Positions 1-63,652 of a stretch of DNA of 63,652 bases are shown piece after piece. The DNA lies in contig JBMOHT010000004.1 in NCBI GenBank assembly GCA_049317705.1, forward strand, positions 1-63,652, given 5' to 3'. Source of the DNA: Bacteroidota bacterium. GTDB lineage: Bacteria > Bacteroidota > Ignavibacteria > UBA10030 > UBA8401. The notes below the pieces were generated by a model, which had not been told where the DNA came from, ran no database searches, and was given only the letters and a program-made list of their open reading frames with translations. Positions within the stretch are counted from its first letter, which is position 1. Each line of letters begins with the position of its first letter. The translations under genes were made by a program, and so were the position numbers.

Positions 1-245
1 CGCCGTTTTTATGGCGGGAATAATCACGAATGTAGGTCCGGACTCTTTACCCGCCGTGTTTTTTGGCGGGCTGTCCGGACCGCGTTCTCGCCGCGTTCGT
101 AGAAATCTCACACAAAGTCCGCCGAAGGCGGACAAAGACACAAAGACCACAAAGAAGATCCATCCACGAATACCACGCCCGCACCAAAGGTGTCCCTTTG
201 GGACCCGCCGTTTTTATGGCGGGAATAATCACGAATGTAGGTCCG
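1..245. repeat. Perfect 40-nt direct repeat (1-40 = 206-245) in hairpin-rich non-coding DNA
   Basis: cgccgtttttatggcgggaataatcacgaatgtaggtccg occurs twice, 205 nt apart. GC stems lie between the copies: cccgcc-N9-ggcggg 50-70, gtccgcc-gaa-ggcggac 117-133, gtccc-ttt-gggac 192-204. Only low-complexity ORFs overlap. Confidence 0.8.
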
Positions 246-419
246 CACCGTTCTACAAAAAAATCCGCAGCATCACGTATCTCAACGCTTCCTCGATGCC
301 ATGTCTAATATTGGACATGTGTTACCATGTCATCAATCCCCAAAAATCATACTAATTCCTCTTAATTAGAATACTCTAAAATCACCGAGAATTATCCAAA
401 ACATTGGAAATTCACTGAT

Positions 420-435
420 TGGCATAGCAGTTGCT
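420..435 (+). promoter_or_regulatory. Sigma-54 (RpoN) type -24/-12 promoter upstream of small ORF and cheW
   Basis: TGGCATAGCAGTTGCT matches TGGCAC-N5-TTGCW with exact GG-N10-GC spacing. It lies 35 nt upstream of ATG 470. Two more copies of the same pattern are at 34019 and 46114. Confidence 0.6.
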
Positions 436-469
436 AAAAGCACTACAGCGAACCATACCGAGAGACTCT

Positions 470-841
470 ATGCCGAATAATGTATCCGAACAGAACCAGT
501 CATTCAAACAATGTTCACTCTGCAATACAGTGTGGCAGACAAAAGATGACTTTCTCACCGATCCGAATCTAAGACTGAACGGATACCAATTCACATCATT
601 GAAATTCCAGAATTCTTCGCGCGGCGGTGTGTTGTTATTCACCCATACGCTCGAGGAATGCGGCACAACACTCGCCGTCTATGCTCAGATCCTGAAAGAT
701 TCCACAGGCCGAATCCCTGATGGACGAACCGGAGAACAGTCCGTCAAGGTAGAACCAAAAAGAACTCAACACATCAATCGAATAGTCAAGAATATCATAC
801 AGCAGCACACATCATCACATAAGGAGACATGTCATGTCTGA
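470..841 (+). CDS. Hypothetical small Cys-containing protein (CSLC...EC)
   Basis: ATG 470 lies downstream of the sigma-54-like site. The stop overlaps the cheW start by 8 nt. No recognisable family. The TTG 431 start in the ORF track falls inside the promoter motif. Confidence 0.35.
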   Translation: MPNNVSEQNQSFKQCSLCNTVWQTKDDFLTDPNLRLNGYQFTSLKFQNSSRGGVLLFTHTLEECGTTLAVYAQILKDSTGRIPDGRTGEQSVKVEPKRTQHINRIVKNIIQQHTSSHKETCHV

Positions 842-1319
842 AGTAATCACCAAACAGAACAGCGCGGAAGAACTATTGCAACTCGTCAGTTTCAATATCG
901 GGGACGAGGAATTCGGTGTCGATATCCTGAAGGTTCAGGAGATCAACCGCATGGTCGAAGTGACCCGCGTGCCGAATGCGCCCGAATATGTTGACGGCGT
1001 CATCAATCTTCGCGGTAAGGTCATTCCTATTATCGATCTTCGCCGCCGCTTCGGGATGCCGCGCAAAGAGAAGGACAAGAACACGCGCATTATCGTTGTT
1101 GAACTGACCGGTAAAGTGCTCGGATTTGTTGTGGACGCCGTCAGCGAAGTGCTTCGCATTCCGAACAGTGTCACCGAACCGCCGCCATCCATCATTGCCG
1201 GTATCAAAGCAGAATATATCACGGCCATCGGTAAACTTGAGAACCGTCTGCTGATCTTGCTGGACCTGGAACGTGTCTTGTCTGTTGACGAGCATGAAGA
1301 GATGCGTAAAGTAGCATAA
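834..1319 (+). CDS. cheW: CheW coupling protein
   Basis: LQLVSFNIGDEEFGVDILKVQEINRMVEVTRVPNAPEYVDGVINLRGKVIPIIDLRRRFG is a classic CheW-like domain. An AAGGAG RBS precedes the ATG. Confidence 0.95.
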   Translation: MSEVITKQNSAEELLQLVSFNIGDEEFGVDILKVQEINRMVEVTRVPNAPEYVDGVINLRGKVIPIIDLRRRFGMPRKEKDKNTRIIVVELTGKVLGFVVDAVSEVLRIPNSVTEPPPSIIAGIKAEYITAIGKLENRLLILLDLERVLSVDEHEEMRKVA

Positions 1320-1364
1320 ATCACTTTTTTAACCTTCACCTCCCTAAACCAATAGGAGGATCCA

Positions 1365-3089
1365 ATGAAATGGTTCTATAACCTCAAGATCGGCACAAAA
1401 CTGCTCTCCAGTTTTTTGCTCGTCGCTGCCGTAGCCGGTTTTGTTGGCTATTTCGGAATTGTAAAACTGCAGAATGCAGATGAAAGTGATACAATGCTGT
1501 ATGAGAATTACACGGTGCCGCTGAATTATATGTCCGACATCAGTACATATTTTCAGCGTGTTCGAGTGAATACCCGCGACTTACTTTTGGCAACTAATGA
1601 TGCCGAAATGAATGATTATTCGAGCAGGATCGAACAATACCGCGAACAGATCAATAAGCTGGCCGAAAAATACGAAGCAACGATTGTCAGTAACGAGATG
1701 AAAGAAATGTTCTCCGAATTCAAAGCAGCGAGAGTTGAATACGGAAAATACCTCGACCAACTCCAATCCTTAGCCAGAGCCGGCCGCGATAAAGAGGGAT
1801 TTGTTCTTCTGCAAGGCGAGATGAGCAAAGCCTCAAGACGGGAACAGAATATCATTGAAAAGATGGTCGATGCAAAAGTGGTCGCCGCTAAAGATAAATC
1901 AGCCACGAACACAGTAGAAGCAAGTGCTGCAATGTCTGTAATGTACACTGTTGTAGCATTTGCTGTTCTCATCTCAATACTTCTCGGGGTATTCATCGCG
2001 AGGACCATTGTGAATCCCGTGAAGGAAGTGATCACCAATATCCATAATGCCGACTTGAATTCGCGTTTCAATTCAGACCGAGCGGATGAGGTGGGTGATC
2101 TTCAGACCGCATTTGACGGATTCGTGGATCAGATCAAGAACACGCTTGTTCAGGTATCCGAATCATCCGCAGCTGTTGCCAGCGCCAGCACGCAGATCAG
2201 TTCTTCCACGGAAGAACTCGCTGCCGGTGCGCAGGAACAAAGCTCCCAGGCATCCGAAGTTGCAACCGCCGTGGAAGAGATGACCAAGACACTCGGTGAG
2301 ACGAATCAGAATATCCGTAAAGTTGCGGATGGTGCGAAAGAAGCCAAAGAATCAGCTCAAAAGGGAGGCGAAGTGGTCGGCCAGACCATCTCCGGTATGA
2401 AACGGATCGCTGAAGTCGTGAACCAGTCCGCATCGCAGGTGAAGATCCTCGGTGCATCGAGCGATAAGATCGGCGAGATCATCGGCGTTATTGACGATAT
2501 CGCGGACCAGACGAATCTTCTTGCATTGAACGCCGCCATCGAAGCTGCACGTGCCGGCGAACAAGGACGCGGATTCGCTGTCGTAGCAGATGAAGTTCGG
2601 AAACTTGCAGAACGTACATCGAAGGCAACGAAAGAGATCGCCGCAATGATCCGGCAGATCCAGACTGACACGAGTCAAGCTGTTGCCTCGATGGAAAAAG
2701 GGACGCAGGAGGTCGGAAGCGGTATCACGCTTGCTGAACAAGCCGGCACAATGCTGAATGATATCGTCGGCAATGCCCAGTCCGTTGCGGATATGGTCGG
2801 ACAGATCGCCGCCGCCAGCGAACAGCAGTCCAGCGCCAGCGAACAGATCAGCAAGAATGTGGAAGCGATCAGCACGGTCACACAACAGAGCGCAAGCGGC
2901 ACACAGCAGATCGCCCGAACAGCTGAGGACCTGAACCGGTTGACGGAGAACCTGCAGGAGATCCTGAGCAAATTCAATCTCGGCGGGACAGCGGCACCGG
3001 CTCGCCATGATGCATATCAAAAACCAAGAACGACCGTTCAGAAATCGCGGAAAGCGGTGACCGAATACGGACGACTGGTCGAGCATTGA
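1365..3089 (+). CDS. mcp: Methyl-accepting chemotaxis protein 1 (helical periplasmic sensor, HAMP, MCP signalling domain)
   Basis: TM1, about 160-aa helical periplasmic region, TM2, HAMP ([13 protein letters not shown]), signalling hairpin [50 protein letters not shown]. Confidence 0.95.
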
Positions 3090-3099
3090 CCGTAATACT

Positions 3100-3140
3100 G
3101 CCCCGATGAGCATTGCTGTTCATCGGGGCGCTTGTTGTAT
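3100..3140 (+). terminator. Rho-independent terminator-like hairpin after MCP1
   Basis: Perfect 10-bp stem gccccgatga/tcatcggggc (3100-3129) followed by the T-rich gcttgttgtatg. Confidence 0.55.
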
Positions 3141-3207
3141 GAATGTGAAATATTGAAATACCCGAACTACTACTTGAGCAGCACTAAAAATATAAAAGAG
3201 GTCAATC

Positions 3208-4932
3208 ATGAAATGGTTCTTGGATCTTAAACTCGGCACAAAACTGATAAGCAGTTTTTCATTGATAGCATTGATCGCGGCATACATCGGATATGAAGGA
3301 TATGTGGCTGCAACAGAAATAAGAGAAAATCAGGATGAGTTATATCTCGGTCGACTTATCCCGATCAGGGATCTTGGATATGCCAATGCATCGCTTCTGA
3401 TCGCCCGTGGTGATGTGAGGAATTTTCTTGCCGCCGTAACTCCGGAGGACCAGCAAAAGTATTTGACCGTTGTCAACAACGAATCAAAAAAGGTCGATGA
3501 ATATATCGAAAAATATTCCAAGGGGAACTTGATGCCTGAGGAAAAAGAACAGCTGAGTTTATTTCATACGAACTGGAAGGAATATACCTCGATCCGTGAC
3601 GAAGCCCTCCAAATGGTGCTCGCCGGGAAAAAACAGGAAGCAGTGAAAATGATCGACGGTAATGCCCGTGCATCGATGACGGCGGCACGCAAGACCCTCC
3701 GTGCATTGATCGACTTCAATGCAGTAGAATCGGACAAACTTGATGTTGCTACCGATGCTCAGGCAGAGAGATCCGTCACGAGCATTTTTGTTCTGTTGGG
3801 TGTTGGAGTGGTCCTGTCGCTTTCGATGGGATTCTTCATTGCAAAAGTGATCGCAGATCCGGTGAAAGAACTTGTCGATAATATCAAGAATGCCGACCTC
3901 AATTCCCGCTTCAACAGCGAACGTAAAGACGAGATCGGGGGCCTGCAGACGGCATTCGACGGTTTCGTTGAACAGATCAAACAGACGCTCGTTCAGGTCT
4001 CCGAATCGTCCGCGGCAGTGGCAAGTGCCAGTACGCAGATCAGTTCATCCACCGAACAGCTTGCTGCCGGCGCACAGGAACAGAGTTCCCAGTCTGCCGA
4101 AGTGGCCGGTGCTGTGGAAGAGATGACAAAAACGATCATTGAGAATTCCCGTAATGCGAGCGATACAGCTGAGACCGCAAAGAAAGCAAAAACGACAGCG
4201 CAAAAAGGGGGAGATGTTGTCCGTCAGACGGTTGTTGGAATGAAGGATATCGCTGTTGTCGTCAACAAATCCGCACAGACCGTGAGAGCGCTCGGTAAAT
4301 CAAGCGATCAGATCGGCGAGATCATCAGTGTGATCGACGATATCGCGGACCAGACGAATCTTCTTGCGTTGAACGCCGCCATCGAAGCAGCACGAGCCGG
4401 TGAACAGGGCCGTGGATTCGCCGTGGTAGCCGATGAAGTGCGCAAACTCGCTGAACGAACAACAAAAGCCACAAAAGAGATCGCATCGATGATCAAACAG
4501 ATCCAGGTCGATACGAAGGATGCCGTCTTCTCGATGGATGAAGGGACAAAGAAAGTGAATGACGGTATTCGGCTCGCGGATGAAGCGGGTGAATCTCTGA
4601 AAGAGATCATCGAGATCAGCCAGGTAGTGACCGACAAGATATCCCAGATCGCGGCAGCAAGCGAACAGCAGTCCAGCGCCAGCGAACAGATCAGCAAGAA
4701 TGTGGAAGCGATCAGCACCGTTACCCAGGAAAGCGCAAGCGGCACACAGCAGATCGCTCGCACGGCGGAAGATCTAAACCGGCTGACGGAGAATCTGCAG
4801 ACACTTCTGAACAAGTTCAATCTTGAAGGGACGAAGCAGACGGAGCATCACGATGCGTATAAGAGACCAAAATATACGGCGCAACGATCCCGCAAAGCCG
4901 TGACGGAACACGGACAGCTCGTGGAACATTGA
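3208..4932 (+). CDS. mcp: Methyl-accepting chemotaxis protein 2 (helical periplasmic sensor)
   Basis: Same architecture as MCP1 with a divergent sensor. The cytoplasmic half is nearly identical to MCP1 and MCP4, including a 59-nt identical DNA run. Confidence 0.95.
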
Positions 4933-4993
4933 CCGAATGGAACAAGTGTATCAAGGATAGATGCATTCACTATAATCAATCAAGGAGGATGAT

Positions 4994-5530
4994 ATGAAGA
5001 AAACAATCTACGTAGTATTGATGCTCTGCACGGTACTTCCAATCATGCTGACGGCTCAGAACAAAGCAACGTTCGGTCAGGTATTGGGTGTGATCAAAAA
5101 ATTGAAGACCGATCTCGCGGTCGTCGGAGTGATGAGCTCCACGCTCAGTTCAAAAGATATCGAGAGTATGACCCGCGCTGCCATGCAGCAAGGAGTGAAA
5201 CTATACGTTACAGAACCGAAGGACGTTCGTGAGGTCTCCGCATTGTACAAAGCGCTGGTGAACGACAAGAAGGCCCAGTTGATCATCATTCCGGACAATG
5301 CCGATAAGACCATGACCGGAATGGGATTCGAATTCATCAAAGAGAATGCCACCATCGACCGCATCGGTATTTGCGCTCCCGATCCTTCCATGATCTCACA
5401 GGGGGCAATGTGCAGTATCGTGAAAGAGAATGAGAAGATCGTTGTCTATATCAATCAAAAGGTGCTGGCATTTGTCAATGCAAAGATGCCCGCAGAAGAG
5501 ATCACCTCCATCAGCTTCGTCTTGAAATAA
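4994..5530 (+). CDS. Secreted/periplasmic 178-aa protein of unknown family, paired with MCP3
   Basis: Signal peptide MKKTIYVVLMLCTVLPIMLTAQ and an AAGGAGG RBS. The stop lies 11 nt before the MCP3 start. Confidence 0.6.
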   Translation: MKKTIYVVLMLCTVLPIMLTAQNKATFGQVLGVIKKLKTDLAVVGVMSSTLSSKDIESMTRAAMQQGVKLYVTEPKDVREVSALYKALVNDKKAQLIIIPDNADKTMTGMGFEFIKENATIDRIGICAPDPSMISQGAMCSIVKENEKIVVYINQKVLAFVNAKMPAEEITSISFVLK

Positions 5531-5541
5531 GGAACTGAATC

Positions 5542-7161
5542 ATGAAGATAGAAACGAAGATCCAGATACCCATTTTTATTTTCTCCGTCCTTCTCGCACT
5601 CGTGCTGAGCGTTCTCTATATGGAATTCCTCGGCAGTGTCGTCTTCGATCAGTTCTCGAAGAACGGATCATCCGTTGCTTCATCTCTGGGGATCTCAGGC
5701 AGGCTCAGTGTGATGATGAGGGATTCTGCGCAGCTCAATACCATCAGCGAATCGGCATTCTCCGATGAGAACGTCCGGTTCGTGTCGTATTATGACGACA
5801 AAGGAGAATGGATCACCACGCGCGGGAATGATGATCATATCGTGATCCCCAAAGAATTGCTGCGGACACAGAAACCGGTAACACAGGAAACGGAGACCGA
5901 GAAACTTGGGACAGTGGAAATGTTTGCCGTTCCGGTATTCGCCCGGGCAGGAGAAACATCGACCATCGGAACGGTTGTACTTGCGATATCAAAAGAGCAG
6001 CTCCATGAGAACCGCAATAACGCTGTTATGCTGGCGATCGGTTCGACAGTGATCCTGCTCGTTCTGGTGTTGGTCAGTTTCCGGTTCATCCTCCGTCAAA
6101 TGATCATTCAGCCGGTCAATCAGGTGATCGAATCCATCAATACAGCGGACCTCAACTCGCAGTTCAACTCCGTCCGCAAAGATGAAGTTGGCGATCTTCA
6201 GCGCTCATTCGATGGATTCGTCACAAATATCAAGAACACCCTCCTTCAGGTCTCTGAAGCATCCTCTGCGGTGGCAAGCGCCAGCGTAGAGATCAGCTCT
6301 TCGGCTGAGGAACTTTCCTCGGGCGCCAGCGAACAGAGTGCGCAGTCAGCCGAAGCATCCACGGCGGTAGGCGAAATGGCCGGCAGCATTTCAGAGAATA
6401 CCCGGAATGCAAAAGAGACGCTCGAAACGGCACATCAGGCGAAACAGACTGCGGAACAAGGCGGTATCGTCGTTCAACGGACCGTCGACAGCATGAAGAA
6501 TATCGCTCTGGTCGTGAATCGGTCCGCTGAAACGGTGAAGACACTCGGAAAATCGAGCGACCAGATCGGCGAGATCGTCAGCGTGATCAACGACATCGCC
6601 GATCAGACGAATCTGCTTGCATTGAACGCTGCCATCGAAGCGGCACGCGCCGGTGAACAAGGACGCGGTTTCGCCGTTGTGGCCGACGAAGTGAGGAAAC
6701 TTGCCGAACGGACAACGAAAGCGACCAAAGAGATCGCATCGATGATCAAACAGATCCAGTCCGATACCAAAGAAGCGGTCATGTCCATGGATGAAGGGAC
6801 CAAGAAGGTCTCCGACGGTATTCAGCTCGCAGACCATGCCGGCGACTCACTGCTGGAGATCATGAAGATCAGCCAGATCGTGACTGAAAAAGTGACACAG
6901 ATCTCAGCGGCGAGCGAACATCAGTCCCACGCCAGCGCGATGATCAGCAACAGCGTCGATAAGATCAACGCCGTCACTCATCAGAATGTTGAGGGGACGA
7001 GGATGATCGCACAATCGGTGGAAGCATTGAATCATCTCACGGATAATCTGCAGTTGCTGCTCGGGAAGTTCAAACTCGGCAATGCCCGGCAGTCAGGCTC
7101 GGATCATCATGAACGTTCACGAAAAGCCGTGTCGGAACATGGGCATTTGGTGGACCATTGA
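5542..7161 (+). CDS. mcp: Methyl-accepting chemotaxis protein 3 (about 150-aa periplasmic sensor of unassigned fold)
   Basis: TM1, periplasmic region, TM2, HAMP ([13 protein letters not shown]), conserved signalling hairpin, C-terminal [14 protein letters not shown] tail. Confidence 0.93.
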
Positions 7162-7253
7162 ACATAGTAATTTTCCGATGACCGTTGAAGGTCGTCGGGA
7201 TACGTATCCGATCACATAGAAAATATTTACCATTAGACGCAAAGGATTTCGCC

Positions 7254-8876
7254 ATGAAACAGACCATACTTTTTCTTCTGATGATATCCGCACTTCTTCC
7301 GTCATCGTCACCGGCTCAGAATTTCAATAAAGTGATCGAGATCGTCGGCGGATTGGAAGAGTCCATGAAAGGACTCATCGCCAAAGAAGAGCGGACACGT
7401 ACGCAGGAGATCGCAGCGATCCGTTCCGACATCACATCGCTGAAGACGGCACTCTTCAAAGAGGATACCGTGAACAGCAAACATCTGCTCATCGCATCCG
7501 CTGATGCACAGAGCGTTCTTGACCGTCTTGAAGTGCTTGAGAACCGACCGGCTCCGCAGGGAGCATCACCCGAAATGAATTCACTTGCTGGACAGTTGGA
7601 TCAGCTGGTCGATGAATTGAAAAAGGTCGTTGACGAGGGAAAAGCGCTGCAGCAGAAACAGCTCACCGTTCCTCCACAGTTATATACGATCAACGGACAG
7701 GTCCGTCACCGCGGTGAAGTTGACGGACGCACGTTCGCTCCCGAGGCCCGCGCGATCGGTTACAACCTTCTCCGTTCACGGTTCACCGTTTCCATTGCTC
7801 CTGCTGCGGATACGAAGATCATGTTCCAACTGCAGGATTCGCGTGTGTTCGGTGCAGGGAATCCGGCACTGAACCGCGGCGTGCAGGACGGTATGTCGAA
7901 ATCCATCGATTTCCATCAGGCATATTTCGCACTCACCAATGTCTTCTCGCTGCCGATGAGTGTGAAACTCGGCAGACAGGAACTTGCATACGGGAAACAG
8001 CGGTTGATCGCTTCCGCGGGATGGAATAATTTTGGCAATACATTCGACGCGCTCTCTGCACAATACAATGCAGGTCCGGCGACCTTTGATGCATTCTTCG
8101 CAAAACTCGTCGGAAGCCAGACAAGCGTCTATTCCGAGAATATCACCGGATTGTATTCCCTGGTAAAATACAGCGATGCTCATACTGCCGATGCGTTCGT
8201 CTTCTATGATAATAATACCACACCGCTGTTAAAAGGGACCGACAAAGGAAAAGCGCGTCTCGGCAGGTATTCCACCGGTATCACCCTGATGGGAAAACCA
8301 AAACCGTTCGATTACGAAGCGGAGTTGATCCTTCAGCGCGGTTCGTATGCGGTCACGGACAGTTCTTCCGTCTCATCGATCTCCGCATATCTCTACTCGG
8401 TCTCAGCGGGATATCTGATCGATGCTAACAGCAAACTGCGTGTCGGTGTGAAATTCCAGGTAATGTCCGGCGACGATAATCAGAAGGTCGGGAAGTATTC
8501 GAGCTATAATACACTCTTCTCATCCGCTCATTCATTCTTCGGATATATGGATTTCTTCCCGAAGTCATCCCCGGAATACGGTGTTCGCGCTTATTCCGTC
8601 CATTCAGGCATGGAACTGTCGCCGGAACTTTCATGGAACGCCGATATGTACTATTACCTGTATGACGCGGTGCCGACATTGAAAACGTCATCCGGCGCGA
8701 TCGTGAAGGACCAGTCGCTCGGTTACGAGGCGGACCTTACGATGGCCTATAAATACTCCAGTATGGTAACGATCAATTACGGCGGCAGTGCGTTCATTCC
8801 TGAAACAGCGATGATCGCGTTGAAAGGTCCCGCAGTTTCCTATTGGGGATTTGTAATGACAACGATCAATTTTTGA
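7254..8876 (+). CDS. Outer-membrane beta-barrel porin, alginate-export (AlgE-like) family candidate, with N-terminal coiled coil
   Basis: ATG 7254 gives the signal peptide MKQTILFLLMISALLPSSSPAQ. GRQELAYGKQRLIASAGWNNFGNTFDAL resembles the alginate-export signature. The C-terminal ...TTINF is an aromatic terminus typical of OM barrels. Confidence 0.6.
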   Translation: MKQTILFLLMISALLPSSSPAQNFNKVIEIVGGLEESMKGLIAKEERTRTQEIAAIRSDITSLKTALFKEDTVNSKHLLIASADAQSVLDRLEVLENRPAPQGASPEMNSLAGQLDQLVDELKKVVDEGKALQQKQLTVPPQLYTINGQVRHRGEVDGRTFAPEARAIGYNLLRSRFTVSIAPAADTKIMFQLQDSRVFGAGNPALNRGVQDGMSKSIDFHQAYFALTNVFSLPMSVKLGRQELAYGKQRLIASAGWNNFGNTFDALSAQYNAGPATFDAFFAKLVGSQTSVYSENITGLYSLVKYSDAHTADAFVFYDNNTTPLLKGTDKGKARLGRYSTGITLMGKPKPFDYEAELILQRGSYAVTDSSSVSSISAYLYSVSAGYLIDANSKLRVGVKFQVMSGDDNQKVGKYSSYNTLFSSAHSFFGYMDFFPKSSPEYGVRAYSVHSGMELSPELSWNADMYYYLYDAVPTLKTSSGAIVKDQSLGYEADLTMAYKYSSMVTINYGGSAFIPETAMIALKGPAVSYWGFVMTTINF

Positions 8877-8938
8877 TCAGTAGGAACAGTCAATAATAGT
8901 TCCTTATAAAGTTTCATCCGGCAGACTTTGAGAATGTT

Positions 8939-11098
8939 ATGATCAGTATCCGTCAATGGTTCCTTCTTATGGTGTTGTGCTCAGCAGTGACGCTGACAGC
9001 CAACGCTCAGCAGGCAGAAGAGAAAAAAGCGCTTAGCGTTCGCGAACAGCTGGAGCAGTTAGCGGCTCAGGAAAAGAGCCAGCCGGCCAAGAATAATATC
9101 AATAAGCATGAGGATGAACAGGTTGCAAGAGTAAAGCGGCACAGCATTCCTGCCGCAGCAGAACAGAAAGAAATTACAGCACCGCAGGAAATTGTATCGG
9201 TCCCTGCACCGGAATATTCCAGCACGGAGGTGCCGAAGTCGGCACCTGTGAAAGCGAAGGATATCCGCGATGGACCAAACACCGGTACCGGATCGGCCGG
9301 AATATATGCGATCGTTGCAGTAATACTTCTCTCTTTTCTCACTTTCATCTTGATAAGGAATACAATTATGAATTGGCTCAATAATCTAAAGATCAGCAGT
9401 AAACTGATGCTTGCCTTCAGCTTGGTATGCATCATTGCGACGATCATCGGATACGTCGGATTCTCATCGACAAACGATATGGCGGCCGCGAGTCAGGTGA
9501 TGTATGAAAAACAGGCCTATCCCATCGGCGTGCTTGCTAATATGGATGACCGTTTTCAGCGTATCCGCGTGAACACCCGTGACGTTCTTCTTGCAACGAC
9601 AGATGCTGATATGGAAGATAAAATTGAAAAGATCAAAACATACCGCGAAGAGATCGACGGCTTTGCAAAGAAATATGAAACAACCATAATGACTGAGGCC
9701 GGCAGGAAAAAATTCGAGGAATTCGTCGATGCAAGGAAAGTATACGGCGGTTATTTAGATGAACTTATCTCACTCGCAAAATCCGGTAAAGATGCTGATG
9801 GCTTCAAACTGTTAAATGGCGATATGGCTAAGGCTTCCAGAGTTGAACAGGACCTGATCTTCGGAATGCTTGAACAAAAGATGAATCTTGCTGAAGCATC
9901 GGCCACTCAAAATAGTGAAGATGCGCAGTCCGCTTCAATGCAAATACTGGTCATTCTTGCATTCGGCGTGGTCGTTTCATTCGGTCTCGGACTCTTCATT
10001 GCACGCTCCATCGCAAATCCTGTGAACGATGTCGTTCAGAATATCAAGAATGCCGACCTCCATTCACAGTTCAATTCCACCCGCAAGGATGAGATCGGAC
10101 TTCTGCAGCAGGCATTCGACGGTTTCGTTCTCTCCATCAAACAGACACTTGTGCAAGTATCGGAAGCATCCGCCGCCGTTGCCAGCGCGAGCACGCAGAT
10201 CAGTTCCTCAACCGAAGAACTTGCCGCCGGTGCACAGGAACAGAGTTCACAATCCGCCGAGGTCGCCGGTGCGGTCGAAGAAATGACCAAGACCATTATG
10301 GAAAATTCGCGCAACGCCGGTGATACCGCAACCACTGCCAAGAAAGCGAAAGATACCGCTGTTGAAGGAGGAGATGTTGTCCGCCAAACTGTCGACGGTA
10401 TGAAAGAGATCGCGAAGGTCGTGAACAAATCCGCTGATACGGTGAAAGCACTCGGCAAATCGAGCGATCAGATCGGCGAGATCATCAGCGTGATCGACGA
10501 TATCGCAGACCAGACGAATCTTCTTGCATTGAATGCCGCCATCGAAGCAGCGCGTGCCGGTGAACAGGGACGCGGATTCGCCGTCGTTGCCGATGAAGTG
10601 CGCAAACTTGCCGAACGGACAACGAAAGCAACGAAAGAGATCGCATCGATGATCAAACAGATCCAGACCGATACGAAAGAAGCGGTCATTTCGATGGACG
10701 AAGGGACGAAGAAGGTCGGCGAAGGGATCACCCTTGCAGATCGCGCCGGTGCATCACTGGAACAGATCGTTGGGATCAGTCAAATGGTGACCGATAAGAT
10801 CGCACAGATCGCAGCGGCAAGTGAACAGCAGTCCAGCGCCAGCGAGCAGATCAGCAAGAATGTGGAAGCGATCAGCGCCGTCACACAACAGAGCGCCAGC
10901 GGAACACAGCAGATCGCACGCACGGCAGAAGATCTGAACCGCCTCACGGAGAATCTGCAGGAACTTCTGGCGAAGTTCAACCTGAATGCGTCAGCGGACA
11001 GCAGTCGGCGTGAATCAACACCGGTCCGCCAGAAGAGCTATCACCAGAAATCGAAAAAAGCTGTTTCCGAACACGGACAATTGGTAGAACACCACTAA
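8939..11098 (+). CDS. mcp: Methyl-accepting chemotaxis protein 4 with a 143-aa N-terminal extension (alternative internal start 9368)
   Basis: From ATG 9368 ([18 protein letters not shown] 8 nt upstream) the protein matches MCP1/2 in length and layout. The in-frame upstream part has a signal peptide, a low-complexity region and an extra TM. Confidence 0.9.
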
Positions 11099-11106
11099 AG
11101 GAATAT

Positions 11107-11137
11107 TCCGCGGCGGATCTTGCCGGTCTGCCGCGGA
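11107..11137 (+). terminator. Hairpin after MCP4 (weak terminator candidate)
   Basis: The 8-bp stem tccgcggc/gccgcgga is extendable with G-U pairs. There is no clear T tract. Confidence 0.3.
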
Positions 11138-11201
11138 GTAAACCCTTTCAGTTCTCATACTGCAAGAGGGAAATTCAATCCATACCGTAAGGAATAGAGT
11201 T

Positions 11202-11603
11202 ATGATCCAATGGAGTAAAGAGATGGATGTTCAGATAGAATCGATCGACGTTCAGCATCGGACGTTGATCGCTTTGATCAATGAACTGCAGGATGTGATC
11301 GACAACGGCAGACCGGAAGTGATGGTCGGTTCGATCCTCTCTAAAGTGATCGATTACACTCATTATCACTTCGAGCACGAAGAGAATTGTCTCATTGTTG
11401 GCTGCTATAGTAAGCTCAAAGAACATCAATGTGTTCATAACGAGGTCTCGCGGAAACTAAAACAGATGGAACGGGAATACCTCAATGGAACGCCGGGGGT
11501 AGCACCGCGGGTGCTCGAACTTCTGCAGCGTTGGGCAATGGACCATATTATGAAGACGGACCGCCAATATTCCGCGCAACTGGTGATCGCCGGTTTGCAG
11601 TGA
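11202..11603 (+). CDS. Bacteriohemerythrin (free-standing di-iron O2-binding protein)
   Basis: All ligand motifs are present: DVQH, HYHFEHEE (HxxxE), HQCVH (HxxxH), HIMKTD (HxxxxD). 133 aa. Confidence 0.9.
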   Translation: MIQWSKEMDVQIESIDVQHRTLIALINELQDVIDNGRPEVMVGSILSKVIDYTHYHFEHEENCLIVGCYSKLKEHQCVHNEVSRKLKQMEREYLNGTPGVAPRVLELLQRWAMDHIMKTDRQYSAQLVIAGLQ

Positions 11604-11698
11604 AATAGCGATTGCTCCCGATACCACAGAAACGGGAACAATTAAAAAAACACCAGTATCAAAAAAAGTGTTGAGACGAATAAAATCCGGGATAGCAT

Positions 11699-13435
11699 AT
11701 GAAATTGTTGACAGTGTTTAATAACCTTAACGCGCGATGGAAATTCGTCGCCGTATCAATGTTATCGGCACTCCCCATCGTTGCCCTTGTGCTCCTGTAC
11801 GTCCTTCCGGAGATCCGTGAAGCGCGGTATGAGGAACGCCAGGCCTCGACCAAACAGGTCGTTGATATCGCTTATAATCTGATGAAGGAATACGACGAGC
11901 GTGTTCAAAAAGGGGAATTCACTCTTGCCGAAGGACAGAAACGATATCTCGACCGCATCAACAAGATGCGATATAACAAGGACGATTATTTCTGGGTGAA
12001 CGATATGCACCCCACGATGATCTTCCATCCGATCAAGAAAGAACTGAACGGTAAGGACATCTCGGGGAATAAGGATCCGAACGGAAAGCACCTGTTCGTG
12101 GAAATGGTCAAGGTCTGCGCCGACAAAGGTGAAGGATTCGTGAATTATGAATGGCCGAAACCGGGATTCGATAAGCCCGTGCCGAAAATATCCTTTGTGC
12201 GGCTCTATAAACCGTGGGGATGGATGGTCGGGAGCGGAGTATATATCTATGATATTGAAATGCACGTGGATGAAGCACGTGTCGGCGTGTTCCTGGGAAT
12301 GTTCGTTGCAACGATTGTAGCGCTGGCACTCGGATTCTTTGTCGGAGGGTTATACAAAAAATCACTTTCGGAGGTCGTGTCCAAAATGGACAATGCCGAA
12401 CTGAACACACAATTCAATTCCAACAGGGCGGATGAGATCGGTGCACTGCAGCGCTCGTTCGATACATTCGTCTCCAATATCCGCACAACGCTTATACAGG
12501 TCGCCGAATCATCGTCATCGCTGTCGATGGCAACGGATGAGATCAAACGGGGGACGGAAGAACTTGCCGCCGGCAGTCAGGAACAGAGCTCACAGGCGAA
12601 TGAGGTTGCGGCTGCCGTCGCCGAGATGACCTCGACCATCACGGAAAATTCAAAGAATGCAAATGCAACGACCGCTACGGCGCGTCAGGCGAAAGAGGCC
12701 GCCGTTGCCGGCGGTGCGGTGGTAAAGGATACGATCTCCGGAATGAAAGAGATCGCCGATGTTGTCATCCGTTCCGCCGAAACTGTGCGGACACTCGGAA
12801 GGTCCAGCGATCAGATCGGCGAGATCGTTTCGGTGATCAACGATATTGCGGACCAGACCAATCTTCTTGCATTGAACGCCGCCATCGAAGCCGCACGTGC
12901 CGGCGAACAAGGCCGCGGCTTTGCCGTTGTGGCGGATGAAGTGCGAAAACTCGCCGAGAGAACAACGAAGGCGACCAAAGAGATCGAGACAATGATCAAG
13001 AATATCCAGACGGAGACCAAGGATGCAGTCGTTGCGATGGAGGTCGGGACAAAGAAAGTGAATGACGGTATCATCCTTGCGGATAAAGCAGGTGCATCAC
13101 TCAAAGAGATCGTTACGGTGAGCCAGAATGTGACGGATATGATCGTGCAGATCGCATCGGCGAGCGAGGAACAGACGAGTGTCTCCGAACAGATCAGCCG
13201 GAATATCGAAGGGATCAATTCCGTTGCGCAGGAAAGTTCCAAAGGGTCACAGGAGATCGCCCGGGCTGCTGAGACATTGTTCCATCTCTCCACACAGCTG
13301 GAGGAACTCATCGCGAAATTCAATCTCGACACTCGGTCATCCGTTGATCAGAAGAGTTCAGGGGTGAAACGGACAAACCGGAAGAATGAACAATATTCAT
13401 ATTCTAAGAACAACGGGCATGCTGTAACGGCATGA
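11699..13435 (+). CDS. mcp: Methyl-accepting chemotaxis protein 5 with single-Cache (sCache_2-like) sensor
   Basis: [16 protein letters not shown]...[13 protein letters not shown]...[13 protein letters not shown] is a Cache-type periplasmic signature. HAMP and the MCP signalling hairpin follow. Confidence 0.9.
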
Positions 13436-13476
13436 TGCCGTACAGTCCATTTTGATTCGATGACACGACGACACTT

Positions 13477-15192
13477 ATGAAAACACGACGATCACTCAAT
13501 GTTCAGCAGAAGCTCTATCTTTTTCCGGCGATCATCATCGGCGTAATGTTCATTGCGTGGGGGTGGTATTCCGAGGTCAATCAGGGGAAGGAATCAGAGA
13601 ATGCGTTCCGCGGACAGCTTTCGGTACTGGCGCATACATCCACATTCATGAGCCACGGCTCCGCCGAACAGCTCGCGCAGGAAAAAGGATGGGAATTCCA
13701 TCGCATTCTTGTTGATGGAGATGCGGACACGAGTCTTTTTGGAAAGTGCGAACAGCGTGCAATGTCGACGCTCAAAGCAGATGCGTCAATGAAATCATAC
13801 GAAGAGATGTTCCCTACCGATTCGGCGAAGATGCTTGCCGTATTCGTCCCTGCGCGGATCCAGAGTGAATGCTACACATGCCACAATGAATCCGGTATCG
13901 ACATCTTCGGCGGAAAGAAAGAAGGGGAATTGGTAGCGGTCTTCGGTGTCGCCGGTTCATTGCAGGAAGTGGAAGCGCATCAGGCGGAGATCTTCTATCT
14001 GACAGCGATCATCTGTATCGTATGTGTTGTTGTGACCATCGTTGTCATACGGTCCACCTCCCATGCGATCGTCGTCGGTCCTGTGAAGGAACTGTCATTG
14101 CAGTCGGAAAAGATCTCCACCGGAGACCTCCGTTCGATGGTAACACCGCATCTCGAGAAGAAGATGGGCAGCCAGGATGAGGTTGGCGCACTGTCCCGTT
14201 CCTACAAGACGATGCTTGATTCGCTCCGTTCACTCATTCTGCGGTTGATGGACTCGGCGAATTCCGTCGCGTCGGCATCACAGCAGATCAGCAGCACTTC
14301 CGAAGAGATCGCCGCAGGAACATTGCAGCAGTCATCACAGGTAGGCGAGGTCTCAACGATGATCGAAGAGATGTCGAATTCCATCCATAAAAATTCTCAA
14401 AATGCGGTAGAAACAGCGGAAACAGCCCGAAAAGCGAGCCAATCGGCTGCCGGCGGAGAGCAGCTCGTCCGTCAGACCATCGATGGAATGAAACGCATCG
14501 CGATCGTAACGCGTGATTCCGCGAAAACAGTGAATACTCTGGAACGGTCCAGTGAACAGATCAGCGAGATCATCTCCGTAATCGACAGCATTGCGGACCA
14601 GACCACACTGCTGGCGCTGAATGCCGCCATTGAAGCGGCTCGTGCGGGTGAACAAGGGCGCGGATTCGCTGTTGTGGCAGGAGAAGTTCAGAAATTAGCT
14701 GACAGGACGACTTCCGCCACCAAAGAGATCAGCGACATGATCAAAAAGATCCAGTCCGACACCAGGGAAGCGGTACGCTCCATGGATGAAGGAACAAGAG
14801 AAGTCGAAAAAGGAATTGAACTTGCCGAGCAGGCCGGTACAGCACTCACCGAGATCAAGACCACCTCAGAACAGATGAGCGCCATGGTAACGAAGATCGC
14901 CGACGCAAGCAAGGATCAGGCGGTGAATGCTGAACAGATGACGAAGAATGTTGTTTCCATCACGAATATGACCTCACAGACCTCCACCGGTGTTCAGCAG
15001 ATCGCATTGGCGTTGGAAGAACTGAGTAATTTAACAACAACGCTGCAGGACATAGTGAATAATTTCACGTTGGACGGACAATCAAAGGATGACGGCAAAG
15101 CATATGAGCATTCGTATTCCGAAAGAGAAACATCGGCTGTGCACCGGCAAGAAGACGTATTCAACGAGAATGAATATGAGCATGCTCAATAG
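13477..15192 (+). CDS. mcp: Methyl-accepting chemotaxis protein 6 with periplasmic c-type haem (CxxCH) sensor
   Basis: CYTCH at 13870-13884 lies in the periplasmic region between TM1 and TM2. The HAMP and signalling hairpin are more diverged ([32 protein letters not shown]). Confidence 0.9.
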
Positions 15193-15226
15193 TGAGCGCT
15201 GTTTTTAGAAAGAATGATATTGTGTG
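15190..15226 (+). repeat. Solo end fragment related to the terminal repeat of the 18411-18600 element
   Basis: TAGTGagcgCTGTTTttagaaagaatgATATTGTGT versus TAGTGCTGTTTccaataaatcATATTGTGT at 18412. Both begin at the TAG stop of an MCP gene. Confidence 0.4.
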
Positions 15227-15277
15227 AAGGCATTTACCGATTCCCTCTCGTGTGATAGTGGACCAGAAAGAAATGTT

Positions 15278-15685
15278 ATGTCGCAAGTACTTTGGAATGA
15301 TTCATTGAGCGTAAGTATTCCGTCGATCGATACTCAGCACAAAGCATTGATCGCCATGATCAATGAATTGGACGGAGCAATTCTCCGCGGACAATCCATG
15401 CTGGTTACCGGTGCGATCATTGAGAAATTACTGATGTATGCAGAACATCATTTCGCGTATGAAGAACAGTGTATGAAGCAGTGTGCATTTGCACAAATCG
15501 AGACGCATCGTTGCCAGCATGATGAACTCCGTGAGAAAGTAAAAGAATTCAGTATCGCGTACGCTAATTCCGTTCCCGGAATCAGCGAGGGTCTTTTGGA
15601 ATTTCTCTACCAATGGCTGCAGGGTCACATTTTACGATCGGATAAACAATATACATCCCAATTTCAATCGCACAATATCACGTAG
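15278..15685 (+). CDS. Bacteriohemerythrin 2
   Basis: DTQH, HHFAYEE (HxxxE), HRCQH (HxxxH), HILRSD (HxxxxD). ATG 15278 is preferred over the GTG 15224 extension. Confidence 0.88.
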   Translation: MSQVLWNDSLSVSIPSIDTQHKALIAMINELDGAILRGQSMLVTGAIIEKLLMYAEHHFAYEEQCMKQCAFAQIETHRCQHDELREKVKEFSIAYANSVPGISEGLLEFLYQWLQGHILRSDKQYTSQFQSHNIT

Positions 15686-15729
15686 CAATGTATGTACGAT
15701 GGCCTAATCACCAATAGCAGAAAGATAGT

Positions 15730-16248
15730 ATGAAATATTCCGTTCAACCCACCAGCGAAGAACTTGTCATGCGGGACAACGAATTCATCATCTCTAAGAC
15801 CGATCTGCAGGGAAAGATCACCTATGCAAATCGGACATTCATGGAGTATAGCGGATTCACGGAACAGGAACTCCTCAATGCCCCGCACAGCATCATCCGT
15901 CATCCCGACATGCCGCGCGGTGTATTCAAACTCCTTTGGGATACCGTTCAAAGCGGAGTGGAGATCTGTGCATACGTGAAGAACATGTCCAAGTCCGGCG
16001 CATACTATTGGGTCTTCGCGAATGTCACACCTGTCGTAGACGGGAACGGTGCCATCGTGGGATATTATTCCGTCCGCAGAAAACCGAAGACTGAAGCGAT
16101 CCGCGCTATCGAGCCGTTATACCGTGAGATGCTTCAGGCGGAGCAGAGGACGAATTCCAAAGAAGCACCATCCGTATCGGTGCAGCTGGCGGTTGAAAAA
16201 TTAAAAGAATTGAGCATCGAATATGATGAGTTCGTTCTTTCCTTATAA
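15730..16248 (+). CDS. Free-standing Aer-type (FAD-binding class) PAS protein 1
   Basis: [47 protein letters not shown]...YVKNMSKSGAYYWVFANVTPV parallels the E. coli Aer PAS region (RHPDMP, LW, VKNR-KNG-YWV). No TM or MCP domain. Confidence 0.85.
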   Translation: MKYSVQPTSEELVMRDNEFIISKTDLQGKITYANRTFMEYSGFTEQELLNAPHSIIRHPDMPRGVFKLLWDTVQSGVEICAYVKNMSKSGAYYWVFANVTPVVDGNGAIVGYYSVRRKPKTEAIRAIEPLYREMLQAEQRTNSKEAPSVSVQLAVEKLKELSIEYDEFVLSL

Positions 16249-16296
16249 GTATATCAATTCTCATACTCTTTCATGATGTCAATAAAAGGTGCACCT

Positions 16297-18414
16297 ATGA
16301 AACGCTTTCAAGATCTCAAAATACGAACGAAACTCCTTAGTGCTTTTCTTGGAATGGCATTGGTCTCCGGTGTGATCGGATGGATCGGATATGATTCAGC
16401 CCAGACCATGATGCAACTTCAGGATACGATCTACCTGGACCGGCTCGTCCCGATCCGTGATCTCGGTTTTGCCGGCAATGCAGTCCATCATGCGGATTCC
16501 AGGATCAAACAATTGGTCGCTGTAAAGGATCCCGTTGAAAAACGGCGATTGAATACTGAGATCGCAGCTGAAATAGCCAAAACGAATGAATTGATCGATG
16601 CATACAGTAAGACCTATCTTGTGGAAGAAGAGGTCACGAATTTGGCGAAATTTCGAGAGGAATGGCCGAAATTTGTCTCAGCTGCGGACGAGATCCGTTT
16701 GCTGGTTCAGCAGGGCCGGAATTTCGATGCGCAGAGGATCATTGATTCGGAATTATCGAAACGTTCTGAATCATCAGTGGCCTTCATTGAAGAATTGGTC
16801 AATGTCAATGCACGAGTGGCTGAACAGATCGACCACGAAACGGATACAACGTCCAATTGGGCAGTGACGAAATTATTAATAGCACTGTCCGCCGGACTCG
16901 TTATTTCCATTATGGTGGGAATGTTCTTCTCACGATACATTGCAAATATTCTGAACCAAATGGTGAACGCATCCAATAAGATAGCACAAGGTGAGATCGA
17001 TCAACGGATCGATTATCGTTCCGAAGATGAATTCGGAAAACTTGCCGATTCATTCCGAGGAATGATCGATTATATGCACGGCATCGCCACCGCATCTGAA
17101 GCGATCGGGAAAGGGAATCTTGATGTGAACGTTACCGCTAAATCATCGAATGATACGCTGTCGAACAGTTTCATCCGTACAGCGAACGTTCTGAAAAGTA
17201 TGAGCAAAGAGATCAACACGCTGAACGGTGCAGGACGGAATGGTTCTCTGACCGTGCGCGGAAATGCGTCGCAGTATCATGGTGAGTTCAAACAGATGAT
17301 CCAGGGGATCAATGAAACGCTCGACGCCATCGTCATTCCGCTCAACGAGAGCAATGATGTACTCTATAAAATGTCGCACGGCGATCTCTCCGTACGGTTG
17401 AATAACAATTATAAAGGTGACCTTCAGAAGATGAAGCAGTCCGTCAACACGGTCGGCGAATCACTCTCCAGTGCCCTGCAGAATGTCGCATTCTCCATCC
17501 AGGCAACGGCAACGGCAAGCAGTCAGATCTCCGCATCGGTCGAAGAAATGACCTCGGGATTGAACGAACAGTCCAGTCAGACCTCCGAAGTGGCGAGCGC
17601 AGTCGAGGAGATGGCGAAGACCATCATGGAGAATTCCAAGAATGCCGTCGATACTTCTGAGACCGCAATGAAAGCAAAACAGTACGCGCAGGAAGGATTC
17701 GACGTCGTAGAAGAGACAGCGGTCGGTATGACGAAACTTGCGGAGATCGTCCGCAGATCGGCTGAGACCGTTCACGAACTCGGCCGCTCGAGCAATCAGA
17801 TCGGTGAGATCGTCCGCGTGATCGAAGATATCGCCGATCAGACGAATCTGCTCGCTCTGAACGCCGCGATCGAAGCAGCACGCGCCGGTGATCAGGGACG
17901 CGGATTTGCCGTCGTCGCCGATGAAGTGCGCAAGTTGTCCGAACGGACGACGAAATCCACAAAAGAGATCGCGGTAATGATCAAGAAGATCCAGAGCGAG
18001 ACCTCGGGTGCCGTGGAATCCATGGAAGAAGGAACACGCAGTGTTGATGTCAGCATCGAACAGACGGAGAAAGCCCGCGTATCACTGAATCACATCCTCG
18101 ACATCTCTCAAAAGGTGACAGAGATGGTCTCCCATATCGCAACGGCAAGCACCGAACAGACGAGGGCCAGCGATGTGATCAGCAAGAATATCGATGCCAT
18201 CAGCGCGGTCGCACAGCAAAGCTCCGTCGGCAATCAGCAGATCGCCAAAGCAATGAACGATCTGAATCAACAGACCGACCATCTGCAGAACCTCATCGGT
18301 ACATTCAAATTCTCCGGTGATGAATCGAAGATGCATGCGCCGAGAACTGTCCGGAATGATAAGAAGCATCGTCAGCCGGCGTTCGAGAACGGTTCAATGG
18401 AATATCATAACTAG
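16297..18414 (+). CDS. mcp: Methyl-accepting chemotaxis protein 7 (helical periplasmic sensor, at least two HAMP-like units)
   Basis: [14 protein letters not shown] start (ATG 16297). HAMP ([14 protein letters not shown]), a second HAMP-like segment ([22 protein letters not shown]), then the signalling hairpin with [21 protein letters not shown]. Confidence 0.9.
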
Positions 18415-18600
18415 TGCTGTTTCCAATAAATCATATTGTGTTTTCAAACAGTCACGCTGAGCGACGTCCCGACAATACTTCCCCCAATGGGGTCCCTTCG
18501 GGAGACTCGTCCACCCGTGGTGGACTCGCTCAGTATGACTGTCGGGACGGAGTCGAAGCGTATTTAAAAATATAATCTTACTTTTTAGAAACAGCACTAG
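18411..18600 (+). mobile_element. 190-bp MITE-like structured element with perfect 13-bp terminal inverted repeats
   Basis: ctagtgctgtttc (18411-18423) is the exact reverse complement of gaaacagcactag (18588-18600). It is flanked by, or includes, CTAG on both sides. The interior is packed with hairpins. A paralog lies at 49427-49552. Confidence 0.7.
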
Positions 18601-18632
18601 AATACAATCACAATAATGAATACGGGAATATT

Positions 18633-19151
18633 ATGAGAATGAATATCCAGCCGACGAACGAAGAACTCGTCATGCGAGACGGAGAGTTCATCGTATCGAA
18701 GACCGATCTGAAAGGTCAGATCACGTACGGTAACAGGACCTTTATGGAATTTGCGGGACATCCGGAAAAAGACCTTCTGGGAGCGCCGCACAATATCATC
18801 CGTCATCCCGATATGCCGCGGGGCGTTTTCCAACTTTTGTGGGACACGATCCGCAGCAACGCGGAGATCTTCGCCTATGTCAAGAATATGAGCGCAAACG
18901 GCGCATTCTATTGGGCGTTTGCAAATGTCTCTCCGGTGGTGGACGGGAACAATAATGTTATCGGATACTGCTCCGTCCGCCGTAAACCGTCATCGTCTGC
19001 CATTCAGACGCTGATTCCGGTCTACCGTGAAATGGTCCGGATCGAACAAAAGAGTAAATCAAAAGAATCGGTCATAGAATCGGTTGAATACCTTAAAAAT
19101 TTTTTGAATGAAAGGACGATGAGTTATGAAGAGTTTATTCTCAGTATTTAA
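18633..19151 (+). CDS. Free-standing Aer-type PAS protein 2
   Basis: Paralog of 15730-16248, also 172 aa ([19 protein letters not shown]...[21 protein letters not shown]). Confidence 0.85.
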
Positions 19152-21522
19152 CCGATGGTCATTGAAAGGGAAGATCGATTCCATGTTCCTGCTGCTGGGA
19201 GCATTCTCAATGATGCTTGCAATAGCCGTTGTCTTCAGTTTCTATCAGATCAATCTGCTGAATGAAAAATCGGATTCCGTCAGCGAGGATGCTGTTGTGA
19301 TGCGTGAGATACAGTACCACACCTCTCAGGTCTGGCAGTATGTGACCGATTATGCCCTCACATTCGATGAAGCAGCCGATATGAAGGAAATTACCGATCA
19401 CAAGAATGCTGCGGTCGAAAATATCAAACACGTCATGAAGTCAGAAGCATTGTCCGCTGAAGATAAAGCGCTGCTGCTGAGTGTTCAAGCCGGTATTGCA
19501 CAGATGGCAACCGATGGAGTTGCGATGGGCAAAGCCTACCGTACGGACAAACGGGCAGGAGACCGCTTGATGACTGAATATGATGCGATCGCCGACGGAA
19601 CAGTCAAGAAGATCGACCAACTGGTGAAAGATGCCGGTGCCAATGTGATCGGCATTGCTGCTGAAAAGACTGCTGCCATTCAGACCATTATGATCGTGAT
19701 CGGCGTACTGCTCATGATCAGCATGGTGATGGGTTACTTCGTCTCACGGTGGCTCTCCGGTTATGTCACCAGACCGATCAACAAGATCAGCGCGGTCTCC
19801 AAAAAGATCGCCGAAGGTCAGTTCGTGGAACGCATCACCAATATCAACGAGAAGGATGAACTCGGAACCCTTTGCTGGGAATTCAACGACATGGTCGACC
19901 AGATCGAGACCTTGTTGAAGGAGATCATCACATCGATCGAATATTCAAGCAAGGGAAAATATTTCCGTAAACCGATCCCCGACGGCTTGAAAGGGATGCT
20001 GAACAAGACAGCGATCCAGGTGCAGCAGGCACTGCAGGAACAGGAACACCGCGAAAAACTGATTGAGCACGATAAACAATACCTCAGCACCAAAACAGCT
20101 GAACTTCTGGCAGCAATGGAGAAATTCTCTCACGGCGATCTTACCGTATCGGTCGATTCTGAGAAGGATGATGAGATGGGGAAACTGTTCGACGGTTTCA
20201 ATCTGTCTGTAAATAATCTTAACAAGAAGATGCGTGCGGTCAATGATGCTGCTGAAAAAGCCGCACACGCCGGTTCCACCATCAGTTCCAGCACCACACA
20301 GATGGCTGCCGGTGCCGAAGAACAGTCCACCCAATCCTCCGAAGTGGCGAGCGCCATGGAAGAGATGACATTGACCATCGGCGACAATTCCAAGAACGCA
20401 CAGATCGCCGTTCACACGGCGCAGCAGGCGAAGAATGCCGCTGAACACGGCGGTTCACTCGTGCAGAAGACCGTCCACGGAATGGAGAAGATCAGCGATA
20501 TCGTCCGGAGTTCGGCTGATACCATCCACACACTCGGGAAATCGAGCGTTCAGATCGGCGAGATCGTCGGCACCATCAACGATATCGCAGACCAGACCAA
20601 TCTGCTTGCACTCAACGCCGCTATCGAAGCAGCGCGTGCCGGCGAACAAGGAAGAGGGTTCGCGGTCGTTGCGGATGAAGTACGTAAACTTGCAGAACGG
20701 ACAACACGCGCAACAAAAGAGATCGCAATGATGATCCGTAAGATCCAGGAAGAGACCACCACAGCGGTCGAAGCAATGGAAAAAGGGACGCGCAATGTGG
20801 AAGAGGAACGGGTCCTTGCAAAAGAGGCCGGTAATGCATTGACGGAGATCGTTACGATCGTGAACAAGGTCACCGACATGATCACGCAGATCGCGGAAGC
20901 GAATGCACAGCAGACCAAAGCAAGCGATGAGATCAGCAGGAATATCGTCGGTATCTCTTCGGTGACGAATGAGAATGCCCATGCGATCGATCAGATCTCG
21001 CGTTCGGCGGAAGAGGTCGCTCAGATCACTACAACGCTCTCATCGATGGTGATGGAATTCGTCCTGTTCGGCAACAACGAGCATCTTCGCGGACGAGGCA
21101 CCAGTCTTGCCGTTGCACCCGGCGGTAGACTCGTTCCGGAACGGCAGAAGAATGAATCATTCGATATCGACGCCGCCATCGAAGCGCACAATCAATGGAA
21201 AGGCCGCATTCAGAACCTGCTGAACGGCAGAGAACATATGACCGTGGACCAGGTAACGACCCATCTGCAATGCAAACTCGGCAAATGGTATTACGAGGAA
21301 GGGCAGTCGCAATACAAATCCAACTTCCACTTCCAGGAACTCGGAACGGCGCATGAAAAACTGCATGCCGTGCTGAAAGATGTCGTGCGGTTATACAACG
21401 ATGGACGGAAGAATGAAGCCCGCGAAGCAAGTGCCAGCGTGAACACCCTTTCGAAGAAGGTGGTGCAGGCATTGAACGAATTGAAGAACGATATGATGGT
21501 GCAACGAACGGAAGAAGTATGA
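19126..21522 (+). CDS. mcp: Methyl-accepting chemotaxis protein 8 with two HAMP-like units and a C-terminal CZB (chemoreceptor zinc-binding) domain
   Basis: C-terminal HNQW-x24-CKLGKW-x21-HEKLH fits the CZB motif Hxx[WFYL]-x21-28-Cx[LFMVI]Gx[WFLVI]-x18-27-HxxxH. The signalling hairpin is present. The start overlaps the PAS2 stop by 26 nt. Confidence 0.9.
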
Positions 21523-22538
21523 AGATCCTCATAGCCGAAGATGATGCACTGGTCCGCATCATGTTCCGGAAGGTCATGAAGGGGACCGAGTTCACCTTGG
21601 TCGAAGCAATGAACGGCGAAGAAGCTCTTGCGAAGATGAGATCGGAAGAGTTCGACGCCGTCATCACCGACTGGATGATGCCGAAGATGGACGGGATCGA
21701 ACTGATCGCGAACATCCGGAAACGTCAAAGTGATCCTCCGTATATCCTTATGGTGACGGCGATCTCCACTGACGATGCGATGAAGAAAGCACTCGATGCC
21801 GGTGCGGATGATTTCATCACCAAGCCGTTCTTTCGTGAACCGCTCCTTCAGTCAATTCGGAACGGTATCCTTCGCAGCAAACAGGGGAAAGGTGTCTCCA
21901 AGATCATGTCCGCCAAGAGCGCGGCTACGAGGCACTCAATGATCGCGATCGGTATCGCCTCAAGCACAGGCGGTCCGCAGACGCTGATGAAATTATTTCC
22001 GGATATTCCTAAGTTCACCAATGCGGCGATCTTTCTAGTGCAGCACGGTCCGGCCTGGATGCTCCGGTCGTTCGCGCTGCGGCTGAAAGAGATCACACCG
22101 ATGGGAGTGTTCATCGGTGAGGACGGGATGAGATTCAATCCCGGCAATATCTACATCGCACCGGGTGATATCCATATGATCGTCGATCCGAACAGCGATG
22201 TATTGCGGCTGATCGATGATCCGCCGGAAAATTACTGTAAGCCGGCTGCTGATCCGCTCTTCCGCAGTATCGGTGCTGCATTCGGAACGTCCGCCGTCTC
22301 CGTCGTGCTCAGCGGAATGGGGAAGGACGGCACCATCGGTTCCGGATACATCGCTGCCTCCGGCGGGACGGTCCTCGCGCAGGATCCGTCAACGGCTATT
22401 CTTCCGTCCATGCCGAAAAGCATTGTCGATCTCAGAATTGCCTCAGAGGTTCATCCGATAGAAAAACTTGGGAAAGCACTGGCAAATGTGGTGAACGATC
22501 TTACGCACAAACCAAAACTGAAAATATACGGCACATAA
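21519..22538 (+). CDS. cheB: CheB-type methylesterase with receiver domain (CheB1)
   Basis: REC (ILIAEDD...DWMMPKMDG...KPF) plus esterase domain with SSTGGP (Ser), LVQH (His) and GMGKDG (Asp). An ATGA overlap links it to the MCP8 stop. Confidence 0.85.
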
Positions 22539-22716
22539 TGATTCATTAGCCGACGAAAGAACGGCAAAGTATTTCAGTTCGTCATTCTGATGAAACATCA
22601 TACTATGAATCATTGATGTAGTGTTCGCAGTTCACCATAAGACCGGTCGATCAGGAAATCGTCCGTAGTTACATCATTAATCAATTACTATCACAACCTT
22701 CCCACCAAGATCATTT

Positions 22717-24561
22717 ATGAGAACGATCATCAACAACATGGGGATCCGGTCGAAGATCATTTTACCCATATCGGTTTTTGCCGTAATAACGGTCCTGATA
22801 TTGTATAAATATTTTGATTCGACAATTCTTGACGCAAAGATCCAGGAACATGTTGCTGAAGCCCGGGCATTGATAGTCAGTTCCGAATCTGCCAGGGAAT
22901 ATGCTGCCGATCAGTTCCGTCTTGGTGTCTTTAAGGAAGGACTGAAAGATAAGGATCAAATTCTCCATACGGTTCCGGTCGTTGCTGCAATGCAGGTCAT
23001 TCAGAAAAAAGCGGATGAGATGGGTGTGATCTTCAAGGTTCCGAAGATCTCTCCGCGTAATCCTAAGAATCTTCCGGATGAATACGAAATTACAGTCCTG
23101 AAAAAACTCGAAAACGGACGACTGAATGAATACTGGGAATTTGACCGGGAAAAAGCTCAGCTTCGTTATTTTCGTCCGGTAAAACTGACGAAAGAATGCC
23201 TCGCGTGTCACGGAGATCCTGCAACGTCCGCCGAACTTTGGGGGAATACCGAAGGCAACGATGTGACCGGGACAAGGATGGAGAATTGGAAGGAAGGGGA
23301 GGTGCATGGTGCATTTGAGATCATCACCAACATGCAGCATGCCGTGATGGAAGCACATTCTGACTCCCGCATCGGTGCGCTGATCGTTATAGCGTGCGGT
23401 ATCTGCATTGTGATCGTCGGAATTTTTATTGCACGGTGGCTGAGCGGTCCGATCACGGAATTTTCAGTCCAGGCGGACAGTGTGGCAAAAGGTGATCTTC
23501 GTTTCAAACATACACCATTGCTCGAGAAGCAGATGAACACCGGTGATGAAATGGGACTGCTTGCACGGTCGTTCGGCGTTATGATCAATTCACTCAGGGG
23601 TATCATCCGGCAGGTCGGTGAATCAAGTGCATCAGTAGCGAGTGCGAGTATCGAGATCAGCGCTAGTACAGAACAGATGGCTGCCGGAGCACAGCAGCAA
23701 ACGCAGCAGGCCGCCGAAGTTGCAAGTGCCGTTGAACAGATGACGAAGACGATCATTGAGAATGCAAAGACCGCCCAAGAGACAGCAGAAACGTCAAAAA
23801 AAGCAAAAATGGCAGCAGAACAGGGCGGAAAAGCAGTGGAAGATACCGTCAATGGAATGAAACGGATCGCCGAGGTCGTACGCTCTTCCGCGGTAACGGT
23901 GCAGGATCTGGGAAAATCGAGCGATCAGATCGGGGAGATCATCGAGGTGATCGATGAGATCGCCGACCAGACAAATCTGCTTGCACTGAATGCGGCGATC
24001 GAAGCAGCACGAGCCGGTGAGCAGGGACGCGGTTTCGCCGTGGTTGCAGACGAAGTGCGTAAACTTGCGGAACGAACGACGAAAGCGACGAAAGAGATCG
24101 CTGTGATGATCAAGCAGATCCAGAGCGAAACGAAAGGTGCAGTGAATGCAATGGAAGCCGGGACCAAAGAAGTGGACCGCGGTATCCTTCTTGCGGACAA
24201 GGCCGGAGCTTCGTTGCAGGAGATCGTTTCCATCAGTCAACAGGTGACGCAGATGATCTCACAGATCGCTGCAGCGAACGAGCAGCAATCCCGAGCGAGC
24301 GAATTGATCGCGAAAAATGTTGAAGGAATGAGTGTGGTAACACAGGAAACTGCGAACAGCGCGCATCAAGTGGCGTTGACCGCAGACGATCTCAGTAAAT
24401 TGACCGGCCATCTCGAAGAGATCGTCGGGAAATTTCATCTGAGCGATTCGGAAGATATGCTGTCGAAACAACATCATTCCAGGAATCAATCAGCACCGGA
24501 TCAGAATCGGGGAAGCAAAGCTGTGACGAGCACCGGAAGGATCGTTGAGCGTTCACGATAG
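22717..24561 (+). CDS. mcp: Methyl-accepting chemotaxis protein 9 with periplasmic c-haem sensor (DUF3365/Tll0287-like)
   Basis: [13 protein letters not shown]...[20 protein letters not shown]...GEVHGAFEI carries CLACH at 23197-23211. HAMP and the signalling hairpin follow. Confidence 0.9.
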
Positions 24562-24747
24562 GCTCTATGCTGCTTCAGTCCGTATGCAGACATTTCCGGG
24601 AATCGGCAATTCTGCAGTCAGAAAGATCTTCCGAACCGGAGAACACAAACATTAAACGAATGACGAGAACCAATACCGAACATCTTCATTAGATCCGCCG
24701 GAATGCCATGGCTGACACTCCTGCGTATCGATACCGGAGTGTGACCC

Positions 24748-26034
24748 ATGAGATATACCATCCTCTTCCTTTCATTGTTCCAGATATCAACGCTGTCCGT
24801 TACCGCTCAAGAAAAAGAGATCGCAGGATTTGAGAGTGCTCTTCCTTCTGAAGAGACGAACGATCACAATGATGCGGCGGTTCCGGTCCCGGTCAACCCT
24901 TCATTCTTCCGCGCTGCGCAGGATCAATACGGCATCACACTCTCCGCAGTCATCAAGAACGAGTTTTGGAGTGTCATGAACGGCGGCATCCGGAAAGATC
25001 CGGAACAGCTGCTCAATGCCGACCTGACCGCATCGGTCGATCTCTCCAAACTCGCCGGACTCTCCGACGCCGCTTTTTTCATCCACTTCCTTGGGAACAA
25101 CGGCGAAAGTATCAGCAACGATGTCGGCGACATCCAGATGGTGAGCAATATCGAAGGATACAAGACCTTCAAGCTCTATCAATGCTGGTTCGAACAATCA
25201 TTCCCTTCTGCCGATCTCTCATTCCTTATCGGCGTTTTCGATCTGAATGCGGAGTTCTATGTCACTCCTTCTTCCGCACTTTTCCTGAATGGTTCGCATG
25301 GTGTCGGCATCGATCTCGGACAGACCGGATTGAACGGCCCATCGGTTTTCCCGAATACTTCGCTCGCTATGAGACTGCGGTATGCGCCGGAAGATAGGAT
25401 CTCGTATTCCGCCGCGGTCTTCGACGGCCGTCCCGGAGCACCCGATAATTGCAACAGTTTCGATCTCTCACTGAACGGACAGGACGGATATTTTCTCATC
25501 GGCGAAGCTGCGTATGAACGGAGCGGTTCACTCAAATGTGCTGTCGGAGCATGGTATTACACCGGTTCATTCGCAGATGTCTGTGCGGTGGAAGGACTTG
25601 AGGAATATTTTGAACGGAAGGATAATGCCGGAGCATATCTGCTGTTCGATCACGCACTCTATACAGAGCCGGGTGAACAGAGCGGCGGACTGAATATCTT
25701 CACGCGGTTTGGCATCACGAATGACCATGTCAATTTGATCCGGTCCCACGTCGGCGGGGGCCTGACCTATAAAGGACCGTTTGACGGCAGAGATGATGAT
25801 GAGTTCGGGTATGCATTCGCATATGCATCGTTCGGTTCGGACTTCCGGAGATTGACCAGCTTCTACGGCGAATCAATGGCATCATTCGAAGCAGCACATG
25901 AAGTGACGTATCGTGGAGCGCTGACTCCATGGTTCGCAGTGCAATATAATCTTCAATATATCATGCATCCTTCTGCATCAATAGATGTAAGTGATGTGTT
26001 CGTGCATGGTCTTCGCCTCGAAATATCGCTGTAA
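24748..26034 (+). CDS. Outer-membrane porin, OprB (carbohydrate-selective porin) family candidate
   Basis: Signal peptide MRYTILFLSLFQISTLSVTAQ and a beta-rich body. The C-terminal WFAVQYNLQYIMHPSAS...VHGLRLEISL resembles the OprB family C-terminus. Confidence 0.55.
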   Translation: MRYTILFLSLFQISTLSVTAQEKEIAGFESALPSEETNDHNDAAVPVPVNPSFFRAAQDQYGITLSAVIKNEFWSVMNGGIRKDPEQLLNADLTASVDLSKLAGLSDAAFFIHFLGNNGESISNDVGDIQMVSNIEGYKTFKLYQCWFEQSFPSADLSFLIGVFDLNAEFYVTPSSALFLNGSHGVGIDLGQTGLNGPSVFPNTSLAMRLRYAPEDRISYSAAVFDGRPGAPDNCNSFDLSLNGQDGYFLIGEAAYERSGSLKCAVGAWYYTGSFADVCAVEGLEEYFERKDNAGAYLLFDHALYTEPGEQSGGLNIFTRFGITNDHVNLIRSHVGGGLTYKGPFDGRDDDEFGYAFAYASFGSDFRRLTSFYGESMASFEAAHEVTYRGALTPWFAVQYNLQYIMHPSASIDVSDVFVHGLRLEISL

Positions 26035-26220
26035 ATGCATCATTTTTGAATAGTATTCATCTGGTTAATATTCACCATAGCTGAAACTGAAAAAAGCTCA
26101 AGGTTCCTGAAAAAGTCCAAATCTCATCGAATTACGCGATTTTCCTCAAAAAAAATGTTGGCACAATATCTGATTTAGACTTGCCAAACAGCGAGTGTGG
26201 AACTTACCAAGGGGGAAACG

Positions 26221-26424
26221 ATGAGAACAACAAGCCAACAACATCCGCAGTTAACAAAAAAAGTACCTGTAACAACTCAGCATATGATCGACTTTTTCCA
26301 TGCGTTCGCATACCGCGGAGAGCGGTGCGTTGAATGCGGACATCAATGGACGGAAAAAGGGGAGATGCATTTCAAATCCTGCTCGTTCCACGTGTCGTAT
26401 CATAATATGCACAAACAGCATTAA
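26221..26424 (+). CDS. Small His/Cys-rich protein (possible zinc ribbon), first gene of the che operon
   Basis: AAGGGGG RBS 4 nt before ATG 26221. Contains CVECGH...CSFH. The stop lies 8 nt before the response-regulator ATG. Confidence 0.4.
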   Translation: MRTTSQQHPQLTKKVPVTTQHMIDFFHAFAYRGERCVECGHQWTEKGEMHFKSCSFHVSYHNMHKQH

Positions 26425-26432
26425 GAGTGACC

Positions 26433-26813
26433 ATGAATGTTCTTCTGATCGATGACGATGCCGTGCACAGGATATTCATCCGCCAGACATGTATCAAACG
26501 GATGAATGCAGCCGTCATGGAAGCCAAGAACGGTGTTGAAGCGCTGAGCGTGCTCGAGAAACTGATACCGGATGTCATTATCCTCGATCTGTGGATGCCG
26601 GTTATGAACGGACAGGATTTTCTGGAAAAGATAAGAGCAGAGGAGCGGTGGTCGGATATTCCGGTGATCATCATGTCGGCGCTGAAGGATAAGGACCTGG
26701 TGGAAAAACTTGTCAAACTCAATATCAGCGATTACCTGGTCAAACCTATTACGGTTGAACAATTGACCGAAAGTATAAAAAAATTAATAGCAGAAACGGT
26801 CGATCCTCAATAA
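26433..26813 (+). CDS. Single-domain response regulator (CheY-like receiver)
   Basis: NVLLIDDD...DVIILDLWMPVMNG...IPVIIMSA...DYLVKP carries the receiver acidic pocket, phospho-Asp, Ser/Thr and Lys positions. Confidence 0.85.
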   Translation: MNVLLIDDDAVHRIFIRQTCIKRMNAAVMEAKNGVEALSVLEKLIPDVIILDLWMPVMNGQDFLEKIRAEERWSDIPVIIMSALKDKDLVEKLVKLNISDYLVKPITVEQLTESIKKLIAETVDPQ

Positions 26814-26832
26814 AATCAATATTGGAACCACT

Positions 26833-28251
26833 ATGATCCATGACGAGATCAAACAGCAAATAGTCGAACTCTTTTCCAGTCCGGATGCGGACCTTCGAAG
26901 ACAGGCAGCGGAGAATCTTTCATCCGCACAGAGTGTGATCGTCTCATCGGCGCTCGCTCTTGCGCTTCAGGATAAGGATAAAGGAGTGCGCGATTCAGCG
27001 GCACGTGCCCTGCTGGATATGAAAAGTAAAAGTGCGGCATTCGCCGTAGCGGAATACCTTGTGGACAGCAGCTTTGTCACACGCAATCTGGCGTCGAATC
27101 TGCTCCTGCAGTTCGGTGAATTCTCCGTTGAACCGCTGCTGTATTATTCGGTCCACCCGAATCACGATGTGCGGAAACTTGCGATCGATACACTTGGACT
27201 CATCGGCGATCCGAAAGCGATCCCGACATTGTCCACCCTGGCGAACGATCTGGATGATAATGTGATCCTCGCGGTTGTGGAAGCATTCGGGAATATCAAA
27301 GATCCTTCGGTCGTACCGATCCTTGCAATGATCTTCTCCACGTATGATTACTCCCGCGTTGTTGTGGTGGAAGCCATGGGAAAGATCGGACATGAATCCG
27401 CTGCGCCGTTCCTCTTGTCGCAATTGAACGATATGACCGCTCCCGAAGGGGATGAGCTTCTGGTGAACTTCGCCATCGTTGAAGCACTCGCTTCCACCGG
27501 AAATCCGAACGTGCTGAACGGGATCGTCGAGCACTGCAATAACAGCACCGGAAAGATGCGCAACATCTATCTGTTCGCGCTGGTTTGCATCGCGGAACGG
27601 TACGAGGTCGTCCTTTCGGAATTCTCTTCACTGGTAGAACATTTCAAAACGGCGCTGCAGGATGATGATACCCGTGTGGTGATCGCAGCGACGAAAGCAT
27701 TGCTGAGCATGATGGATGCCGATGTGGAGACGCATGTGCTGAATCTGATCGGCAGGAACGATCAGCTCGATCAGCTCATCCTCAATAACCTTCAGGGGGG
27801 CGGACGCTCCTTCGTGGCACTGGCGAAGAAATATCCTTCATTCCAGCGCGACCAGAAGAAGACGGCGATCGATTATATCATGCCGCAGCTGAATGAACTT
27901 GCCTCAACGGATGATGAGGAGATACAGCAGGCGCGTGCGGACCTGTTCGCCCAGCTTGTGGGTGAGTGGATCGATTCGGATGAAGAACTGCGGACGGTGA
28001 TCATCGACGCGATGTTCTATTTGGATGAGGAACGTGCCGTGGCATACTTCATCGACCTGATCGGCGATTCATATTTTTGGCTCCGCATGCGTGTATTGGA
28101 ACTTCTCGCCCAGATAAGTCACTACCGCAGCATCGATGTACTCTCACAATTTGTCAATGACGATGATGAGATGGTACGCAGTTTCGTTTCCTCCGTGCTC
28201 GTTTCGCGCGGTATCATTTCTGACGCTACAGTACAACAAGGTGAACAATGA
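26833..28251 (+). CDS. HEAT-repeat (PBS-lyase HEAT-like) protein
   Basis: Iterated about 30-aa units of the type D.D..VR..AA.AL (DADLRRQAAENL, DKGVRDSAARAL, NHDVRKLAIDTL, DDNVILAVVEAF, DDEMVRSFVSSVL). The stop overlaps the cheR start. Confidence 0.75.
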   Translation: MIHDEIKQQIVELFSSPDADLRRQAAENLSSAQSVIVSSALALALQDKDKGVRDSAARALLDMKSKSAAFAVAEYLVDSSFVTRNLASNLLLQFGEFSVEPLLYYSVHPNHDVRKLAIDTLGLIGDPKAIPTLSTLANDLDDNVILAVVEAFGNIKDPSVVPILAMIFSTYDYSRVVVVEAMGKIGHESAAPFLLSQLNDMTAPEGDELLVNFAIVEALASTGNPNVLNGIVEHCNNSTGKMRNIYLFALVCIAERYEVVLSEFSSLVEHFKTALQDDDTRVVIAATKALLSMMDADVETHVLNLIGRNDQLDQLILNNLQGGGRSFVALAKKYPSFQRDQKKTAIDYIMPQLNELASTDDEEIQQARADLFAQLVGEWIDSDEELRTVIIDAMFYLDEERAVAYFIDLIGDSYFWLRMRVLELLAQISHYRSIDVLSQFVNDDDEMVRSFVSSVLVSRGIISDATVQQGEQ

Positions 28252-29126
28252 ACGTTGCCCCAGTCTATACCAACCCGATCCTGGCTAAACCCCAGACAAT
28301 GAGTGATATCACGTTCAGGGAACTGCGTGAGTTCATTTACGCGAAGACGGGGATCTATTTCCAGGACAACAAGAAATACCTTCTGGAAAGCCGGATCTCC
28401 AAGCGGCTGCAGATGCTGAAGATGGAAAAATTCGAGAATTACCTCGATTTCCTGAAGTTCGGCGTCGGCAGGGAAGATGAGAAGAAATTCCTCTTCGATG
28501 CGATCACGATCAACGAGACCTATTTCTTCCGGAATGAGCCTCAGTTCGAGATCCTTGAGAAGACCCTCATTCCCGAGATAGTGAAAGCAAAGGCCGCGAC
28601 CGGCCGAACAAAATTACGGATCTGGAGCTCCGCCAGTTCCTCCGGAGAAGAAGCGCATACTATTGCAATGATCTTCCTGGAAAAGATCAAACCAAAGTAC
28701 CCGAACCTCGAACTGGAGGTGGTCGGGACGGATATCAGTCCTTCGGTCGTTGATACCGCCCGCAAGGGTGTCTACCGTGAATATTCGGTACGGAACATGC
28801 CGAAATTCTATCTGGAGAAATACTTCCACAGCAGCGAAGGAAGATTCACGGTGGTGGACAGCGTACGGAAACTCGTCCGATTCGATCATATGAACCTGTA
28901 CGATCAGCCGCGGATGAGAATGATGACGAATTTCGATGTCATCTTCTGCTGCAATGTTCTGATCTATTTCGATGCGAAATCGAAGATCCAGGTCGTATCG
29001 AATCTCTATGACAGTCTGAACAGAGGAGGATTCCTCTTCATCGGATATGCTGAATCACTGCACGGCATCTCCAGCGCGTTCAAAGTGATCAACTTTCCCA
29101 AAGCAATTACTTATAAGAAGGAGTAG
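28248..29126 (+). CDS. cheR: CheR methyltransferase
   Basis: FRELREFIYAKTGIYF...NETYFFRNEPQFE...RIWSSASSSGEEAHTIAM...DVIFCCNVLIYF. Confidence 0.93.
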   Translation: MNVAPVYTNPILAKPQTMSDITFRELREFIYAKTGIYFQDNKKYLLESRISKRLQMLKMEKFENYLDFLKFGVGREDEKKFLFDAITINETYFFRNEPQFEILEKTLIPEIVKAKAATGRTKLRIWSSASSSGEEAHTIAMIFLEKIKPKYPNLELEVVGTDISPSVVDTARKGVYREYSVRNMPKFYLEKYFHSSEGRFTVVDSVRKLVRFDHMNLYDQPRMRMMTNFDVIFCCNVLIYFDAKSKIQVVSNLYDSLNRGGFLFIGYAESLHGISSAFKVINFPKAITYKKE

Positions 29127-29130
29127 AACC

Positions 29131-29505
29131 GTGACACATACGATATTAGTAGTAGATGATTCTTCGACCGTGCGTAAATTCGTGTCCGTATCGCTGTCCA
29201 TGCAGGGATTCCGCGTTGTGACCGCGGAGGACGGTATGGATGCACTCGAAAAACTTCCCAAAGAACCGGTGGACCTGATCATCACCGACCTGAACATGCC
29301 GAACATGGACGGGATGGAACTGATCAAAACACTCCGGACGAATACGACATTCAAGGACCTTCCTATCATCATCCTTACATCGCTGAAAGAATCTACGCTG
29401 AAGGAAGAGAGCAGCTCTATGGGAGTCGTTTCGTTCCTGAACAAACCGTTCAGTCTGGAAAAAGTACAGTACGAAGTGGCAAAATATTTAAGCTGGTCTG
29501 AATAA
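29131..29505 (+). CDS. CheY-like single-domain response regulator (second)
   Basis: GTG start. ILVVDDSSTVRKF...DLIITDLNMPNMDGMELI...LPIIILTS...NKPF. Confidence 0.85.
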   Translation: MTHTILVVDDSSTVRKFVSVSLSMQGFRVVTAEDGMDALEKLPKEPVDLIITDLNMPNMDGMELIKTLRTNTTFKDLPIIILTSLKESTLKEESSSMGVVSFLNKPFSLEKVQYEVAKYLSWSE

Positions 29506-29530
29506 CACGACATAGATAAAGGAGTATTCC

Positions 29531-29920
29531 ATGGCAATCAAATTTTTGGTGGTCGATGATTCGCTGACAATGCGCCGCATCGTTACCAATGCGCTCAAAT
29601 CCATCGGTTATGACACGGTGATCGAGGCGGGGGACGGTAAAGAGGCCTTCGCTAAACTGACGGCCGAAGGTGCGGATTTTCTGATCTCGGACTGGAACAT
29701 GCCGGAGATGAACGGTCTTGAGCTGGTGAAACTTGTCCGCTCAACAGGAGCGAACACGGAAATGCCGATCCTGATGATCACCACCCGCGGCAACAAAGCG
29801 GATGTGCTCGAAGCGATGCAGGCCCGCGTGAATAATTATATCATAAAACCGTTCACGCCGATGGCGCTGAAAGAAAAGATCGATCAGATATTGAAAGTTG
29901 TGCCGATCGAAAAGGTTTGA
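29531..29920 (+). CDS. cheY: CheY chemotaxis response regulator
   Basis: KFLVVDDSLTMRRIV...DFLISDWNMPEMNGLELV...MPILMITT...NNYIIKPFT. Confidence 0.92.
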   Translation: MAIKFLVVDDSLTMRRIVTNALKSIGYDTVIEAGDGKEAFAKLTAEGADFLISDWNMPEMNGLELVKLVRSTGANTEMPILMITTRGNKADVLEAMQARVNNYIIKPFTPMALKEKIDQILKVVPIEKV

Positions 29921-29941
29921 TCATCCACCCTTAATTTGAGT

Positions 29942-30661
29942 ATGACTATGATATCACAATTAGAGATCACGGAATTCTCTCCGAACGGCGAGAATAAAGC
30001 AGGTATGCGTCAGCTGCTCGACATGCTCCGCTCATTGATGCCGGTGTTGGACAACATCAAGAACGCCGTCGAAAATTCCTCCAGCAAGATACCGAAAGCG
30101 ACCGAACAGCTCTCCACTGTTACTCAGGCAACGGAAAGCGCCACGATGGAGATCCTGAATCTTTTGGATGATATCGGCCGCCGTGTGGAGCACGTGCAAG
30201 GGAAGATGAAAGAGATCGAGGCGGATCTTGTGAAGAAACAAGAGAGCGTCAAGAATCTTGCCGGACTCTTCGGTGCACTCACGCCGGAGCTGAAAGCACA
30301 GTTCCCATCCTTCGATGCGGACTGGAACAATCTTACCGATCTGTCGCTGCATGTGAACTCCATCAAGGAACTCACGGAAGAACTGACCGAAGTGCATTCC
30401 CTTTCCATGAACATCGCCATGGCGCTGCAGGTGCAGGATATCACTTCCCAGCAGATCGAAAGCGTACGGCATCAGATCGAATCCGTCCGTGCACAGTTGT
30501 CGTTCGTCGTCGGGCAGTATGAGGGGCGTGAAGTGGAGAACGAACCGATGGATAAAGTGAAGAAGGCATTCGACGATGATGCGCAATACAGCAAGGATGA
30601 ATCGCGTCAATCGGACGCTGACGATATCATCGCGCAGTTCGCGCAGATCAACAATCAATAA
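29942..30661 (+). CDS. CheZ-like CheY-P phosphatase candidate
   Basis: Long helical protein located between cheY and cheA. ALQVQDITSQQ (about 30434-30454) carries the DxxxQ active-site spacing of E. coli CheZ (QDLTGQ, D143/Q147). Confidence 0.55.
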   Translation: MTMISQLEITEFSPNGENKAGMRQLLDMLRSLMPVLDNIKNAVENSSSKIPKATEQLSTVTQATESATMEILNLLDDIGRRVEHVQGKMKEIEADLVKKQESVKNLAGLFGALTPELKAQFPSFDADWNNLTDLSLHVNSIKELTEELTEVHSLSMNIAMALQVQDITSQQIESVRHQIESVRAQLSFVVGQYEGREVENEPMDKVKKAFDDDAQYSKDESRQSDADDIIAQFAQINNQ

Positions 30662-30679
30662 TTCCAATCTGAGAATATT

Positions 30680-32560
30680 ATGAGTCAGCAAGGATTTTCA
30701 CAGTTCGAAGGCGAGATGGCAGAGCTACTCGACAGTTTCATTGTTGAGACCAACGAGATCTATGAGAAATTAGGACCGGACCTGCTCAAACTCGAGAAGG
30801 ATCCGACCGATAAGGAACTGCACAATCGTATCTTCCGTGCCGTCCATACCGTGAAAGGAACGTCAGGATTCCTCGGACTCGATCAGATGACCGAACTGGC
30901 GCATGTATTCGAGGATGTTCTCAACAAGATCCGCAAAGGGGAACTGGAAGTGACCCGGCACAGAATGGATGTGATGTTCGATGCATTCGATGTGCTCAAA
31001 GAATTGCTCGTCCGTGTAGAGAGCCGAAATACCGAACCGATGTCACTGGAAGTGATCATCCAGCGTCTGGTGGTGATCACCACCGATGCCGGAGCGACCG
31101 AAGCGACAGAACAGGCAGCCGGAACAATGAAAGCACCGGAACATCCTGTGGTGCCGGTTGCTGCCGAGGTCCCGGCCGCACCGGTCGTTGAGCATGCGGT
31201 CACGGTGGAGTCAAAAGAAACGGAATCCGCCGCTCTGAAAGATCATGAGAACGGTGAACAGAAAGAGAAGAAAGCGGCGGACGCGCAGCAGCATCCTGCA
31301 CAGTCCAAATTGGCCGATTCGACGATCCGTGTGGATGTGGCACGACTTGACGAATTGATGAATCTTGTCGGTGAACTCGTGCTCGGCCGGAACAGACTTT
31401 CGCAGATCAATTTCAAGATGAACGAATCCCTCGAAGGGAATCCGCTGGTGAAGGACCTTGCGGATACGAGTTCTCAGGTGGACCTGATCACGACCGAACT
31501 GCAGATGGCGGTGATGAAGACCCGCATGGTGCAGATCGCAAAAGTGTTCAATAAACTTCCCCGTCTGGTGCGCGATCTGTCCCGCGAATTGGGAAAAGAG
31601 ATCGAACTGGAGATGTACGGCGAAGAGACCGAATTGGATAAATCGATCATCGAAGAGATCAACGATCCTCTCGTGCACATCCTCCGCAATGCCGCTGATC
31701 ATGGAGTGGAAACTCCTGATGAACGTGTGAAAAAAGGGAAGGCGCCGAAAGGAAAGATCGTCGTCAAAGCGGACCATGAAGGGAACCATATCGCCATCTC
31801 CATTATGGATGACGGAAAAGGGATCGATCCCGATAAGATCAAAGCGAAAGCATTGGAAAAAGGGGTGATCACGCAGGCGCAGGCGGATGAGATGACCAAA
31901 CGTGAGATCCTGAATCTGATCTTTGCTCCCGGATTCAGCACAGCGGAAAAAGTATCGGCCGTTTCCGGCCGCGGTGTGGGAATGGACGTTGTCAAGACGA
32001 ACATCACCAAACTGAAAGGGATCGTCGATATCGAATCCGAGACCGGTCAGGGAAGCACCATCGTTATCAAATTGCCGCTCACACTCGCCATCATCCAGGG
32101 TCTGCTGGTGACATCACACGGCGAAGTATTTGCCGTCCCATTGAACTCTGTTCTCGAAGTTGTCCGTGTCCGGAAAGAAGATATCAAGACCGTCCATGGC
32201 TACGAAGTGATCTCGCTCCGCGATACCGTGATGCCGCTGGCACGTTTAGGTCAGATCTTCTCCGTGGACCACCGCGCGCAGAATTCGGAATGGCTTTACA
32301 TCGTTGTTGTCGGTCTTGCAGAAGAACGGCTCGGGATCATCGTCGATTCACTGCTCGGGCAGCGTGAAGTGGTGATCAAATCACTCGGTGATTATCTCGG
32401 CACGATCGAAGGTATTGCGGGCTCAACCATTATGGGTGACGGTAAGGTCATCATGATCCTGGATGTCGGTCAATTCATGAACATGGCCAAAGTGAAAGTG
32501 CAGGACAGACAATCACTCGAAGAATATACGAGAGAATACAGTGCTCAACAGACAAATTAG
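30680..32560 (+). CDS. cheA: CheA histidine kinase
   Basis: HPt FRAVHTVKGTSGFLGL. N box HILRNAADHGVE, G1 DDGKGID, G2 GRGVGMDVV. C-terminal CheW-like domain. Confidence 0.96.
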   Translation: MSQQGFSQFEGEMAELLDSFIVETNEIYEKLGPDLLKLEKDPTDKELHNRIFRAVHTVKGTSGFLGLDQMTELAHVFEDVLNKIRKGELEVTRHRMDVMFDAFDVLKELLVRVESRNTEPMSLEVIIQRLVVITTDAGATEATEQAAGTMKAPEHPVVPVAAEVPAAPVVEHAVTVESKETESAALKDHENGEQKEKKAADAQQHPAQSKLADSTIRVDVARLDELMNLVGELVLGRNRLSQINFKMNESLEGNPLVKDLADTSSQVDLITTELQMAVMKTRMVQIAKVFNKLPRLVRDLSRELGKEIELEMYGEETELDKSIIEEINDPLVHILRNAADHGVETPDERVKKGKAPKGKIVVKADHEGNHIAISIMDDGKGIDPDKIKAKALEKGVITQAQADEMTKREILNLIFAPGFSTAEKVSAVSGRGVGMDVVKTNITKLKGIVDIESETGQGSTIVIKLPLTLAIIQGLLVTSHGEVFAVPLNSVLEVVRVRKEDIKTVHGYEVISLRDTVMPLARLGQIFSVDHRAQNSEWLYIVVVGLAEERLGIIVDSLLGQREVVIKSLGDYLGTIEGIAGSTIMGDGKVIMILDVGQFMNMAKVKVQDRQSLEEYTREYSAQQTN

Positions 32561-33668
32561 CGTCGTCGTCGTGGATGACTCGGCATTCATGCGTAAATCA
32601 ATTACGCTGATGCTTGAAGCCGATCCGGATATCAAAGTAGTTGCAACTGCCCGGGATGGACAGGAAGGGATCGATATGATCCGGAAATTCCATCCGACGG
32701 TCGTAACGATGGATATCGAAATGCCCGGAATGGATGGTCTGTCGGCGTTGAAGATCATCATGAAAGAGATGCCTCTGCCGGTGTTGATGTTCAGTTCCCT
32801 CACGACCGAAGGTGCGGATTCCACCATGGAAGCGCTGAATCTCGGCGCGGTGGATTTCATTCCGAAGGATATGTCGTATGTGAATGTGAACATCGCCGGA
32901 AAACGGGATGAACTGATCGAGAAGATCAAGAATATCGGGAACAGTGCCACGCTTCGGCTCCGGTTCAGCAGAATGGGAAAACCGCAGCTGCACACTGCAA
33001 CCGCAGCACCCGGCGCAAAACCGATAGCATCGGTCAGGACAGTGAAGACACCTTCCCGAAGGGATTTCCAGGCGATGGTCCTCGGCATCTCGACCGGCGG
33101 TCCGTTCGCACTGCTGAATATGCTTCCGCAGCTTCCGGAGAATTTTCCGCTGGGTATCGCTATCGTGCAGCACATGCCTCCCCGCTTCACACATTCGCTC
33201 GCCGAGCGGATCAACTCGCTGGCAAAACTGACGGTGAAAGAGGCGGAAGAAGGGGATATTCTTGAACAAGGGATCGTGCTCATCGCGCCAGGCGGAAAAC
33301 ATTTAACGTTCAGGAAATCCGGTTCAGAGATCATTGCCAAGATCTCCGATCTGCCTTCCACAACATTGTATCGCCCTTGTGCAGATATCATGATGACATC
33401 GGCTGTAGAGACGTTCAACGCACCGCTGCTCGGCGTGATCATGACCGGCATGGGGAAGGATGGTCTTGAAGGACTCCGGCTGTTGAAGAAAAAAGGGGGA
33501 TATGTCGTTGCTCAGAATGAAGAATCGTGCGTTGTCTACGGCATGCCGAAAGCAGTCGTCGATGATGGAATAGCTGATGCTGTCGTCCCGCTGGATGATG
33601 TCGCATCGGTCCTTTACCAAACTTGTACAGGCCGTTCGTATGAATCAAACAGAGCAGTCCTCCACTGA
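32541..33668 (+). CDS. cheB: CheB methylesterase (CheB2)
   Basis: GTG start overlapping the cheA end. VVVVDDSAFMRK...MDIEMPGMDG; ISTGGP, VQHMPP, GMGKDG. Confidence 0.93.
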   Translation: MLNRQISVVVVDDSAFMRKSITLMLEADPDIKVVATARDGQEGIDMIRKFHPTVVTMDIEMPGMDGLSALKIIMKEMPLPVLMFSSLTTEGADSTMEALNLGAVDFIPKDMSYVNVNIAGKRDELIEKIKNIGNSATLRLRFSRMGKPQLHTATAAPGAKPIASVRTVKTPSRRDFQAMVLGISTGGPFALLNMLPQLPENFPLGIAIVQHMPPRFTHSLAERINSLAKLTVKEAEEGDILEQGIVLIAPGGKHLTFRKSGSEIIAKISDLPSTTLYRPCADIMMTSAVETFNAPLLGVIMTGMGKDGLEGLRLLKKKGGYVVAQNEESCVVYGMPKAVVDDGIADAVVPLDDVASVLYQTCTGRSYESNRAVLH

Positions 33669-33933
33669 TCATTTCACAGCATTCACTCCGACTCCGATCG
33701 CGAAGGATACTCCCCGCAGGTCGCAGGGGAATATCGTGAAGGATGTGAATTATAAACGTCTGGAACTCGATCAGCTCCATACCGCGACACCGCGCTCCCA
33801 TTCGAATTCACACTCACACTCAGGGGAACCCAAAGTGATCATCAACCGGAGCGGTGAACTCATCGAAAGTATCGAATTTGTCTGCTCCTGCGGTCAAAAA
33901 AAGACAGTTTCGTTCAATTATGAGGGTGAATAA
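33640..33933 (+). CDS. Hypothetical 97-aa protein (C-terminal CSCG motif)
   Basis: ATG 33640 overlaps the cheB2 end by 29 nt. No recognisable family. Last ORF before the flgB promoter. Confidence 0.35.
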   Translation: MNQTEQSSTDHFTAFTPTPIAKDTPRRSQGNIVKDVNYKRLELDQLHTATPRSHSNSHSHSGEPKVIINRSGELIESIEFVCSCGQKKTVSFNYEGE

Positions 33934-34018
33934 TTAGCAGCTGGCGAATATTCACCACACCGTTAGAACCTTCAATTCTCATTCCTCAGTTTTTCCTCTA
34001 AATTCCTCACTTTTCTTT

Positions 34019-34034
34019 TGGCATTCCAGTTGCA
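34019..34034 (+). promoter_or_regulatory. Sigma-54 type -24/-12 promoter upstream of the flgB operon
   Basis: TGGCATTCCAGTTGCA is an exact fit to TGGCAC-N5-TTGCW spacing. It lies 29 nt before ATG 34063 and 192 nt before flgB. Confidence 0.65.
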
Positions 34035-34062
34035 CTGCAATATGGGAAAGAAAGGTAATTGT

Positions 34063-34212
34063 ATGAACAACAAAAGTATGCTCGGTTCATTGACATTCGG
34101 CGCGATCGTGCTTGCCGGATTGATCGGAGTGCTTGCATTGCTGAAAGATGCAACGGAAGCGCAGAATGATATCGCGGTTGATGAGATCAACGATTCACCG
34201 ATTGGAATCTAA
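34063..34212 (+). CDS. Possible 49-aa single-TM protein
   Basis: MNNKSMLGSLTFGAIVLAGLIGVLALL... lies downstream of the sigma-54 site. The TTG 34018 start in the ORF track falls within the promoter motif. Confidence 0.3.
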   Translation: MNNKSMLGSLTFGAIVLAGLIGVLALLKDATEAQNDIAVDEINDSPIGI

Positions 34213-34225
34213 GGAGAATCACCCT

Positions 34226-34651
34226 ATGGCACTGTTTGACGAAACGAAGATCCCGATACTTTCCAACGCATTGAATGCATACACCCTTCGTCACAAAGTG
34301 ATCTCGGCGAATATCGCCAACATCGGTACGCCCGGTTATAAAGCAAAAGCTGTTGATTTCGAGAGCACACTCAACGATCAGCTCGCAAAGGGGAGCGTCG
34401 GCACAACGGTCACCAATAAGAATCATTTCGATCTTTCCTCCGCACATTCCACCGGAGGCGCGGCACCGTCGATCGTCGAAGCGAACTCCGATACATTCAG
34501 CGAAGAGGAAATGAAGAGCGGCATCAACGATGTGGATATCGATTCAGAGATGGCAGAGATGGCAAAGAACCAGATCCGTTTCAAATATGTTTCAAAACTC
34601 CTCGGTGACAACTTCCGCAGTCTCCAAAAAAGTATCAGAGGGCAGGCATGA
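34226..34651 (+). CDS. flgB: Flagellar basal-body rod protein FlgB
   Basis: AAGGAG RBS. LSNALNAYTLRHKVISANIANIGTPGYKAKAVDFE. Confidence 0.9.
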   Translation: MALFDETKIPILSNALNAYTLRHKVISANIANIGTPGYKAKAVDFESTLNDQLAKGSVGTTVTNKNHFDLSSAHSTGGAAPSIVEANSDTFSEEEMKSGINDVDIDSEMAEMAKNQIRFKYVSKLLGDNFRSLQKSIRGQA

Positions 34652-35145
34652 AAATTGATCAATTCTTCAAAGGATTGAACATTAGTGCTCACGGATTGAG
34701 CGCACAGAGAAAAAAAATGAATGCGATCGCTTCGAACATCGCGAACGCAGAAACTACCAGGACAGAAGAGGGCGGCCCGTACGCCCGCAAGATCGTCATG
34801 ATGAGCGAGAAAGCCGGCGATAGATTCGGCGGAATGCTCGGCTCGGAAACCTTCCAGCTGAATACCACAGACAGCAGTCACATCGGATTCGCCGAAGTCG
34901 GCGTGCGCGGTAATGATGTACAGACCACCGGAGTGTCAGCGGATGAGGAGATCGATCAGACACCGTTCAAAATGGTGTATGATCCCAGTCATCCCGATGC
35001 GGATGATGCTGGATACGTGAAGATGCCCAATGTGAATGTGGTGAACGAGATGGTGGATATGATCTCGGCGACCCGTTCCTACGAAGCGAATGTGACAGCG
35101 ATTAACGCTGCAAAAACTATGGCCAAAGACAGTCTGGAGATCTGA
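34648..35145 (+). CDS. flgC: Flagellar basal-body rod protein FlgC
   Basis: ISAHGLSAQRKKMNAIASNIANAETTRT...VKMPNVNVVNEMVDMISATRSYEANV. Confidence 0.93.
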   Translation: MKIDQFFKGLNISAHGLSAQRKKMNAIASNIANAETTRTEEGGPYARKIVMMSEKAGDRFGGMLGSETFQLNTTDSSHIGFAEVGVRGNDVQTTGVSADEEIDQTPFKMVYDPSHPDADDAGYVKMPNVNVVNEMVDMISATRSYEANVTAINAAKTMAKDSLEI

Positions 35146-35147
35146 TC

Positions 35148-35447
35148 ATGTCAATCTCATTGAATACCAATATCTCATCAACGCTGCCGGTCTCCGATGC
35201 ACGTACATCATCCGTCATCAAACGGACCCCGCAGACTCCCGCCGGTGCACCGAAAGCGAATTTCGAAGCATTGGTCAAATCCGCTCCCGAAATGGGGAAC
35301 AGCGACGTAGTGACGGGTGAAGAGAAACAATTCTTCGCCGAGCTCTTCCCGAAAGAATCAGAAGCGATCCGTTCCTACGGCGGGTATTCACCCTCCGGTG
35401 TGAACAAACCGGTGCAGCTTGGCACCATTATCGATATGAAGGGATAG
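35148..35447 (+). CDS. Hypothetical 99-aa protein inserted between flgC and fliE
   Basis: Tightly packed, with 2-nt gaps on both sides. Ser/Thr/Pro-rich N-terminus and an EEKQFFAELFP segment. No family recognised. Confidence 0.5.
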   Translation: MSISLNTNISSTLPVSDARTSSVIKRTPQTPAGAPKANFEALVKSAPEMGNSDVVTGEEKQFFAELFPKESEAIRSYGGYSPSGVNKPVQLGTIIDMKG

Positions 35448-35449
35448 CC

Positions 35450-35758
35450 ATGAAAGTCAGTCAGGCACTTACACTGCTGCCGAATGTTGAGAATACCATC
35501 AACCAGAGATCGGTTGATAAAGCACTTCAGCAGACGAACGACTCATTCGGCGCGATGCTCAATAAAGCGATCGGCGATGTAAACTCACTGCAGACCGAAG
35601 CAGGAAAAGCAGTGGAGAACCTCGTCACCGGCGATGCGCAGGACCTGCATGAAGTGATGATCGCCGTGGAAAAAGCACGCACCAGTTTCGACCTCCTGAT
35701 GGAGATCCGGAACAAGACCGTTGATATGTACCGCGAGATCATGAGAACGCAAGTGTAA
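35450..35758 (+). CDS. fliE: Flagellar hook-basal body protein FliE
   Basis: FGAMLNKAIGDVNSLQTEAGKAVENLVTGDAQDLHEVMIAVEKARTSFDLLMEIRNK. Confidence 0.9.
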   Translation: MKVSQALTLLPNVENTINQRSVDKALQQTNDSFGAMLNKAIGDVNSLQTEAGKAVENLVTGDAQDLHEVMIAVEKARTSFDLLMEIRNKTVDMYREIMRTQV

Positions 35759-35779
35759 TCTGAGACGATTGAGAGAACT

Positions 35780-37309
35780 ATGAATCAATTTGCTGAATTT
35801 CTTCGACGCCTTACCGGAACTCAAAAAGCGCTCATCGGTACCGTCACGGTTGCCGTCTTCATCGGCATCATGGCGCTGGTGAATGTGGTGAGCAAACCTT
35901 CCTACGGCGTGCTTTTTTCCAATTTGAACGAACAGGATGCATCCAAGATCGTCCAGGTGCTGAAAGAGAAGACCATCCCGTTCATGCTGGATGATAACGG
36001 AAAATCGATCCTCGTCCCCAAAGATAAACTCTATGAACTCCGCCTCGATATGGCATCCGCAGGACTCCCGAACTCCAGCATCATCGGATACGAGATCTTC
36101 GACCGGACCAATCTCGGCATCTCGGATTTCGTGCAGAAGATCAATTACCGCCGCGCTCTCGAAGGGGAACTTGCACGGACGATCCTCATTCTGAACGAAG
36201 TCGAAGGTGTGCGCGTGCACATCGTTACTCCCGAAAAGGCGCTGTTTAAGGAAGATGAAAAACAAACGACCGCTTCCGTTGTTCTGAAATTGAAATCCGG
36301 CAAGCCGCTCAAGCGCGACGCGGCACAAGGGATCTCTCACCTCGTAGCCAGCAGCGTTGAAGGACTGGATGCATCGAATGTGACCATCCTCGATACACGC
36401 GGCAATGTCCTCTCCGAAACGAACAAAGCCAACTCACTCGCAGGAATGACCTCCACTCAGTATGAACTTCAGCAGAAAGTGGAAAGTTATCTCGCACACA
36501 AAGCACAGGCGATGATGGACGGTGCACTCGGCATGGGGAATTCCATCGTCCAGGTGAATGCCGAACTGGACTTCCGCCAAGTGGAACGGAATCAGGAACA
36601 GTATGATTCCGAGAATCCTTCCATCCGCAGCGAACAGACCACTGAAGAGAAGACCATCCTCCGTGATTCACTTCCTCCTTCCACACGTTCCAATTCCGTG
36701 ACGAACTACGAGATCAGCAAGACCGTGGAACACATCGTGGAGAATGTCGGGAATATCAAACGCCTTTCCGTTGCCGCTATTGTGAATGACAAAGCCGTGA
36801 CGAAAGAGGTGGACGGTGTAAAGAACACAGAATACAAAGGCCGCACGACGGACGAAATGAACAGAATAACGGAGATCGTGAAGAGTTCTGTCGGATTCAA
36901 TCCCGTGAGGAATGATGATATCTCCGTGGTGAATATGCCGTTCGATACCATGAACGAACAGCTGCTCGTGACCGAAGAACAGACACCGCAGCAATGGAAT
37001 GACATCGCTGTGAAGGTCGTGCTTGTTCTTGCCATGGGTGCAGCGATCTTCATCATCCGCTCGCTGCTGAACCGCCTGAAATTCAAAGTGATCGAACCCG
37101 AGGATGTCGTCTGGGGAAATAAGGTCTCCGGTGAACTTTCGCAGGGGACTCCGCAGAACAAACGGATCCATCTCCCCGCAATGGAAGATGACGTTCCGAT
37201 CGAAGTAGCTCTGAAAACGGAACGCCGCATCCAGATCCAGGATTATGTGAAGAAACAGCCGGACGAAGCGTCACGGCTCATTAAAGTATGGTTGTCTGAA
37301 GAAGTGTAA
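35780..37309 (+). CDS. fliF: Flagellar MS-ring protein FliF
   Basis: YGVLFSNLNEQDASKIVQVLKEKTIPFMLDDNGKSILVPKDKLYELRLDMASAGLP. Has a C-terminal TM. Confidence 0.93.
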   Translation: MNQFAEFLRRLTGTQKALIGTVTVAVFIGIMALVNVVSKPSYGVLFSNLNEQDASKIVQVLKEKTIPFMLDDNGKSILVPKDKLYELRLDMASAGLPNSSIIGYEIFDRTNLGISDFVQKINYRRALEGELARTILILNEVEGVRVHIVTPEKALFKEDEKQTTASVVLKLKSGKPLKRDAAQGISHLVASSVEGLDASNVTILDTRGNVLSETNKANSLAGMTSTQYELQQKVESYLAHKAQAMMDGALGMGNSIVQVNAELDFRQVERNQEQYDSENPSIRSEQTTEEKTILRDSLPPSTRSNSVTNYEISKTVEHIVENVGNIKRLSVAAIVNDKAVTKEVDGVKNTEYKGRTTDEMNRITEIVKSSVGFNPVRNDDISVVNMPFDTMNEQLLVTEEQTPQQWNDIAVKVVLVLAMGAAIFIIRSLLNRLKFKVIEPEDVVWGNKVSGELSQGTPQNKRIHLPAMEDDVPIEVALKTERRIQIQDYVKKQPDEASRLIKVWLSEEV

Positions 37310-37320
37310 GGGACTCATCA

Positions 37321-38343
37321 GTGAAAACAGATAGTTTGGCTCACAGAGAATTGACCAATAAGCAGAAGGCTGCCATCCTCATGATGTCTCTCGATGTTGA
37401 GACGGCAACGAAGATGATGCGCGGTCTGAATTCGGATGAGATCGAGAGCCTCACCGTGGAGATCACCAACATGCGCGGAGCACATTCCACGCAGCTGGAT
37501 GAAGTGAACGAAGAGTTCCATAACCTGATCAAAGCGCAGGAATACATGATCCAGGGGGGTATCGAGCAGGCACGGAAATTATTGGAAAGTTCGCTCGGCA
37601 TCTCCAAAGCGAAAGATGTGATGGATAAAGTGAAATCGCTGACCAACATCACCGGTTTCGGAATGCTGAAAAAAGCGGATGCACAGCAGCTCGCAAGTTT
37701 CCTTCACAAAGAACATCCTCAGACCATCGCGCTCGTTCTTTCCAATCTGACGATGGATCAAACGGCGAAAGTACTGAATGAACTGAACGACGATCTCCGC
37801 AATGAAGTGGTGATGCGTATGGCGACCCTCGGTAAGGTCTCTCCGTCCCTCATCAGTGAGATCGAAGAAGTACTGACGAATGTTGCCGAAGCGGAGATCA
37901 GCCAAAATATGAGTTCACTTGGCGGCACGAAATCGGTTGCCAATGTGCTGAACAAGATCAACACCGTTACCGCGAAGACGATCCTGGAATATATCGAACA
38001 TAAGGACACGCATCTTGCCACCGATATCAAACGGCTGATGTTCCTGTTCGAGGATCTGATGTATGTGGACGACCGGAGTATCCAGCGTATTCTGCGTGAA
38101 GTGGATAAGAAGGATCTTGCACTCTCAATGAAGGTTGCAGACGATAATCTGAAAGATAAGATCCTGAAGAATATGTCCGAACGTGCACAGGAAATGCTGA
38201 AAGAGGAATTACAGTTCATGGGTCCGGTCCGACTGAAAGAAGTGGAAGCGGCACAGACACGCATCGTGCTGATCGTGAAGCAGCTGGAAGAGAGCAACGA
38301 GATCATCGTTGCAGGAAGAGGAGTCGAAGATGTCATCGTGTGA
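37321..38343 (+). CDS. fliG: Flagellar motor switch protein FliG
   Basis: GTG start. LTNKQKAAILMMSL...MSERAQEMLKEELQFMGPVRLKEVEAAQTRIV. Confidence 0.93.
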   Translation: MKTDSLAHRELTNKQKAAILMMSLDVETATKMMRGLNSDEIESLTVEITNMRGAHSTQLDEVNEEFHNLIKAQEYMIQGGIEQARKLLESSLGISKAKDVMDKVKSLTNITGFGMLKKADAQQLASFLHKEHPQTIALVLSNLTMDQTAKVLNELNDDLRNEVVMRMATLGKVSPSLISEIEEVLTNVAEAEISQNMSSLGGTKSVANVLNKINTVTAKTILEYIEHKDTHLATDIKRLMFLFEDLMYVDDRSIQRILREVDKKDLALSMKVADDNLKDKILKNMSERAQEMLKEELQFMGPVRLKEVEAAQTRIVLIVKQLEESNEIIVAGRGVEDVIV

Positions 38344-38992
38344 GATCATCCGCATGCCCCGTTCACAGCGCGGTATCAGGATCGCTTCGGAGGAGTACGG
38401 TTCAGATATGCAGAACGGTTCCGCCGTCGTCAAAGGGACCGGTCACGAATCGATGCTGCAGTCGTTCAATCTGGTGAGCGAAGAGAAAGTGCGCGAAGCG
38501 TTCGAACATGGTATCGAAGAAGGAAGCCGGCGCACAACGGAACTGTTGCAGGACCAGTATTCGGAACGGATCGCGGAAGAATGCAGCCGCATCAATCAGG
38601 TGCTCGGTTCCATCCAGCGGTCGCTCTCGTCACAGTCAGCTCAGACCGAACAGGCATTGTTCGCATTTGCAGTGGGTGTTGCGGAACATATCATCCGCCG
38701 CGAAGTGGCACAGGACAAGGATATTCTGATGAATATCATGAAGGACGGAATCCGCAAGATCGTCGGTGTCGAACGGATGAAGGTCCGTTTGAATCCTTCC
38801 GATCTGAATTACATCCAGGAAAATAAGCACACCATCCAGTCCGTCTCGGATTCGCTCCGGGAGATCACCTTCGAACCGGACCAATCCGTCGAGCCGGGCG
38901 GATGCACCATCGAAAGCGATATCGGAAATGTGGATGCACGCATCTCAACTCAGCTGGACCAGGTGAAAGAACTCATCGGGAAACATTCATAA
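38330..38992 (+). CDS. fliH: Flagellar export protein FliH
   Basis: Position between fliG and fliI. C-terminal GGCTIESDIGNVDARISTQLDQV resembles the FliH C-terminal signature. Confidence 0.7.
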   Translation: MSSCEIIRMPRSQRGIRIASEEYGSDMQNGSAVVKGTGHESMLQSFNLVSEEKVREAFEHGIEEGSRRTTELLQDQYSERIAEECSRINQVLGSIQRSLSSQSAQTEQALFAFAVGVAEHIIRREVAQDKDILMNIMKDGIRKIVGVERMKVRLNPSDLNYIQENKHTIQSVSDSLREITFEPDQSVEPGGCTIESDIGNVDARISTQLDQVKELIGKHS

Positions 38993-39011
38993 GATAAAGA
39001 GGGATACGCAT

Positions 39012-39347
39012 ATGGAAATCGGAAAACGGATAGCCATCGACAGAGAATGCTGCGAAAAAGGACGTATGTGGAACGACTACATCATCCATTTGAGCAATGC
39101 ACTGCAGGTCGGCCGCATCCCGCTGTCGAAACTGCTCATCTCCTTTGATGTGCTCATCTCGCTCATCCATTACGGTGGCGAACGGCTGGATGCGCATGAA
39201 TATTGCCGCTTCCGCTCAGAGTCCGGCGAACCGGCGGATATCGAATCCATCCCGAATACGGATAAATACTATTTCTACACCTCCAATGATAAGATCGAGG
39301 TCATGGTGGATATGTTCGCTCATCCGGATACCGTTGAATTTGTATGA
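39012..39347 (+). CDS. Hypothetical 111-aa protein inserted between fliH and fliI
   Basis: An ATGA overlap couples it to the fliI start. No family recognised. Cys-containing N-terminus (RECCEKG). Confidence 0.45.
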   Translation: MEIGKRIAIDRECCEKGRMWNDYIIHLSNALQVGRIPLSKLLISFDVLISLIHYGGERLDAHEYCRFRSESGEPADIESIPNTDKYYFYTSNDKIEVMVDMFAHPDTVEFV

Positions 39348-40729
39348 TCGCACAGCTCCCACATCATCCTCCTGTTGAAGCGAATATGCTCTCCCAAAAG
39401 AGTGAGCATTTCCTTCATTTGATCCGCCGGAAGGACCTTCTGAAGATGAACGGCCGCGTCACGAAAGTGATCGGTCTCGTCATCGAATCGAACGGTCCGC
39501 ACGCTTCCATCGGCGAGGTCTGCATCGTGAAATCGAAGGATGATGTGGAATTGTCATTGTGCGAAGTGGTCGGGTTCCGCGAGAATAAAGTGCTCTCGAT
39601 GGTGCTCGGCGAAGCAAGCAATATCAGTCCCGGTTGCGAGATCGTCTCAACAGGACGACCGCTCACGGCCCGTGTCGGCGAAGCGCTGCTCGGCCGCGTG
39701 ATCGACGGTCTCGGGAATCCGCTGGACGGTAAAGGTCCCATCATGGCGACCGAAGAACGCTCCATCTACAATGCACCTCCGAATCCGCTCGAACGGAAAC
39801 GGATCACCAAACCGATCGCGACCGGTATCCGCTCCATCGATTCGCTCCGCACGCTTGGCAAAGGACAGCGTGTCGGTATCTTCGCCGGCTCCGGCGTCGG
39901 AAAGAGCGTCACGATGGGAATGATCGCACGGAATACCAGTGCGGATGTGAACGTGATCTGTCTTGTCGGCGAACGCGGACGCGAAGTAGGGGAATTCATC
40001 GAACGTGAACTCGGTCCGGAAGGATTGAAACGCTCCGTGGTGATCGTTGCGACCAGCGACAAATCGGCGCTCATCAGGATCAAATCGGTTTTTATTGCGA
40101 CAACGATCGCGGAATACTTCCGCGATAAAGGACAGGATGTGATGCTGATGATGGATTCCATCACCCGTCTTGCAATGTCGCAGCGTGAGGTCGGTCTCGC
40201 CATCGGCGAACCGCCGACAACAAAAGGATATACTCCGTCGGTCTTTGCGATGTTGCCCAAAGTATTGGAACGCGCAGGAACAGCGGCGAAAGGAAGTATC
40301 ACAGGATTATATACCGTGCTGGTGGAAGGTGATGATATGAACGATCCGGTAGCGGATACAGTCCGTTCCATTCTGGATGGTCACATCGTCCTCTCAAGAA
40401 GATTGGCGGCAGCAGGACACTATCCCGCCATCGATGTTCTCGGCAGCGTCAGCCGTGTGATGACATCCGTAACGACGGAAGAGCATCGGACAGTCGTTCA
40501 GAAATTCCTCGATACCATGGCAACGTATGCGGAAGCGGAGGATCTGATCAACATCGGTGCGTATGCAAAGGGAAGCAACCCGAAGATCGACGAATCCATC
40601 AAACGGATCGAATCGTACCGGAAGTTCCTGAGGCAGCAGGAGAATGATCATTGCACATTCGAGGACAGTCTCTCCAGACTCTCCACCGTTGTGATGAGAC
40701 CGTTAGAGGAAAAACATGATGCCAAGTAA
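39344..40729 (+). CDS. fliI: Flagellum-specific ATPase FliI
   Basis: Walker A GIFAGSGVGKS, Walker B VMLMMDSITR. F1/T3SS ATPase layout. Confidence 0.95.
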   Translation: MIAQLPHHPPVEANMLSQKSEHFLHLIRRKDLLKMNGRVTKVIGLVIESNGPHASIGEVCIVKSKDDVELSLCEVVGFRENKVLSMVLGEASNISPGCEIVSTGRPLTARVGEALLGRVIDGLGNPLDGKGPIMATEERSIYNAPPNPLERKRITKPIATGIRSIDSLRTLGKGQRVGIFAGSGVGKSVTMGMIARNTSADVNVICLVGERGREVGEFIERELGPEGLKRSVVIVATSDKSALIRIKSVFIATTIAEYFRDKGQDVMLMMDSITRLAMSQREVGLAIGEPPTTKGYTPSVFAMLPKVLERAGTAAKGSITGLYTVLVEGDDMNDPVADTVRSILDGHIVLSRRLAAAGHYPAIDVLGSVSRVMTSVTTEEHRTVVQKFLDTMATYAEAEDLINIGAYAKGSNPKIDESIKRIESYRKFLRQQENDHCTFEDSLSRLSTVVMRPLEEKHDAK

Positions 40730-41156
40730 ATCTGTCCGTTTCAACACGATCATCAACGTGCGTGAGCATCAGAAGAAACAGACGACCAAAGAATTATCGC
40801 AGATCTCACGGCAGAAGAAGGAAGAGACGGAAAAACTGAGCGATATGCACGACGAACACCATACGGCGATGACGTCATCATTCTCGTCGTCTCGTTCCAA
40901 GGCGACAGATGTTCAAACGAACAGTGCATTCATCAAACGGCTGGCAACGGATATCAAACATCAGACGACAAAAGTAGAGAAGATCACAGGACAGGAAGAG
41001 AACAAACGGGTGGAATTATTGGAGCGGGTGAAAGCAAAGACGGTCATCGAAAAACTTCAGGCAAAAGTGAACGAAGAGATTCGGATCGAAGCGGACAAGA
41101 AGGAACAGAACCTTTTGGATACTCTGGGACAACGGACGGTGGATAAGAACGCATGA
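40716..41156 (+). CDS. fliJ: Flagellar export chaperone FliJ
   Basis: 146-aa charged coiled-coil protein directly after fliI (RFNTIINVREHQKKQTTKEL). Confidence 0.7.
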   Translation: MMPSKSVRFNTIINVREHQKKQTTKELSQISRQKKEETEKLSDMHDEHHTAMTSSFSSSRSKATDVQTNSAFIKRLATDIKHQTTKVEKITGQEENKRVELLERVKAKTVIEKLQAKVNEEIRIEADKKEQNLLDTLGQRTVDKNA

Positions 41157-41668
41157 AGACTGCATTAGTGATCGGGATCGGTTCTCTCATGTCCATGCTG
41201 CTCATCGCCGGTATTTTCTTCGGCATGTTCAAAGCGAATCCGGCAGCGTTCGGGGTTGTTCCGCTGAATGAGACGGCAATTGCTGATTCACTCATGAGAA
41301 TGAAAAATGATTCCATCCTCACGGCATCGGTCAAGGCGGATTCGCTCAAAAAGGACAGTGTTTTTGCGGTCCAGGAAGCGGCAGTGAAACCGGAGTCAAA
41401 AGATGGAATAAAACCGGGCCAAAAAGCTGAAATAAAAACGGACGCGAAGAAGACAGAAGCGGCCAAGACGATCGTTTTCGAGGATACAACGGACTGGAAA
41501 TCCAAAGCGAAATTATTTGAAGCGATGAGCATCGAATCAGCATCATCCATCCTGCGAACGATGAATGACCATGAAGTGAAACTGATCATACCGCACATTA
41601 AAAAACGGAATGCAGCAAAAATATTGGCGACGTTCGATCCGGACCGCGCCGCCAGGATCATAAGGTAG
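41153..41668 (+). CDS. MotE/YlxF-like flagellar protein (MgtE-N-like C-terminal region)
   Basis: N-terminal TM. C-terminal FEAMSIESASSILRTMNDHEVKLIIPHIKKRNAAKILATFDPDRAARI. Same slot as ylxF between fliJ and fliK in Bacillus-type operons. Confidence 0.5.
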   Translation: MKTALVIGIGSLMSMLLIAGIFFGMFKANPAAFGVVPLNETAIADSLMRMKNDSILTASVKADSLKKDSVFAVQEAAVKPESKDGIKPGQKAEIKTDAKKTEAAKTIVFEDTTDWKSKAKLFEAMSIESASSILRTMNDHEVKLIIPHIKKRNAAKILATFDPDRAARIIR

Positions 41669-41674
41669 GAAACT

Positions 41675-43342
41675 ATGACGACGAATGTTCTGTCCATCGG
41701 CTCCGCAGCAGTTTCCAAAAAGAATATCATCGGTGCCTCCGCCGAGATCTCCGCGGAAGGGACCGTGACGCCTCAGGATGCGAATCCATCCGATACTCCG
41801 TTCCTTCCCATGTTCCTGCAGATGCTTTTTGTGCAGAGCCAGATCAAACCGGTGAAGGATGTTCCGACTGATCTGCCCGGACAAGCGACCGAAGCTTCGG
41901 TTGAAGGGACCGGTGCAGCCGTAGAAGTGCCGACGGAATCAGCGCCGACGATCTCCATCCTAGCCGGAAGTATCGATGGGCTTACCCGTCTCACCATGGA
42001 AAAGACACAGCCGGCAATGGATGCACTGAAATCCCAGCTTGCACAGACACAGCGTCCGCGGGACGGACAGGATGCATCCATGATCCTTCCGTCACTCTTC
42101 GGAAAGAATATGAGAATGCCCGTCGCGAATGTACACGATATCATTCAGGCGATCTCTTTCAACGGGAATCCACAGGCACTCGGGAAACCGACGGAACTGA
42201 AAGCGAATGATCAGTCTGCCATCACGCTTGATGCAGAGGGAGTGAAAGAACAGACAGCACGTCAGCTGCTCGCGTCTCTCACGAACAGTATCGATTCAAT
42301 ATCCGACCTTAAACCGACACCGGTAGAAGGAGTTTCCGAATCCGCAGCAATTGAAAATGAAACCATCGAACTTGATCTCAAGAAGACCCCGGCGGCCTCA
42401 ACAGCTCCGGCAGCGGAGATAAAACGTCCGAGCATTGAATCTGCCGCATCAGCAGTGAATGCATTCAAAAAAGAAATGGATGAAGCAGTTTCGGCTGCAG
42501 CAAAGGCACTCTCGGAGATCGCTTCCGTGAAGAGCGCTGTAGAGTCTGAACCGTCTGCGGAACAGCCGCGTGTTGTTGCAGAATATACTCCCCAGGTGCA
42601 GCAGTCAAAACCCTCAGGTGAACGGACCGTTGAGAAAAAAGGAAAATCGGTCCGCGCATTCTCCGAAGAGCGTACGGTGACGAGCGAGAAACAGAATGTG
42701 AAAGAACAGGAACCGGTCGCTCCGGCAGCGAAAAGCGAGAACGAAACGGCAAAGGATGGAACATCCGAAGACCGGCGCGTTGTTACTGAGCGTCAGCCGC
42801 AGCAGGCACTGAAAACAGAAGTGAAAGAATATCAGAGGACAGCAGCAGAGGTCGAGGTCGGAACAGTGAAAGCTCCGTCAGGACTCGCCGATGTCCGCCG
42901 TACTGAAGGCGTACATACAGGAGCATTCAAACCGGAGACGGTCCGCTCCATGATGGAACAATTGTCCAAAGGTGTTGCAGTCGCAGTGAATGAGAATCGT
43001 TCAGAGATGAAGATCGTGCTCCATCCCGAAGCGCTCGGCGAAGTGACGGTGCGTGTGCAGGTTGAGGAAGGAAAGGTCTCGGCGAAGATGGACGTTCAGC
43101 AGGTGCAGGTGAAGAATACCATCGAAGCGAATATGCCGCAGCTGCGTGAAGCACTTACGTCGCGCGGGTTGACGATGGAAAGCATCGAGATCTCCACTGC
43201 GCAGAACGGACTCGCCGACGGAACAACGAAGCAGCAGCAGAACAGGTCCGGCAAGCGCTCGCAGAACGGTTTCGAACTTGTTGAGGAAGAAGAGGATATC
43301 GTGAAGATGTATGGATACAATACGGTCGAGTATACGGTATAA
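41675..43342 (+). CDS. fliK: Flagellar hook-length control protein FliK
   Basis: Long low-complexity protein. C-terminal EMKIVLHPEALGEVTVRVQVEEGKVSAKMDVQQVQVKNTIEANMPQLREAL matches the Flg_hook domain pattern. Confidence 0.8.
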   Translation: MTTNVLSIGSAAVSKKNIIGASAEISAEGTVTPQDANPSDTPFLPMFLQMLFVQSQIKPVKDVPTDLPGQATEASVEGTGAAVEVPTESAPTISILAGSIDGLTRLTMEKTQPAMDALKSQLAQTQRPRDGQDASMILPSLFGKNMRMPVANVHDIIQAISFNGNPQALGKPTELKANDQSAITLDAEGVKEQTARQLLASLTNSIDSISDLKPTPVEGVSESAAIENETIELDLKKTPAASTAPAAEIKRPSIESAASAVNAFKKEMDEAVSAAAKALSEIASVKSAVESEPSAEQPRVVAEYTPQVQQSKPSGERTVEKKGKSVRAFSEERTVTSEKQNVKEQEPVAPAAKSENETAKDGTSEDRRVVTERQPQQALKTEVKEYQRTAAEVEVGTVKAPSGLADVRRTEGVHTGAFKPETVRSMMEQLSKGVAVAVNENRSEMKIVLHPEALGEVTVRVQVEEGKVSAKMDVQQVQVKNTIEANMPQLREALTSRGLTMESIEISTAQNGLADGTTKQQQNRSGKRSQNGFELVEEEEDIVKMYGYNTVEYTV

Positions 43343-43383
43343 TATTCTTGATGCTATTGAAAAACATTTCTCGAAAAGGCGCG

Positions 43384-43429
43384 AAGACGGCAAAAAAAAT
43401 ATTAACAATTCTCTGCGACTTTGCGTCTT
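43384..43429. repeat. Imperfect inverted repeat (aagacg(g)caaa ... tttgcgtctt) in the fliK-flgD spacer
   Basis: 10-bp stem with one bulge and a 25-nt loop. The aagac/caaag-rich sequence echoes 117-160 at the window start. Confidence 0.4.
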
Positions 43430-43480
43430 TGCGAGAGACACGAGATACGAACGAAGCTTTGACAATGTAAAGGAAAATAC

Positions 43481-44146
43481 ATGACAACAATGGATGTCAT
43501 TAATTCGGTCAACTCTAATCCGCGCACGCCGAAAAATACGCTCGGCAAGCAGGACTTCCTGAATCTGCTCGTATCGCAGATGCAGAACCAGGATCCCCTC
43601 GATCCGATGAAAGGGACCGAATTTGCGGCACAATTGGCACAATTCAGCTCATTGGAGCAGTTGACCAATTTGAATACGACCATGACAACGAGTGTGGATG
43701 CGAATGCGATCCTGACGCAGTCGATCAACAACGGATTGTCCGCCACATTCATCGGCAAGGATGTCCGCGCAGCTGTGGATACGTTCCAATATACCGGGGA
43801 CGGGGATGTGAAGATCGGGTATGATCTGCCGTCCGAAGCGAAGACCGTCACCGTGAAGATCTACGACAGTAACGGAACGCTCGTGAAGACGATGAATTCC
43901 GATACGGATAAAGGACAGAATTCCCTGACGTGGGACGGCACATCGGATAATAATTCACATGTCGCATCGGGAAAATATTCCTTTAAAGTGGAAGCGGTGG
44001 GTATGGACGGAAAAGCACTCACGGCAGACAAATACGTGTTCGGCAACATCTCAGGCGTACGCTTCAAAGCCGAAGGAACGGTCTTCGTCATCGACGGAAT
44101 GGAGATCGCCCTCGGGAATATTCTTGAAATAATGGAAGGAGGATAA
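43481..44146 (+). CDS. flgD: Flagellar hook capping/assembly protein FlgD
   Basis: LGKQDFLNLLVSQMQNQDPLDPMKGTEFAAQLAQFSSLEQL. Confidence 0.93.
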   Translation: MTTMDVINSVNSNPRTPKNTLGKQDFLNLLVSQMQNQDPLDPMKGTEFAAQLAQFSSLEQLTNLNTTMTTSVDANAILTQSINNGLSATFIGKDVRAAVDTFQYTGDGDVKIGYDLPSEAKTVTVKIYDSNGTLVKTMNSDTDKGQNSLTWDGTSDNNSHVASGKYSFKVEAVGMDGKALTADKYVFGNISGVRFKAEGTVFVIDGMEIALGNILEIMEGG

Positions 44147-44150
44147 ATAT

Positions 44151-44540
44151 ATGTCTGATTCCTATGTGAACGGAGTCAGGGTTCCGTTCGTGCCCGTGGT
44201 CGGCACGACGAGTACCGGTTCGCGGATGCCCGCGGAAGTGAGCGGAGAGAATTCGTTCAAGAAGGTATTCGAAAAAGAACTCCAGCAGCTGAAGTATTCC
44301 AAGCACGCACAGCAGAGACTGGAATCCCGCAACATCGAACTGAATGAAGCGGATAGATCCAAGATCGAGAACGCTGTGAACCGTGCGGAGGAAAAAGGTT
44401 CCAATGATTCACTCGTCTTTTTACGCGACATGGCGTTCATCGTGAACGTGAAGAACCGGACGGTCGTTACGGCGATCGACCGCGAGAATCTTCAGAACAA
44501 TGTCTTCACGAACATCGACAGCGCAGTCGTAGCAGGATAA
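44151..44540 (+). CDS. Flagellar operon protein (the small family found between flgD and flgE in Firmicute/spirochaete-type operons)
   Basis: SKHAQQRLESRNIELNEADRSKIENAVNRAEEKGSNDSLVFLRDMAFIVNVKNRTVVTAI matches my recollection of that family (TIGR02530-like). Confidence 0.6.
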   Translation: MSDSYVNGVRVPFVPVVGTTSTGSRMPAEVSGENSFKKVFEKELQQLKYSKHAQQRLESRNIELNEADRSKIENAVNRAEEKGSNDSLVFLRDMAFIVNVKNRTVVTAIDRENLQNNVFTNIDSAVVAG

Positions 44541-44578
44541 ACGGTTTTGTAATTCAATTAACTAACATCGGGCTGGCC

Positions 44579-44665
44579 CTTTCTTCGTGCCGAATGCACG
44601 GAGAAGGAAGCCCCTCTCTGCCTGACTTCAGGCAGGCGTCAGATTGACCGACTGATATCTGACGC
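44579..44665 (+). promoter_or_regulatory. Structured leader of flgE: three consecutive hairpins
   Basis: H1 44579-44607 has a 12-bp stem including 2 G-U pairs. H2 44618-44635 is ctgcctga/tcaggcag. H3 44636-44665 is gcgtcagat/atctgacgc. ACGGAG occurs in H1 and again at the SD. Confidence 0.4.
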
Positions 44666-44698
44666 GGATCAACTACCTACATAACGGAGGGTACTACT

Positions 44699-45964
44699 AT
44701 GGCATTTCTAAGATCTCTTTCGGCAGGCGTCACCGGGCTGCGTAACCACACAATGATGATGGACGTTATCGGTAATAACGTCGCCAACATCAACACCATC
44801 GGTTTCAAAGGAAGCAGGATCACATTCGGCGAAATGTTCGCACAGACGCTGCGCGGTTCCGCGAGCGGTACTGCGACCAACGGCGGCACGAATCCGATGC
44901 AGATCGGACTCGGCGCATCCGTCCTTTCCATCGACACAGTATTCAAACAAGGCGGTATCGAATTGACCGGCGGTGAAGGCGATCTCGCCATCTCCGGCAA
45001 CGGATTCTTTGTGGTGAACAAAGGAGGCAAACCGTTCTATACACGCATCGGCGCATTCAGCGTTGATGACCAGGGACGATTGACCCAGGGGGGTGCGATC
45101 CTTCAGGGAAAAGTTGCTGACCAGCTCGGGAATGTTTCCAGCGGAACAAAACTGCAGGACTTGAAGATCGACCTCGACAGAAAATCCCCGGCGAAAGCGA
45201 CATCCATTGCGAAGTTCTCCGGTAATTTGGATCCCGATGCAAAGATCGGTGATACCACGGATTCATCCGTGACGATCTATGATTCACAGGGAAATGCTAT
45301 GTCCCTCAATTTGACATTCACGAAGACAGCGACCGATAACTCGTGGACATGGCAGGCCACTGTTCCTCCGCCAACCACCGCGACGATTCCCTCCGGCGGA
45401 TCAGGCACCGTTACATTCGATACGCTGGGCGCACTTTCCGGAATGACGTTCGACGACGGTTCAACAACGCTCGGAATTGCAACGGGAAAGGGAACGGATG
45501 ATCTTGCCATCGAACTGAATTTCGGTATCGCCGGTGAGTATAAAGGCATCACACAGAACAGCGGCACAATGTCCGTTACTTCACGTGAACAGAACGGATA
45601 TGCAGCGGGTGAAATGACCGAATGGAAGATCGATCCTTCGGGCAAGATCAATGCAACGTTTAAGAATGGTCAGACCATTACACTCGGGCAGGTGATGCTT
45701 GCCGAGTTCAACAATCCGAACGGTCTGTCACGTTCCGGCGACGGTCTCTTCGATGTCTCCGCCAACTCCGGTATTCCCGTGATCATCGAAGCAGGCGGTT
45801 CATCCCGTTCCAGCATCGCATCAGGCGCTCTTGAACAATCGAACGTGGACCTTCCCGAAGAGTTCACGAAGATGATCGTCGCTCAGCGCGGTTTCCAATC
45901 CAACGCCCGTGTCATCACTACCAGTGATGAGATCCTCAACGAGATCGTTAATTTGAAACGCTGA
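44699..45964 (+). CDS. flgE: Flagellar hook protein FlgE
   Basis: MAFLRSLSAGVTGLRNHTMMMDVIGNNVANINTIGFKGSR...ALEQSNVDLPEEFTKMIVAQRGFQSNARVITTSDEIL. Confidence 0.95.
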   Translation: MAFLRSLSAGVTGLRNHTMMMDVIGNNVANINTIGFKGSRITFGEMFAQTLRGSASGTATNGGTNPMQIGLGASVLSIDTVFKQGGIELTGGEGDLAISGNGFFVVNKGGKPFYTRIGAFSVDDQGRLTQGGAILQGKVADQLGNVSSGTKLQDLKIDLDRKSPAKATSIAKFSGNLDPDAKIGDTTDSSVTIYDSQGNAMSLNLTFTKTATDNSWTWQATVPPPTTATIPSGGSGTVTFDTLGALSGMTFDDGSTTLGIATGKGTDDLAIELNFGIAGEYKGITQNSGTMSVTSREQNGYAAGEMTEWKIDPSGKINATFKNGQTITLGQVMLAEFNNPNGLSRSGDGLFDVSANSGIPVIIEAGGSSRSSIASGALEQSNVDLPEEFTKMIVAQRGFQSNARVITTSDEILNEIVNLKR

Positions 45965-45977
45965 TCTAATTAAGAAT

Positions 45978-46008
45978 GGGCGGTCGTAACAGACCGCCCG
46001 CTCTTTTT
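45978..46008 (+). terminator. Rho-independent terminator after flgE
   Basis: gggcggtc-gtaaca-gaccgccc followed by gctcttttt. Confidence 0.8.
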
Positions 46009-46113
46009 ATCCTCACATGGCCGATATTAGCCATGGTGAGGTTTTGGAGTTTATGAAAACCCCAAAAAACACAGCAAAACCCTCGTTTTTAGCGTTTTTC
46101 CCCAGTTTCCACA

Positions 46114-46129
46114 TGGCATACCCTTTGCA
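46114..46129 (+). promoter_or_regulatory. Sigma-54 type -24/-12 promoter upstream of fliL
   Basis: TGGCATACCCTTTGCA has exact consensus spacing. It lies 29 nt upstream of the fliL ATG 46158 and downstream of the flgE terminator. Confidence 0.65.
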
Positions 46130-46157
46130 GAATGTCCAGTAACAAGGAGAGTATGTT

Positions 46158-46691
46158 ATGGCAAAAGAAGCAGCCCCCGCAGCAGCACCGGCAGCCGCCG
46201 CCGCAGCACCGGCACCCAAAGAATCGATGTCCATTCAAAAGATCCTGATGATCGGTATTCCCATCGTTTTGGTACAAGTGATTCTGATGTACTTCGTTTT
46301 TGTGAAATTCATCGCGCCTTCCATGTCGCAGCCCCAGCACGGTGCAGCAGCAGCGGAACATGAAGCGGCCCCAGAAGCGAAAGAAGAAGCGACCCAGGTA
46401 CTGGTGATCAAAGATCTTATCATCAATCCCGCAGGAACGAACGGAACGCGGTTCCTTCTGACGACCGTCGGTTTGGAAGTGCCCGGAATTGAGATCAAAG
46501 CGGAATTGGAGCAGAAAGAGATCCAGACACGGGATATTCTGAATTCGGTATTGACAAGCAAAGGATTGGACGAATTGACCATTCCTGAATTCAAAGAATC
46601 GCTCCGGAAAGAGATCCTCGAAAAACTGAACGCAAATCTGAAGACCGGCAAGATCAAAAACGTGTATTTCAGCAAGTTCATCATTCAATAG
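46158..46691 (+). CDS. fliL: Flagellar basal body-associated protein FliL
   Basis: Ala/Pro-rich N-terminus, single TM, IKDLIINPAGTNGTRFLLTTVGLEV...KIKNVYFSKFIIQ. Confidence 0.85.
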   Translation: MAKEAAPAAAPAAAAAAPAPKESMSIQKILMIGIPIVLVQVILMYFVFVKFIAPSMSQPQHGAAAAEHEAAPEAKEEATQVLVIKDLIINPAGTNGTRFLLTTVGLEVPGIEIKAELEQKEIQTRDILNSVLTSKGLDELTIPEFKESLRKEILEKLNANLKTGKIKNVYFSKFIIQ

Positions 46692-46718
46692 TTCAACAGT
46701 ACACTGGACAGATAGAAC

Positions 46719-47714
46719 ATGGCCGAGATATTATCACAACAAGAGATCGACAGTCTGCTCGCCGGCATCAACAGCGGGTCGGTGGACGTTTCCACTCCGA
46801 AAGAGAATTCATACTCATCGAAGTCGGATAAAGATATCCTCACATTCGATTTCCGTCTTCCGCACCGTTTGTCAAAGAATCAGATGCGGACACTTCAGGC
46901 GGTGCATGAGAGTTTCGCAGAAACGCTCAGCTCATTCCTGATCAACAGACTGCAGACGACGGTCAGTATCAATGTCGCATCCATCGATCAGTTGTTCTAC
47001 TCCGAATTCGTTCTGTCTATCGGCAATCCCAGCTGTCTTTACGTATTTCGCATCGTCGAGTCCGACGCATTCGCGGTCCTCGAACTGAATCCCCAGCTCG
47101 TGCTCTCCATCGTCTCGCGCTTGCTCGGCGGACCGATCGGGGAAGAGAAGACCCCGCGTCTCCTCACACAGATCGAACAGACCATCATCCGCGGCATCAC
47201 GCAGCGGGCTGTCTCCGATCTGCAGAAAGCATGGAAGACTATCGCTCCGTTCACTTTCCAGATGGAACGGTATGAGACGGAAGGTGAGTTCGTGCAGATC
47301 GCACCCGCAAGCGAAATTATCCTGCTTGTCTCGTTTGAAGTGACCATCAGCGATCAGAAATTCATGATGAACATCTGCTTCCCGACATTTGCGTTGGAAG
47401 ATGAACTGGCAAAGCTGAACGCCGGTTCCATGAATGCCATCGCAATGTCGCATGCAAAAAAAGGATGGAGCAATACCATGGCACGGAAGATCGCTCAGAC
47501 AACACTTCCGATCTCCGTCGTACTCGGCACGGCAAATCTTACGGTGAAGGAGCTTGCGGAACTGACCCCTGGCGATGTCATCAAAACGAATATCTCCGCG
47601 AGCGGTGAGGTCTGTGTGGACATCTCCGGCGCGACCCGCTTTTTTGGTAAGCCGGGCGTATCGAACGGCAAAGTTGCCGTGAAGATCGAACGGACAAATA
47701 CAAATGTGCATTAG
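46719..47714 (+). CDS. fliM: Flagellar motor switch protein FliM
   Basis: N-terminal CheY-P binding motif LSQQEIDSLL. FDFRLPHRLSKNQMRTLQAVHESFAE. Confidence 0.95.
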   Translation: MAEILSQQEIDSLLAGINSGSVDVSTPKENSYSSKSDKDILTFDFRLPHRLSKNQMRTLQAVHESFAETLSSFLINRLQTTVSINVASIDQLFYSEFVLSIGNPSCLYVFRIVESDAFAVLELNPQLVLSIVSRLLGGPIGEEKTPRLLTQIEQTIIRGITQRAVSDLQKAWKTIAPFTFQMERYETEGEFVQIAPASEIILLVSFEVTISDQKFMMNICFPTFALEDELAKLNAGSMNAIAMSHAKKGWSNTMARKIAQTTLPISVVLGTANLTVKELAELTPGDVIKTNISASGEVCVDISGATRFFGKPGVSNGKVAVKIERTNTNVH

Positions 47715-47728
47715 AAGGATCAGTCACC

Positions 47729-48085
47729 ATGGATGAACAGAGCATAGAAGAGCAAATGGCCGCAGCAGTGGCCGCAGAACTTGCAGCGCAGGAACAACAG
47801 CAGGCTCCGGTGAAAGAGAAGGACCTGAAGATCGACCTTCTGTTCGATCTCTCGCTGCAGGTCTCCATCGAACTCGGCAGGACCAAGATGCTCATCAAAG
47901 ACATTTTGGAACTGCAGCGCGGTTCGGTGATCGAACTGGAAAAACTGGCGAGCGAACCGGTGGACATTCTGGTGAACGGCAAGAAGGTCGCCGAAGGGGA
48001 AGTGGTCGTTATCGAGAAACATTTCGGTATCCGTATCACATCACTCATCGAAACATCGGAACGTATCAAGAATCTCGGGGCATAA
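47729..48085 (+). CDS. fliN: Flagellar motor switch protein FliN
   Basis: LLFDLSLQVSIELGRTKMLIKDILELQRGSVIELEKLASEPVDILVNGKKVAEGEVVV. Confidence 0.93.
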   Translation: MDEQSIEEQMAAAVAAELAAQEQQQAPVKEKDLKIDLLFDLSLQVSIELGRTKMLIKDILELQRGSVIELEKLASEPVDILVNGKKVAEGEVVVIEKHFGIRITSLIETSERIKNLGA

Positions 48086-48086
48086 G

Positions 48087-48491
48087 GTGGAATCACTCAT
48101 CGGTCAAATGATCTTCTCCTTGTCCATCGTCCTGATCATCATGGCATCGATCACGTTCATCGTGAAACGCTATCTTGGCATCCAGCCGACGTCGAAACGG
48201 ACCGCCGTGAAAGTGGAAGTGCTCGCACATCAGCCGCTCCAGCCGAAACGCTCAGTGTATGTGGTGCGGATCGCTAATTCCGTTCTCGTGCTCGGCTCCA
48301 GCGAACAGGGACTGCAGCTCTTCACGGAACTGCACGATGAAGAACTGATGGAAGCACTTAACGCGGACCATTCTTCCGACGATAATTCCGGACGGATCGT
48401 CCTGAACGCACAGAATTTGATCTCCCGTTTGACCGGCTCGGGCTCGATTTTCTCCCAATCGAGAACCGGGCAGAGTAATAAAACGCAATGA
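48087..48491 (+). CDS. fliO: Flagellar biosynthesis protein FliO
   Basis: GTG start, one N-terminal TM. VKVEVLAHQPLQPKRSVYVVRIANSVLVLGSSEQGLQL. Position before fliP. Confidence 0.7.
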   Translation: MESLIGQMIFSLSIVLIIMASITFIVKRYLGIQPTSKRTAVKVEVLAHQPLQPKRSVYVVRIANSVLVLGSSEQGLQLFTELHDEELMEALNADHSSDDNSGRIVLNAQNLISRLTGSGSIFSQSRTGQSNKTQ

Positions 48492-48514
48492 AATCAATGT
48501 TATTAAGAAGATAA

Positions 48515-48549
48515 AAGTTGCCACGCACTTCTAAAGTGCGTGGCAACTT
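48515..48549. other. Perfect 15-bp stem hairpin in the 173-nt fliO-fliP spacer
   Basis: aagttgccacgcact-tctaa-agtgcgtggcaactt. The T-run (ttttat) lies on the minus-strand side only. Confidence 0.75.
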
Positions 48550-48664
48550 AGTAAGATAAATCGGAATAGAAATAAGAAATGAAGCAAACAGTGTGTTATA
48601 CCGCGAACGGATTCGACATAACACAATTCAGATGGAAGCACGGAGGCGTAATTGATATGTGCGC

Positions 48665-49411
48665 ATGGCGAAAAAAATACTATTCATCCTGATCCTTTGT
48701 GCAGCCGTCTCCGCAGTTCTTCCGGCGCAGCAGCTTCCGCTCCCCAAACTCAGCATTGAGGTCGGGAAAGCCACCAAGCCGGATGATATCTCCGTCACTC
48801 TTCAGATCCTGATGCTCATGACCGTGCTCTCGCTGGCACCGGCCATCCTCATCCTTACCACCGCATTCACCCGCATCATCGTCGTCCTTCACTTCTTGAA
48901 ACAGGCAATGGGAACCCCGCAAATGCCTCCGTCGCAGGTGCTGGTCGGACTCGCAATGTTCCTGACGTTCTTCGTGATGGCTCCCGTGTGGAATACAATG
49001 AATACCGATGCCATCCAGCCGTACATGAAAGGGAAGATGACCGCAACAGCCGCATATGAAAAAGCGTCGGTGCCGCTCCGCACATTCATGTTCAAGCAGA
49101 CGCGCGAAGAGGATCTTGCCTTGTTCGTGAAGATGAGCAACATGGCAAAACCGGCCACGCGTAACGACATCCCGATCCACGTGCTCATCCCGGCATTCGC
49201 CATCAGCGAACTGCGGATGGGATTCCAGATCGGATTCATCCTCTTCATTCCGTTCCTCATCATCGACATGGTCGTCGCGAGTATCCTCATGTCTATGGGA
49301 ATGATGATGCTTCCGCCGAGCATGGTCTCGCTGCCCTTCAAGATCCTGCTCTTCATTCTGGTGGACGGATGGAATCTGGTGATCGCGTCGCTCATTGCAA
49401 GTTTTCATTGA
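48665..49411 (+). CDS. fliP: Flagellar export apparatus protein FliP
   Basis: Signal peptide. TLQILMLMTVLSLAPAILILTTAFTRIIVVLHFLKQAMGTPQMPPSQVLVGLAMFLTFFVMAPV. Confidence 0.95.
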   Translation: MAKKILFILILCAAVSAVLPAQQLPLPKLSIEVGKATKPDDISVTLQILMLMTVLSLAPAILILTTAFTRIIVVLHFLKQAMGTPQMPPSQVLVGLAMFLTFFVMAPVWNTMNTDAIQPYMKGKMTATAAYEKASVPLRTFMFKQTREEDLALFVKMSNMAKPATRNDIPIHVLIPAFAISELRMGFQIGFILFIPFLIIDMVVASILMSMGMMMLPPSMVSLPFKILLFILVDGWNLVIASLIASFH

Positions 49412-49426
49412 CCAAAATGCTGATCT

Positions 49427-49552
49427 CAATAAATCATATTGTGTTTTTAGGTAGTCACGCTGAGCAACGTCCCGACGATGCTTCGACTCGTCCAATAAAT
49501 TGGACTCGCTCAGCATGACTGTCGGGACGGAGTCGAAGCATCAAAAATATTT
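49427..49552 (+). repeat. Second copy of the structured element at 18411-18600 (core; degenerate ends reach about 49413-49589)
   Basis: Shares caataaatcatattgtgtttt, agtcacgctgagc.acgtcccgac, ggactcgctcag.atgactgtcgggacggagtcgaagc and aaaaatat with copy A. Lacks the 22-nt insertion of copy A. Confidence 0.8.
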
Positions 49553-49605
49553 AATACCACAAGTAATTTTGAATCGGTAACAGAATATAGAAACAAGAAG
49601 GGAAT

Positions 49606-49875
49606 ATGACAGAAGAATTCGTTGTGAACATCATCCGTGAAGCGTTCTTCACCACCATGCTCATCGCCGCACCGGTGCTGCTGTTGTCGCTCATCGTCGG
49701 ATTGATCATCTCCATTCTGCAGGCAGCGACCTCCATTCAGGAAGTGACGATCACCTTCCTGCCGAAGATGATCATTATCGGACTCGTCCTGATCTTTACC
49801 TTGCCGTGGATGATCGATGTGATGACATCCTTTACCGTGAATCTTATCCAGCAAATTCCGAATCTTAACAGGTGA
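49606..49875 (+). CDS. fliQ: Flagellar export apparatus protein FliQ
   Basis: 89 aa, two TM. REAFFTTMLIAAPVLLLSLIVGLIISILQAATSIQEVTITFLPK. Confidence 0.93.
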   Translation: MTEEFVVNIIREAFFTTMLIAAPVLLLSLIVGLIISILQAATSIQEVTITFLPKMIIIGLVLIFTLPWMIDVMTSFTVNLIQQIPNLNR

Positions 49876-49878
49876 TGA

Positions 49879-50646
49879 GTGGAAATATACATTGAACAAT
49901 TCCTGTTATTCATTCTGATCTTCGTTCGTGCAACGAGCATGTTCGTCTCCGCTCCGTTGTTCGGTCACAATGCTATTCCCATGCAGGCCAAGATCGGTAT
50001 GGGCATTTTCCTGTCGTTCGTCCTGTTCAATGTTGCCAAAGCTCCCGTTCATATCCTGTCGTACAACGTGCTCGGACTGTTCGTTCTTGCACTGAAAGAA
50101 GTGCTTACCGGACTCTCCATCGGTTTCGCAATGCAGGTGATCTTCTCCGGTATCCGGTTCGCGGGTGAACTCATCAGTTTCGATATGGGATTCTCCATGT
50201 CCACCATCTTCGATCCTGAGAACGGAACATCGTTCCCTGTGATCAGCGAGATCCTCTACTTATTCCTGCTGATGATCTTCATTCTGGTGAACGGTCATCA
50301 TTTCGTCTTTGAAGCGGTGTATTACAGCTATTCCGTCGTTCCGATCGGCGAATGGCATATGACCGAATCGACCATGGCCTCCGTTACCTCGCTGACGGGG
50401 AAGATGTTCATCGTTGCGGTGAAGATCGCCGCCCCGCTGCTCGTGTCGCTCTTCCTTGCGAACATAACGCTCGGCATACTGAATAAAGTGATGCCGCAGA
50501 TGAACATCTTCAGTGTGATGTTCTCCCTGAAGATCGGTATCGGATTCATTGTGATCATCGCGACCATTCCGGTGATCGCATTCGTGTTCAAGAAACTGCT
50601 CACGTCGTTCCAATCCAACATTGTTGAACTGATCAAGGTGATGTAA
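49879..50646 (+). CDS. fliR: Flagellar export apparatus protein FliR
   Basis: GTG start. FLLFILIFVRATSMFVSAPLFG. Polytopic membrane protein. Confidence 0.9.
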   Translation: MEIYIEQFLLFILIFVRATSMFVSAPLFGHNAIPMQAKIGMGIFLSFVLFNVAKAPVHILSYNVLGLFVLALKEVLTGLSIGFAMQVIFSGIRFAGELISFDMGFSMSTIFDPENGTSFPVISEILYLFLLMIFILVNGHHFVFEAVYYSYSVVPIGEWHMTESTMASVTSLTGKMFIVAVKIAAPLLVSLFLANITLGILNKVMPQMNIFSVMFSLKIGIGFIVIIATIPVIAFVFKKLLTSFQSNIVELIKVM

Positions 50647-51740
50647 TGGCGGATGACGCCCCAGATAAAGACGAGAGAACTGAGCCTGCGTCGCAGAAGA
50701 AACTGGAGGATGCCCGGGACCGCGGTTCTGTCGCCAAAAGTCAGGATATGAATGCTGCGGTGGTGCTGATCGCGGGACTCTTCACCCTGACCATCTTCGG
50801 CGGGACGATGACATCGCAGCTGAGCGGAATGTTCAAGTATCTCTTCAAAAATGCAGCGCTCATTGCAGTGGATCGGGGAACGATCGGTGAATTAGCAACG
50901 AAATCGTTCATGTTCCTTGGTGTTTGTCTTATCCCTGTTCTCGGTGTGTTCTTTTTGATCGGTTTTGTCAGCAACGTAGCACAGGTTGGTCTCAAATTCT
51001 CGCCTGAAGCACTCATCCCGAAATGGGACCGGTTGAATCCGCTCTCCGGCATCAAAAAAGTGATGCTTTCCACGCATTCCATGGTGGAAATGCTCAAAGG
51101 GATCTTCAAGACGATCCTGCTTGGACTCGTCGGATATTCGGTGGTGAAAGGGATGATCGTGAATGCCGTGATGCTGGCGGATTCCGATGTGATGAACATT
51201 GCGCAATACATGGTCATGTCGACATCAGAAGTGGTGCTCAAATGCGGAATGGCGTTCGGTGTGATGGCGGCGGCGGATTATTTCTACCAGAAATATGAGT
51301 TCGCCAAACAGATGAAGATGACGAAACAGGAAGTGAAGGACGAATTCAAGACGATGGAAGGCGATCCGCAGATCAAAGGACGCATCAAGACCATCCAGCG
51401 GCAGATCGCATACAAACGGATGATGAGCGACGTACCGACAGCGAGCGTGGTGGTGACCAATCCGACGCACTTTGCTGTCGCATTGAAATATGAATCGGGG
51501 AAAAATTCAGCACCGAAAGTGGTCGCCAAAGGAGCGGACCTGATCGCGTTGAAGATCAAAGAGATCGCGAAAGCGCATAACGTTCCGATCGTAGAGGACA
51601 AGCCGCTTGCCCGTGCACTCTTTGCTGCCGCGGATGTCGGAGACGACATTCCGGAAAAACTGTTCCAGGCCGTCGCCCAGATCCTGGCGTATATCTACCG
51701 TCTTAAACAGACGAAAAAACAATTTTCCTATACCTCATGA
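50646..51740 (+). CDS. flhB: Flagellar export switch protein FlhB
   Basis: DKDERTEPASQKKLEDARDRGSVAKSQDMN. Autocleavage site NPTH (VVTNPTHFAVALKY). Confidence 0.95.
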   Translation: MADDAPDKDERTEPASQKKLEDARDRGSVAKSQDMNAAVVLIAGLFTLTIFGGTMTSQLSGMFKYLFKNAALIAVDRGTIGELATKSFMFLGVCLIPVLGVFFLIGFVSNVAQVGLKFSPEALIPKWDRLNPLSGIKKVMLSTHSMVEMLKGIFKTILLGLVGYSVVKGMIVNAVMLADSDVMNIAQYMVMSTSEVVLKCGMAFGVMAAADYFYQKYEFAKQMKMTKQEVKDEFKTMEGDPQIKGRIKTIQRQIAYKRMMSDVPTASVVVTNPTHFAVALKYESGKNSAPKVVAKGADLIALKIKEIAKAHNVPIVEDKPLARALFAAADVGDDIPEKLFQAVAQILAYIYRLKQTKKQFSYTS

Positions 51741-53839
51741 GCACTCAAACTCCTACAATGTTCGGCGGTCTCGGCAATAACAGCATCCTGAAGGCGCTCG
51801 GAAGGAACAGCGACGTCGTCCTCGCCGCGTCCGTTCTGCTGATCCTCGGCATGATGATCATCCCGCTGCCGCCGGTGATCCTGGACGTTCTGCTTGCGGC
51901 GAATATCGCCATCGCCATCCTCATCCTGATGGTATCACTGTATATCACGCATCCGCTTGAGATCTCCGTCTTCCCGGCACTGCTGCTTGTGCTGACCATC
52001 TTCCGACTTTCGCTGAACGTTGCGACAACGCGTCTCATCCTCGGTGAAGGATATGCGGGAGAAGTTATTGCCGCATTCGGCTCCTTCGTCGTGGAAGGGA
52101 ATTACATCGTCGGTTTCATCATCTTCATCATTCTTGTGTTGATCCAGTTCATCGTTATCGTGAAAGGCGCGGGACGTATCTCGGAAGTTGCAGCCCGCTT
52201 CACGTTGGACGCTCTGCCCGGAAAACAGATGGCGATCGATGCGGATATGAATGCCGGACTCATCACCGAGACCGAAGCGCGTAACCGCCGCCTGCAGATC
52301 AGCCGCGAAGCGGAATTCTACGGCGCGATGGACGGTGCCAGCAAGTTCGTCCGCGGCGATGCCATGGCCGGACTCATCATCAACATTGTCAACATCATCG
52401 GCGGTTTCGTTATCGGTATGGCGCAGCGCGACATGACCTTCACCGATGCACTCAAGAATTATACGATGCTTACCGTCGGCGACGGTCTTGTCACACAGAT
52501 CCCCGCACTGATCATCGCAACGGCTGCCGGTATGGTCGTCACCCGCAGCGCGTCGGGCAATCAATTGGATGTGGAAGTGCAGGGACAGCTGTTCGGAAAG
52601 CCGAAAGCGGTCCTTATCGCTTCGGCAACGCTGATGATCTTTGCTGTGATCCCCGGACTTCCCACGATACCATTTATGTTCCTTTCACTCATTGCGGGTG
52701 CAATCGGTTATACCACAATGAAGACACAGAAAGCCGCTGCCTTGAAACCGGTGGATGAGAAACCGAAAGAGACCAAAAAGCCGGAAGAGAATATCGAGGA
52801 CTATCTGCAGGTGGACAATCTTGAATTGGAGATCGGATACGGTCTTATTTCGCTCGTGGATGAATCGCAGGGAGGAGATCTGTTCAACCGAATCACGAAT
52901 CTCCGGAAACAACTGGCGATCGAACTCGGCATCATCATTCCGCCGATCCGCGTGCGCGACAATCTGCAGCTCGAACCGAATCAGTATGTGTTCAAGATCC
53001 GCGGTAACGTTATCGCCAGTAACTGGCTGATGGTGGACCGCTATCTTGCCATGAGTCCGAGCTCGGTGGAGAAAGAGATCGAAGGAACGAAAGTGAAAGA
53101 ACCGGCATTCGGCATGCCCGCTGTTTGGATCAACGAACAGCACCGGGTCGAAGCAGAAATGTATGGATATACCGTGGTGGAACCGGCATCCGTTTTATCC
53201 ACGCATTTACAGGAGATTTTGAGGATAAATGCCGAAAAGATCCTCTCCAGACAGGATACGAAGAAGCTCATCGAGAACCTGAAGAAAGAATATCCTGCTG
53301 TGATCGAGGATATGAATCCCGAGAATCTGCCGATCGGAACCGTGCAGAAAGTGCTGCAGAGTCTGTTGAAAGAAGGAATTCCCATCCGTGATCTCGTCAC
53401 CATCTTAGAAGCGCTGATTGACTATGCGAAAGTGACAAAGAATGTGGATGTGCTGACGGAATATGTGCGCCATTCACTCTCCGAGACCATCGCGCGGCTG
53501 TATTCCGATAACAGCGGAATGATCCACGCCATCGCAATGGATCCGCATCTCGAAATGATCATCACCAACGCATTGCAGAACAACCGGGAGACGAGTCCAA
53601 GTCTCGGTCTTTCACCGAATGCTATCAACGACATTCAGCAATCACTGCAGGATTGTATCAACAACGCCGTTGTCGGAGGATATCATCCGATCGTCCTCTG
53701 CTCCGCGACTGTGCGTCCGTATTTTTACCGGCTCATCCACACCACGTTCCCGACCGTTTCCGTGCTCTCATTCACGGAACTTCCGCCGGAGACCGACATT
53801 GAATTTTTAGCCAAACTGGAGATCAACCATGAGAATTAA
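51737..53839 (+). CDS. flhA: Flagellar export gate protein FlhA
   Basis: RFTLDALPGKQMAIDADMNAGLITETEARNRR...FYGAMDGASKFVRGDA. Confidence 0.96.
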   Translation: MSTQTPTMFGGLGNNSILKALGRNSDVVLAASVLLILGMMIIPLPPVILDVLLAANIAIAILILMVSLYITHPLEISVFPALLLVLTIFRLSLNVATTRLILGEGYAGEVIAAFGSFVVEGNYIVGFIIFIILVLIQFIVIVKGAGRISEVAARFTLDALPGKQMAIDADMNAGLITETEARNRRLQISREAEFYGAMDGASKFVRGDAMAGLIINIVNIIGGFVIGMAQRDMTFTDALKNYTMLTVGDGLVTQIPALIIATAAGMVVTRSASGNQLDVEVQGQLFGKPKAVLIASATLMIFAVIPGLPTIPFMFLSLIAGAIGYTTMKTQKAAALKPVDEKPKETKKPEENIEDYLQVDNLELEIGYGLISLVDESQGGDLFNRITNLRKQLAIELGIIIPPIRVRDNLQLEPNQYVFKIRGNVIASNWLMVDRYLAMSPSSVEKEIEGTKVKEPAFGMPAVWINEQHRVEAEMYGYTVVEPASVLSTHLQEILRINAEKILSRQDTKKLIENLKKEYPAVIEDMNPENLPIGTVQKVLQSLLKEGIPIRDLVTILEALIDYAKVTKNVDVLTEYVRHSLSETIARLYSDNSGMIHAIAMDPHLEMIITNALQNNRETSPSLGLSPNAINDIQQSLQDCINNAVVGGYHPIVLCSATVRPYFYRLIHTTFPTVSVLSFTELPPETDIEFLAKLEINHEN

Positions 53840-55136
53840 GAAGTTCCTCGGGAACAACATCAAAGAAGCCACCGAGCAGATGAAACGGGAACTCGGCACC
53901 GAAGCGATCGTGCTCCACACACGCCGTGTGCCGAAGACCAATCTTTTAAAGTCACTCGGACGTGATCAGTTCGAGATCACCGGCGCGATCGACGATGCAT
54001 CGGAACCGTCAGAAGCGGAACAGCCGTTGCCGAACAGCACATATACACGCCGCAATGTGAAACAGTCCTACGACGCGGTGACGAAGAATACCGTCCGTCA
54101 TCAGACGGCGGCGGAAGAGGAACAATCGAACGCGCTGGAAAGTCTTCAGCAGATGACCCGCTCATTCGAACGTTCCACGGAGCGTTCGAGTGAACGCACA
54201 CCGGAACCGGCGGCGGAATCCCGTTCGAAATCACTCCGCGAAACATCGGATATCGTCCAGCTGAAAGCCGAAGTCGAGGATATGAAGAATATCCTTACGC
54301 AATTGACACATCAGCTCAAATTCAAACATTTCGGCGAACTGCCCGATGTGCTGAAAGAAGCGTATCTGAATCTGCTTCAGCAGGATGTCGAGGAGAAATT
54401 TGCTGTTGCCATCACGAACAGCGTTCTGAAACGGATCACTCCGGAACAGACCGTGAACCGAAGCACCATCGAGCAGATGATCGTGCAGTCCATCTCTGAG
54501 GATTTCCCCGCCGCGCTCACGAGCAAGCCGGCCAAAAAGACGAAGGTCGTCGTGCTTGTCGGACCGACCGGTGTCGGAAAGACGACGACTATCGCAAAGA
54601 TGGCCGCGATCGATAAACTGGCGAACGGCAAGAGCGTCGGACTCATCTCCTGCGACACGTACCGTATCGGTGCGATCGAACAGTTGAAGACATTCGCCGT
54701 CATCGCGGATATTCCGATGCAGGTTGTCTATCGTTCCACTGACCTTGCAGCGGCGATCAAGAAATTCCAACGGTACGATGTGATCTATATCGACACAGTA
54801 GGACGAAGTCAGAAGGCGAAAAAGGATCTCGCAGAACTCAACAAGATCGTTCAAGCAGCGAAAGCTGATGAGGTCCACCTTGTGCTGAGTGCACAGACGA
54901 ACTACGCAACACTACGCGATATCACTGAGAAATTTTCTGCACTCGAGCCGACGCATATGATCTTCTCAAAGATGGATGAGGCGGTCATCTTTGGACCACT
55001 GTACAATATTATCCAGAAAACCAGAATTCCGGTCTCTTTCTTCGCTACAGGGCAAGTAGTTCCTGATGATATTAGCGTTTCTGATGGTATGACATTTGCT
55101 AAGATGTTATATCAAGGAACACCTGCGAATGCATAA
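53829..55136 (+). CDS. flhF: Flagellar SRP-type GTPase FlhF
   Basis: VVLVGPTGVGKTTTIAKMAA, DTYRIGAIEQL, IDTVGRS, SKMDE. Confidence 0.93.
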   Translation: MRIKKFLGNNIKEATEQMKRELGTEAIVLHTRRVPKTNLLKSLGRDQFEITGAIDDASEPSEAEQPLPNSTYTRRNVKQSYDAVTKNTVRHQTAAEEEQSNALESLQQMTRSFERSTERSSERTPEPAAESRSKSLRETSDIVQLKAEVEDMKNILTQLTHQLKFKHFGELPDVLKEAYLNLLQQDVEEKFAVAITNSVLKRITPEQTVNRSTIEQMIVQSISEDFPAALTSKPAKKTKVVVLVGPTGVGKTTTIAKMAAIDKLANGKSVGLISCDTYRIGAIEQLKTFAVIADIPMQVVYRSTDLAAAIKKFQRYDVIYIDTVGRSQKAKKDLAELNKIVQAAKADEVHLVLSAQTNYATLRDITEKFSALEPTHMIFSKMDEAVIFGPLYNIIQKTRIPVSFFATGQVVPDDISVSDGMTFAKMLYQGTPANA

Positions 55137-55989
55137 TAACTCAAATATCGTCGATCAAGCCTCCGCGTTGCGGGAACTTGCTCTGAACCAGAAGAAGACA
55201 CTCGCCGAAGTGAGCGCTTATACATGGGCGGTCACCAGCGGAAAAGGGGGAGTCGGAAAGAGTGTGTTCGCGCTGAATTTCGCGTTGAATCTTGCGGAGA
55301 ACGGTCACACGGTACTGCTGGTGGATGCCGATGAGAATCTCGGAAAACTTGATGTTATGCTCGGTCTTTCGCCGAAACACCGCATTCCGGATGTGTTGAG
55401 CGGCGCAGTTCCTGTGAGTGCTGCAGTGTTGAATCCGTATCCGAACTTTTATCTTCTTGCCGGCAGTTCCGGTTCCATGAATTATCCCGATATCACTACC
55501 CATGAACGGAACGGCTTCATCGAAATGATCTCCTGCTCCATGCCCGAAGTGACGGACATTATCTTCGACACCGGCGCCGGTATCCAGTCCAAAGTGATCT
55601 CGTATGCAGCGGCGGCGGACGAACTGATCGTAGTATCGCATCATGAACCGGTCGCAATTTTGGATGCGTATGCCGTGATCAAGATGATCAATCAAAAGAA
55701 CGGGTATCTTCCGATGAATGTTGTGATGAACAAGAGTGCGAATATCTCAGAGTGCGATGAAGCAGCAGCGAAACTCCAGAAGGCATTGAAACATTTCCTT
55801 TCCGCAGACATCCGGTATCTGGGCGTCGTGCCGATGGATGAGAATGTCGGACGCTCCATCGTCCAGCAGCATCCGCTGGCAAAGCAATTCCCGAAATCAT
55901 CCGCCGCTTTGTGCATCCGTGCCATCGCGCGCGTGCTTCAACAGAGGTCCTCAGCGGTCCGTGAAAAGAAAGAAATGGTGTATGCATGA
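55129..55989 (+). CDS. flhG: Flagellar number regulator FlhG (MinD/ParA-type ATPase)
   Basis: N-terminal DQASALR (DQAxxLR FlhF-activator motif). Deviant Walker A SGKGGVGKS. Confidence 0.9.
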   Translation: MHNNSNIVDQASALRELALNQKKTLAEVSAYTWAVTSGKGGVGKSVFALNFALNLAENGHTVLLVDADENLGKLDVMLGLSPKHRIPDVLSGAVPVSAAVLNPYPNFYLLAGSSGSMNYPDITTHERNGFIEMISCSMPEVTDIIFDTGAGIQSKVISYAAAADELIVVSHHEPVAILDAYAVIKMINQKNGYLPMNVVMNKSANISECDEAAAKLQKALKHFLSADIRYLGVVPMDENVGRSIVQQHPLAKQFPKSSAALCIRAIARVLQQRSSAVREKKEMVYA

Positions 55990-56198
55990 ATAAGATCATC
56001 TTTCAGATAGGCCTGTTAACATTCTGTGTCTCCGTTGTGGTCTTTACGACGCTGGGGAATGATGTGGTGGACGTGATCGCACGGTCATTCATCATCTTCA
56101 TCGCAGCGATCGTTGCAATGGTCGGAGTGGTCGTGGCAACATCGCTGTTGTCCGCGAAAGAGAAAGTGAATCCGGAAGAGTCAGGCAAGACGGTGTAA
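55986..56198 (+). CDS. Hypothetical 70-aa two-TM protein between flhG and fliA
   Basis: ATGA overlap with the flhG stop. Two hydrophobic helices. Confidence 0.45.
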   Translation: MNKIIFQIGLLTFCVSVVVFTTLGNDVVDVIARSFIIFIAAIVAMVGVVVATSLLSAKEKVNPEESGKTV

Positions 56199-56219
56199 TT
56201 CAACAGTGAGTGAGAGGAT

Positions 56220-56954
56220 ATGAACGCAACCTATACACAGACAGCAACAACAACTTCGCAGAAATTATCGCCGACCGCGATGAAGGAGCTCGTCCAGTCC
56301 TACTTCGGTCTGGTGAAGGTGATCTCCAATGCCATCGCATCGAAGAATACACGCACCTCTGCCCTGACGCCGGAAGATATCTTCCAGTTCGGCGTGCTCG
56401 GACTTCTGGATGCTGTGGACCGGTACGATGTGCGCAAAGGAGTGAAGTTCGAAACATTTGCAGGATACAGGATCAAAGGGGCGATCCTGGACGGTCTGCG
56501 CGCAGCGGATATCATGCCGCGCTCATTCCGTAAGAAGGAACGTGAAGCACAATTGAATCCGGAGAACGTCCAGGTCAATCCCGTGCAGGTCACGAGCAGA
56601 AAGTTACGGATGTCCGTTGAGGACTTCCAGCAGTTCATACACGACGTGGGGGAAACCACTATGACACATTCCGTTTATTCCGATCTTACCGAAGGCGTGC
56701 TCGAAGCACTGCCGGATGATGAGAGCAACAATCCGTTCGAGATCGTCAGCTCGCAGCAGATGAAGGAGCTTCTCGTTGAAGCGATCCAGCGCCTGCCCGA
56801 ACGCGAACGTTTGGTGGTGCTCCTGTATTACTACGAAGGACTCACATTCCGTGAGATCGGCAAAGTGCTGCATGTCAGCGAATCACGTTCGTTCCAGATC
56901 CACTCCGCGGCCATCTCGATACTTCACGATGCATTGATGGAAACAGCAGAGTAG
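56220..56954 (+). CDS. fliA: Flagellar sigma factor FliA (sigma-28)
   Basis: Region 2 (FQFGVLGLLDAVDRYD...FETFAGYRIKGAILD) and region 4 (LPERERLVVLLYYYEGLTFREIGKVLHVSESRSFQIH). Confidence 0.92.
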   Translation: MNATYTQTATTTSQKLSPTAMKELVQSYFGLVKVISNAIASKNTRTSALTPEDIFQFGVLGLLDAVDRYDVRKGVKFETFAGYRIKGAILDGLRAADIMPRSFRKKEREAQLNPENVQVNPVQVTSRKLRMSVEDFQQFIHDVGETTMTHSVYSDLTEGVLEALPDDESNNPFEIVSSQQMKELLVEAIQRLPERERLVVLLYYYEGLTFREIGKVLHVSESRSFQIHSAAISILHDALMETAE

Positions 56955-56964
56955 ACCACAGCCA

Positions 56965-57840
56965 ATGATGACTCCTGAACAAATACGGGAAAAAGTGAAG
57001 ACCATCATCCAGCTGCCGGCATTGCCCTCGCTGGCATTCGAAGTGGTGGAGATGGTGGACGATCCGAAGACCAGCGCTGCGCAGCTCGGGAAACTGATCG
57101 CTGCGGACCAGGCCTTAGCCGGAAAAGTGCTGAAGATCGCGAATTCCCCTTTCTACGGTTTCCCCAAGAAGATCTCCACGATCGACTTCGCCATCATCGT
57201 CCTCGGATTCGATGCGCTGAAAGAGATCGTTATCTCCATCGCCCTTGTCAGTTCGCTGCAGAAGAAAGCGGACGGATATTTCAACACCAAAACATTCTGG
57301 GACCATTCCATCTCCACCGGTGTCATCGCCCGCCGTCTTGCGCGCGACATCGGCTATCGTGTGACCGGTGAAGTGTTCGTTGCCGGACTCATCCATGATA
57401 TGGGGATCTCCATTCTGAACAAGTATTTCAACATTGAATTCCGCCGCATCGTGGATATCACCCGCGAAATGGGACTTTCGTTCGCCGAAGCGGAGGAGAG
57501 CGTGCTCGGAGTGACCCATGCCGAGATCGGCGGATGGCTCGGTGAGCGCTGGAATCTTCCGGACCAGCTGGTGGAAACGATCCGCTTCCATCATACTCCC
57601 GAAAAAGCGGAATCGAACAAGAAACTTGTCTCCATCGTCCACTGCGCCGATGTATTCGCAAAGCAGTTGATGACCGAAAAAGTAGAATATGACAGCGACC
57701 TGACCTTTAGTGAGGATGCACTCGAAACACTGCAGCTGAACGACCAGAATCTGATCCAGGAATATCTTTTCCAGTATTCCGATGTCGTCAAGAGCGATCT
57801 TCGCGAAAGTCTCATGGTCTCCAATCTTGTTGGAATGTAG
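56965..57840 (+). CDS. HDOD domain protein
   Basis: LPALPSLAFEVVEMVDDPKTSAAQLGKLIAADQALAGKVLKIANSPFYGFPKKISTIDFAIIVLG...HDMG. Confidence 0.88.
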   Translation: MMTPEQIREKVKTIIQLPALPSLAFEVVEMVDDPKTSAAQLGKLIAADQALAGKVLKIANSPFYGFPKKISTIDFAIIVLGFDALKEIVISIALVSSLQKKADGYFNTKTFWDHSISTGVIARRLARDIGYRVTGEVFVAGLIHDMGISILNKYFNIEFRRIVDITREMGLSFAEAEESVLGVTHAEIGGWLGERWNLPDQLVETIRFHHTPEKAESNKKLVSIVHCADVFAKQLMTEKVEYDSDLTFSEDALETLQLNDQNLIQEYLFQYSDVVKSDLRESLMVSNLVGM

Positions 57841-57841
57841 A

Positions 57842-59209
57842 ATGACGACAAACGAACCCTCAATACAACCGAAGAAATCACGCAGAGAACTCCTCAATGA
57901 AGTGGAACCTCAGTTCGAGCGTTTCATTGAGAGCCGCGAACAATACATCCGTATCCTCGAATCGACCATCAATTCCGTACTGCAGGGCGGCAAGAAGAAT
58001 ACTGATGAAGCATCGTCAGTGGATGAACTGGTCGTGATGCAGCGTCTTTCCAACAGTATCGGCACCGCCGTCGAACCGAATGCCATCATCACCACACTCA
58101 TCGAACTGACACAGCAGGTGATCCCCGTGAACGAAGCGGGTATCTTCCTGTTCGACGCAAGCGCGAAACGCCTGCTGCCGCTCACTGCACACGGTTCACA
58201 GAAGCTGGTGGACGAAGCGCAGCAGCAGCTCGAATCGGGCATCGTCGACTGGCTCTTCGCCGAGAAGAAAACGGTCGTCATTCCCGACCTTTCAAAATTG
58301 ATCGAGGACGGTTCCTCGCGGAATTACGTCCTCGTACCGCTCATCCTCCGCCGTCAGGGCATCGGAATCTTCCTGATCCAGACCGCAAAGAAGCAGGAAG
58401 AATTCTCCCATCAGGATGTGCAGCTCCTTTCGGTGCTCGCCAATCAGGCAGCGGTCGGTATCGAGAACTGGAGAGTGAACGCGCAATTGGTGAAAGCGAA
58501 CAATGAACTGAAAATGTTCCAGGCGCAGATGCTCCAGGCCGCGAAACTCGCCGCCGTGGGTGAACTGGCCGCCAGCATCGTGCACGAGATCAAGAATCCG
58601 GTACAGATCCTGGTGATGCAGATGAATCTGGTCATGTCCGATCGTCTGCAGGGGGATTGGAAAGGGATGCTCGACACGCAGATCAAACGTCTGTCGGATA
58701 TCACGCGCCGTCTGATGAATTTCTCCCATTCCGTCGGCGAAGAATATGAATATGAACCGGTCGATCTGAACCGCGAATTGAAATTCATTGCGGACATCAT
58801 CGCACACGATTATAAGAACAACAACATCGCCGTCCAGTTCCATCTGTCGGATCATCTTCCCACGATCGCGGGAAGCGTGAACCATCTTCAGCAGGTGTTC
58901 CTGAACATGCTCATCAATGCGCGCGATGCCATGCCGAAAGGCGGAACGATGACGATCACGACCGAAGTGAAGAACTTCCGTGCCGTCATCAGTTTCTCGG
59001 ATACCGGAACAGGGATCACGATGGAGAACATGTCCAAACTCTTCACGCCGTTCTTCACCACGAAGGAAGCGGGAAAAGGGACAGGACTCGGACTCTCCAT
59101 CTGCAACAAGATCGTCACCAATCACAAAGGCGAGATCAAAGCGGAAAGCGAAGAAGGAAAAGGGACCACCTTCATCATTTCACTTCCGATCAAGAGAGAG
59201 GTAAAGTAA
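57842..59209 (+). CDS. Cytoplasmic GAF-domain histidine kinase (no adjacent response regulator)
   Basis: No TM. GAF-like segment (VNEAGIFLFD...VLVPLI). H box ELAASIVHEIKNP, N box NMLINARDAM, G1 DTGTGI, G2 GTGLGLSI. Confidence 0.88.
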   Translation: MTTNEPSIQPKKSRRELLNEVEPQFERFIESREQYIRILESTINSVLQGGKKNTDEASSVDELVVMQRLSNSIGTAVEPNAIITTLIELTQQVIPVNEAGIFLFDASAKRLLPLTAHGSQKLVDEAQQQLESGIVDWLFAEKKTVVIPDLSKLIEDGSSRNYVLVPLILRRQGIGIFLIQTAKKQEEFSHQDVQLLSVLANQAAVGIENWRVNAQLVKANNELKMFQAQMLQAAKLAAVGELAASIVHEIKNPVQILVMQMNLVMSDRLQGDWKGMLDTQIKRLSDITRRLMNFSHSVGEEYEYEPVDLNRELKFIADIIAHDYKNNNIAVQFHLSDHLPTIAGSVNHLQQVFLNMLINARDAMPKGGTMTITTEVKNFRAVISFSDTGTGITMENMSKLFTPFFTTKEAGKGTGLGLSICNKIVTNHKGEIKAESEEGKGTTFIISLPIKREVK

Positions 59210-59211
59210 GT

Positions 59212-60297
59212 ATGACACGGATGATGAACATTCTCATGCTTGTGCTCATCGGTATCGGCACACTCCTTGCCGGTTCGAAACGCTCACACGGTGCACAGCC
59301 CATCGACTACGTCGTTACGACCAAAGCAAGCGTCATGACCATCGCATTGAACGGCGATGTTTCATGGAGTGAATCGGTCAGCGGAAATTCATTCACCGTT
59401 ACCGTTGCCGGCGAGGCGAAGGATTTCATCGTGAAACGGATGAATTACAATTTCCGTGACGGTGCCGTGAAAACATTTTCAATGGTTCCGGTCCATCCCG
59501 ATACGGAACGGATCGTCATCACACTGCGCAAGGACCAGGCGTATAGGATCTATCAGAGTCCTACCTCCGGCCGCCTGAACATCGAATTCTTCTCCGGTTC
59601 CGCTATAGCGGCATCAGAGAACAAACCGGCTGCGGCGGTCGCTCCTATTGCGATGGTGAAACAGAAACATCGTGTCACAGAAAAGCCTGTTAAATCAGCA
59701 TCGAAATCAGCTCCAATCGATATCGCAAAGATCGTGAAAGAACAGACCGTGAATGCACCGGAGCCGAAACGGAACGTTGCAGCAGTGACTTCAGGATCGA
59801 AACAAAATGAAGAATCGATTCCGCAGAATACAGCATCGATGAGTGCCGTCAATTCTTCGGCGATCCTTCTGTTGTTCGCTTCCATGTTCATCATCACCGG
59901 CGGCGGTGTTGCGCTTGGGTATGTGTTGATCAAACGGAAAAATGTCACCGTCCCGGTCGCAGCAGCAGCTCCGGTTTCCATCCCCGCTCCTGCCGTCATC
60001 GCTCTCCCGACGGAACGTGCATCGGCGGAGAAGGAAAAAGAAGAAGAGGAATTCCGTCAGGCGATCGAATATGCGGAACAGTATCTCCGTTCGCAGGGTG
60101 AATACGAACTTCAGCAGCGTCTTGAAAAATTGAACAGCAGTTCCATGCAGAAGAAACTTGAACGCGCTTCATCGGCTCCCGGAAAGAATGTGAATACGGC
60201 AGCAGCGGCCGAAAAACTCGGCATCAGTGTCGGCGAAGTGGAACTTGCTTCCCGCCTGCAGAGATTACAGGACCACCATATGACGGAGAACGTATGA
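59212..60297 (+). CDS. Hypothetical bitopic membrane protein (AMIN-like N-domain?, Ala/Pro linker, TM, charged C-tail)
   Basis: Signal/anchor MNILMLVLIGIGTLLAG, a beta-rich 100-aa domain, an internal TM (AILLLFASMFIITGGGVALGYVLI) and a coiled-coil C-terminus. ATGA overlap with flgF. Confidence 0.5.
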   Translation: MTRMMNILMLVLIGIGTLLAGSKRSHGAQPIDYVVTTKASVMTIALNGDVSWSESVSGNSFTVTVAGEAKDFIVKRMNYNFRDGAVKTFSMVPVHPDTERIVITLRKDQAYRIYQSPTSGRLNIEFFSGSAIAASENKPAAAVAPIAMVKQKHRVTEKPVKSASKSAPIDIAKIVKEQTVNAPEPKRNVAAVTSGSKQNEESIPQNTASMSAVNSSAILLLFASMFIITGGGVALGYVLIKRKNVTVPVAAAAPVSIPAPAVIALPTERASAEKEKEEEEFRQAIEYAEQYLRSQGEYELQQRLEKLNSSSMQKKLERASSAPGKNVNTAAAAEKLGISVGEVELASRLQRLQDHHMTENV

Positions 60298-61037
60298 TCA
60301 AAGGGATCTACTCCTCAGGATCGGGCATGCAGCCCCGCTTGATGCGTTTGGATGTTATCGCGAACAATGTGGCGAATGCGGATACGACCGGCTACAAGAA
60401 GGACAGCATCTTCGTTCAGATCATGAAGGATGCCGGCGTCGCACAATCCACCGGTGCCGGTGAACTGGCCGGACTCGATGTAAAAGAATTCACGGATTTT
60501 GCCGAGGGTTCGCTTCGTCCCACGAACGCACCGCTCGATATGGCGATCCAGGGTGAAGGATTCTTCGTCCTCGATTCACCGGACGGACCGCGATACACAC
60601 GCAACGGAAATTTCCGCATCGACGATAACGGCGATGTCATCAGTTCCGGCGGCGAACATCTCATGGGAACCGGCGGCAGGATCACGATCCCGGGAGCGGA
60701 AAAGATGCAGCAGAACGATCTCACCATCACCAAAGGGGGAGAGATCTTCATGGGACAAACGATGCTCGGAAAGATCCGTCTCGTCACCTTCAGCAACATG
60801 CAGAATCTGCTGAAGACCGCAGGGACGATGTTCAAATCAGAGGATTCACCGAAGGATGTTTCCGTCTCCGACGAGAAGACGACCATCCGACAGGGATATC
60901 TCGAAGAATCGAATGTAGAAGCATTGACGGAGATGGTGCAGTTGGTGGAATTGTCACGCGGCTTTGAGACCGATCAGCGCACCATGCGCTATCAGGATTC
61001 AACGCTCGAAAAAGCGATGGAAGTAGGACGAGTCTAA
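60294..61037 (+). CDS. flgF: Flagellar basal-body rod protein FlgF
   Basis: GIYSSGSGMQPRLMRLDVIANNVANADTTGYKKD...GYLEESNVEALTEMVQLVELSRGFE. Confidence 0.88.
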   Translation: MIKGIYSSGSGMQPRLMRLDVIANNVANADTTGYKKDSIFVQIMKDAGVAQSTGAGELAGLDVKEFTDFAEGSLRPTNAPLDMAIQGEGFFVLDSPDGPRYTRNGNFRIDDNGDVISSGGEHLMGTGGRITIPGAEKMQQNDLTITKGGEIFMGQTMLGKIRLVTFSNMQNLLKTAGTMFKSEDSPKDVSVSDEKTTIRQGYLEESNVEALTEMVQLVELSRGFETDQRTMRYQDSTLEKAMEVGRV

Positions 61038-61057
61038 ACCAAGAAAGAAGGGATTCC

Positions 61058-61849
61058 ATGAACAGAGCATTACGCACCGCCGCCACAGGAATGTTCGCAC
61101 AACAGGTGAACATCGATCTTATCTCCAACAATCTGGCGAACGTCAACACAACAGGTTTTAAGAAGAGCCGTCCTGAATTCCAGGATCTGATGTATCAGAC
61201 CATCAAAACGAACGGCATTGCAGAGGACGGAAAGACGACCGAAGTTGCCGAGATCCAGATCGGAAATGGCGCTGTGCCGATCGCTACCACGAAGAATTTC
61301 CGTCAGGGCGATATGACACCCACCAGCAACCCGCTCGATATCGCGATCCAGGGAGAAGGATTCTTCCAGATCCGCCGGTCGGACGGCACCACGGCATATA
61401 CACGCGACGGTTCATTGAAGATCTCTGCGGACGGTCAGCTCGTAACATCGCAGGGATACACGGTTGAACCCGGCATCACTTTCTCGTCATCGACCGCAGA
61501 AATATCCGTTTCACGGGACGGCACGATCGAAGTGATGGAAGCGGGACAGACGTCGCAGTTCAAACTGGGGCAGCTCGAGCTGGCGAAGTTCATCAATCCT
61601 GCCGGACTGCACGCCATCGGAAGCAATCTGTTCCTCGAGACCGGTTCGTCCGGACAGCCCATCATCGGTTCACCCGGCAGCGAAGGATTCGGAGAACTTT
61701 CACAGGGTTCACTTGAATCTTCGAACGTGGACGTTGTTGAAGAGATGATCAGCATGATCGTTGCCCAGCGCGCATACGAGATCAATTCCAAGACCATCAA
61801 AACCGTTGAAGAAATGCTCGGAATGGCAAATAATCTGAAACAAGGATAA
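61058..61849 (+). CDS. flgG: Flagellar distal rod protein FlgG
   Basis: MNRALRTAATGMFAQQVNIDLISNNLANVNTTGFKKSR...SLESSNVDVVEEMISMIVAQRAYEINSK. Confidence 0.95.
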   Translation: MNRALRTAATGMFAQQVNIDLISNNLANVNTTGFKKSRPEFQDLMYQTIKTNGIAEDGKTTEVAEIQIGNGAVPIATTKNFRQGDMTPTSNPLDIAIQGEGFFQIRRSDGTTAYTRDGSLKISADGQLVTSQGYTVEPGITFSSSTAEISVSRDGTIEVMEAGQTSQFKLGQLELAKFINPAGLHAIGSNLFLETGSSGQPIIGSPGSEGFGELSQGSLESSNVDVVEEMISMIVAQRAYEINSKTIKTVEEMLGMANNLKQG

Positions 61850-61853
61850 TAGG

Positions 61854-62537
61854 ATGACCTGGCTCGTTCTCATGATGATGCTTCTCGGCGGTGACCGTTC
61901 GGTGCTGAAATCCTCGGATTTTCAGCAGGTGATCGATCAATACCTGAAAGAGAATCTTCATACCGAAGGTGTCGAAACGGAATACAGTTTCCGCTCGCTG
62001 CCGAATGAGATCGTGCTGCCGAAAGGCGAATACTCCATCCGCGTTGCGCAGACGCAGCCGCTGGTAAAAAAAGGATATTCAGGGATTCCGGTGGAGATCG
62101 TGAACAGCGGTAAAGTAGAGCGTGTTATTCTTTGCTCCGTGTTCATCCGCACGTTCGAGAATGTCTTCGTGATCATTCGTCCCTTCGAAAAGAATGAGGA
62201 GATCGATGCTTCCTTCCTTGCCGTGAGCAGGGTCGAGACAACAACAATGAATGATGCGGTGACTGCAATGATGCCGGTCGCCGGTCTTCGCACGAAGAGG
62301 ATGGTGAAAGAGAATACCATCCTGCAGCGTTCGTTCATCGAAGAGATCCCCGCCGTGAAACGCGATCAGCCGGTGAGCATCCTGGTGAAAGCGGAGAATC
62401 TTACCATCGGTTCCGCCGGTATCGCAAAAGAGGATGGATTGATCGGCGAAGAGATCCTCGTGCAGCGAGCAGGGACAAGAGAGACCGTCCGTGCAAAGAT
62501 CGTCGGACAGTCGATCGTAGAAATTGAAGTCAAGTGA
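61854..62537 (+). CDS. flgA: Flagellar P-ring assembly chaperone FlgA
   Basis: C-terminal SAF-like VKRDQPVSILVKAENLTIGSAGIAKEDGLIGEEILVQRAGTRETVRAKIVG. Position before flgH. Confidence 0.8.
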   Translation: MTWLVLMMMLLGGDRSVLKSSDFQQVIDQYLKENLHTEGVETEYSFRSLPNEIVLPKGEYSIRVAQTQPLVKKGYSGIPVEIVNSGKVERVILCSVFIRTFENVFVIIRPFEKNEEIDASFLAVSRVETTTMNDAVTAMMPVAGLRTKRMVKENTILQRSFIEEIPAVKRDQPVSILVKAENLTIGSAGIAKEDGLIGEEILVQRAGTRETVRAKIVGQSIVEIEVK

Positions 62538-62548
62538 GTGAGGGAATT

Positions 62549-63184
62549 ATGAAACGAACAACTTCCAATGTGAAGTCTCTGTCATTCCGAGTCCCGATGC
62601 TTTTTAGAGGGACGAGGAATCTGATCGTTATCGCAACAGTGTTGATCAGCGGTGCAATGAGTGCACAGGACCTCCGCCAGAATTATAACCGCTCGCTCTT
62701 CTCCGACCAGAAAGCGAACCAGATCGGCGACGGCGTGACCATTCTCGTCGTGGAATCATCCAGCGCATCGAATGATTCCCGTACGTCAACATCGCGTGGA
62801 AGCGATCTGTCACTCGCATCCTCCGCAAAGAACGGCGCAACATCATTGCTCGATGTCGGCGCCTCCATCGGTACTGGAAATTCATTCAAAGGGGAAGGAG
62901 CTACCGAAACGAAAGGTTCCGTCCGCGCGAAGATCTCCGCCCGCGTCGATTCCATCTATCTGAACGGGAATCTCTGGATCAGCGGCAGCCGCACCATCAC
63001 CATCAACGGCGAAGAGCAGGTGATCAAGATCTCCGGACTTGTTCGTCCGTCCGATATCCAGTCCGACAACAGTATCTACTCATTCAACATCTCCGATGCC
63101 GCCATCGTCTTTCAGGGGAAAGGCCTCAGCGCGGACAATCAGGAACCGGGCTGGCTCACGAAATTCTTCCATTGGTTATTCTGA
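62549..63184 (+). CDS. flgH: Flagellar L-ring protein FlgH (alternative start 62597)
   Basis: SLFSDQKANQIGDGVTILVVESSSASNDSRTS...ISARVDSIYLNGNLWISGSRTITINGEEQVIKISGLVRPSDI. Confidence 0.9.
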   Translation: MKRTTSNVKSLSFRVPMLFRGTRNLIVIATVLISGAMSAQDLRQNYNRSLFSDQKANQIGDGVTILVVESSSASNDSRTSTSRGSDLSLASSAKNGATSLLDVGASIGTGNSFKGEGATETKGSVRAKISARVDSIYLNGNLWISGSRTITINGEEQVIKISGLVRPSDIQSDNSIYSFNISDAAIVFQGKGLSADNQEPGWLTKFFHWLF

Positions 63185-63186
63185 TC

Positions 63187-63652
63187 ATGAAAACAATCAT
63201 TCTTACACTCGCTCTTGTTGTCAGCGTCGCAATGTCCGCATCGCGGATAAAAGACCTTGCGTACGTTCAGGGAATGCGCGGCGAACAGGTGATCGGTTAC
63301 GGTCTTGTGGTCGGACTCAACGGTACCGGCGACAGTCAGCGTTCCACCTTCACCGTTCAGTCGGTCTCCAGTATGTTGAAACGGTTCGGCATTACCGTAC
63401 CGCAGGATGAACTGCGGCTCCGGAACGTTGCCGCGGTCATCGTCACGGCGACCATTCCCGCCTTCACGAAAGAAGGAGGCATCGTTGATGTCACCGTCTC
63501 TTCGTTGGGTGATGCAACAGGTCTTCAGGGTGGCACGCTGCTCGTTACTCCGCTCTCAGGATTGAACGGTGCCATCTACGCTTCAGCGCAGGGTCCCGTC
63601 TCCGTCGGCGGAATGAACGTCCGTTCCAACGGCAGCGAGGTCCGCCGCAATC
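63187..63652 (+). CDS. flgI: Flagellar P-ring protein FlgI (5-prime partial, runs off the window)
   Basis: My own translation from ATG 63187: MKTIILTLALVVSVAMSASRIKDLAYVQGMRGEQVIGYGLVVGLNGTGDSQRSTFTVQSVSSMLKRFGI...VAAVIVTATIPAF...DVTVSSLGDATGLQGGTLLVTPL. This frame is not in the ORF track because no stop is reached. Confidence 0.92.
   Translation, partial: MKTIILTLALVVSVAMSASRIKDLAYVQGMRGEQVIGYGLVVGLNGTGDSQRSTFTVQSVSSMLKRFGITVPQDELRLRNVAAVIVTATIPAFTKEGGIVDVTVSSLGDATGLQGGTLLVTPLSGLNGAIYASAQGPVSVGGMNVRSNGSEVRRN

Follow-up and report, generated by a model that had tools for sequence, protein, structure and literature searches.

The chemotaxis region analysed here raises the question why several of its chemoreceptors (MCPs) end in almost the same short peptide, and whether this peptide might tether an adaptation enzyme. 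Such tethering is understood for the NWETF-type pentapeptide only, which is found on around 10% of receptors, mostly of the 34-heptad (34H) or 36H class, and much could be learned from another tethered motif of unrelated sequence. The window (the whole stretch of 63,652 nucleotides that was analysed) encodes, on the + strand, a CheW, nine MCPs with small sensor-type genes between them, CheB1, and then a main operon with the order RR-HEAT-CheR-CheY-CheY-CheZ-like-CheA-CheB2, which is followed by flgB/C, fliF and fliG. An MCPsignal domain (PF00015) with a conserved hairpin tip was recognized in all nine MCPs by Pfam (E-values of 1e-47 to 1e-56). No Pfam model covered the tails of any of the nine, and a search by Pfam for the curated accessory domains CZB, PilZ and hemerythrin on these tails was equally negative, a CZB domain being present in MCP8 only, where it lies downstream of the motif described below.

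The sequence-only reading of this locus had noticed that MCP1 to MCP4 end almost identically after a variable linker, and that MCP7 and MCP9 end in looser versions of the same peptide. All six tails were recovered on translation exactly as it had quoted them, with a stop codon directly after each. In MCP1 the signalling helix ends in KFNL and is followed by a variable linker of 21 amino acids (2982..3044, +) and then by the tail motif of 14 amino acids (3045..3086, + strand). Equivalent motifs end MCP2 (14 amino acids, 4888..4929, +), MCP3 (14 amino acids, 7117..7158, +), MCP4 (15 amino acids, 11051..11095, +) and MCP9 (15 amino acids, 24514..24558, +), the last of which runs four residues beyond the core. 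MCP4 is the same protein as P0162 of the public collection. The window variant of the motif can be summarized as K-A-V-[TS]-E-[HY]-G-x-L-V-[ED]-H. A relaxed pattern, [AS][VI]xxxGx[LIVFM][LIVF], occurred 8 times in the 23,299 residues of the long + strand ORFs of the window; within 15 residues of the stop it was found only in MCP1, 2, 3, 4 and 9 among the 487 ORFs of 60 amino acids or longer in the six frames, and the tails are therefore real and far beyond chance.

The other four receptors carry either a copy or a remnant of the motif, and in listing MCP5, MCP6 and MCP8 as lacking it the sequence-only reading was wrong in detail. MCP8 holds an internal copy (10 amino acids, 21106..21135, +) in the order signalling domain, motif, CZB domain, as followed from translation and Pfam. 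The extreme C-terminal position that had been proposed thus stands for MCP1 to MCP4 and MCP9, but fails as a general rule. Degenerate remnants were identified in the remaining three receptors (numbered such that the Ala of the motif is position 0). The remnant of MCP5 (11 amino acids, 13400..13432, +) is in register and keeps the Lys at position 2, the Asn-Gly at 4-5 and the Val at 8, with the stop two residues on. That of MCP6 (10 amino acids, 15133..15162, +) keeps the Ala-Val and the hydrophobic pair, while the turn glycine is gone, and that of MCP7 (14 amino acids, 18370..18411, +), which is in register with the position table, keeps the Asn-Gly turn, the Met at 7 and the His at 10. The tally of five terminal copies, one internal copy and three remnants means that copies or remnants are present in all nine MCPs, which implies a tailed ancestor for all nine paralogs. 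MCP1 to MCP4 are close paralogs; when aligned with MCP1, the C-terminal segments of the others show 46-77% identity. The motif appears to be decaying in three of the nine paralogs.

To place the tails in a wider context, the C-terminal 274 amino acids of MCP2 were searched against a collection of 5.8 billion proteins, and the best 120 of the 7013 relatives were taken. Most complete C-termini among the relatives listed carried the same type of tail on unrelated linkers, like in KSRVAVRANGALVRHGDA, YAVRSNGKIVKS and LAVRQNGKLVHI. The family consensus reads [KR]-S-x-Φ-A-V-R-x-N-G-x-[LI]-[VI]-x-H, a motif of around 12 residues, of which KSKLAVRQNGKLVHV is a canonical form. Inspection of the C-termini of related receptors, as the sequence-only reading had advised, thus recovered the motif in combination with many sensor domains: the strict form was present in 165 of the 253 unique C-terminal extensions in all retrieved proteins, against 0.2 expected on basis of shuffled extensions. 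Within the set, [KR] was found in 61% of the copies (position -4), Ser in 64%, Φ in 86%, Ala in 84% (position 0), Val in 98% (1), Arg in 85% (2) and Asn in 93% (4), followed by [LI] in 94%, [VI] in 100% and the final His in 32%, where the Gly at position 5 and both hydrophobic positions were fixed by the search pattern, so that their frequencies were predetermined. The stop followed exactly two residues past the motif in 50% of the cases and within three residues in 74%. The linker that precedes the motif varied between 4 and 41 amino acids (median 20) and its sequence was not conserved.

In a HMMER search of 1.84 billion representative proteins, a profile that comprised the C-terminal helix, the linker and the motif matched 264 clusters (defined at 50% identity) with E<=1e-3, and 32 clusters with E<=1e-10. 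The full-length profile matches listed ranged from 534 to 1132 amino acids, and therefore many sensor architectures bear the motif. Only three fragments were obtained when a short profile of these tails served as the query of a word-indexed search, which is an insensitive approach. Among the matches listed, the closest outside relatives of the window variant were P0001, P0035, P0004 and a receptor of the MAG GCA_008933835.1, and the tail of the metagenome protein P0001 was near-identical to that of MCP3. Tails of the VAVRSNGKLVHH type were found on receptors of relatives of Ignavibacterium album and Melioribacter roseus. Compared with the family consensus, the window variant shows Lys for Φ at position -1, Thr/Ser for Arg at position 2 and His/Tyr for Asn at position 4, and it is a derived form of the lineage-wide motif. 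The order observed in MCP8, with the motif followed by a CZB domain, recurred in P0121, and the motif was located far from the C-terminus in P0163, P0221 and P0106, probably ahead of a CZB domain as well in the first two. Many, not all, of the receptors within one genome carried the motif. No published description of it was found in the searchable literature.

The phylogenetic spread was evaluated by a degenerate-DNA scan for AVRxNGK[LF]V in one genome per species, which gave at least 120 loci. Genuine MCP tails made up 12 of the 120 loci listed, the other 108 being chance matches within unrelated ORFs of other phyla. All 12 genuine loci came from genomes labelled Ignavibacteria, Ignavibacteriales, Ignavibacteriota, Melioribacter, Stygiobacter or 'Bacteroidota/Bacteroidetes bacterium' and from other MAGs. 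The loci listed suggest that the motif is absent from other phyla, and the pattern of occurrence marks it, as far as the sequences tell, as a class-level feature of Ignavibacteria-type Bacteroidota. The sequence-only reading had allowed for the motif being limited to recent paralogs of a single genome. Considering that it is present on receptors throughout the lineage, including those of Ignavibacteriales, Melioribacter, Stygiobacter and many unclassified Bacteroidota MAGs, such a restriction does not apply.

The conservation is apparent at the level of the protein. In a DNA alignment of the five tails, the conserved residues were encoded by synonymous codons (Ala by GCG, GCC and GCT; Val by GTG and GTT; Leu by CTG, CTC and TTG; Gly by GGA and GGG), and no similarity was found 3' of the stop codon. 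Since the codons of the tail vary synonymously and the DNA past the stop is unrelated, the conservation reflects purifying selection on the peptide. The same two observations rule out that it stems from a DNA-level repeat or from a terminator.

The structure of the tail was predicted with AF2, using the last 274 residues of MCP2 and an alignment of 80 sequences. The helical hairpin of the signalling domain was modelled with a pLDDT above 90 and the linker (residues 238-256) with a pLDDT below 50, whereas the strands K263-V265 (Lys-Ala-Val) and L271-E273 (Leu-Val-Glu), with a pLDDT of around 70, together formed a beta-hairpin. The tail is thus predicted to consist of a disordered linker and a small beta-hairpin. 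The Asn-Gly of the consensus suits a tight beta-turn, as it is a preferred sequence for the type I' turn. The model output was without contact information and is neutral on a docking of the hairpin onto the bundle.

The dimensions of the receptor limit the potential partners of such a hairpin. In MCP2 the end of the HAMP domain is around residue 258, that of the C-terminal helix is L539, and the tip in between is located around residue 398, which makes for arms of 140 and 141 residues and, by residue count in MCP2, places the window receptors in the 40-heptad (40H) class. Methylation-consensus sites were identified at residues 280-288, 483-492 and 504-512. The origin of the tail is at the end of the bundle that is closest to the membrane. 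From there it is 25-31 residues (~40-45 Å) to the uppermost candidate methylation sites, and the CheA/CheW baseplate would be at a distance of around 210 Å as derived from the canonical array architecture. The linkers of 4-41 amino acids fall short of that distance and therefore CheA and CheW are excluded as partners, provided that the array architecture is canonical. Given that the tail originates at the membrane-proximal end, a partner would have to act close to the membrane, to the HAMP domain or to the adaptation region.

The location is reminiscent of that of the NWETF-type tether, by which Tar/Tsr-like receptors bind CheR and phospho-CheB and which speeds methylation and demethylation. 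Like this tether, the tail is connected via a flexible and non-conserved linker (4-41 amino acids, with a pLDDT below 50 in MCP2), begins close to the methylation region, where the bundle is nearest to the membrane, and is present on a subset of the receptors of a cell. Nevertheless, the two differ in most other respects. The tether of E. coli is around 35 residues long, whereas the linkers found here go down to 4 residues; the motif is longer (around 12 residues), is predicted to form a beta-hairpin instead of a single added strand, and tolerates a CZB domain behind it. The NWETF-type tether is defined by the sequence xZxxZ (Z being F, W or Y) as the last five residues (PMC7390727) and is found on 34H or 36H receptors (PMC2577667). 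The window tails lack the aromatic residues at positions 2 and 5 of this element and end in LVEH, VEHH or LVDH, or in VERSR, which bears out the earlier claim that their sequence is unrelated to NWETF. Moreover, the motif resides on 40H receptors (MCP2 has 40 heptads by count) and its cognate CheR is without the pentapeptide-binding loop. The residues that bind the pentapeptide in the CheR of Salmonella are Q182, R187, G188, G190, G194 and R197 (PMC2577667), and in this region the Salmonella sequence 'yfmrGTGPHeglvrv' aligns with 'yfhSS----egrftv' in the window, a deletion of four residues. Because the xZxxZ ending, the 34H/36H receptor class and the CheR loop are all lacking, the tail does not belong to the NWETF pentapeptide family.

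Four proteins encoded in the window are candidate partners. These are the methylesterases CheB1 (21519..22538, +), whose start overlaps the stop of MCP8 by 4 bp, and CheB2 of the main che operon (32541..33668, +), the methyltransferase CheR (28248..29126, +), and, as a candidate adaptor, a HEAT-repeat protein of 472 amino acids (26833..28251, +; Pfam HEAT_2 and HEAT_PBS). The best PDB match of the window CheR was CheR1 of P. aeruginosa (E 1e-40), with the CheR of Salmonella at E 1e-30. CheR1 is pentapeptide-independent and, given the loop deletion and the PDB match, the window CheR is probably of the same type. As it is without the R187-R197 loop insertion of Salmonella, any direct contact between the tail and CheR would be new. 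A small conserved ORF that follows cheB2 contains a tail-like sequence, (V/I)(I/V)R(D/N)G.K(L/I)V; this resemblance is a side observation only, as an hhalign comparison to the tail profile was not significant (probability 0.13%). A protein of 97 amino acids is encoded at 33640..33933.

In 7 of 7 loci cheR was immediately preceded by the HEAT gene, the overall order being [RR]-HEAT-CheR-CheY-CheY-CheZ-CheA-CheB, and both in the window and in locus L129 there is a 4-bp overlap between the stop of the HEAT gene and the start of cheR. All seven loci place the HEAT gene within a che operon, and the protein of the window has HEAT_PBS-type repeats. The N-terminal half of the protein matches the alphaRep-type HEAT_PBS binder scaffolds (E 1e-47 to 1e-70). 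Full-length orthologs (415-492 amino acids, 25-92% identity) were named only from Bacteroidota, Bacteroidetes and Ignavibacteriales MAGs, and the HEAT protein was the sole component of the operon found to be lineage-restricted. Two distant homologs were encountered, one outside a che context and one beside a CheB in a Desulfovibrionaceae MAG, which are too few to gauge co-occurrence. The co-occurrence of HEAT protein and motif is at the level of the lineage only, and is thus confounded by phylogeny. A chimera of the HEAT protein and the MCP2 tail showed no docking in AF2, in what was a single-sequence model too poor to weigh for or against it (mean pLDDT 62.6, with the tail helical at around 30).

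HEAT-repeat proteins have been connected to chemotaxis before. The Cpc7 protein of Myxococcus is reportedly a chemosensory HEAT protein, with partners among CheY, CheD and CheF. The OE2401F protein of Halobacterium works with CheY, CheD or CheF (PMC2666748). Both are HEAT_PBS proteins of chemosensory clusters, like the HEAT protein of the window, but their partners are not receptor tails or CheR, and since the similarity is at the level of the repeats only, orthology is not established. A further parallel is provided by the CheR-TPR fusions (PMC3447774), in which a chemotaxis enzyme is likewise coupled, at the level of the gene, to repeats of the alpha-solenoid type, although the solenoid of the window is a separate protein and consists of HEAT instead of TPR repeats.

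On basis of the above, the reading that we prefer, while holding it to be somewhat short of probable, is that the tail constitutes a docking motif for a partner near the methylation region, for which CheR and/or CheB would be the likeliest, either directly or via the HEAT protein. The hairpin, on its disordered linker, would recruit the soluble partner to the upper, methylation part of the bundle, where CheR and/or CheB could be bound as such or through the HEAT protein that is encoded upstream of cheR. Receptors with a tail might then raise the local concentration of the enzyme, to their own benefit and to that of adjacent receptors of the array that have no tail, as the NWETF-bearing receptors of E. 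coli likewise serve neighbours that lack the pentapeptide. Such a system would differ from the NWETF case in its peptide, in the fold predicted for that peptide and in the site of recognition. In favour of such docking are the strength and breadth of the motif and its confinement to a lineage, the selection at the level of the protein, the hairpin predicted by AF2, the geometry, the patchy presence among paralogs and the HEAT gene. The absence of a pentapeptide loop from the window CheR, the existence of linkers of 4-7 residues and the internal position of the motif before a CZB domain argue against it.

The HEAT gene is constant, lineage-specific and located directly 5' of cheR, which makes a bridge from tail to HEAT protein to CheR attractive, although the evidence is a co-occurrence at lineage level only. 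In its most explicit form, a three-part tether, the HEAT protein would hold CheR and would receive the hairpin in its concave face. We consider this specific arrangement unlikely. Evidence against a bridge is that the HEAT proteins that have been characterised act with CheY or CheD, and that a response-regulator gene (26427..26813) directly adjoins the HEAT gene on its upstream side. The remaining probability lies with a partner outside the readings considered here.

Should the tail be a tether, then tethering has evolved more than once, in this case as a class-wide motif on 40H receptors that is paired with a CheR of the pentapeptide-independent type. Should the HEAT protein be the partner, then a recurrent and unexplained component of che operons would obtain a role. 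The three-part tether, if true, would imply that Ignavibacteria recruit a pentapeptide-independent methyltransferase to 40H receptors via a dedicated adaptor, a recruitment mechanism that is undescribed for any chemotaxis system, and it would provide the first function for the HEAT proteins of che operons. The peptide is short and can be synthesised, which makes it suitable as a bait for the partner.

Among the alternatives, a signal for localisation or array assembly survives best, although we regard it as rather unlikely. The hairpin would then attach to the membrane, or to a landmark factor that is polar or membrane-proximal, and so bring the receptors to the polar array instead of recruiting adaptation enzymes. 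The layout, a trans-acting motif on a flexible linker, would suit such a function, as would the basic residues ahead of the hairpin (Lys/Arg at position -4 in 61% of the copies) and the fact that soluble receptors bear the motif too, like P0059, a protein of 480 amino acids with MCPsignal as the sole match. Yet a candidate gene for a landmark was not evident in the conserved operon, and the same genomes encode receptors without the motif that are presumably still part of the arrays. A precedent is offered by TlpD of H. pylori, which upon removal of its last 45 residues loses its polar localisation and keeps the binding of CheW/CheV (PMC13001251). TlpD thus has a C-terminal chemoreceptor segment outside the signalling domain with a role other than kinase coupling (PMC13001251). 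The segment is, however, located in or after a CZB domain, belongs to a soluble receptor of another phylum and has no motif in common with the tails.

A further alternative is a regulator that acts within the receptor or its dimer. The hairpin could fold onto its own HAMP domain or adaptation region, or two tails could pair as a four-stranded sheet, and in this way tune the signalling state or the access to methylation sites. Linkers of 4-10 amino acids would hold the hairpin beside the top of its own bundle, the retention of the motif ahead of a CZB domain fits a structural role at that position, and the position table puts hydrophobic residues on both faces of the hairpin. A linker that is free to vary from 4 to 41 amino acids would be unusual for a fixed docking site, though, and the motif decays in 3 of 9 paralogs whose signalling domain is intact. 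We judge this explanation to be decidedly unlikely, and a docking motif for an adaptation partner remains our preferred reading.

A signal for stability or turnover, either a C-terminal degron or a 'timer' based on Asn-Gly deamidation, seems very improbable. The motif is mostly found near the C-terminus, 93% of the copies have the Asn of the Asn-Gly pair, and Asn-Gly is the dipeptide most prone to deamidation. The preference of the type I' beta-turn for Asn-Gly accounts for the pair without a timer, however, and in the window lineage the Asn is replaced by His or Tyr while the rest of the motif is kept, from which it follows that the Asn is not essential. In addition, positions 9 and 10 are a mixture of His, Glu, Lys, Pro, Ser and Gln, unlike in carboxyl-end tags, and the motif also occurs internally, before a CZB domain. 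Finally, that the tail is a relic without present function, merely inherited by recently formed paralogs, is hardly credible and already contradicted by the distribution and the pattern of conservation, as despite the close relationship of MCP1 to MCP4 and the decaying copies of MCP5 to MCP7, the motif was kept across class-level divergence next to a randomised linker, with synonymous codons in the tail and with tails in 264 clusters at 50% identity.

The MCP3 gene (window 5542-7161, forward strand) is preceded on the same strand by a small ORF (4994-5530), and the same pair was found in three other loci (L001 3128-5327, L003 11981-14289 and L126 7789-10008). The small ORF showed a weak match to ABC_sub_bind in the window, L001 and L003, with none on record for L126. 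A ligand-binding domain recognised by Pfam was lacking from the receptor in the window, L001 and L126; that of L003 carries an sCache_4 domain. The conservation of the pair across these loci suggests a chemoreceptor that would depend on a binding protein. In L003 (12535-14286) and L126 (8341-10005) the gene of this receptor immediately precedes that of the HEAT protein, and the receptor is devoid of the C-terminal tail motif; MCP3, their counterpart by synteny, retains it.

In the window, the HEAT gene is immediately preceded by a stand-alone response-regulator gene (26427-26813, forward strand), and the same order was observed in the related loci L127, L128 and L129. The adjacency is reminiscent of the CheY7-Cpc7 pair of Myxococcus. 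A gene for a 648-aa HEAT-repeat protein also directly follows a CheB gene in a Desulfovibrionaceae MAG (L131 2413-5555, GCA_017455745.1), a member of an unrelated phylum. Added to the examples from haloarchaea and myxobacteria, this arrangement shows that chemosensory gene clusters repeatedly include HEAT proteins.

Directly 3' of cheB and 5' of flgB lies a small conserved ORF (window 33640-33933, forward strand), with orthologs in L125 (16756-17001), L127 (16821-17090), L128 (13182-13430) and L129 (16792-17058). The products, of 81-97 aa, share the invariant residues GN...V...I.F.C.CG..K...Y and are without a match in Pfam or NCBIfam; they may represent a lineage-specific accessory protein of chemotaxis or the flagellum. 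Their (V/I)(I/V)R(D/N)G.K(L/I)V segment looks like the MCP tail, a likeness that was not significant in a profile-profile comparison (probability 0.13%).

Individual receptors seem to be paired with separate small sensor proteins. PAS-only genes precede MCP7 and MCP8, the second of these PAS genes (18633-19151) overlapping the MCP8 start (19126) by 26 nt, and hemerythrin genes follow MCP4 (11202-11603) and MCP6 (15224-15685). The MCP8 stop and the cheB1 start share 4 bp (21519-21522).

Finally, two outer-membrane porin genes, Alginate_exp-like (7185-8876) and OprB-like (24748-26034), are embedded in the MCP/che cluster on the forward strand; L129 (6515-9197) has the same porin pair, flanked by a cheB on one side and the RR-HEAT genes on the other.

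Follow-up and report, generated by a model that had tools for sequence, protein, structure and literature searches.

A probable CetB/CetA-type split receptor with a periplasmic sensor and a paralogous PAS-chemoreceptor gene pair in a motility gene cluster

The stretch of DNA analysed (63,652 nucleotides, hereafter the window) carries two tandem gene pairs, PAS1-MCP1 and PAS2-MCP2, within a large che/flagellar motility gene cluster. The second pair probably encodes a bipartite energy-taxis receptor of the CetB/CetA type, and the first a paralogous PAS protein placed before a chemoreceptor of 4HB-HAMP-HAMP_2 architecture, the HAMP domain of which is not CetA-type. PAS1 and PAS2 belong to the known CetB/CetA bipartite energy-taxis family, and the comparison with CetA/CetB made in the original prediction was correct. 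The unusual part is the periplasmic sensor of the CetA-type partner MCP2, which makes this pair a rare form of split receptor.

Organisation of the locus

The four open reading frames lie where they had been predicted (Table 1). The first in-frame ATG of MCP1 is at 16273, yet the orthologous proteins line up only from a later ATG (16297), which leaves the expected gap of 48 nt after PAS1; likewise, the last 26 nt of PAS2 overlap the start of MCP2. A structured spacer of 218 nt separates MCP1 from pair 2. The start of a CheB-type gene overlaps the stop of MCP2 by 4 nt, and this gene is therefore probably co-translated with pair 2; the order MCP2-CheB recurs in two related contigs (L001 and L166). 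The window MCP genes form a co-directional array of about ten, and CheA and CheW are encoded in the same cluster as MCP2. Synteny of the PAS-MCP arrangement extends to related contigs from metagenomes (L001, L169, L170, L174 and the P0008/P0023 contig), indicating that it is not due to chance.

Table 1. Coordinates of the genes and domains discussed in the text (all on the forward strand of the window)
Feature	Position (nt)	Residues (aa)	Strand	Description and basis
Hemerythrin gene	15224..15685		+	single domain, directly upstream of PAS1; Pfam Hemerythrin, E=2.5e-15
PAS1	15730..16248	172	+	stand-alone Aer-type (FAD-type) PAS protein, CetB-like; Pfam, structure matches
MCP1	16297..18414	705	+	Pfam domains, hydrophobic segments, orthologue alignment
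MCP1 periplasmic 4HB_MCP_1	16312-16848		+	between TM1 and TM2; Pfam
MCP1 HAMP	16924-17073		+	generic, not CetA-type; Pfam
MCP1 HAMP_2	17275-17463		+	Pfam
MCP1 MCPsignal	17659-18210		+	Pfam
PAS2	18633..19151	172	+	stand-alone Aer-type PAS protein, CetB-like; Pfam, identity to PAS1
MCP2	19126..21522	798	+	CetA-family transducer with added sensors; Pfam, HAMP signature, AF2 model
MCP2 periplasmic four-helix bundle	19261-19650	46-175	+	between TM1 and TM2
MCP2 CetA-type HAMP and conserved extension	19750-19995	209-290	+	after TM2
MCP2 further HAMP	20077-20241	about 318-372	+	
MCP2 MCPsignal	20413-20967		+	Pfam
MCP2 CZB	21187-21387	688-754	+	Pfam, E=1.8e-13
CheB-type methylesterase	21519..22538		+	receiver domain and CheB_methylest; Pfam, junction sequence

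Stand-alone PAS proteins

PAS1 and PAS2 are 62% identical over a gapless alignment. Both consist of a PAS domain alone (Pfam PAS_3, E=1e-12 and 7e-9, respectively) and neither sequence contains a hydrophobic segment, in agreement with the expectation that they have no transmembrane or signalling domain. In PAS1 the PAS core is followed by three C-terminal helices. Its sequence matches that of the Escherichia coli Aer PAS structure (8DIK) with E=2e-33, and its AF2 model (pLDDT 93) superimposes on 8DIK_A in Foldseek with a TM score of 0.96 and rmsd of 0.9 A, at 47% identity.

The FAD contacts given for Aer are H53, R57, W70, N85, R115, S22 and F37 (PMC9668731, PMC13232288), and every one of them is kept in both proteins. 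Residues S22, G28, F37, H53, R57, V65, W70, N85, V99 and R116 are all present in PAS1, and the FAD-contact residues of PAS2, read directly from the sequence, are the same. Among these, G28, V65 and V99, native here, correspond to the three substitutions that the isolated Aer PAS domain needed in order to hold FAD. Judged by sequence and, for PAS1, by the model, PAS1 and PAS2 are thus Aer-type flavin PAS domains, as had been proposed, and would be expected to bind flavin. The PAS motifs quoted in the original prediction are also present, with the small deviation that PAS2 has GAFYW in place of G.YYW.

Homologues of these proteins are numerous (more than 7,900 at E<1e-10), and nearly all of the 120 matches listed are 170-174 aa long. 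The gene context was sampled for 160 stand-alone PAS genes from other genomes and metagenomes, counting as partner any downstream MCP gene no more than 60 nt away. Such a gene was found in 114 loci, and in 74 of these pairs, which are independent and spread across phyla, the genes overlap by exactly 26 nt, as do PAS2 and MCP2; an upstream partner only was found in six. Co-conservation with the downstream MCP is therefore strong, as anticipated. Two of the novelties claimed for the locus did not hold: the PAS-first order, taken for a reversal, is the norm of the family and is also that of cetBA1-4 of Magnetospirillum gryphiswaldense, and the four pairs of the latter show that several pairs per genome had already been published (PMC12442639).

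MCP2, a CetA-family transducer with a periplasmic domain

Pfam recognises two HAMP domains, MCPsignal and a C-terminal CZB domain in MCP2, the zinc motif of the latter (H..W...C.LG.W...H...H, aa 688-747) being intact, and 4HB_MCP_1, HAMP, HAMP_2 and MCPsignal in MCP1. In each MCP, roughly 130-155 residues separate two hydrophobic segments, a spacing that leaves room for a real periplasmic domain. Both proteins thus have the large periplasmic domain and the at least two HAMP-like units that were predicted for them.

The periplasmic domain of MCP2 matched no Pfam sensor family. In the AF2 model (pLDDT 82.9) it forms four helices with a confidence above 90, and the top Foldseek match is a sensor-TM-HAMP fragment of NarQ (E=3e-5), although the nitrate-binding P-box of NarQ is not evident in the MCP2 sequence. 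Relatives with as little as about 21% identity still share the invariant residues W70, Q71, D75, G131, M134, Y138, G145, M149 and D153, while D146 is invariant only in a closer set of six sequences; the homologues sharing this domain include ordinary MCPs. The SRWL junction between TM2 and HAMP is conserved among orthologues.

Residues 1-330 of MCP2 found end-to-end matches in only about five clusters among 1.84 billion representative proteins. Three of these clusters were looked up, and their proteins, 27-33% identical to MCP2, are each encoded after a 172-aa PAS gene, with the 26-nt overlap in two of the three and in unrelated surrounding gene contexts. In all three, about 130 aa lie between the two TM segments, and the HAMP signature described below gives scores of 62-75 bits. 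A periplasmic sensor was absent from all 113 sampled partners outside this lineage. MCP2-like partners with a periplasmic sensor constitute a conserved subfamily, probably of Bacteroidota/Ignavibacteria-like bacteria, and in every case looked up their gene comes after a PAS gene.

The HAMP signature of the partner MCPs

A signature HMM comprising the end of TM2 and the HAMP domain was built from canonical partners, and is thus derived from gene neighbours. Elliott et al., in 2009, reportedly defined the conserved HAMP residues of the CetA family. Held-out canonical partners scored a median of 104-109 bits and MCP2 87-93 bits, its membrane-proximal HAMP carrying the family-specific AS-2 motif ([16 protein letters not shown]...GKYFRKP..GL.G), whereas MCP1 scored only 17-22 bits (10-22 bits at the widest) and the other eight MCPs of the window 0-13 bits; within the window the signature is present in MCP2 alone. 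The downstream-adjacent MCPs of other lineages all reached at least 33.5 bits (114/114), and nearly all at least 67 bits (112/114). The only signature-less proteins among 119 downstream-adjacent MCPs scored were three MCP1 orthologues (those of the window, L001 and L002). The signalling domain of MCP2 is closer to those of the other window MCPs (about 50%) than to those of canonical partners (about 30%), so that its family membership rests on the HAMP region and gene coupling.

In the window, L001, L002, L169, L170, L174 and the P0008 contig, every PAS1-clade gene has an MCP1 orthologue immediately behind it, at gaps of about 24-57 nt and down to 57% MCP identity. The MCP1 orthologues of L166 and L167 have no upstream PAS gene, a hemerythrin gene lying directly before them, and in the single-PAS relatives the PAS gene is located between the MCP1 and MCP2 orthologues. 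MCP1 and MCP2 are 38% identical from TM2 onward. Since MCP1 lacks the CetA-type signature, the case for pair 1 comes down to adjacency, which is weak evidence in an array of this kind. The prediction of two bipartite receptors can thus be retained for MCP2, and is weakened for MCP1 by the missing signature and by the orthologues devoid of an upstream PAS gene.

Proposed mechanism and alternatives

By analogy with Aer and CetB2/CetA2, soluble PAS2 would dock from the side onto the MCP2 dimer at its membrane-proximal HAMP, which would also be fed, via TM2, by the Tar/NarQ-like periplasmic bundle. MCP2 might thereby combine an outside ligand, a cytoplasmic redox signal and, probably, an oxidant or zinc signal. 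The output would pass through the further HAMP units and the kinase-control domain to the CheA/CheW of the cluster, adaptation being carried out by the translationally coupled CheB and by CheR. PAS1 might signal through MCP1, MCP2 or both.

A tentative alternative is that both pairs are independent functional receptors, PAS1 acting on MCP1 and PAS2 on MCP2, each with its own periplasmic ligand and redox input. The constant position of PAS1-clade genes shortly before MCP1 orthologues in the window and related contigs, the full set of FAD residues in PAS1 and the multi-HAMP cytoplasmic layout common to MCP1, MCP2 and HAMP_2-containing canonical partners argue for it. Against it stand the HAMP score of MCP1, below that of every downstream-adjacent MCP from other lineages, the hemerythrin genes occupying the place of PAS1 in two contigs and the ease with which adjacency arises in a dense MCP array; moreover, the positions invariant in the family bear no change peculiar to the PAS1 clade that might hint at a new docking surface. 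This retention of the canonical surface would suit a rather doubtful reading in which PAS1, alone or in a mixed pair with PAS2, is a second PAS input to MCP2, leaving MCP1 as an ordinary ligand-sensing chemoreceptor. Such an arrangement would resemble that of Campylobacter jejuni, in which CetC, like CetB, signals through CetA and the two PAS proteins work together (PMC3558505). It agrees with the restriction of the partner signature to MCP2 and with the location of the lone PAS gene of relatives. However, the whole of MCP1 and the structured spacer separate PAS1 from pair 2, the position of PAS1 directly before MCP1 is conserved, and the comparison covers 63 kb, while other CetA-type MCPs may exist elsewhere in the genome.

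It is unlikely that the periplasmic bundle of MCP2 is a non-ligand-binding remnant or spacer and that MCP2 works as a hairpin CetA with a single input. The absence of a Pfam sensor match, from which no ligand can be deduced, and of an evident P-box would be consistent with this, but W70, Q71, D75, Y138 and D153 (and D146 in closer homologues) remain invariant at about 21-27% identity, ordinary MCPs included, the domain is modelled with high confidence and the SRWL junction is kept. Very improbable is the reading of the PAS proteins as free-standing redox regulators that signal through no MCP, their linkage to MCP genes being incidental. The evidence here for a PAS-MCP interaction is indirect, which would fit this reading, but it is opposed by the recurrent exact overlap across phyla, by the existence of a partner-specific HAMP motif and by the published physical interaction and shared phenotypes of CetB/CetA and CetB2/CetA2 (PMC2628428, PMC12442639). 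A CetB/CetA-type receptor encoded by pair 2, with a paralogous PAS gene before MCP1, remains the preferred reading.

Comparison with known systems

A close likeness is to CetBA1-4 of M. gryphiswaldense, where the gene for a separate PAS protein (about 173 aa) also comes first, the genes overlap and several pairs occur in one genome. CetB2 is an FAD-binding protein, an interaction partner of CetA2 and a regulator of aerotaxis (Herz et al. 2025, PMC12442639). Its set of FAD-binding residues (H, R, F, W, N, V, R) is identical to that found here, and its N55 corresponds to N54 in PAS2 but to S54 in PAS1. According to the supplement of the same paper, CetA1 and CetA3 carry CZB, as does MCP2, and CetA4 possesses an additional periplasmic domain that is unassigned, in which it resembles the present MCPs by description only (PMC12442639). 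The PAS-first order, multiple pairs, a CetA with a periplasmic domain and CZB tails are, thus, already published. The present locus differs in that each of the two adjacent MCPs combines a periplasmic four-helix bundle with three HAMP-like units, one of these MCPs lacks the partner HAMP motif, the pairs form a tandem within a large che/flagellar cluster, and the host probably belongs to the Bacteroidota/Ignavibacteria group rather than to the alphaproteobacteria.

[quoted passage not shown] There, however, cetA comes first, cetB follows after a gap of 17 bp, and the CetA protein is a helical hairpin whose periplasmic loop is only short (PMC2628428), whereas here the PAS gene leads and large periplasmic domains are present in the transducers. 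The single-chain FAD-PAS aerotaxis receptor Aer of E. coli (PDB 8DIK; cryo-EM work of 2026, PMC13232288) shares the PAS domain with all its flavin contacts, and its lateral PAS-to-HAMP (AS-2) signalling is the presumed mechanism here; unlike the separate PAS proteins of the window with their three-helix C-terminal extension, the Aer PAS is fused through the F1 linker to a TM hairpin, and Aer has no periplasmic sensor. The canonical partners of Beta- and Gammaproteobacteria (for instance Niveibacterium and Thiobacillus; L004, L018) share with MCP2 the 26-nt overlap, the HAMP signature and, often, a C-terminal CZB, but are about 480-500 aa long, with a single hydrophobic hairpin in place of the periplasmic domain and a shorter signalling domain. 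If PAS2 docks as proposed, MCP2 could combine a periplasmic ligand and cytoplasmic redox in one transducer.

Organisation of the PAS/MCP locus

The window represents a single large chemotaxis and flagellar locus, which encodes CheW, CheR, CheZ, CheA, two CheB proteins and about ten co-directional MCPs, followed by flg/fli/flh genes; among named proteins, its FlhA is best matched by those of Bacteroidetes/Bacteroidota and Ignavibacteriales MAGs. Two free 172-aa PAS proteins (PAS1 and PAS2), each encoded directly upstream of a membrane chemoreceptor (MCP1 and MCP2, respectively), had been predicted, and all four ORFs were found as described: PAS1 and PAS2 carry a PAS domain only, with no hydrophobic segment, transmembrane (TM) segment or signalling domain, and align without gaps at 62% identity. 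MCP1 and MCP2 each contain two hydrophobic segments located about 130-155 residues apart. The MCP1 start was placed at the ATG at 16297, since orthologues align from there, which gives a spacing of 48 nt from PAS1; the PAS2 and MCP2 genes overlap by 26 nt. Close relatives with the entire arrangement are the loci L001, L169 and L170 and the metagenome contig P0008/P0023. An Rfam scan of the whole window gave zero matches. Scans for promoters and terminators did not outperform shuffled sequence and are therefore uninformative on operon structure.

Coordinates of the PAS/MCP genes and neighbouring features (positions in the window unless another locus is named)
Feature	Position	Product or domains
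PAS1	15730-16248	172 aa; PAS domain only (Pfam PAS_3)
MCP1	16297-18414	4HB_MCP_1, HAMP, HAMP_2, MCPsignal (Pfam)
PAS2	18633-19151	172 aa; PAS domain only (Pfam PAS_3)
MCP2	19126-21522	two HAMPs, MCPsignal, C-terminal CZB (Pfam)
PAS2/MCP2 overlap	19126-19151	26 nt
Hemerythrin gene	15224-15685	
Hemerythrin genes, L001	5395-5796; 9366-9773	
Hemerythrin genes, L166	163-2156	
Hemerythrin genes, L167	945-2931	
cheB next to MCP2	21519-22538	CheB methylesterase
cheB of core cheA operon	32541-33668	CheB methylesterase
Outer-membrane porin genes	7185-8876; 24748-26034	Alginate_exp, OprB families
Short ORF	4994-5530	ABC_sub_bind-like
MCP 3' of short ORF	5542-7161	
MCP with N-terminal extension	8939-11098	4HB domain
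First flanking MCP	13477-15192	CxxCH at aa 132
Second flanking MCP	22717-24561	CxxCH at aa 161
Palindromic element, copy 1	18448-18545	
Palindromic element, copy 2	~49451-49545	

PAS proteins as Aer-type, probably flavin-binding domains

PAS1 matched the E. coli Aer PAS structure 8DIK by sequence (E=2e-33), and its AlphaFold (AF2) model (pLDDT 93) superimposed on 8DIK_A with a TM score of 0.96, an rmsd of 0.9 A and 47% identity. The flavin contacts of Aer are H53, R57, W70, N85 and R115, together with S22 and F37 (PMC9668731; PMC13232288). In the alignment to Aer, all seven contacts were present in both PAS1 and PAS2, R115 of Aer corresponding to position 116 here. H53, R57, W70, N85 and R116 are invariant among the aligned close relatives; in a broader set of 33 PAS sequences the last four remain invariant, with conservation of 90% or more at H53. 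PAS1 and PAS2 would probably bind flavin. Three substitutions, G28, V65 and V99, were engineered into isolated Aer-PAS before it retained FAD (PMC9668731); all three occur natively in the PAS proteins here, which fits a PAS domain obliged to bind flavin unaided. The C-terminal 50 residues of the PAS protein were modelled by AF2 as three helices, which hold the family-invariant residues Y131, M134, E138, L158 and Y165.

Gene order in the PAS family

More than 7,900 PAS homologues were found at E<1e-10; of the 120 matches listed, almost every one is a stand-alone protein with a length of 170-174 aa. In the metagenome scan, the best among the matches listed was 63% identical, closer relatives being recovered by exact-protein look-ups. 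Analysis by script of 160 loci taken from species-representative genomes and metagenomes revealed an MCP gene no more than 60 nt downstream of 114 of the 160 stand-alone PAS genes outside the window's lineage, versus an upstream MCP alone in six cases. The PAS-first order, originally regarded as a reversal that sets this locus apart, is therefore the rule. In 74 of the 114 downstream pairs the genes overlap by exactly 26 nt, the same as in PAS2/MCP2. In PAS2/MCP2 these 26 nt encode both the PAS C-terminus (..YEEFILSI) and the MCP N-terminus (MKSLFSVF), both conserved, and this dual coding may have fixed the overlap length across phyla.

The downstream partners are mostly of about 480-520 aa and, with the exception of a single false call (113 of 114), have a single long hydrophobic hairpin and lack a periplasmic domain. 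Many of them end in a CZB (chemoreceptor zinc-binding) domain, and some contain HAMP_2.

HAMP signature of the PAS partners

A partner-specific profile (the signature) was built as an HMM from the end of TM2 and the next 75 residues of canonical partners, that is, hairpin-anchored MCPs encoded next to a PAS gene; its consensus is ..aaGklesRItgi.ekDElg.laWelNdMlDQlE.yfrEv....y...gkffRkp. Elliott et al. (2009) reportedly defined the conserved HAMP residues of the CetB/CetA family of split PAS/MCP energy-taxis receptors, and the signature, being derived from gene neighbours (74 canonical partners), may differ from that residue list. Canonical partners held out from the HMM scored a median of 104-109 bits, and upstream-only partners in the cetA-then-cetB order (Thiodiazotropha) 90-96 bits. 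None of the 114 downstream-adjacent MCPs of other lineages fell below 33.5 bits, and 112 scored 67 bits or more. MCP2 scored 87-93 bits, MCP1 17-22 bits and the remaining eight MCPs of the window 0-13 bits; MCP1 and its orthologues were the sole outliers among the downstream-adjacent MCPs scored. Judged from these sequences, the signature picks out true PAS partners, and the motif W-E-x-N-D-M-x-D-Q-x-E...G-K-x-F-R-K-P would be a practical marker telling them from MCPs that merely adjoin a PAS gene. In Aer, the PAS beta-sheet packs on the HAMP segment AS-2 and the connector (PMC13232288); the analogy suggests the conserved AS-2 motif as the likely PAS docking site.

Several Beta/Gammaproteobacteria (nine loci: L032, L051, L052, L083, L106, L112, L114, L136 and L156) encode an Aer2/McpB-like membrane-bound receptor 24-44 nt 5' of the PAS gene, overlapping the PAS start by 4 nt in L032. 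This poly-HAMP receptor (HAMP, McpB_HAMP_2, HAMP_N3, HAMP_2 and MCPsignal, plus a periplasmic domain) is without the partner HAMP signature, such receptors scoring 8-18 bits. A hairpin partner downstream of the PAS gene was scored as well in seven of the nine loci, the exceptions being L083 and L112. Poly-HAMP receptor, PAS protein and hairpin partner form a recurrent aerotaxis gene triad.

MCP2 and the periplasmic-sensor subfamily

The N-terminal part of MCP2 (residues 1-330) was searched exhaustively against 1.84 billion representative proteins, since a word-indexed search gave two weak matches and missed an orthologue of 82% identity. Only about five clusters matched end to end. The other strong matches fell into two groups: hairpin partners, which aligned over the HAMP region alone, and ordinary MCPs, which aligned over the periplasmic-plus-HAMP scaffold alone at about 25% identity. 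Three full-length matches (27-33% identical), from three unrelated gene contexts, were examined: a 172-aa PAS gene lies directly 5' in all three, with the 26-nt overlap in two, and in each protein some 130 residues separate the two TM segments, the signature scores being 62-75 bits. Co-conservation of the PAS gene with the downstream MCP, on which the original prediction depended, thus holds for pair 2 (PAS2 and MCP2), and the transducers with a periplasmic sensor form a conserved subfamily. One distant relative of the pair adjoins a gene for a protein with a T9SS tail; from this and the FlhA relatives, the host is probably an uncultured bacterium of the Bacteroidota/Ignavibacteria group.

A four-helix bundle is located between TM1 and TM2 in both window transducers, by Pfam in MCP1 (4HB_MCP_1, E=4e-35) and, as predicted by modelling, in MCP2. 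The periplasmic region of MCP2 gave only non-significant TarH/4HB matches in Pfam, a relaxed threshold included; its AF2 model consists of four helices (pLDDT about 90) and was matched by Foldseek to the sensor-TM-HAMP fragment of NarQ (E=3e-5) and to the ligand-binding domains of PcaY_PP and Tsr. Ten residues of the bundle (W70, Q71, D75, L78, G131, M134, Y138, G145, M149 and D153) are invariant in relatives down to about 21% identity, and D146 is invariant within a closer six-sequence set, which argues for a working sensor in MCP2. NarQ-like nitrate sensing, suggested by the structural match, was considered and set aside, as no P-box-like motif was evident by eye.

The C-terminal CZB domain of MCP2 (aa 688-754; PF13682, E=1.8e-13) retains an intact zinc motif, H688..W...C.LG.W...H...H747; within the periplasmic subfamily this tail is confined to the window's close lineage. 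Pair 2 is well supported as a putative CetB/CetA-type receptor by sequence, modelling and co-conservation. Together with PAS2, the periplasmic bundle and the CZB tail make it plausible that MCP2 is a three-input receptor, in which PAS2 would dock on the HAMP and the signals would be integrated.

Does PAS1 work through MCP1?

The expectation of two bipartite receptors is supported for pair 2 by its signature score and co-conservation, and for pair 1 (PAS1 and MCP1), with its score at outlier level, only by adjacency. The 48-nt linkage of PAS1 and MCP1 is conserved in the close lineage only. PAS1 may signal through MCP1 via an unrecognised interface. In favour of a functional pair, every PAS1-clade gene has an MCP1 orthologue next after it, at identities as low as 57%; against it, MCP1 is without the signature, the family-invariant positions of PAS1 carry no clade-specific change, and a hemerythrin gene precedes the MCP1 orthologue (60% identical) of L166 and L167. 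A clade-specific docking surface on PAS1 was also looked for, and just four conservative differences were found at otherwise conserved positions. Alternatively, PAS1 may supply MCP2 with a second input, in the way that CetC works together with CetB in C. jejuni. A single PAS gene lies between the MCP1 and MCP2 orthologues in L166 and L167, overlapping the latter by 26 nt. In a neighbour-joining tree the PAS1 clade is sister to PAS2 plus the single-PAS clade, a branching too weak to separate an old duplication and loss from a recent duplication.

In this lineage, single-domain hemerythrin genes are repeatedly found directly 5' of MCP genes, and as many as three stand in tandem ahead of the MCP1 orthologue. 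A free hemerythrin with an MCP could constitute another type of split sensor alongside the PAS/MCP pairs.

Other features of the locus

The first cheB gene starts within the end of MCP2, with a 4-nt overlap at the stop codon, a position kept in L001 and L166. Two porin genes are interspersed among the MCP genes, odd company for a chemoreceptor array, and this too is kept in L001 and L166. In one MCP the 4HB domain is preceded by about 145 additional N-terminal residues that include extra hydrophobic segments; another, directly downstream of the short ABC_sub_bind-like ORF, has a periplasmic domain without family assignment. The two MCPs that flank the PAS/MCP pairs carry a CxxCH haem-c motif in the periplasmic domain, within a Tll0287-like domain (the Pfam match being strong for the second and weak for the first), which makes them candidates for chemoreceptors that sense redox state or oxygen through a periplasmic haem.

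An intergenic palindrome about 100 nt long, with the core AGTCACGCTGAGCGACGTCCCGACA...TGTCGGGACGGAGTCGAAGC, is present in two copies, one in the MCP1-PAS2 spacer, with an additional inner hairpin, and one after fliP. The spacer has a folding z of -4.5, and the element is without an Rfam match and is missing from the equivalent L001 spacer. In appearance it resembles a repeat of the REP/MITE type or a hairpin at a transcript end.

Comparison with known systems

Bipartite PAS/MCP receptors have been viewed as sensor-less transducers merely relaying a cytoplasmic redox signal. It is possible, though rather doubtful as a whole, that a conserved CetA subfamily, probably in Bacteroidota/Ignavibacteria-like bacteria, takes inputs of two distinct mechanical kinds at one HAMP (a piston movement of TM2 driven by a periplasmic ligand sensor of the four-helix-bundle type, and the lateral docking of a detachable FAD-PAS protein), with a CZB zinc/oxidant sensor at the opposite receptor end, and that PAS1-MCP1 may show the detachable PAS module redirected to a chemoreceptor that lacks the canonical docking motif. 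If the latter were true, free PAS proteins would be plug-in redox modulators of ordinary ligand-sensing chemoreceptors. A subfamily with a periplasmic ligand-binding bundle would suit the study of piston and lateral PAS inputs at a single HAMP, a question made sharper as full-length Aer structures emerge.

The locus encodes a CetB/CetA-type bipartite flavin-PAS chemoreceptor system, and the likeness to C. jejuni CetA/CetB, the founding case (PMC2628428), holds: a stand-alone PAS gene adjoins a co-oriented MCP gene, and the linkage is conserved. The family was counted in 55 species, according to the summary in PMC2886117. The best-studied PAS-first example is Magnetospirillum gryphiswaldense, which has four overlapping cetB-cetA pairs; its CetB2 is an FAD-binding protein that interacts with CetA2 and determines the oxygen threshold of aerotaxis (PMC12442639). 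In the supplement of the same paper, CetA1 and CetA3 carry CZB, and CetA4 is described as having "an additional periplasmic sensing domain" for which databases gave no match. The gene order, duplication and periplasmic sensor, originally proposed as three departures from CetA/CetB, therefore each have a published precedent. Design, gene order, multiplicity, CZB tail and one periplasmic-domain case are already published, and this is not a new kind of system. Whereas a sensor-less hairpin transducer with a short loop is typical of the family, MCP1 and MCP2 have periplasmic bundles of about 130-155 aa; the absence of an own sensor is typical of CetA transducers, not strictly defining, CetA4 being a reported exception, and the periplasmic four-helix bundle on the transducer is the unusual and conserved feature here.

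Follow-up and report, generated by a model that had tools for sequence, protein, structure and literature searches.

We found that the short element lying between a chemotaxis receptor gene and a PAS-domain gene in the window (the whole 63,652-nt stretch of DNA analysed here, which originated from a freshwater metagenome) is very probably a non-autonomous MITE of an IS630/Tc1-mariner-family insertion sequence (IS), inserting at TA and presumably mobilised in trans. The element has IS630 termini, a TA duplication and a length of 184 bp without a transposase gene, occurs in multiple copies at unrelated loci and shows presence/absence polymorphism. The shared ends, the TA duplication, the extra copies, the parent IS and the empty sites all support the MITE reading of the preliminary description. 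Two copies, here called A and B, were the only ones that the family profile (nhmmer) gave in the whole window. The features of copy A and its neighbours are as follows:

16273..18414, + strand: gene MCP7, encoding a methyl-accepting chemotaxis protein (ORF list; Pfam 4HB_MCP_1, HAMP, HAMP_2 and MCPsignal)
18412..18413, no strand: left TA target-site duplication of copy A (read from the sequence; TA/TA flanks in 51/62 of the family members listed)
18414..18597, + strand: MITE copy A proper, 184 bp (nhmmer family profile match at 18411-18600, E = 5.6e-52; ends match IS_L027, a full-length IS treated below)
18414..18423, + strand: left terminal inverted repeat GTGCTGTTTC of copy A (read from the sequence; one base off the IS630-family IS terminus GTGCCGTTTC)
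18588..18597, - strand: right terminal inverted repeat GAAACAGCAC of copy A (read from the sequence)
18598..18599, no strand: right TA target-site duplication of copy A (read from the sequence; TA flanks of the family)
18633..19151, + strand: PAS-domain gene downstream of copy A (ORF list; Pfam)

The perfect 13-bp termini described earlier were confirmed: the left one, CTAGTGCTGTTTC (18411-18423), is matched on the right by its exact reverse complement, GAAACAGCACTAG (18588-18600), and in the terminus control 0 of 100 shuffles gave at least 4 matches at no more than 2 mismatches. The true inverted repeat is 10 bp long (GTGCTGTTTC at 18414-18423 and GAAACAGCAC at 18588-18597); the outer C and G of copy A are target bases, and the TA on each side is the duplication. 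The TAG stop codon of MCP7 (18412-18414), at which the ORF of 16273..18414 ends, does lie inside the left terminus as had been described, and is composed of the left TA duplication and the first base of the element, G. The insertion target was the TA of a C-TAG stop codon, and because copy A begins with G, TA plus G restores TAG and leaves the MCP protein unaltered. The 32-nt leader of the PAS gene (18601-18632) was left intact by the insertion as well. The absence of a transposase ORF also held, the sole ORF of at least 60 aa inside copy A being a 67-aa GTG ORF on the minus strand, which we took to be spurious.

When the left end (TAGTGCYGTTTCCAATAAA) was scanned against metagenomes, at least 120 loci were obtained. 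Among the matches listed, at least 52 were short elements recovered whole, 100-363 bp long with a mode of 154 bp; they share both ends and enclose a variety of other hairpin-rich interiors, and the core of the window element was present in none of the terminus-scan loci among these matches. Many of the remaining listed loci were contigs that break off about 75-125 bp inside the element, which is what a multi-copy repeat would give. Full-length ISs with matching termini, which the preliminary description had suggested looking for, exist: at least two were found among the matches listed, L021 (1135 bp, 146-1280) and L027 (1151 bp, 3945-5095), both with the ends TA-GTGCCGTTTCC...GGAAACGGCAC-TA, the same as in the short elements, and a third locus of full-length type, L080, was cut by the contig end. 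The two ORFs of L021 and L027 match the two halves of NCBIfam NF033545 transpos_IS630 (E = 1e-20 to 3e-25) and also Pfam DDE_3 and HTH_32/HTH_29, so that the transposase is of the IS630 family and is split into a 164-aa OrfA and a DDE OrfB. Hundreds of protein clusters contain this 164-aa OrfA as an ORF of its own, and the A8 run at the OrfA/OrfB junction of L021 makes a programmed frameshift at this junction likely.

Copy A resembles IS_L027 at both ends (20/22 in the first 22 nt of each) and has the same orientation ("end A" left, "end B" right); end B of copy A matched end B of the IS at 32/40, against 25/40 in the cross comparison. The terminal repeat differs from that of the IS in a single base altered at both ends, GTGCTG instead of GTGCCG, and the two variants are mixed in some other MITEs (L074, L016). 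No IS with the exact GTGCTG terminus was recovered among the matches listed, and in the source study none of the contigs from its four DNA runs was at least 80% like IS_L027, a weak negative in view of the 4-8x assemblies and the strong divergence of IS630 DNA. The element appears to retain about 20-35 bp of each IS end, and the transposase region of about 1.1 kb appears to be replaced by a cassette of about 110 bp made of nested palindromic hairpins. Members of the IS630/Tc1-mariner family move by cut-and-paste with a DDE transposase that has N-terminal HTH domains, and duplicate TA (PMC2170065). From knowledge of the family, an IS630-family transposase supplied in trans would bind the GTGCYGTTTCC termini, excise the element and paste it into a TA, thereby doubling that TA. 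Copy A, with its perfect ends, could still move if a matching transposase were present.

The further copies anticipated in the preliminary description were found, namely copy B in the window and many others in MAGs and metagenomes. A 20-mer from the core was scanned against one genome per species, and the hits were sorted with the nhmmer family profile. This gave 13 stretches: 7 elements with both termini and the ends (C)TA-GTGCCGTTTCCAATAAA...GAGAAACGGCAC-TA(G), 3 partial or end-decayed copies (L001, L002, L011), 2 small hairpin units with core motifs only (L007, L008), and 1 chance match in a coding region (L005). The MAGs with core-type elements were labelled Bacteroidota or Ignavibacteria and carried up to four copies each (GS21). 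Two further MAGs had core stretches, and their taxon labels are probably wrong. In addition, core 31-mers turned up in numerous other metagenomes, of lake, wastewater, sediment, peat and soil origin. A scan of viral contigs with a core 23-mer gave 0 matches, blastn of the element against PLSDB plasmids gave no match, and exact-protein look-ups of the FliQ and PAS proteins of the window returned the source contig only, or nothing. Nothing specific was found in the literature on a MITE of this kind in Bacteroidetes.

Copy B is located in the spacer between two flagellar export genes, and its left TA has decayed to AA (49415-49416) while the right TA is found at 49587-49588:

48659..49411: fliP, neighbour of copy B (Pfam FliP)
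49417..49586, + strand: MITE copy B, 170 bp, with scrambled termini, in the fliP-fliQ spacer (nhmmer E = 5e-48)
49606..49875: fliQ, neighbour of copy B (Pfam Bac_export_3)

Homologues of FliP formed a graded series, the closest of which (L135, in a sister MAG) was 99% identical in FliP amino acids, 94% in fliP nucleotides and 93% in fliQ nucleotides. Its fliP-fliQ spacer of 21 nt reads TTGACCG-TA-GAAACGGGAAGGGAAT, with the site of copy B empty and a single TA, and the difference between the window and this spacer was exactly the 170-nt copy B plus one extra TA; read from this empty site, the target of copy B was cgTAga. Relatives at 93-83% had fliP-fliQ spacers of 7-10 nt. For copy A, orthologous MCP-PAS junctions (PAS 84% and 73% aa, MCP C-termini alignable) had spacers of 24 and 29 nt, and the window spacer of 218 nt becomes 30 nt once copy A and one TA are taken out. 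The L143 orthologue had an unrelated 178-nt spacer immediately after its TAG stop. In every DNA run of the source study site A was filled and empty-site joints were absent, with contigs tending to break inside copy A; a near-identical genome in which this site is empty was not found. The insertion claimed in the preliminary description is therefore borne out by empty sites in relatives, exact for copy B and in the form of short-spacer orthologues for copy A, and judged from these orthologous sequences both copies are insertions and not ancestral sequence. The rival reading, in which the element is an old, conserved regulatory sequence between the genes of chemotaxis and flagellar operons and resembles a transposon in looks only, would agree with the location of both window copies in intergenic spacers of motility operons. 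However, it is contradicted by the orthologous spacers, from which the element is absent at both loci, by the same element adjoining unrelated genes in other MAGs, and by the TA-flanked inverted termini held in common with an IS, and we consider it scarcely credible.

The preliminary description had also left two types of target duplication side by side, a 4-bp CTAG of the IS5 type or a TA, and only the latter stood. An IS5-family-derived MITE duplicating CTAG would account for the CTAG found on both sides of copy A and of most other members of its subfamily, and a single CTAG-flanked copy cannot separate a CTAG duplication from a TA duplication within CTAG. The family as a whole does separate them: TA was present at both ends in 51/62 elements with both ends among the matches listed, and the bases outside TA vary (cTAc in L038, tTAa in L051, also gTAg and aTAg), so that the duplication is TA alone and G is the first, C the last base of the element. 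Moreover, copy B entered cgTAga, and the full-length ISs encode proteins of the IS630 family, not IS5/DDE_Tnp_1. Since neither a 4-bp CTAG/YTAR duplication nor IS5 termini were found, the IS5 derivation is contradicted and is very improbable. Among 48 unique reconstructed sites from the matches listed, C preceded the TA in 26/48 and G followed it in 37/48, and the surround of the CTAG-preferring sites was A/T-rich. The preferred target context is CTAG, as for IS630, which inserts at TA within 5'-CTAG-3' according to Tenzen & Ohtsubo 1991, as cited in a passage of PMC2170065. The preference was asymmetric between its C side and its G side.

Read inwards from either end, TA followed by the first G gives TAG, so that a TAG or TAA stop codon hit at its TA is restored as a stop. 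Stop codons were rebuilt in the same way at L006, L003, L070, L099, L038 and others. Insertions on the stop-codon TA of a long ORF made up 7/27 of the evaluable unique insertions among the matches listed, against 7.3 expected from a crude local null; since this null expects about as many as were observed, we do not claim targeting of stop codons. We read the stop-codon sites as the result of the TA/CTAG preference together with selection against insertion in coding sequence.

The interior of copy A has the following features:

18450..18561, + strand: hairpin-rich core (direct reading, alignments A1 and A3, pair counts)
18482..18503, + strand: 22-nt two-hairpin module ccccaatggggtcccttcggga, cccc-aat-gggg plus tccc-ttcg-ggga (alignment A1; absent from copy B)
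18509..18525, + strand: apical hairpin GTCCACC-cgt-GGTGGAC (compensatory variants in other copies)

The chain of stems that had been described for the interior was confirmed as a strong fold, the RNA fold of copy A having -75.6 kcal/mol versus -44.1 +/- 3.8 in shuffles (z = -8.3), and the module at 18482-18503 is exactly the 22 nt that copy B had been said to lack (alignment A1). This module is also present in L006, related modules occur in L003, and larger variants hold further hairpin modules, so the 22-nt module represents a family polymorphism; similar GGGATCCCTTCGGGA hairpins were seen in the unrelated MITEs L053 and L066. The core contains three long complementarities in the order 1-2-3...1'-2'-3', which are not all nestable. 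An outer palindromic unit, CTGAGCG-GTCCCGAC...GTCGGGAC-GAGTCGAAG, has in its loop a second unit of the same type in the opposite orientation, CTTC..GACTC-GTCCACC cgt GGTGGAC-TCGCTCAG, and free-standing units of like form, single and tandem, were found in related MAGs (L007, L008 and the flanks of L013). Since such free-standing units exist and other MITEs with the same ends carry other cassettes, the cargo looks like captured or nested REP-like palindromes. The apical hairpin had the compensatory variants GTCCAAT/ATTGGAC, GCCCAAT/ATTGGGC and GTCCGCC/GGCGGAC. Pair counting over eight copies gave 95% of cells paired. Double changes were confined to two pairs of the terminal stem and two of the apical hairpin; because the core helices never vary, the covariation test is uninformative either way.

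Rfam 15 gave no match at the gathering score in the whole window, and at E <=10 only a chance match to CRISPR-DR49 (15 bits) in 18350-18680. No terminator-like or promoter-like site was found inside the element. Both copies, at least copy B, are probably transcribed with their operons, in which case the mRNA would gain a bundle of very stable stem-loops without a terminator; any effect of this on mRNA stability or processing would be conjecture, by analogy with the Correia/NEMIS and ERIC elements. On the question, raised in the preliminary description, of transcription as the MCP7 3' UTR, the two source-study metatranscriptome runs had no contigs from either locus and nothing from this genome. 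A pseudoknotted ribozyme or riboswitch was rejected, the pattern being that of one palindromic unit nested oppositely in the loop of another. A hammerhead was likewise rejected: in our own comparison the hammerhead-like letters that are conserved here could not be fitted to the core of a hammerhead, and Rfam gave no match.

The two copies of the window have diverged unevenly. Copy B is 88% identical to copy A in the core, and 75% and 45% identical at the ends; its terminal 13 nt have 5 changes and the adjoining 21 nt are 21/21 identical. Compared by eye, the core of copy B has 3 differences in 88 nt (about 97% identity) from that of the L004 copy, which belongs to the sister MAG (GCA_943369855.1) whose fliP-fliQ site is empty. 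With 5 changes in the terminal 13 nt and a scrambled right end, copy B is almost certainly immobile and fixed in place. A core better kept than the ends is not obviously expected of a purely passive passenger, and the uneven divergence is unexplained by uniform neutral decay; it may possibly reflect the persistence of copies no longer able to excise, error-prone repair following abortive cleavage, or constraint acting on the cargo.

The last of these possibilities leads to a reading in which the hairpin core is the functional unit, a selected cis-acting RNA or ssDNA element in operon transcripts (one that stabilises the mRNA, for instance, or is a site of processing by RNase III/E), with the IS630 ends as a mere vehicle. 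A selected core would be consistent with the very stable fold (z = -8.3 and -4.7), the C(UUCG)G tetraloop, the compensatory variants of the apical hairpin, the occurrence, on the + strand, of G-U pairs and the lack of A-C pairs in several helices, the greater conservation of the core than of the ends in the immobilised copy B, the core 31-mers in many unrelated metagenomes, and the equal orientation of copies A and B relative to transcription. It also has a precedent in the Correia/NEMIS and ERIC elements, which are co-transcribed with their neighbours and affect mRNA processing and stability (PMC2229807). On the other hand, core-type copies lie in both orientations to neighbouring genes (opposite to the adjacent gene in L003 and L010), the invariant core helices yield no covariation evidence, close relatives are without the element at both loci, no Rfam family matched, and the cargo looks arbitrary, since very different cores are found between the same ends in other MITEs. 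We consider a selected core unlikely. In a more general form of the same idea, IS630-type ends would be vehicles that spread modular palindromic RNA or DNA cassettes into operon spacers, where the cassettes are kept by selection and the ends are inactivated; this fits copy B (5 end changes, then 21/21, and a core about 97% identical to L004), and we give it a low probability. The non-autonomous MITE remains our preferred reading.

The closest known analogue is RUP of pneumococcus, a MITE attributed to IS630-Spn1. Like RUP, the window element is small (about 100-190 bp) and non-coding, has terminal inverted repeats matching an IS630, inserts at TA and is assumed to be mobilised in trans (PMC2229807); unlike RUP, with which it has no sequence similarity, it is hosted by Bacteroidota/Ignavibacteria-type bacteria and not by Streptococcus, and has a long GC-rich nested-hairpin cargo with many cargo variants. 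It shares TA duplication with IS630 of Shigella sonnei and ISY100 of Synechocystis, and the CTAG preference with IS630 (PMC2170065). Unlike IS630 and ISY100, it is without a transposase, and the related L021 and L027 have a split OrfA/OrfB. The Correia/NEMIS elements of Neisseria and ERIC of enterobacteria are also TA-flanked or intergenic, strongly folding small repeats and may serve as a model for a possible RNA-level effect here, but there is no sequence relation to them, and Correia elements are without an identified parent IS whereas the window element has one. REP/REPIN palindromic elements are mobilised by RAYT (IS200/IS605-like TnpA) transposases. The core is likewise made of short GC-rich palindromic units that are also free-standing or tandem, which is a resemblance only: unlike REP/REPIN, the units of the window are enclosed in an IS630-type element bounded by terminal inverted repeats and TA, and no REP-type 5' tetranucleotide was seen.

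As a mobile element it is genuine but of an ordinary kind, and a new biological question would arise only if the hairpin cargo proves to be selected. What it provides is a documented IS630-type MITE family, together with its parent IS, in uncultured Ignavibacteria-like Bacteroidota. For annotation, this family accounts for long spacers, contig breaks, spurious small ORFs and the core 31-mers of metagenomes. Further, it shows how a stop codon, or a flagellar export operon whose genes are closely packed, can take up such an element without harm.

In copy B, the related MITE in the fliP-fliQ spacer, the terminal repeat (window 49415-49440 and 49570-49588) is scrambled, with 5 of 13 positions changed at the left end and one extra base at the right end, and the 21 nt adjoining the scrambled repeat are the same as in copy A, the MITE at the MCP stop codon, at 21/21 positions. 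The decay of copy B is non-uniform and focused on the transposase-binding ends.

Other MITEs with the same ends were found in metagenomes. The 129-bp element of locus L020 and the 174-bp element of locus L070 both contain an internal junction of the type GGAAACGTGCAC-TA-GTGCACGCTTCC, which is a right end abutting a left end across a single TA; the arrangement resembles a pair of very small MITEs placed head to tail. Moreover, a 602-nt contig of sequencing run X1 carries a 34-nt right end that matches window 18568-18601 with 3 mismatches and is joined to a different interior (...GCGCGCCGAAGGATGATC); its depth was similar (6.9x vs 7.6x), and the same organism or community probably has here another MITE belonging to this superfamily.

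Small palindromes of the form GTCATCCTGAGCG-stem-loop-stem-GAGTCGAAGGATGAC, single and in tandem, were observed in three of the loci recovered from the species genomes:
L007, about 7150-7300, palindromic units
L008, about 3600-3750, palindromic units
L013, flanks 5830-5900 and 6106-6165, palindromic units
These units have motifs in common with the MITE core, and they constitute an abundant REP-like family.

At the left edge of the window (1-248), a direct repeat of 43 nt (1-43 vs 206-248, identity 98%) encloses a cluster of short GC-rich hairpins:
Window 35-81, hairpin GGTCCGGAC/GTCCGGACC
Window near 117-133, hairpin GTCCGCCGAAGGCGGAC
Window near 192-204, hairpin GTCCCTTTGGGAC
The hairpins look like additional REP-like cassettes, resembling the MITE cargo in style.

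About nine paralogous MCP genes lie in tandem in window 1300-24600, where repeat families of 300 nt have an identity of 60-87%, and two small genes are paired with this array:
Window 15730-16248, small PAS-domain gene
Window 18633-19151, small PAS-domain gene
At the orthologous MCP-PAS junction of another metagenome (L143, 562-739), the spacer of 178 nt has a different sequence with its own inverted repeats and begins immediately 3' of a TAG stop; another small element may have inserted independently at a site of this kind.

The closest MAG to the window organism (FliP 99% aa) is GCA_943369855.1, which holds L004 and the empty-site locus L135 and has the title 'Chitinophaga pinensis'. The MAG contains flagellar genes, and FliP homologues at 80-85% identity to the window FliP carry the label Bacteroidetes or Ignavibacteriales. 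This species label of the MAG is probably wrong. A comparable binning or labelling fault may affect the 'Synechococcus sp. UW140' MAG (L002 and L010).

The IS630-family transposase of the group of L021, a full-length IS with the same termini, consists of two ORFs, a conserved 164-aa OrfA and a DDE OrfB; in L021 an A8 run lies at their junction (about 720-740). The separate 164-aa OrfA ORF occurs in hundreds of protein clusters (P0241-P0360 cited), one of them named from Anaerohalosphaera lusitana (Planctomycetota). Together, the split ORFs, the A8 run and these OrfA clusters make both a programmed frameshift and a spread across phyla likely.
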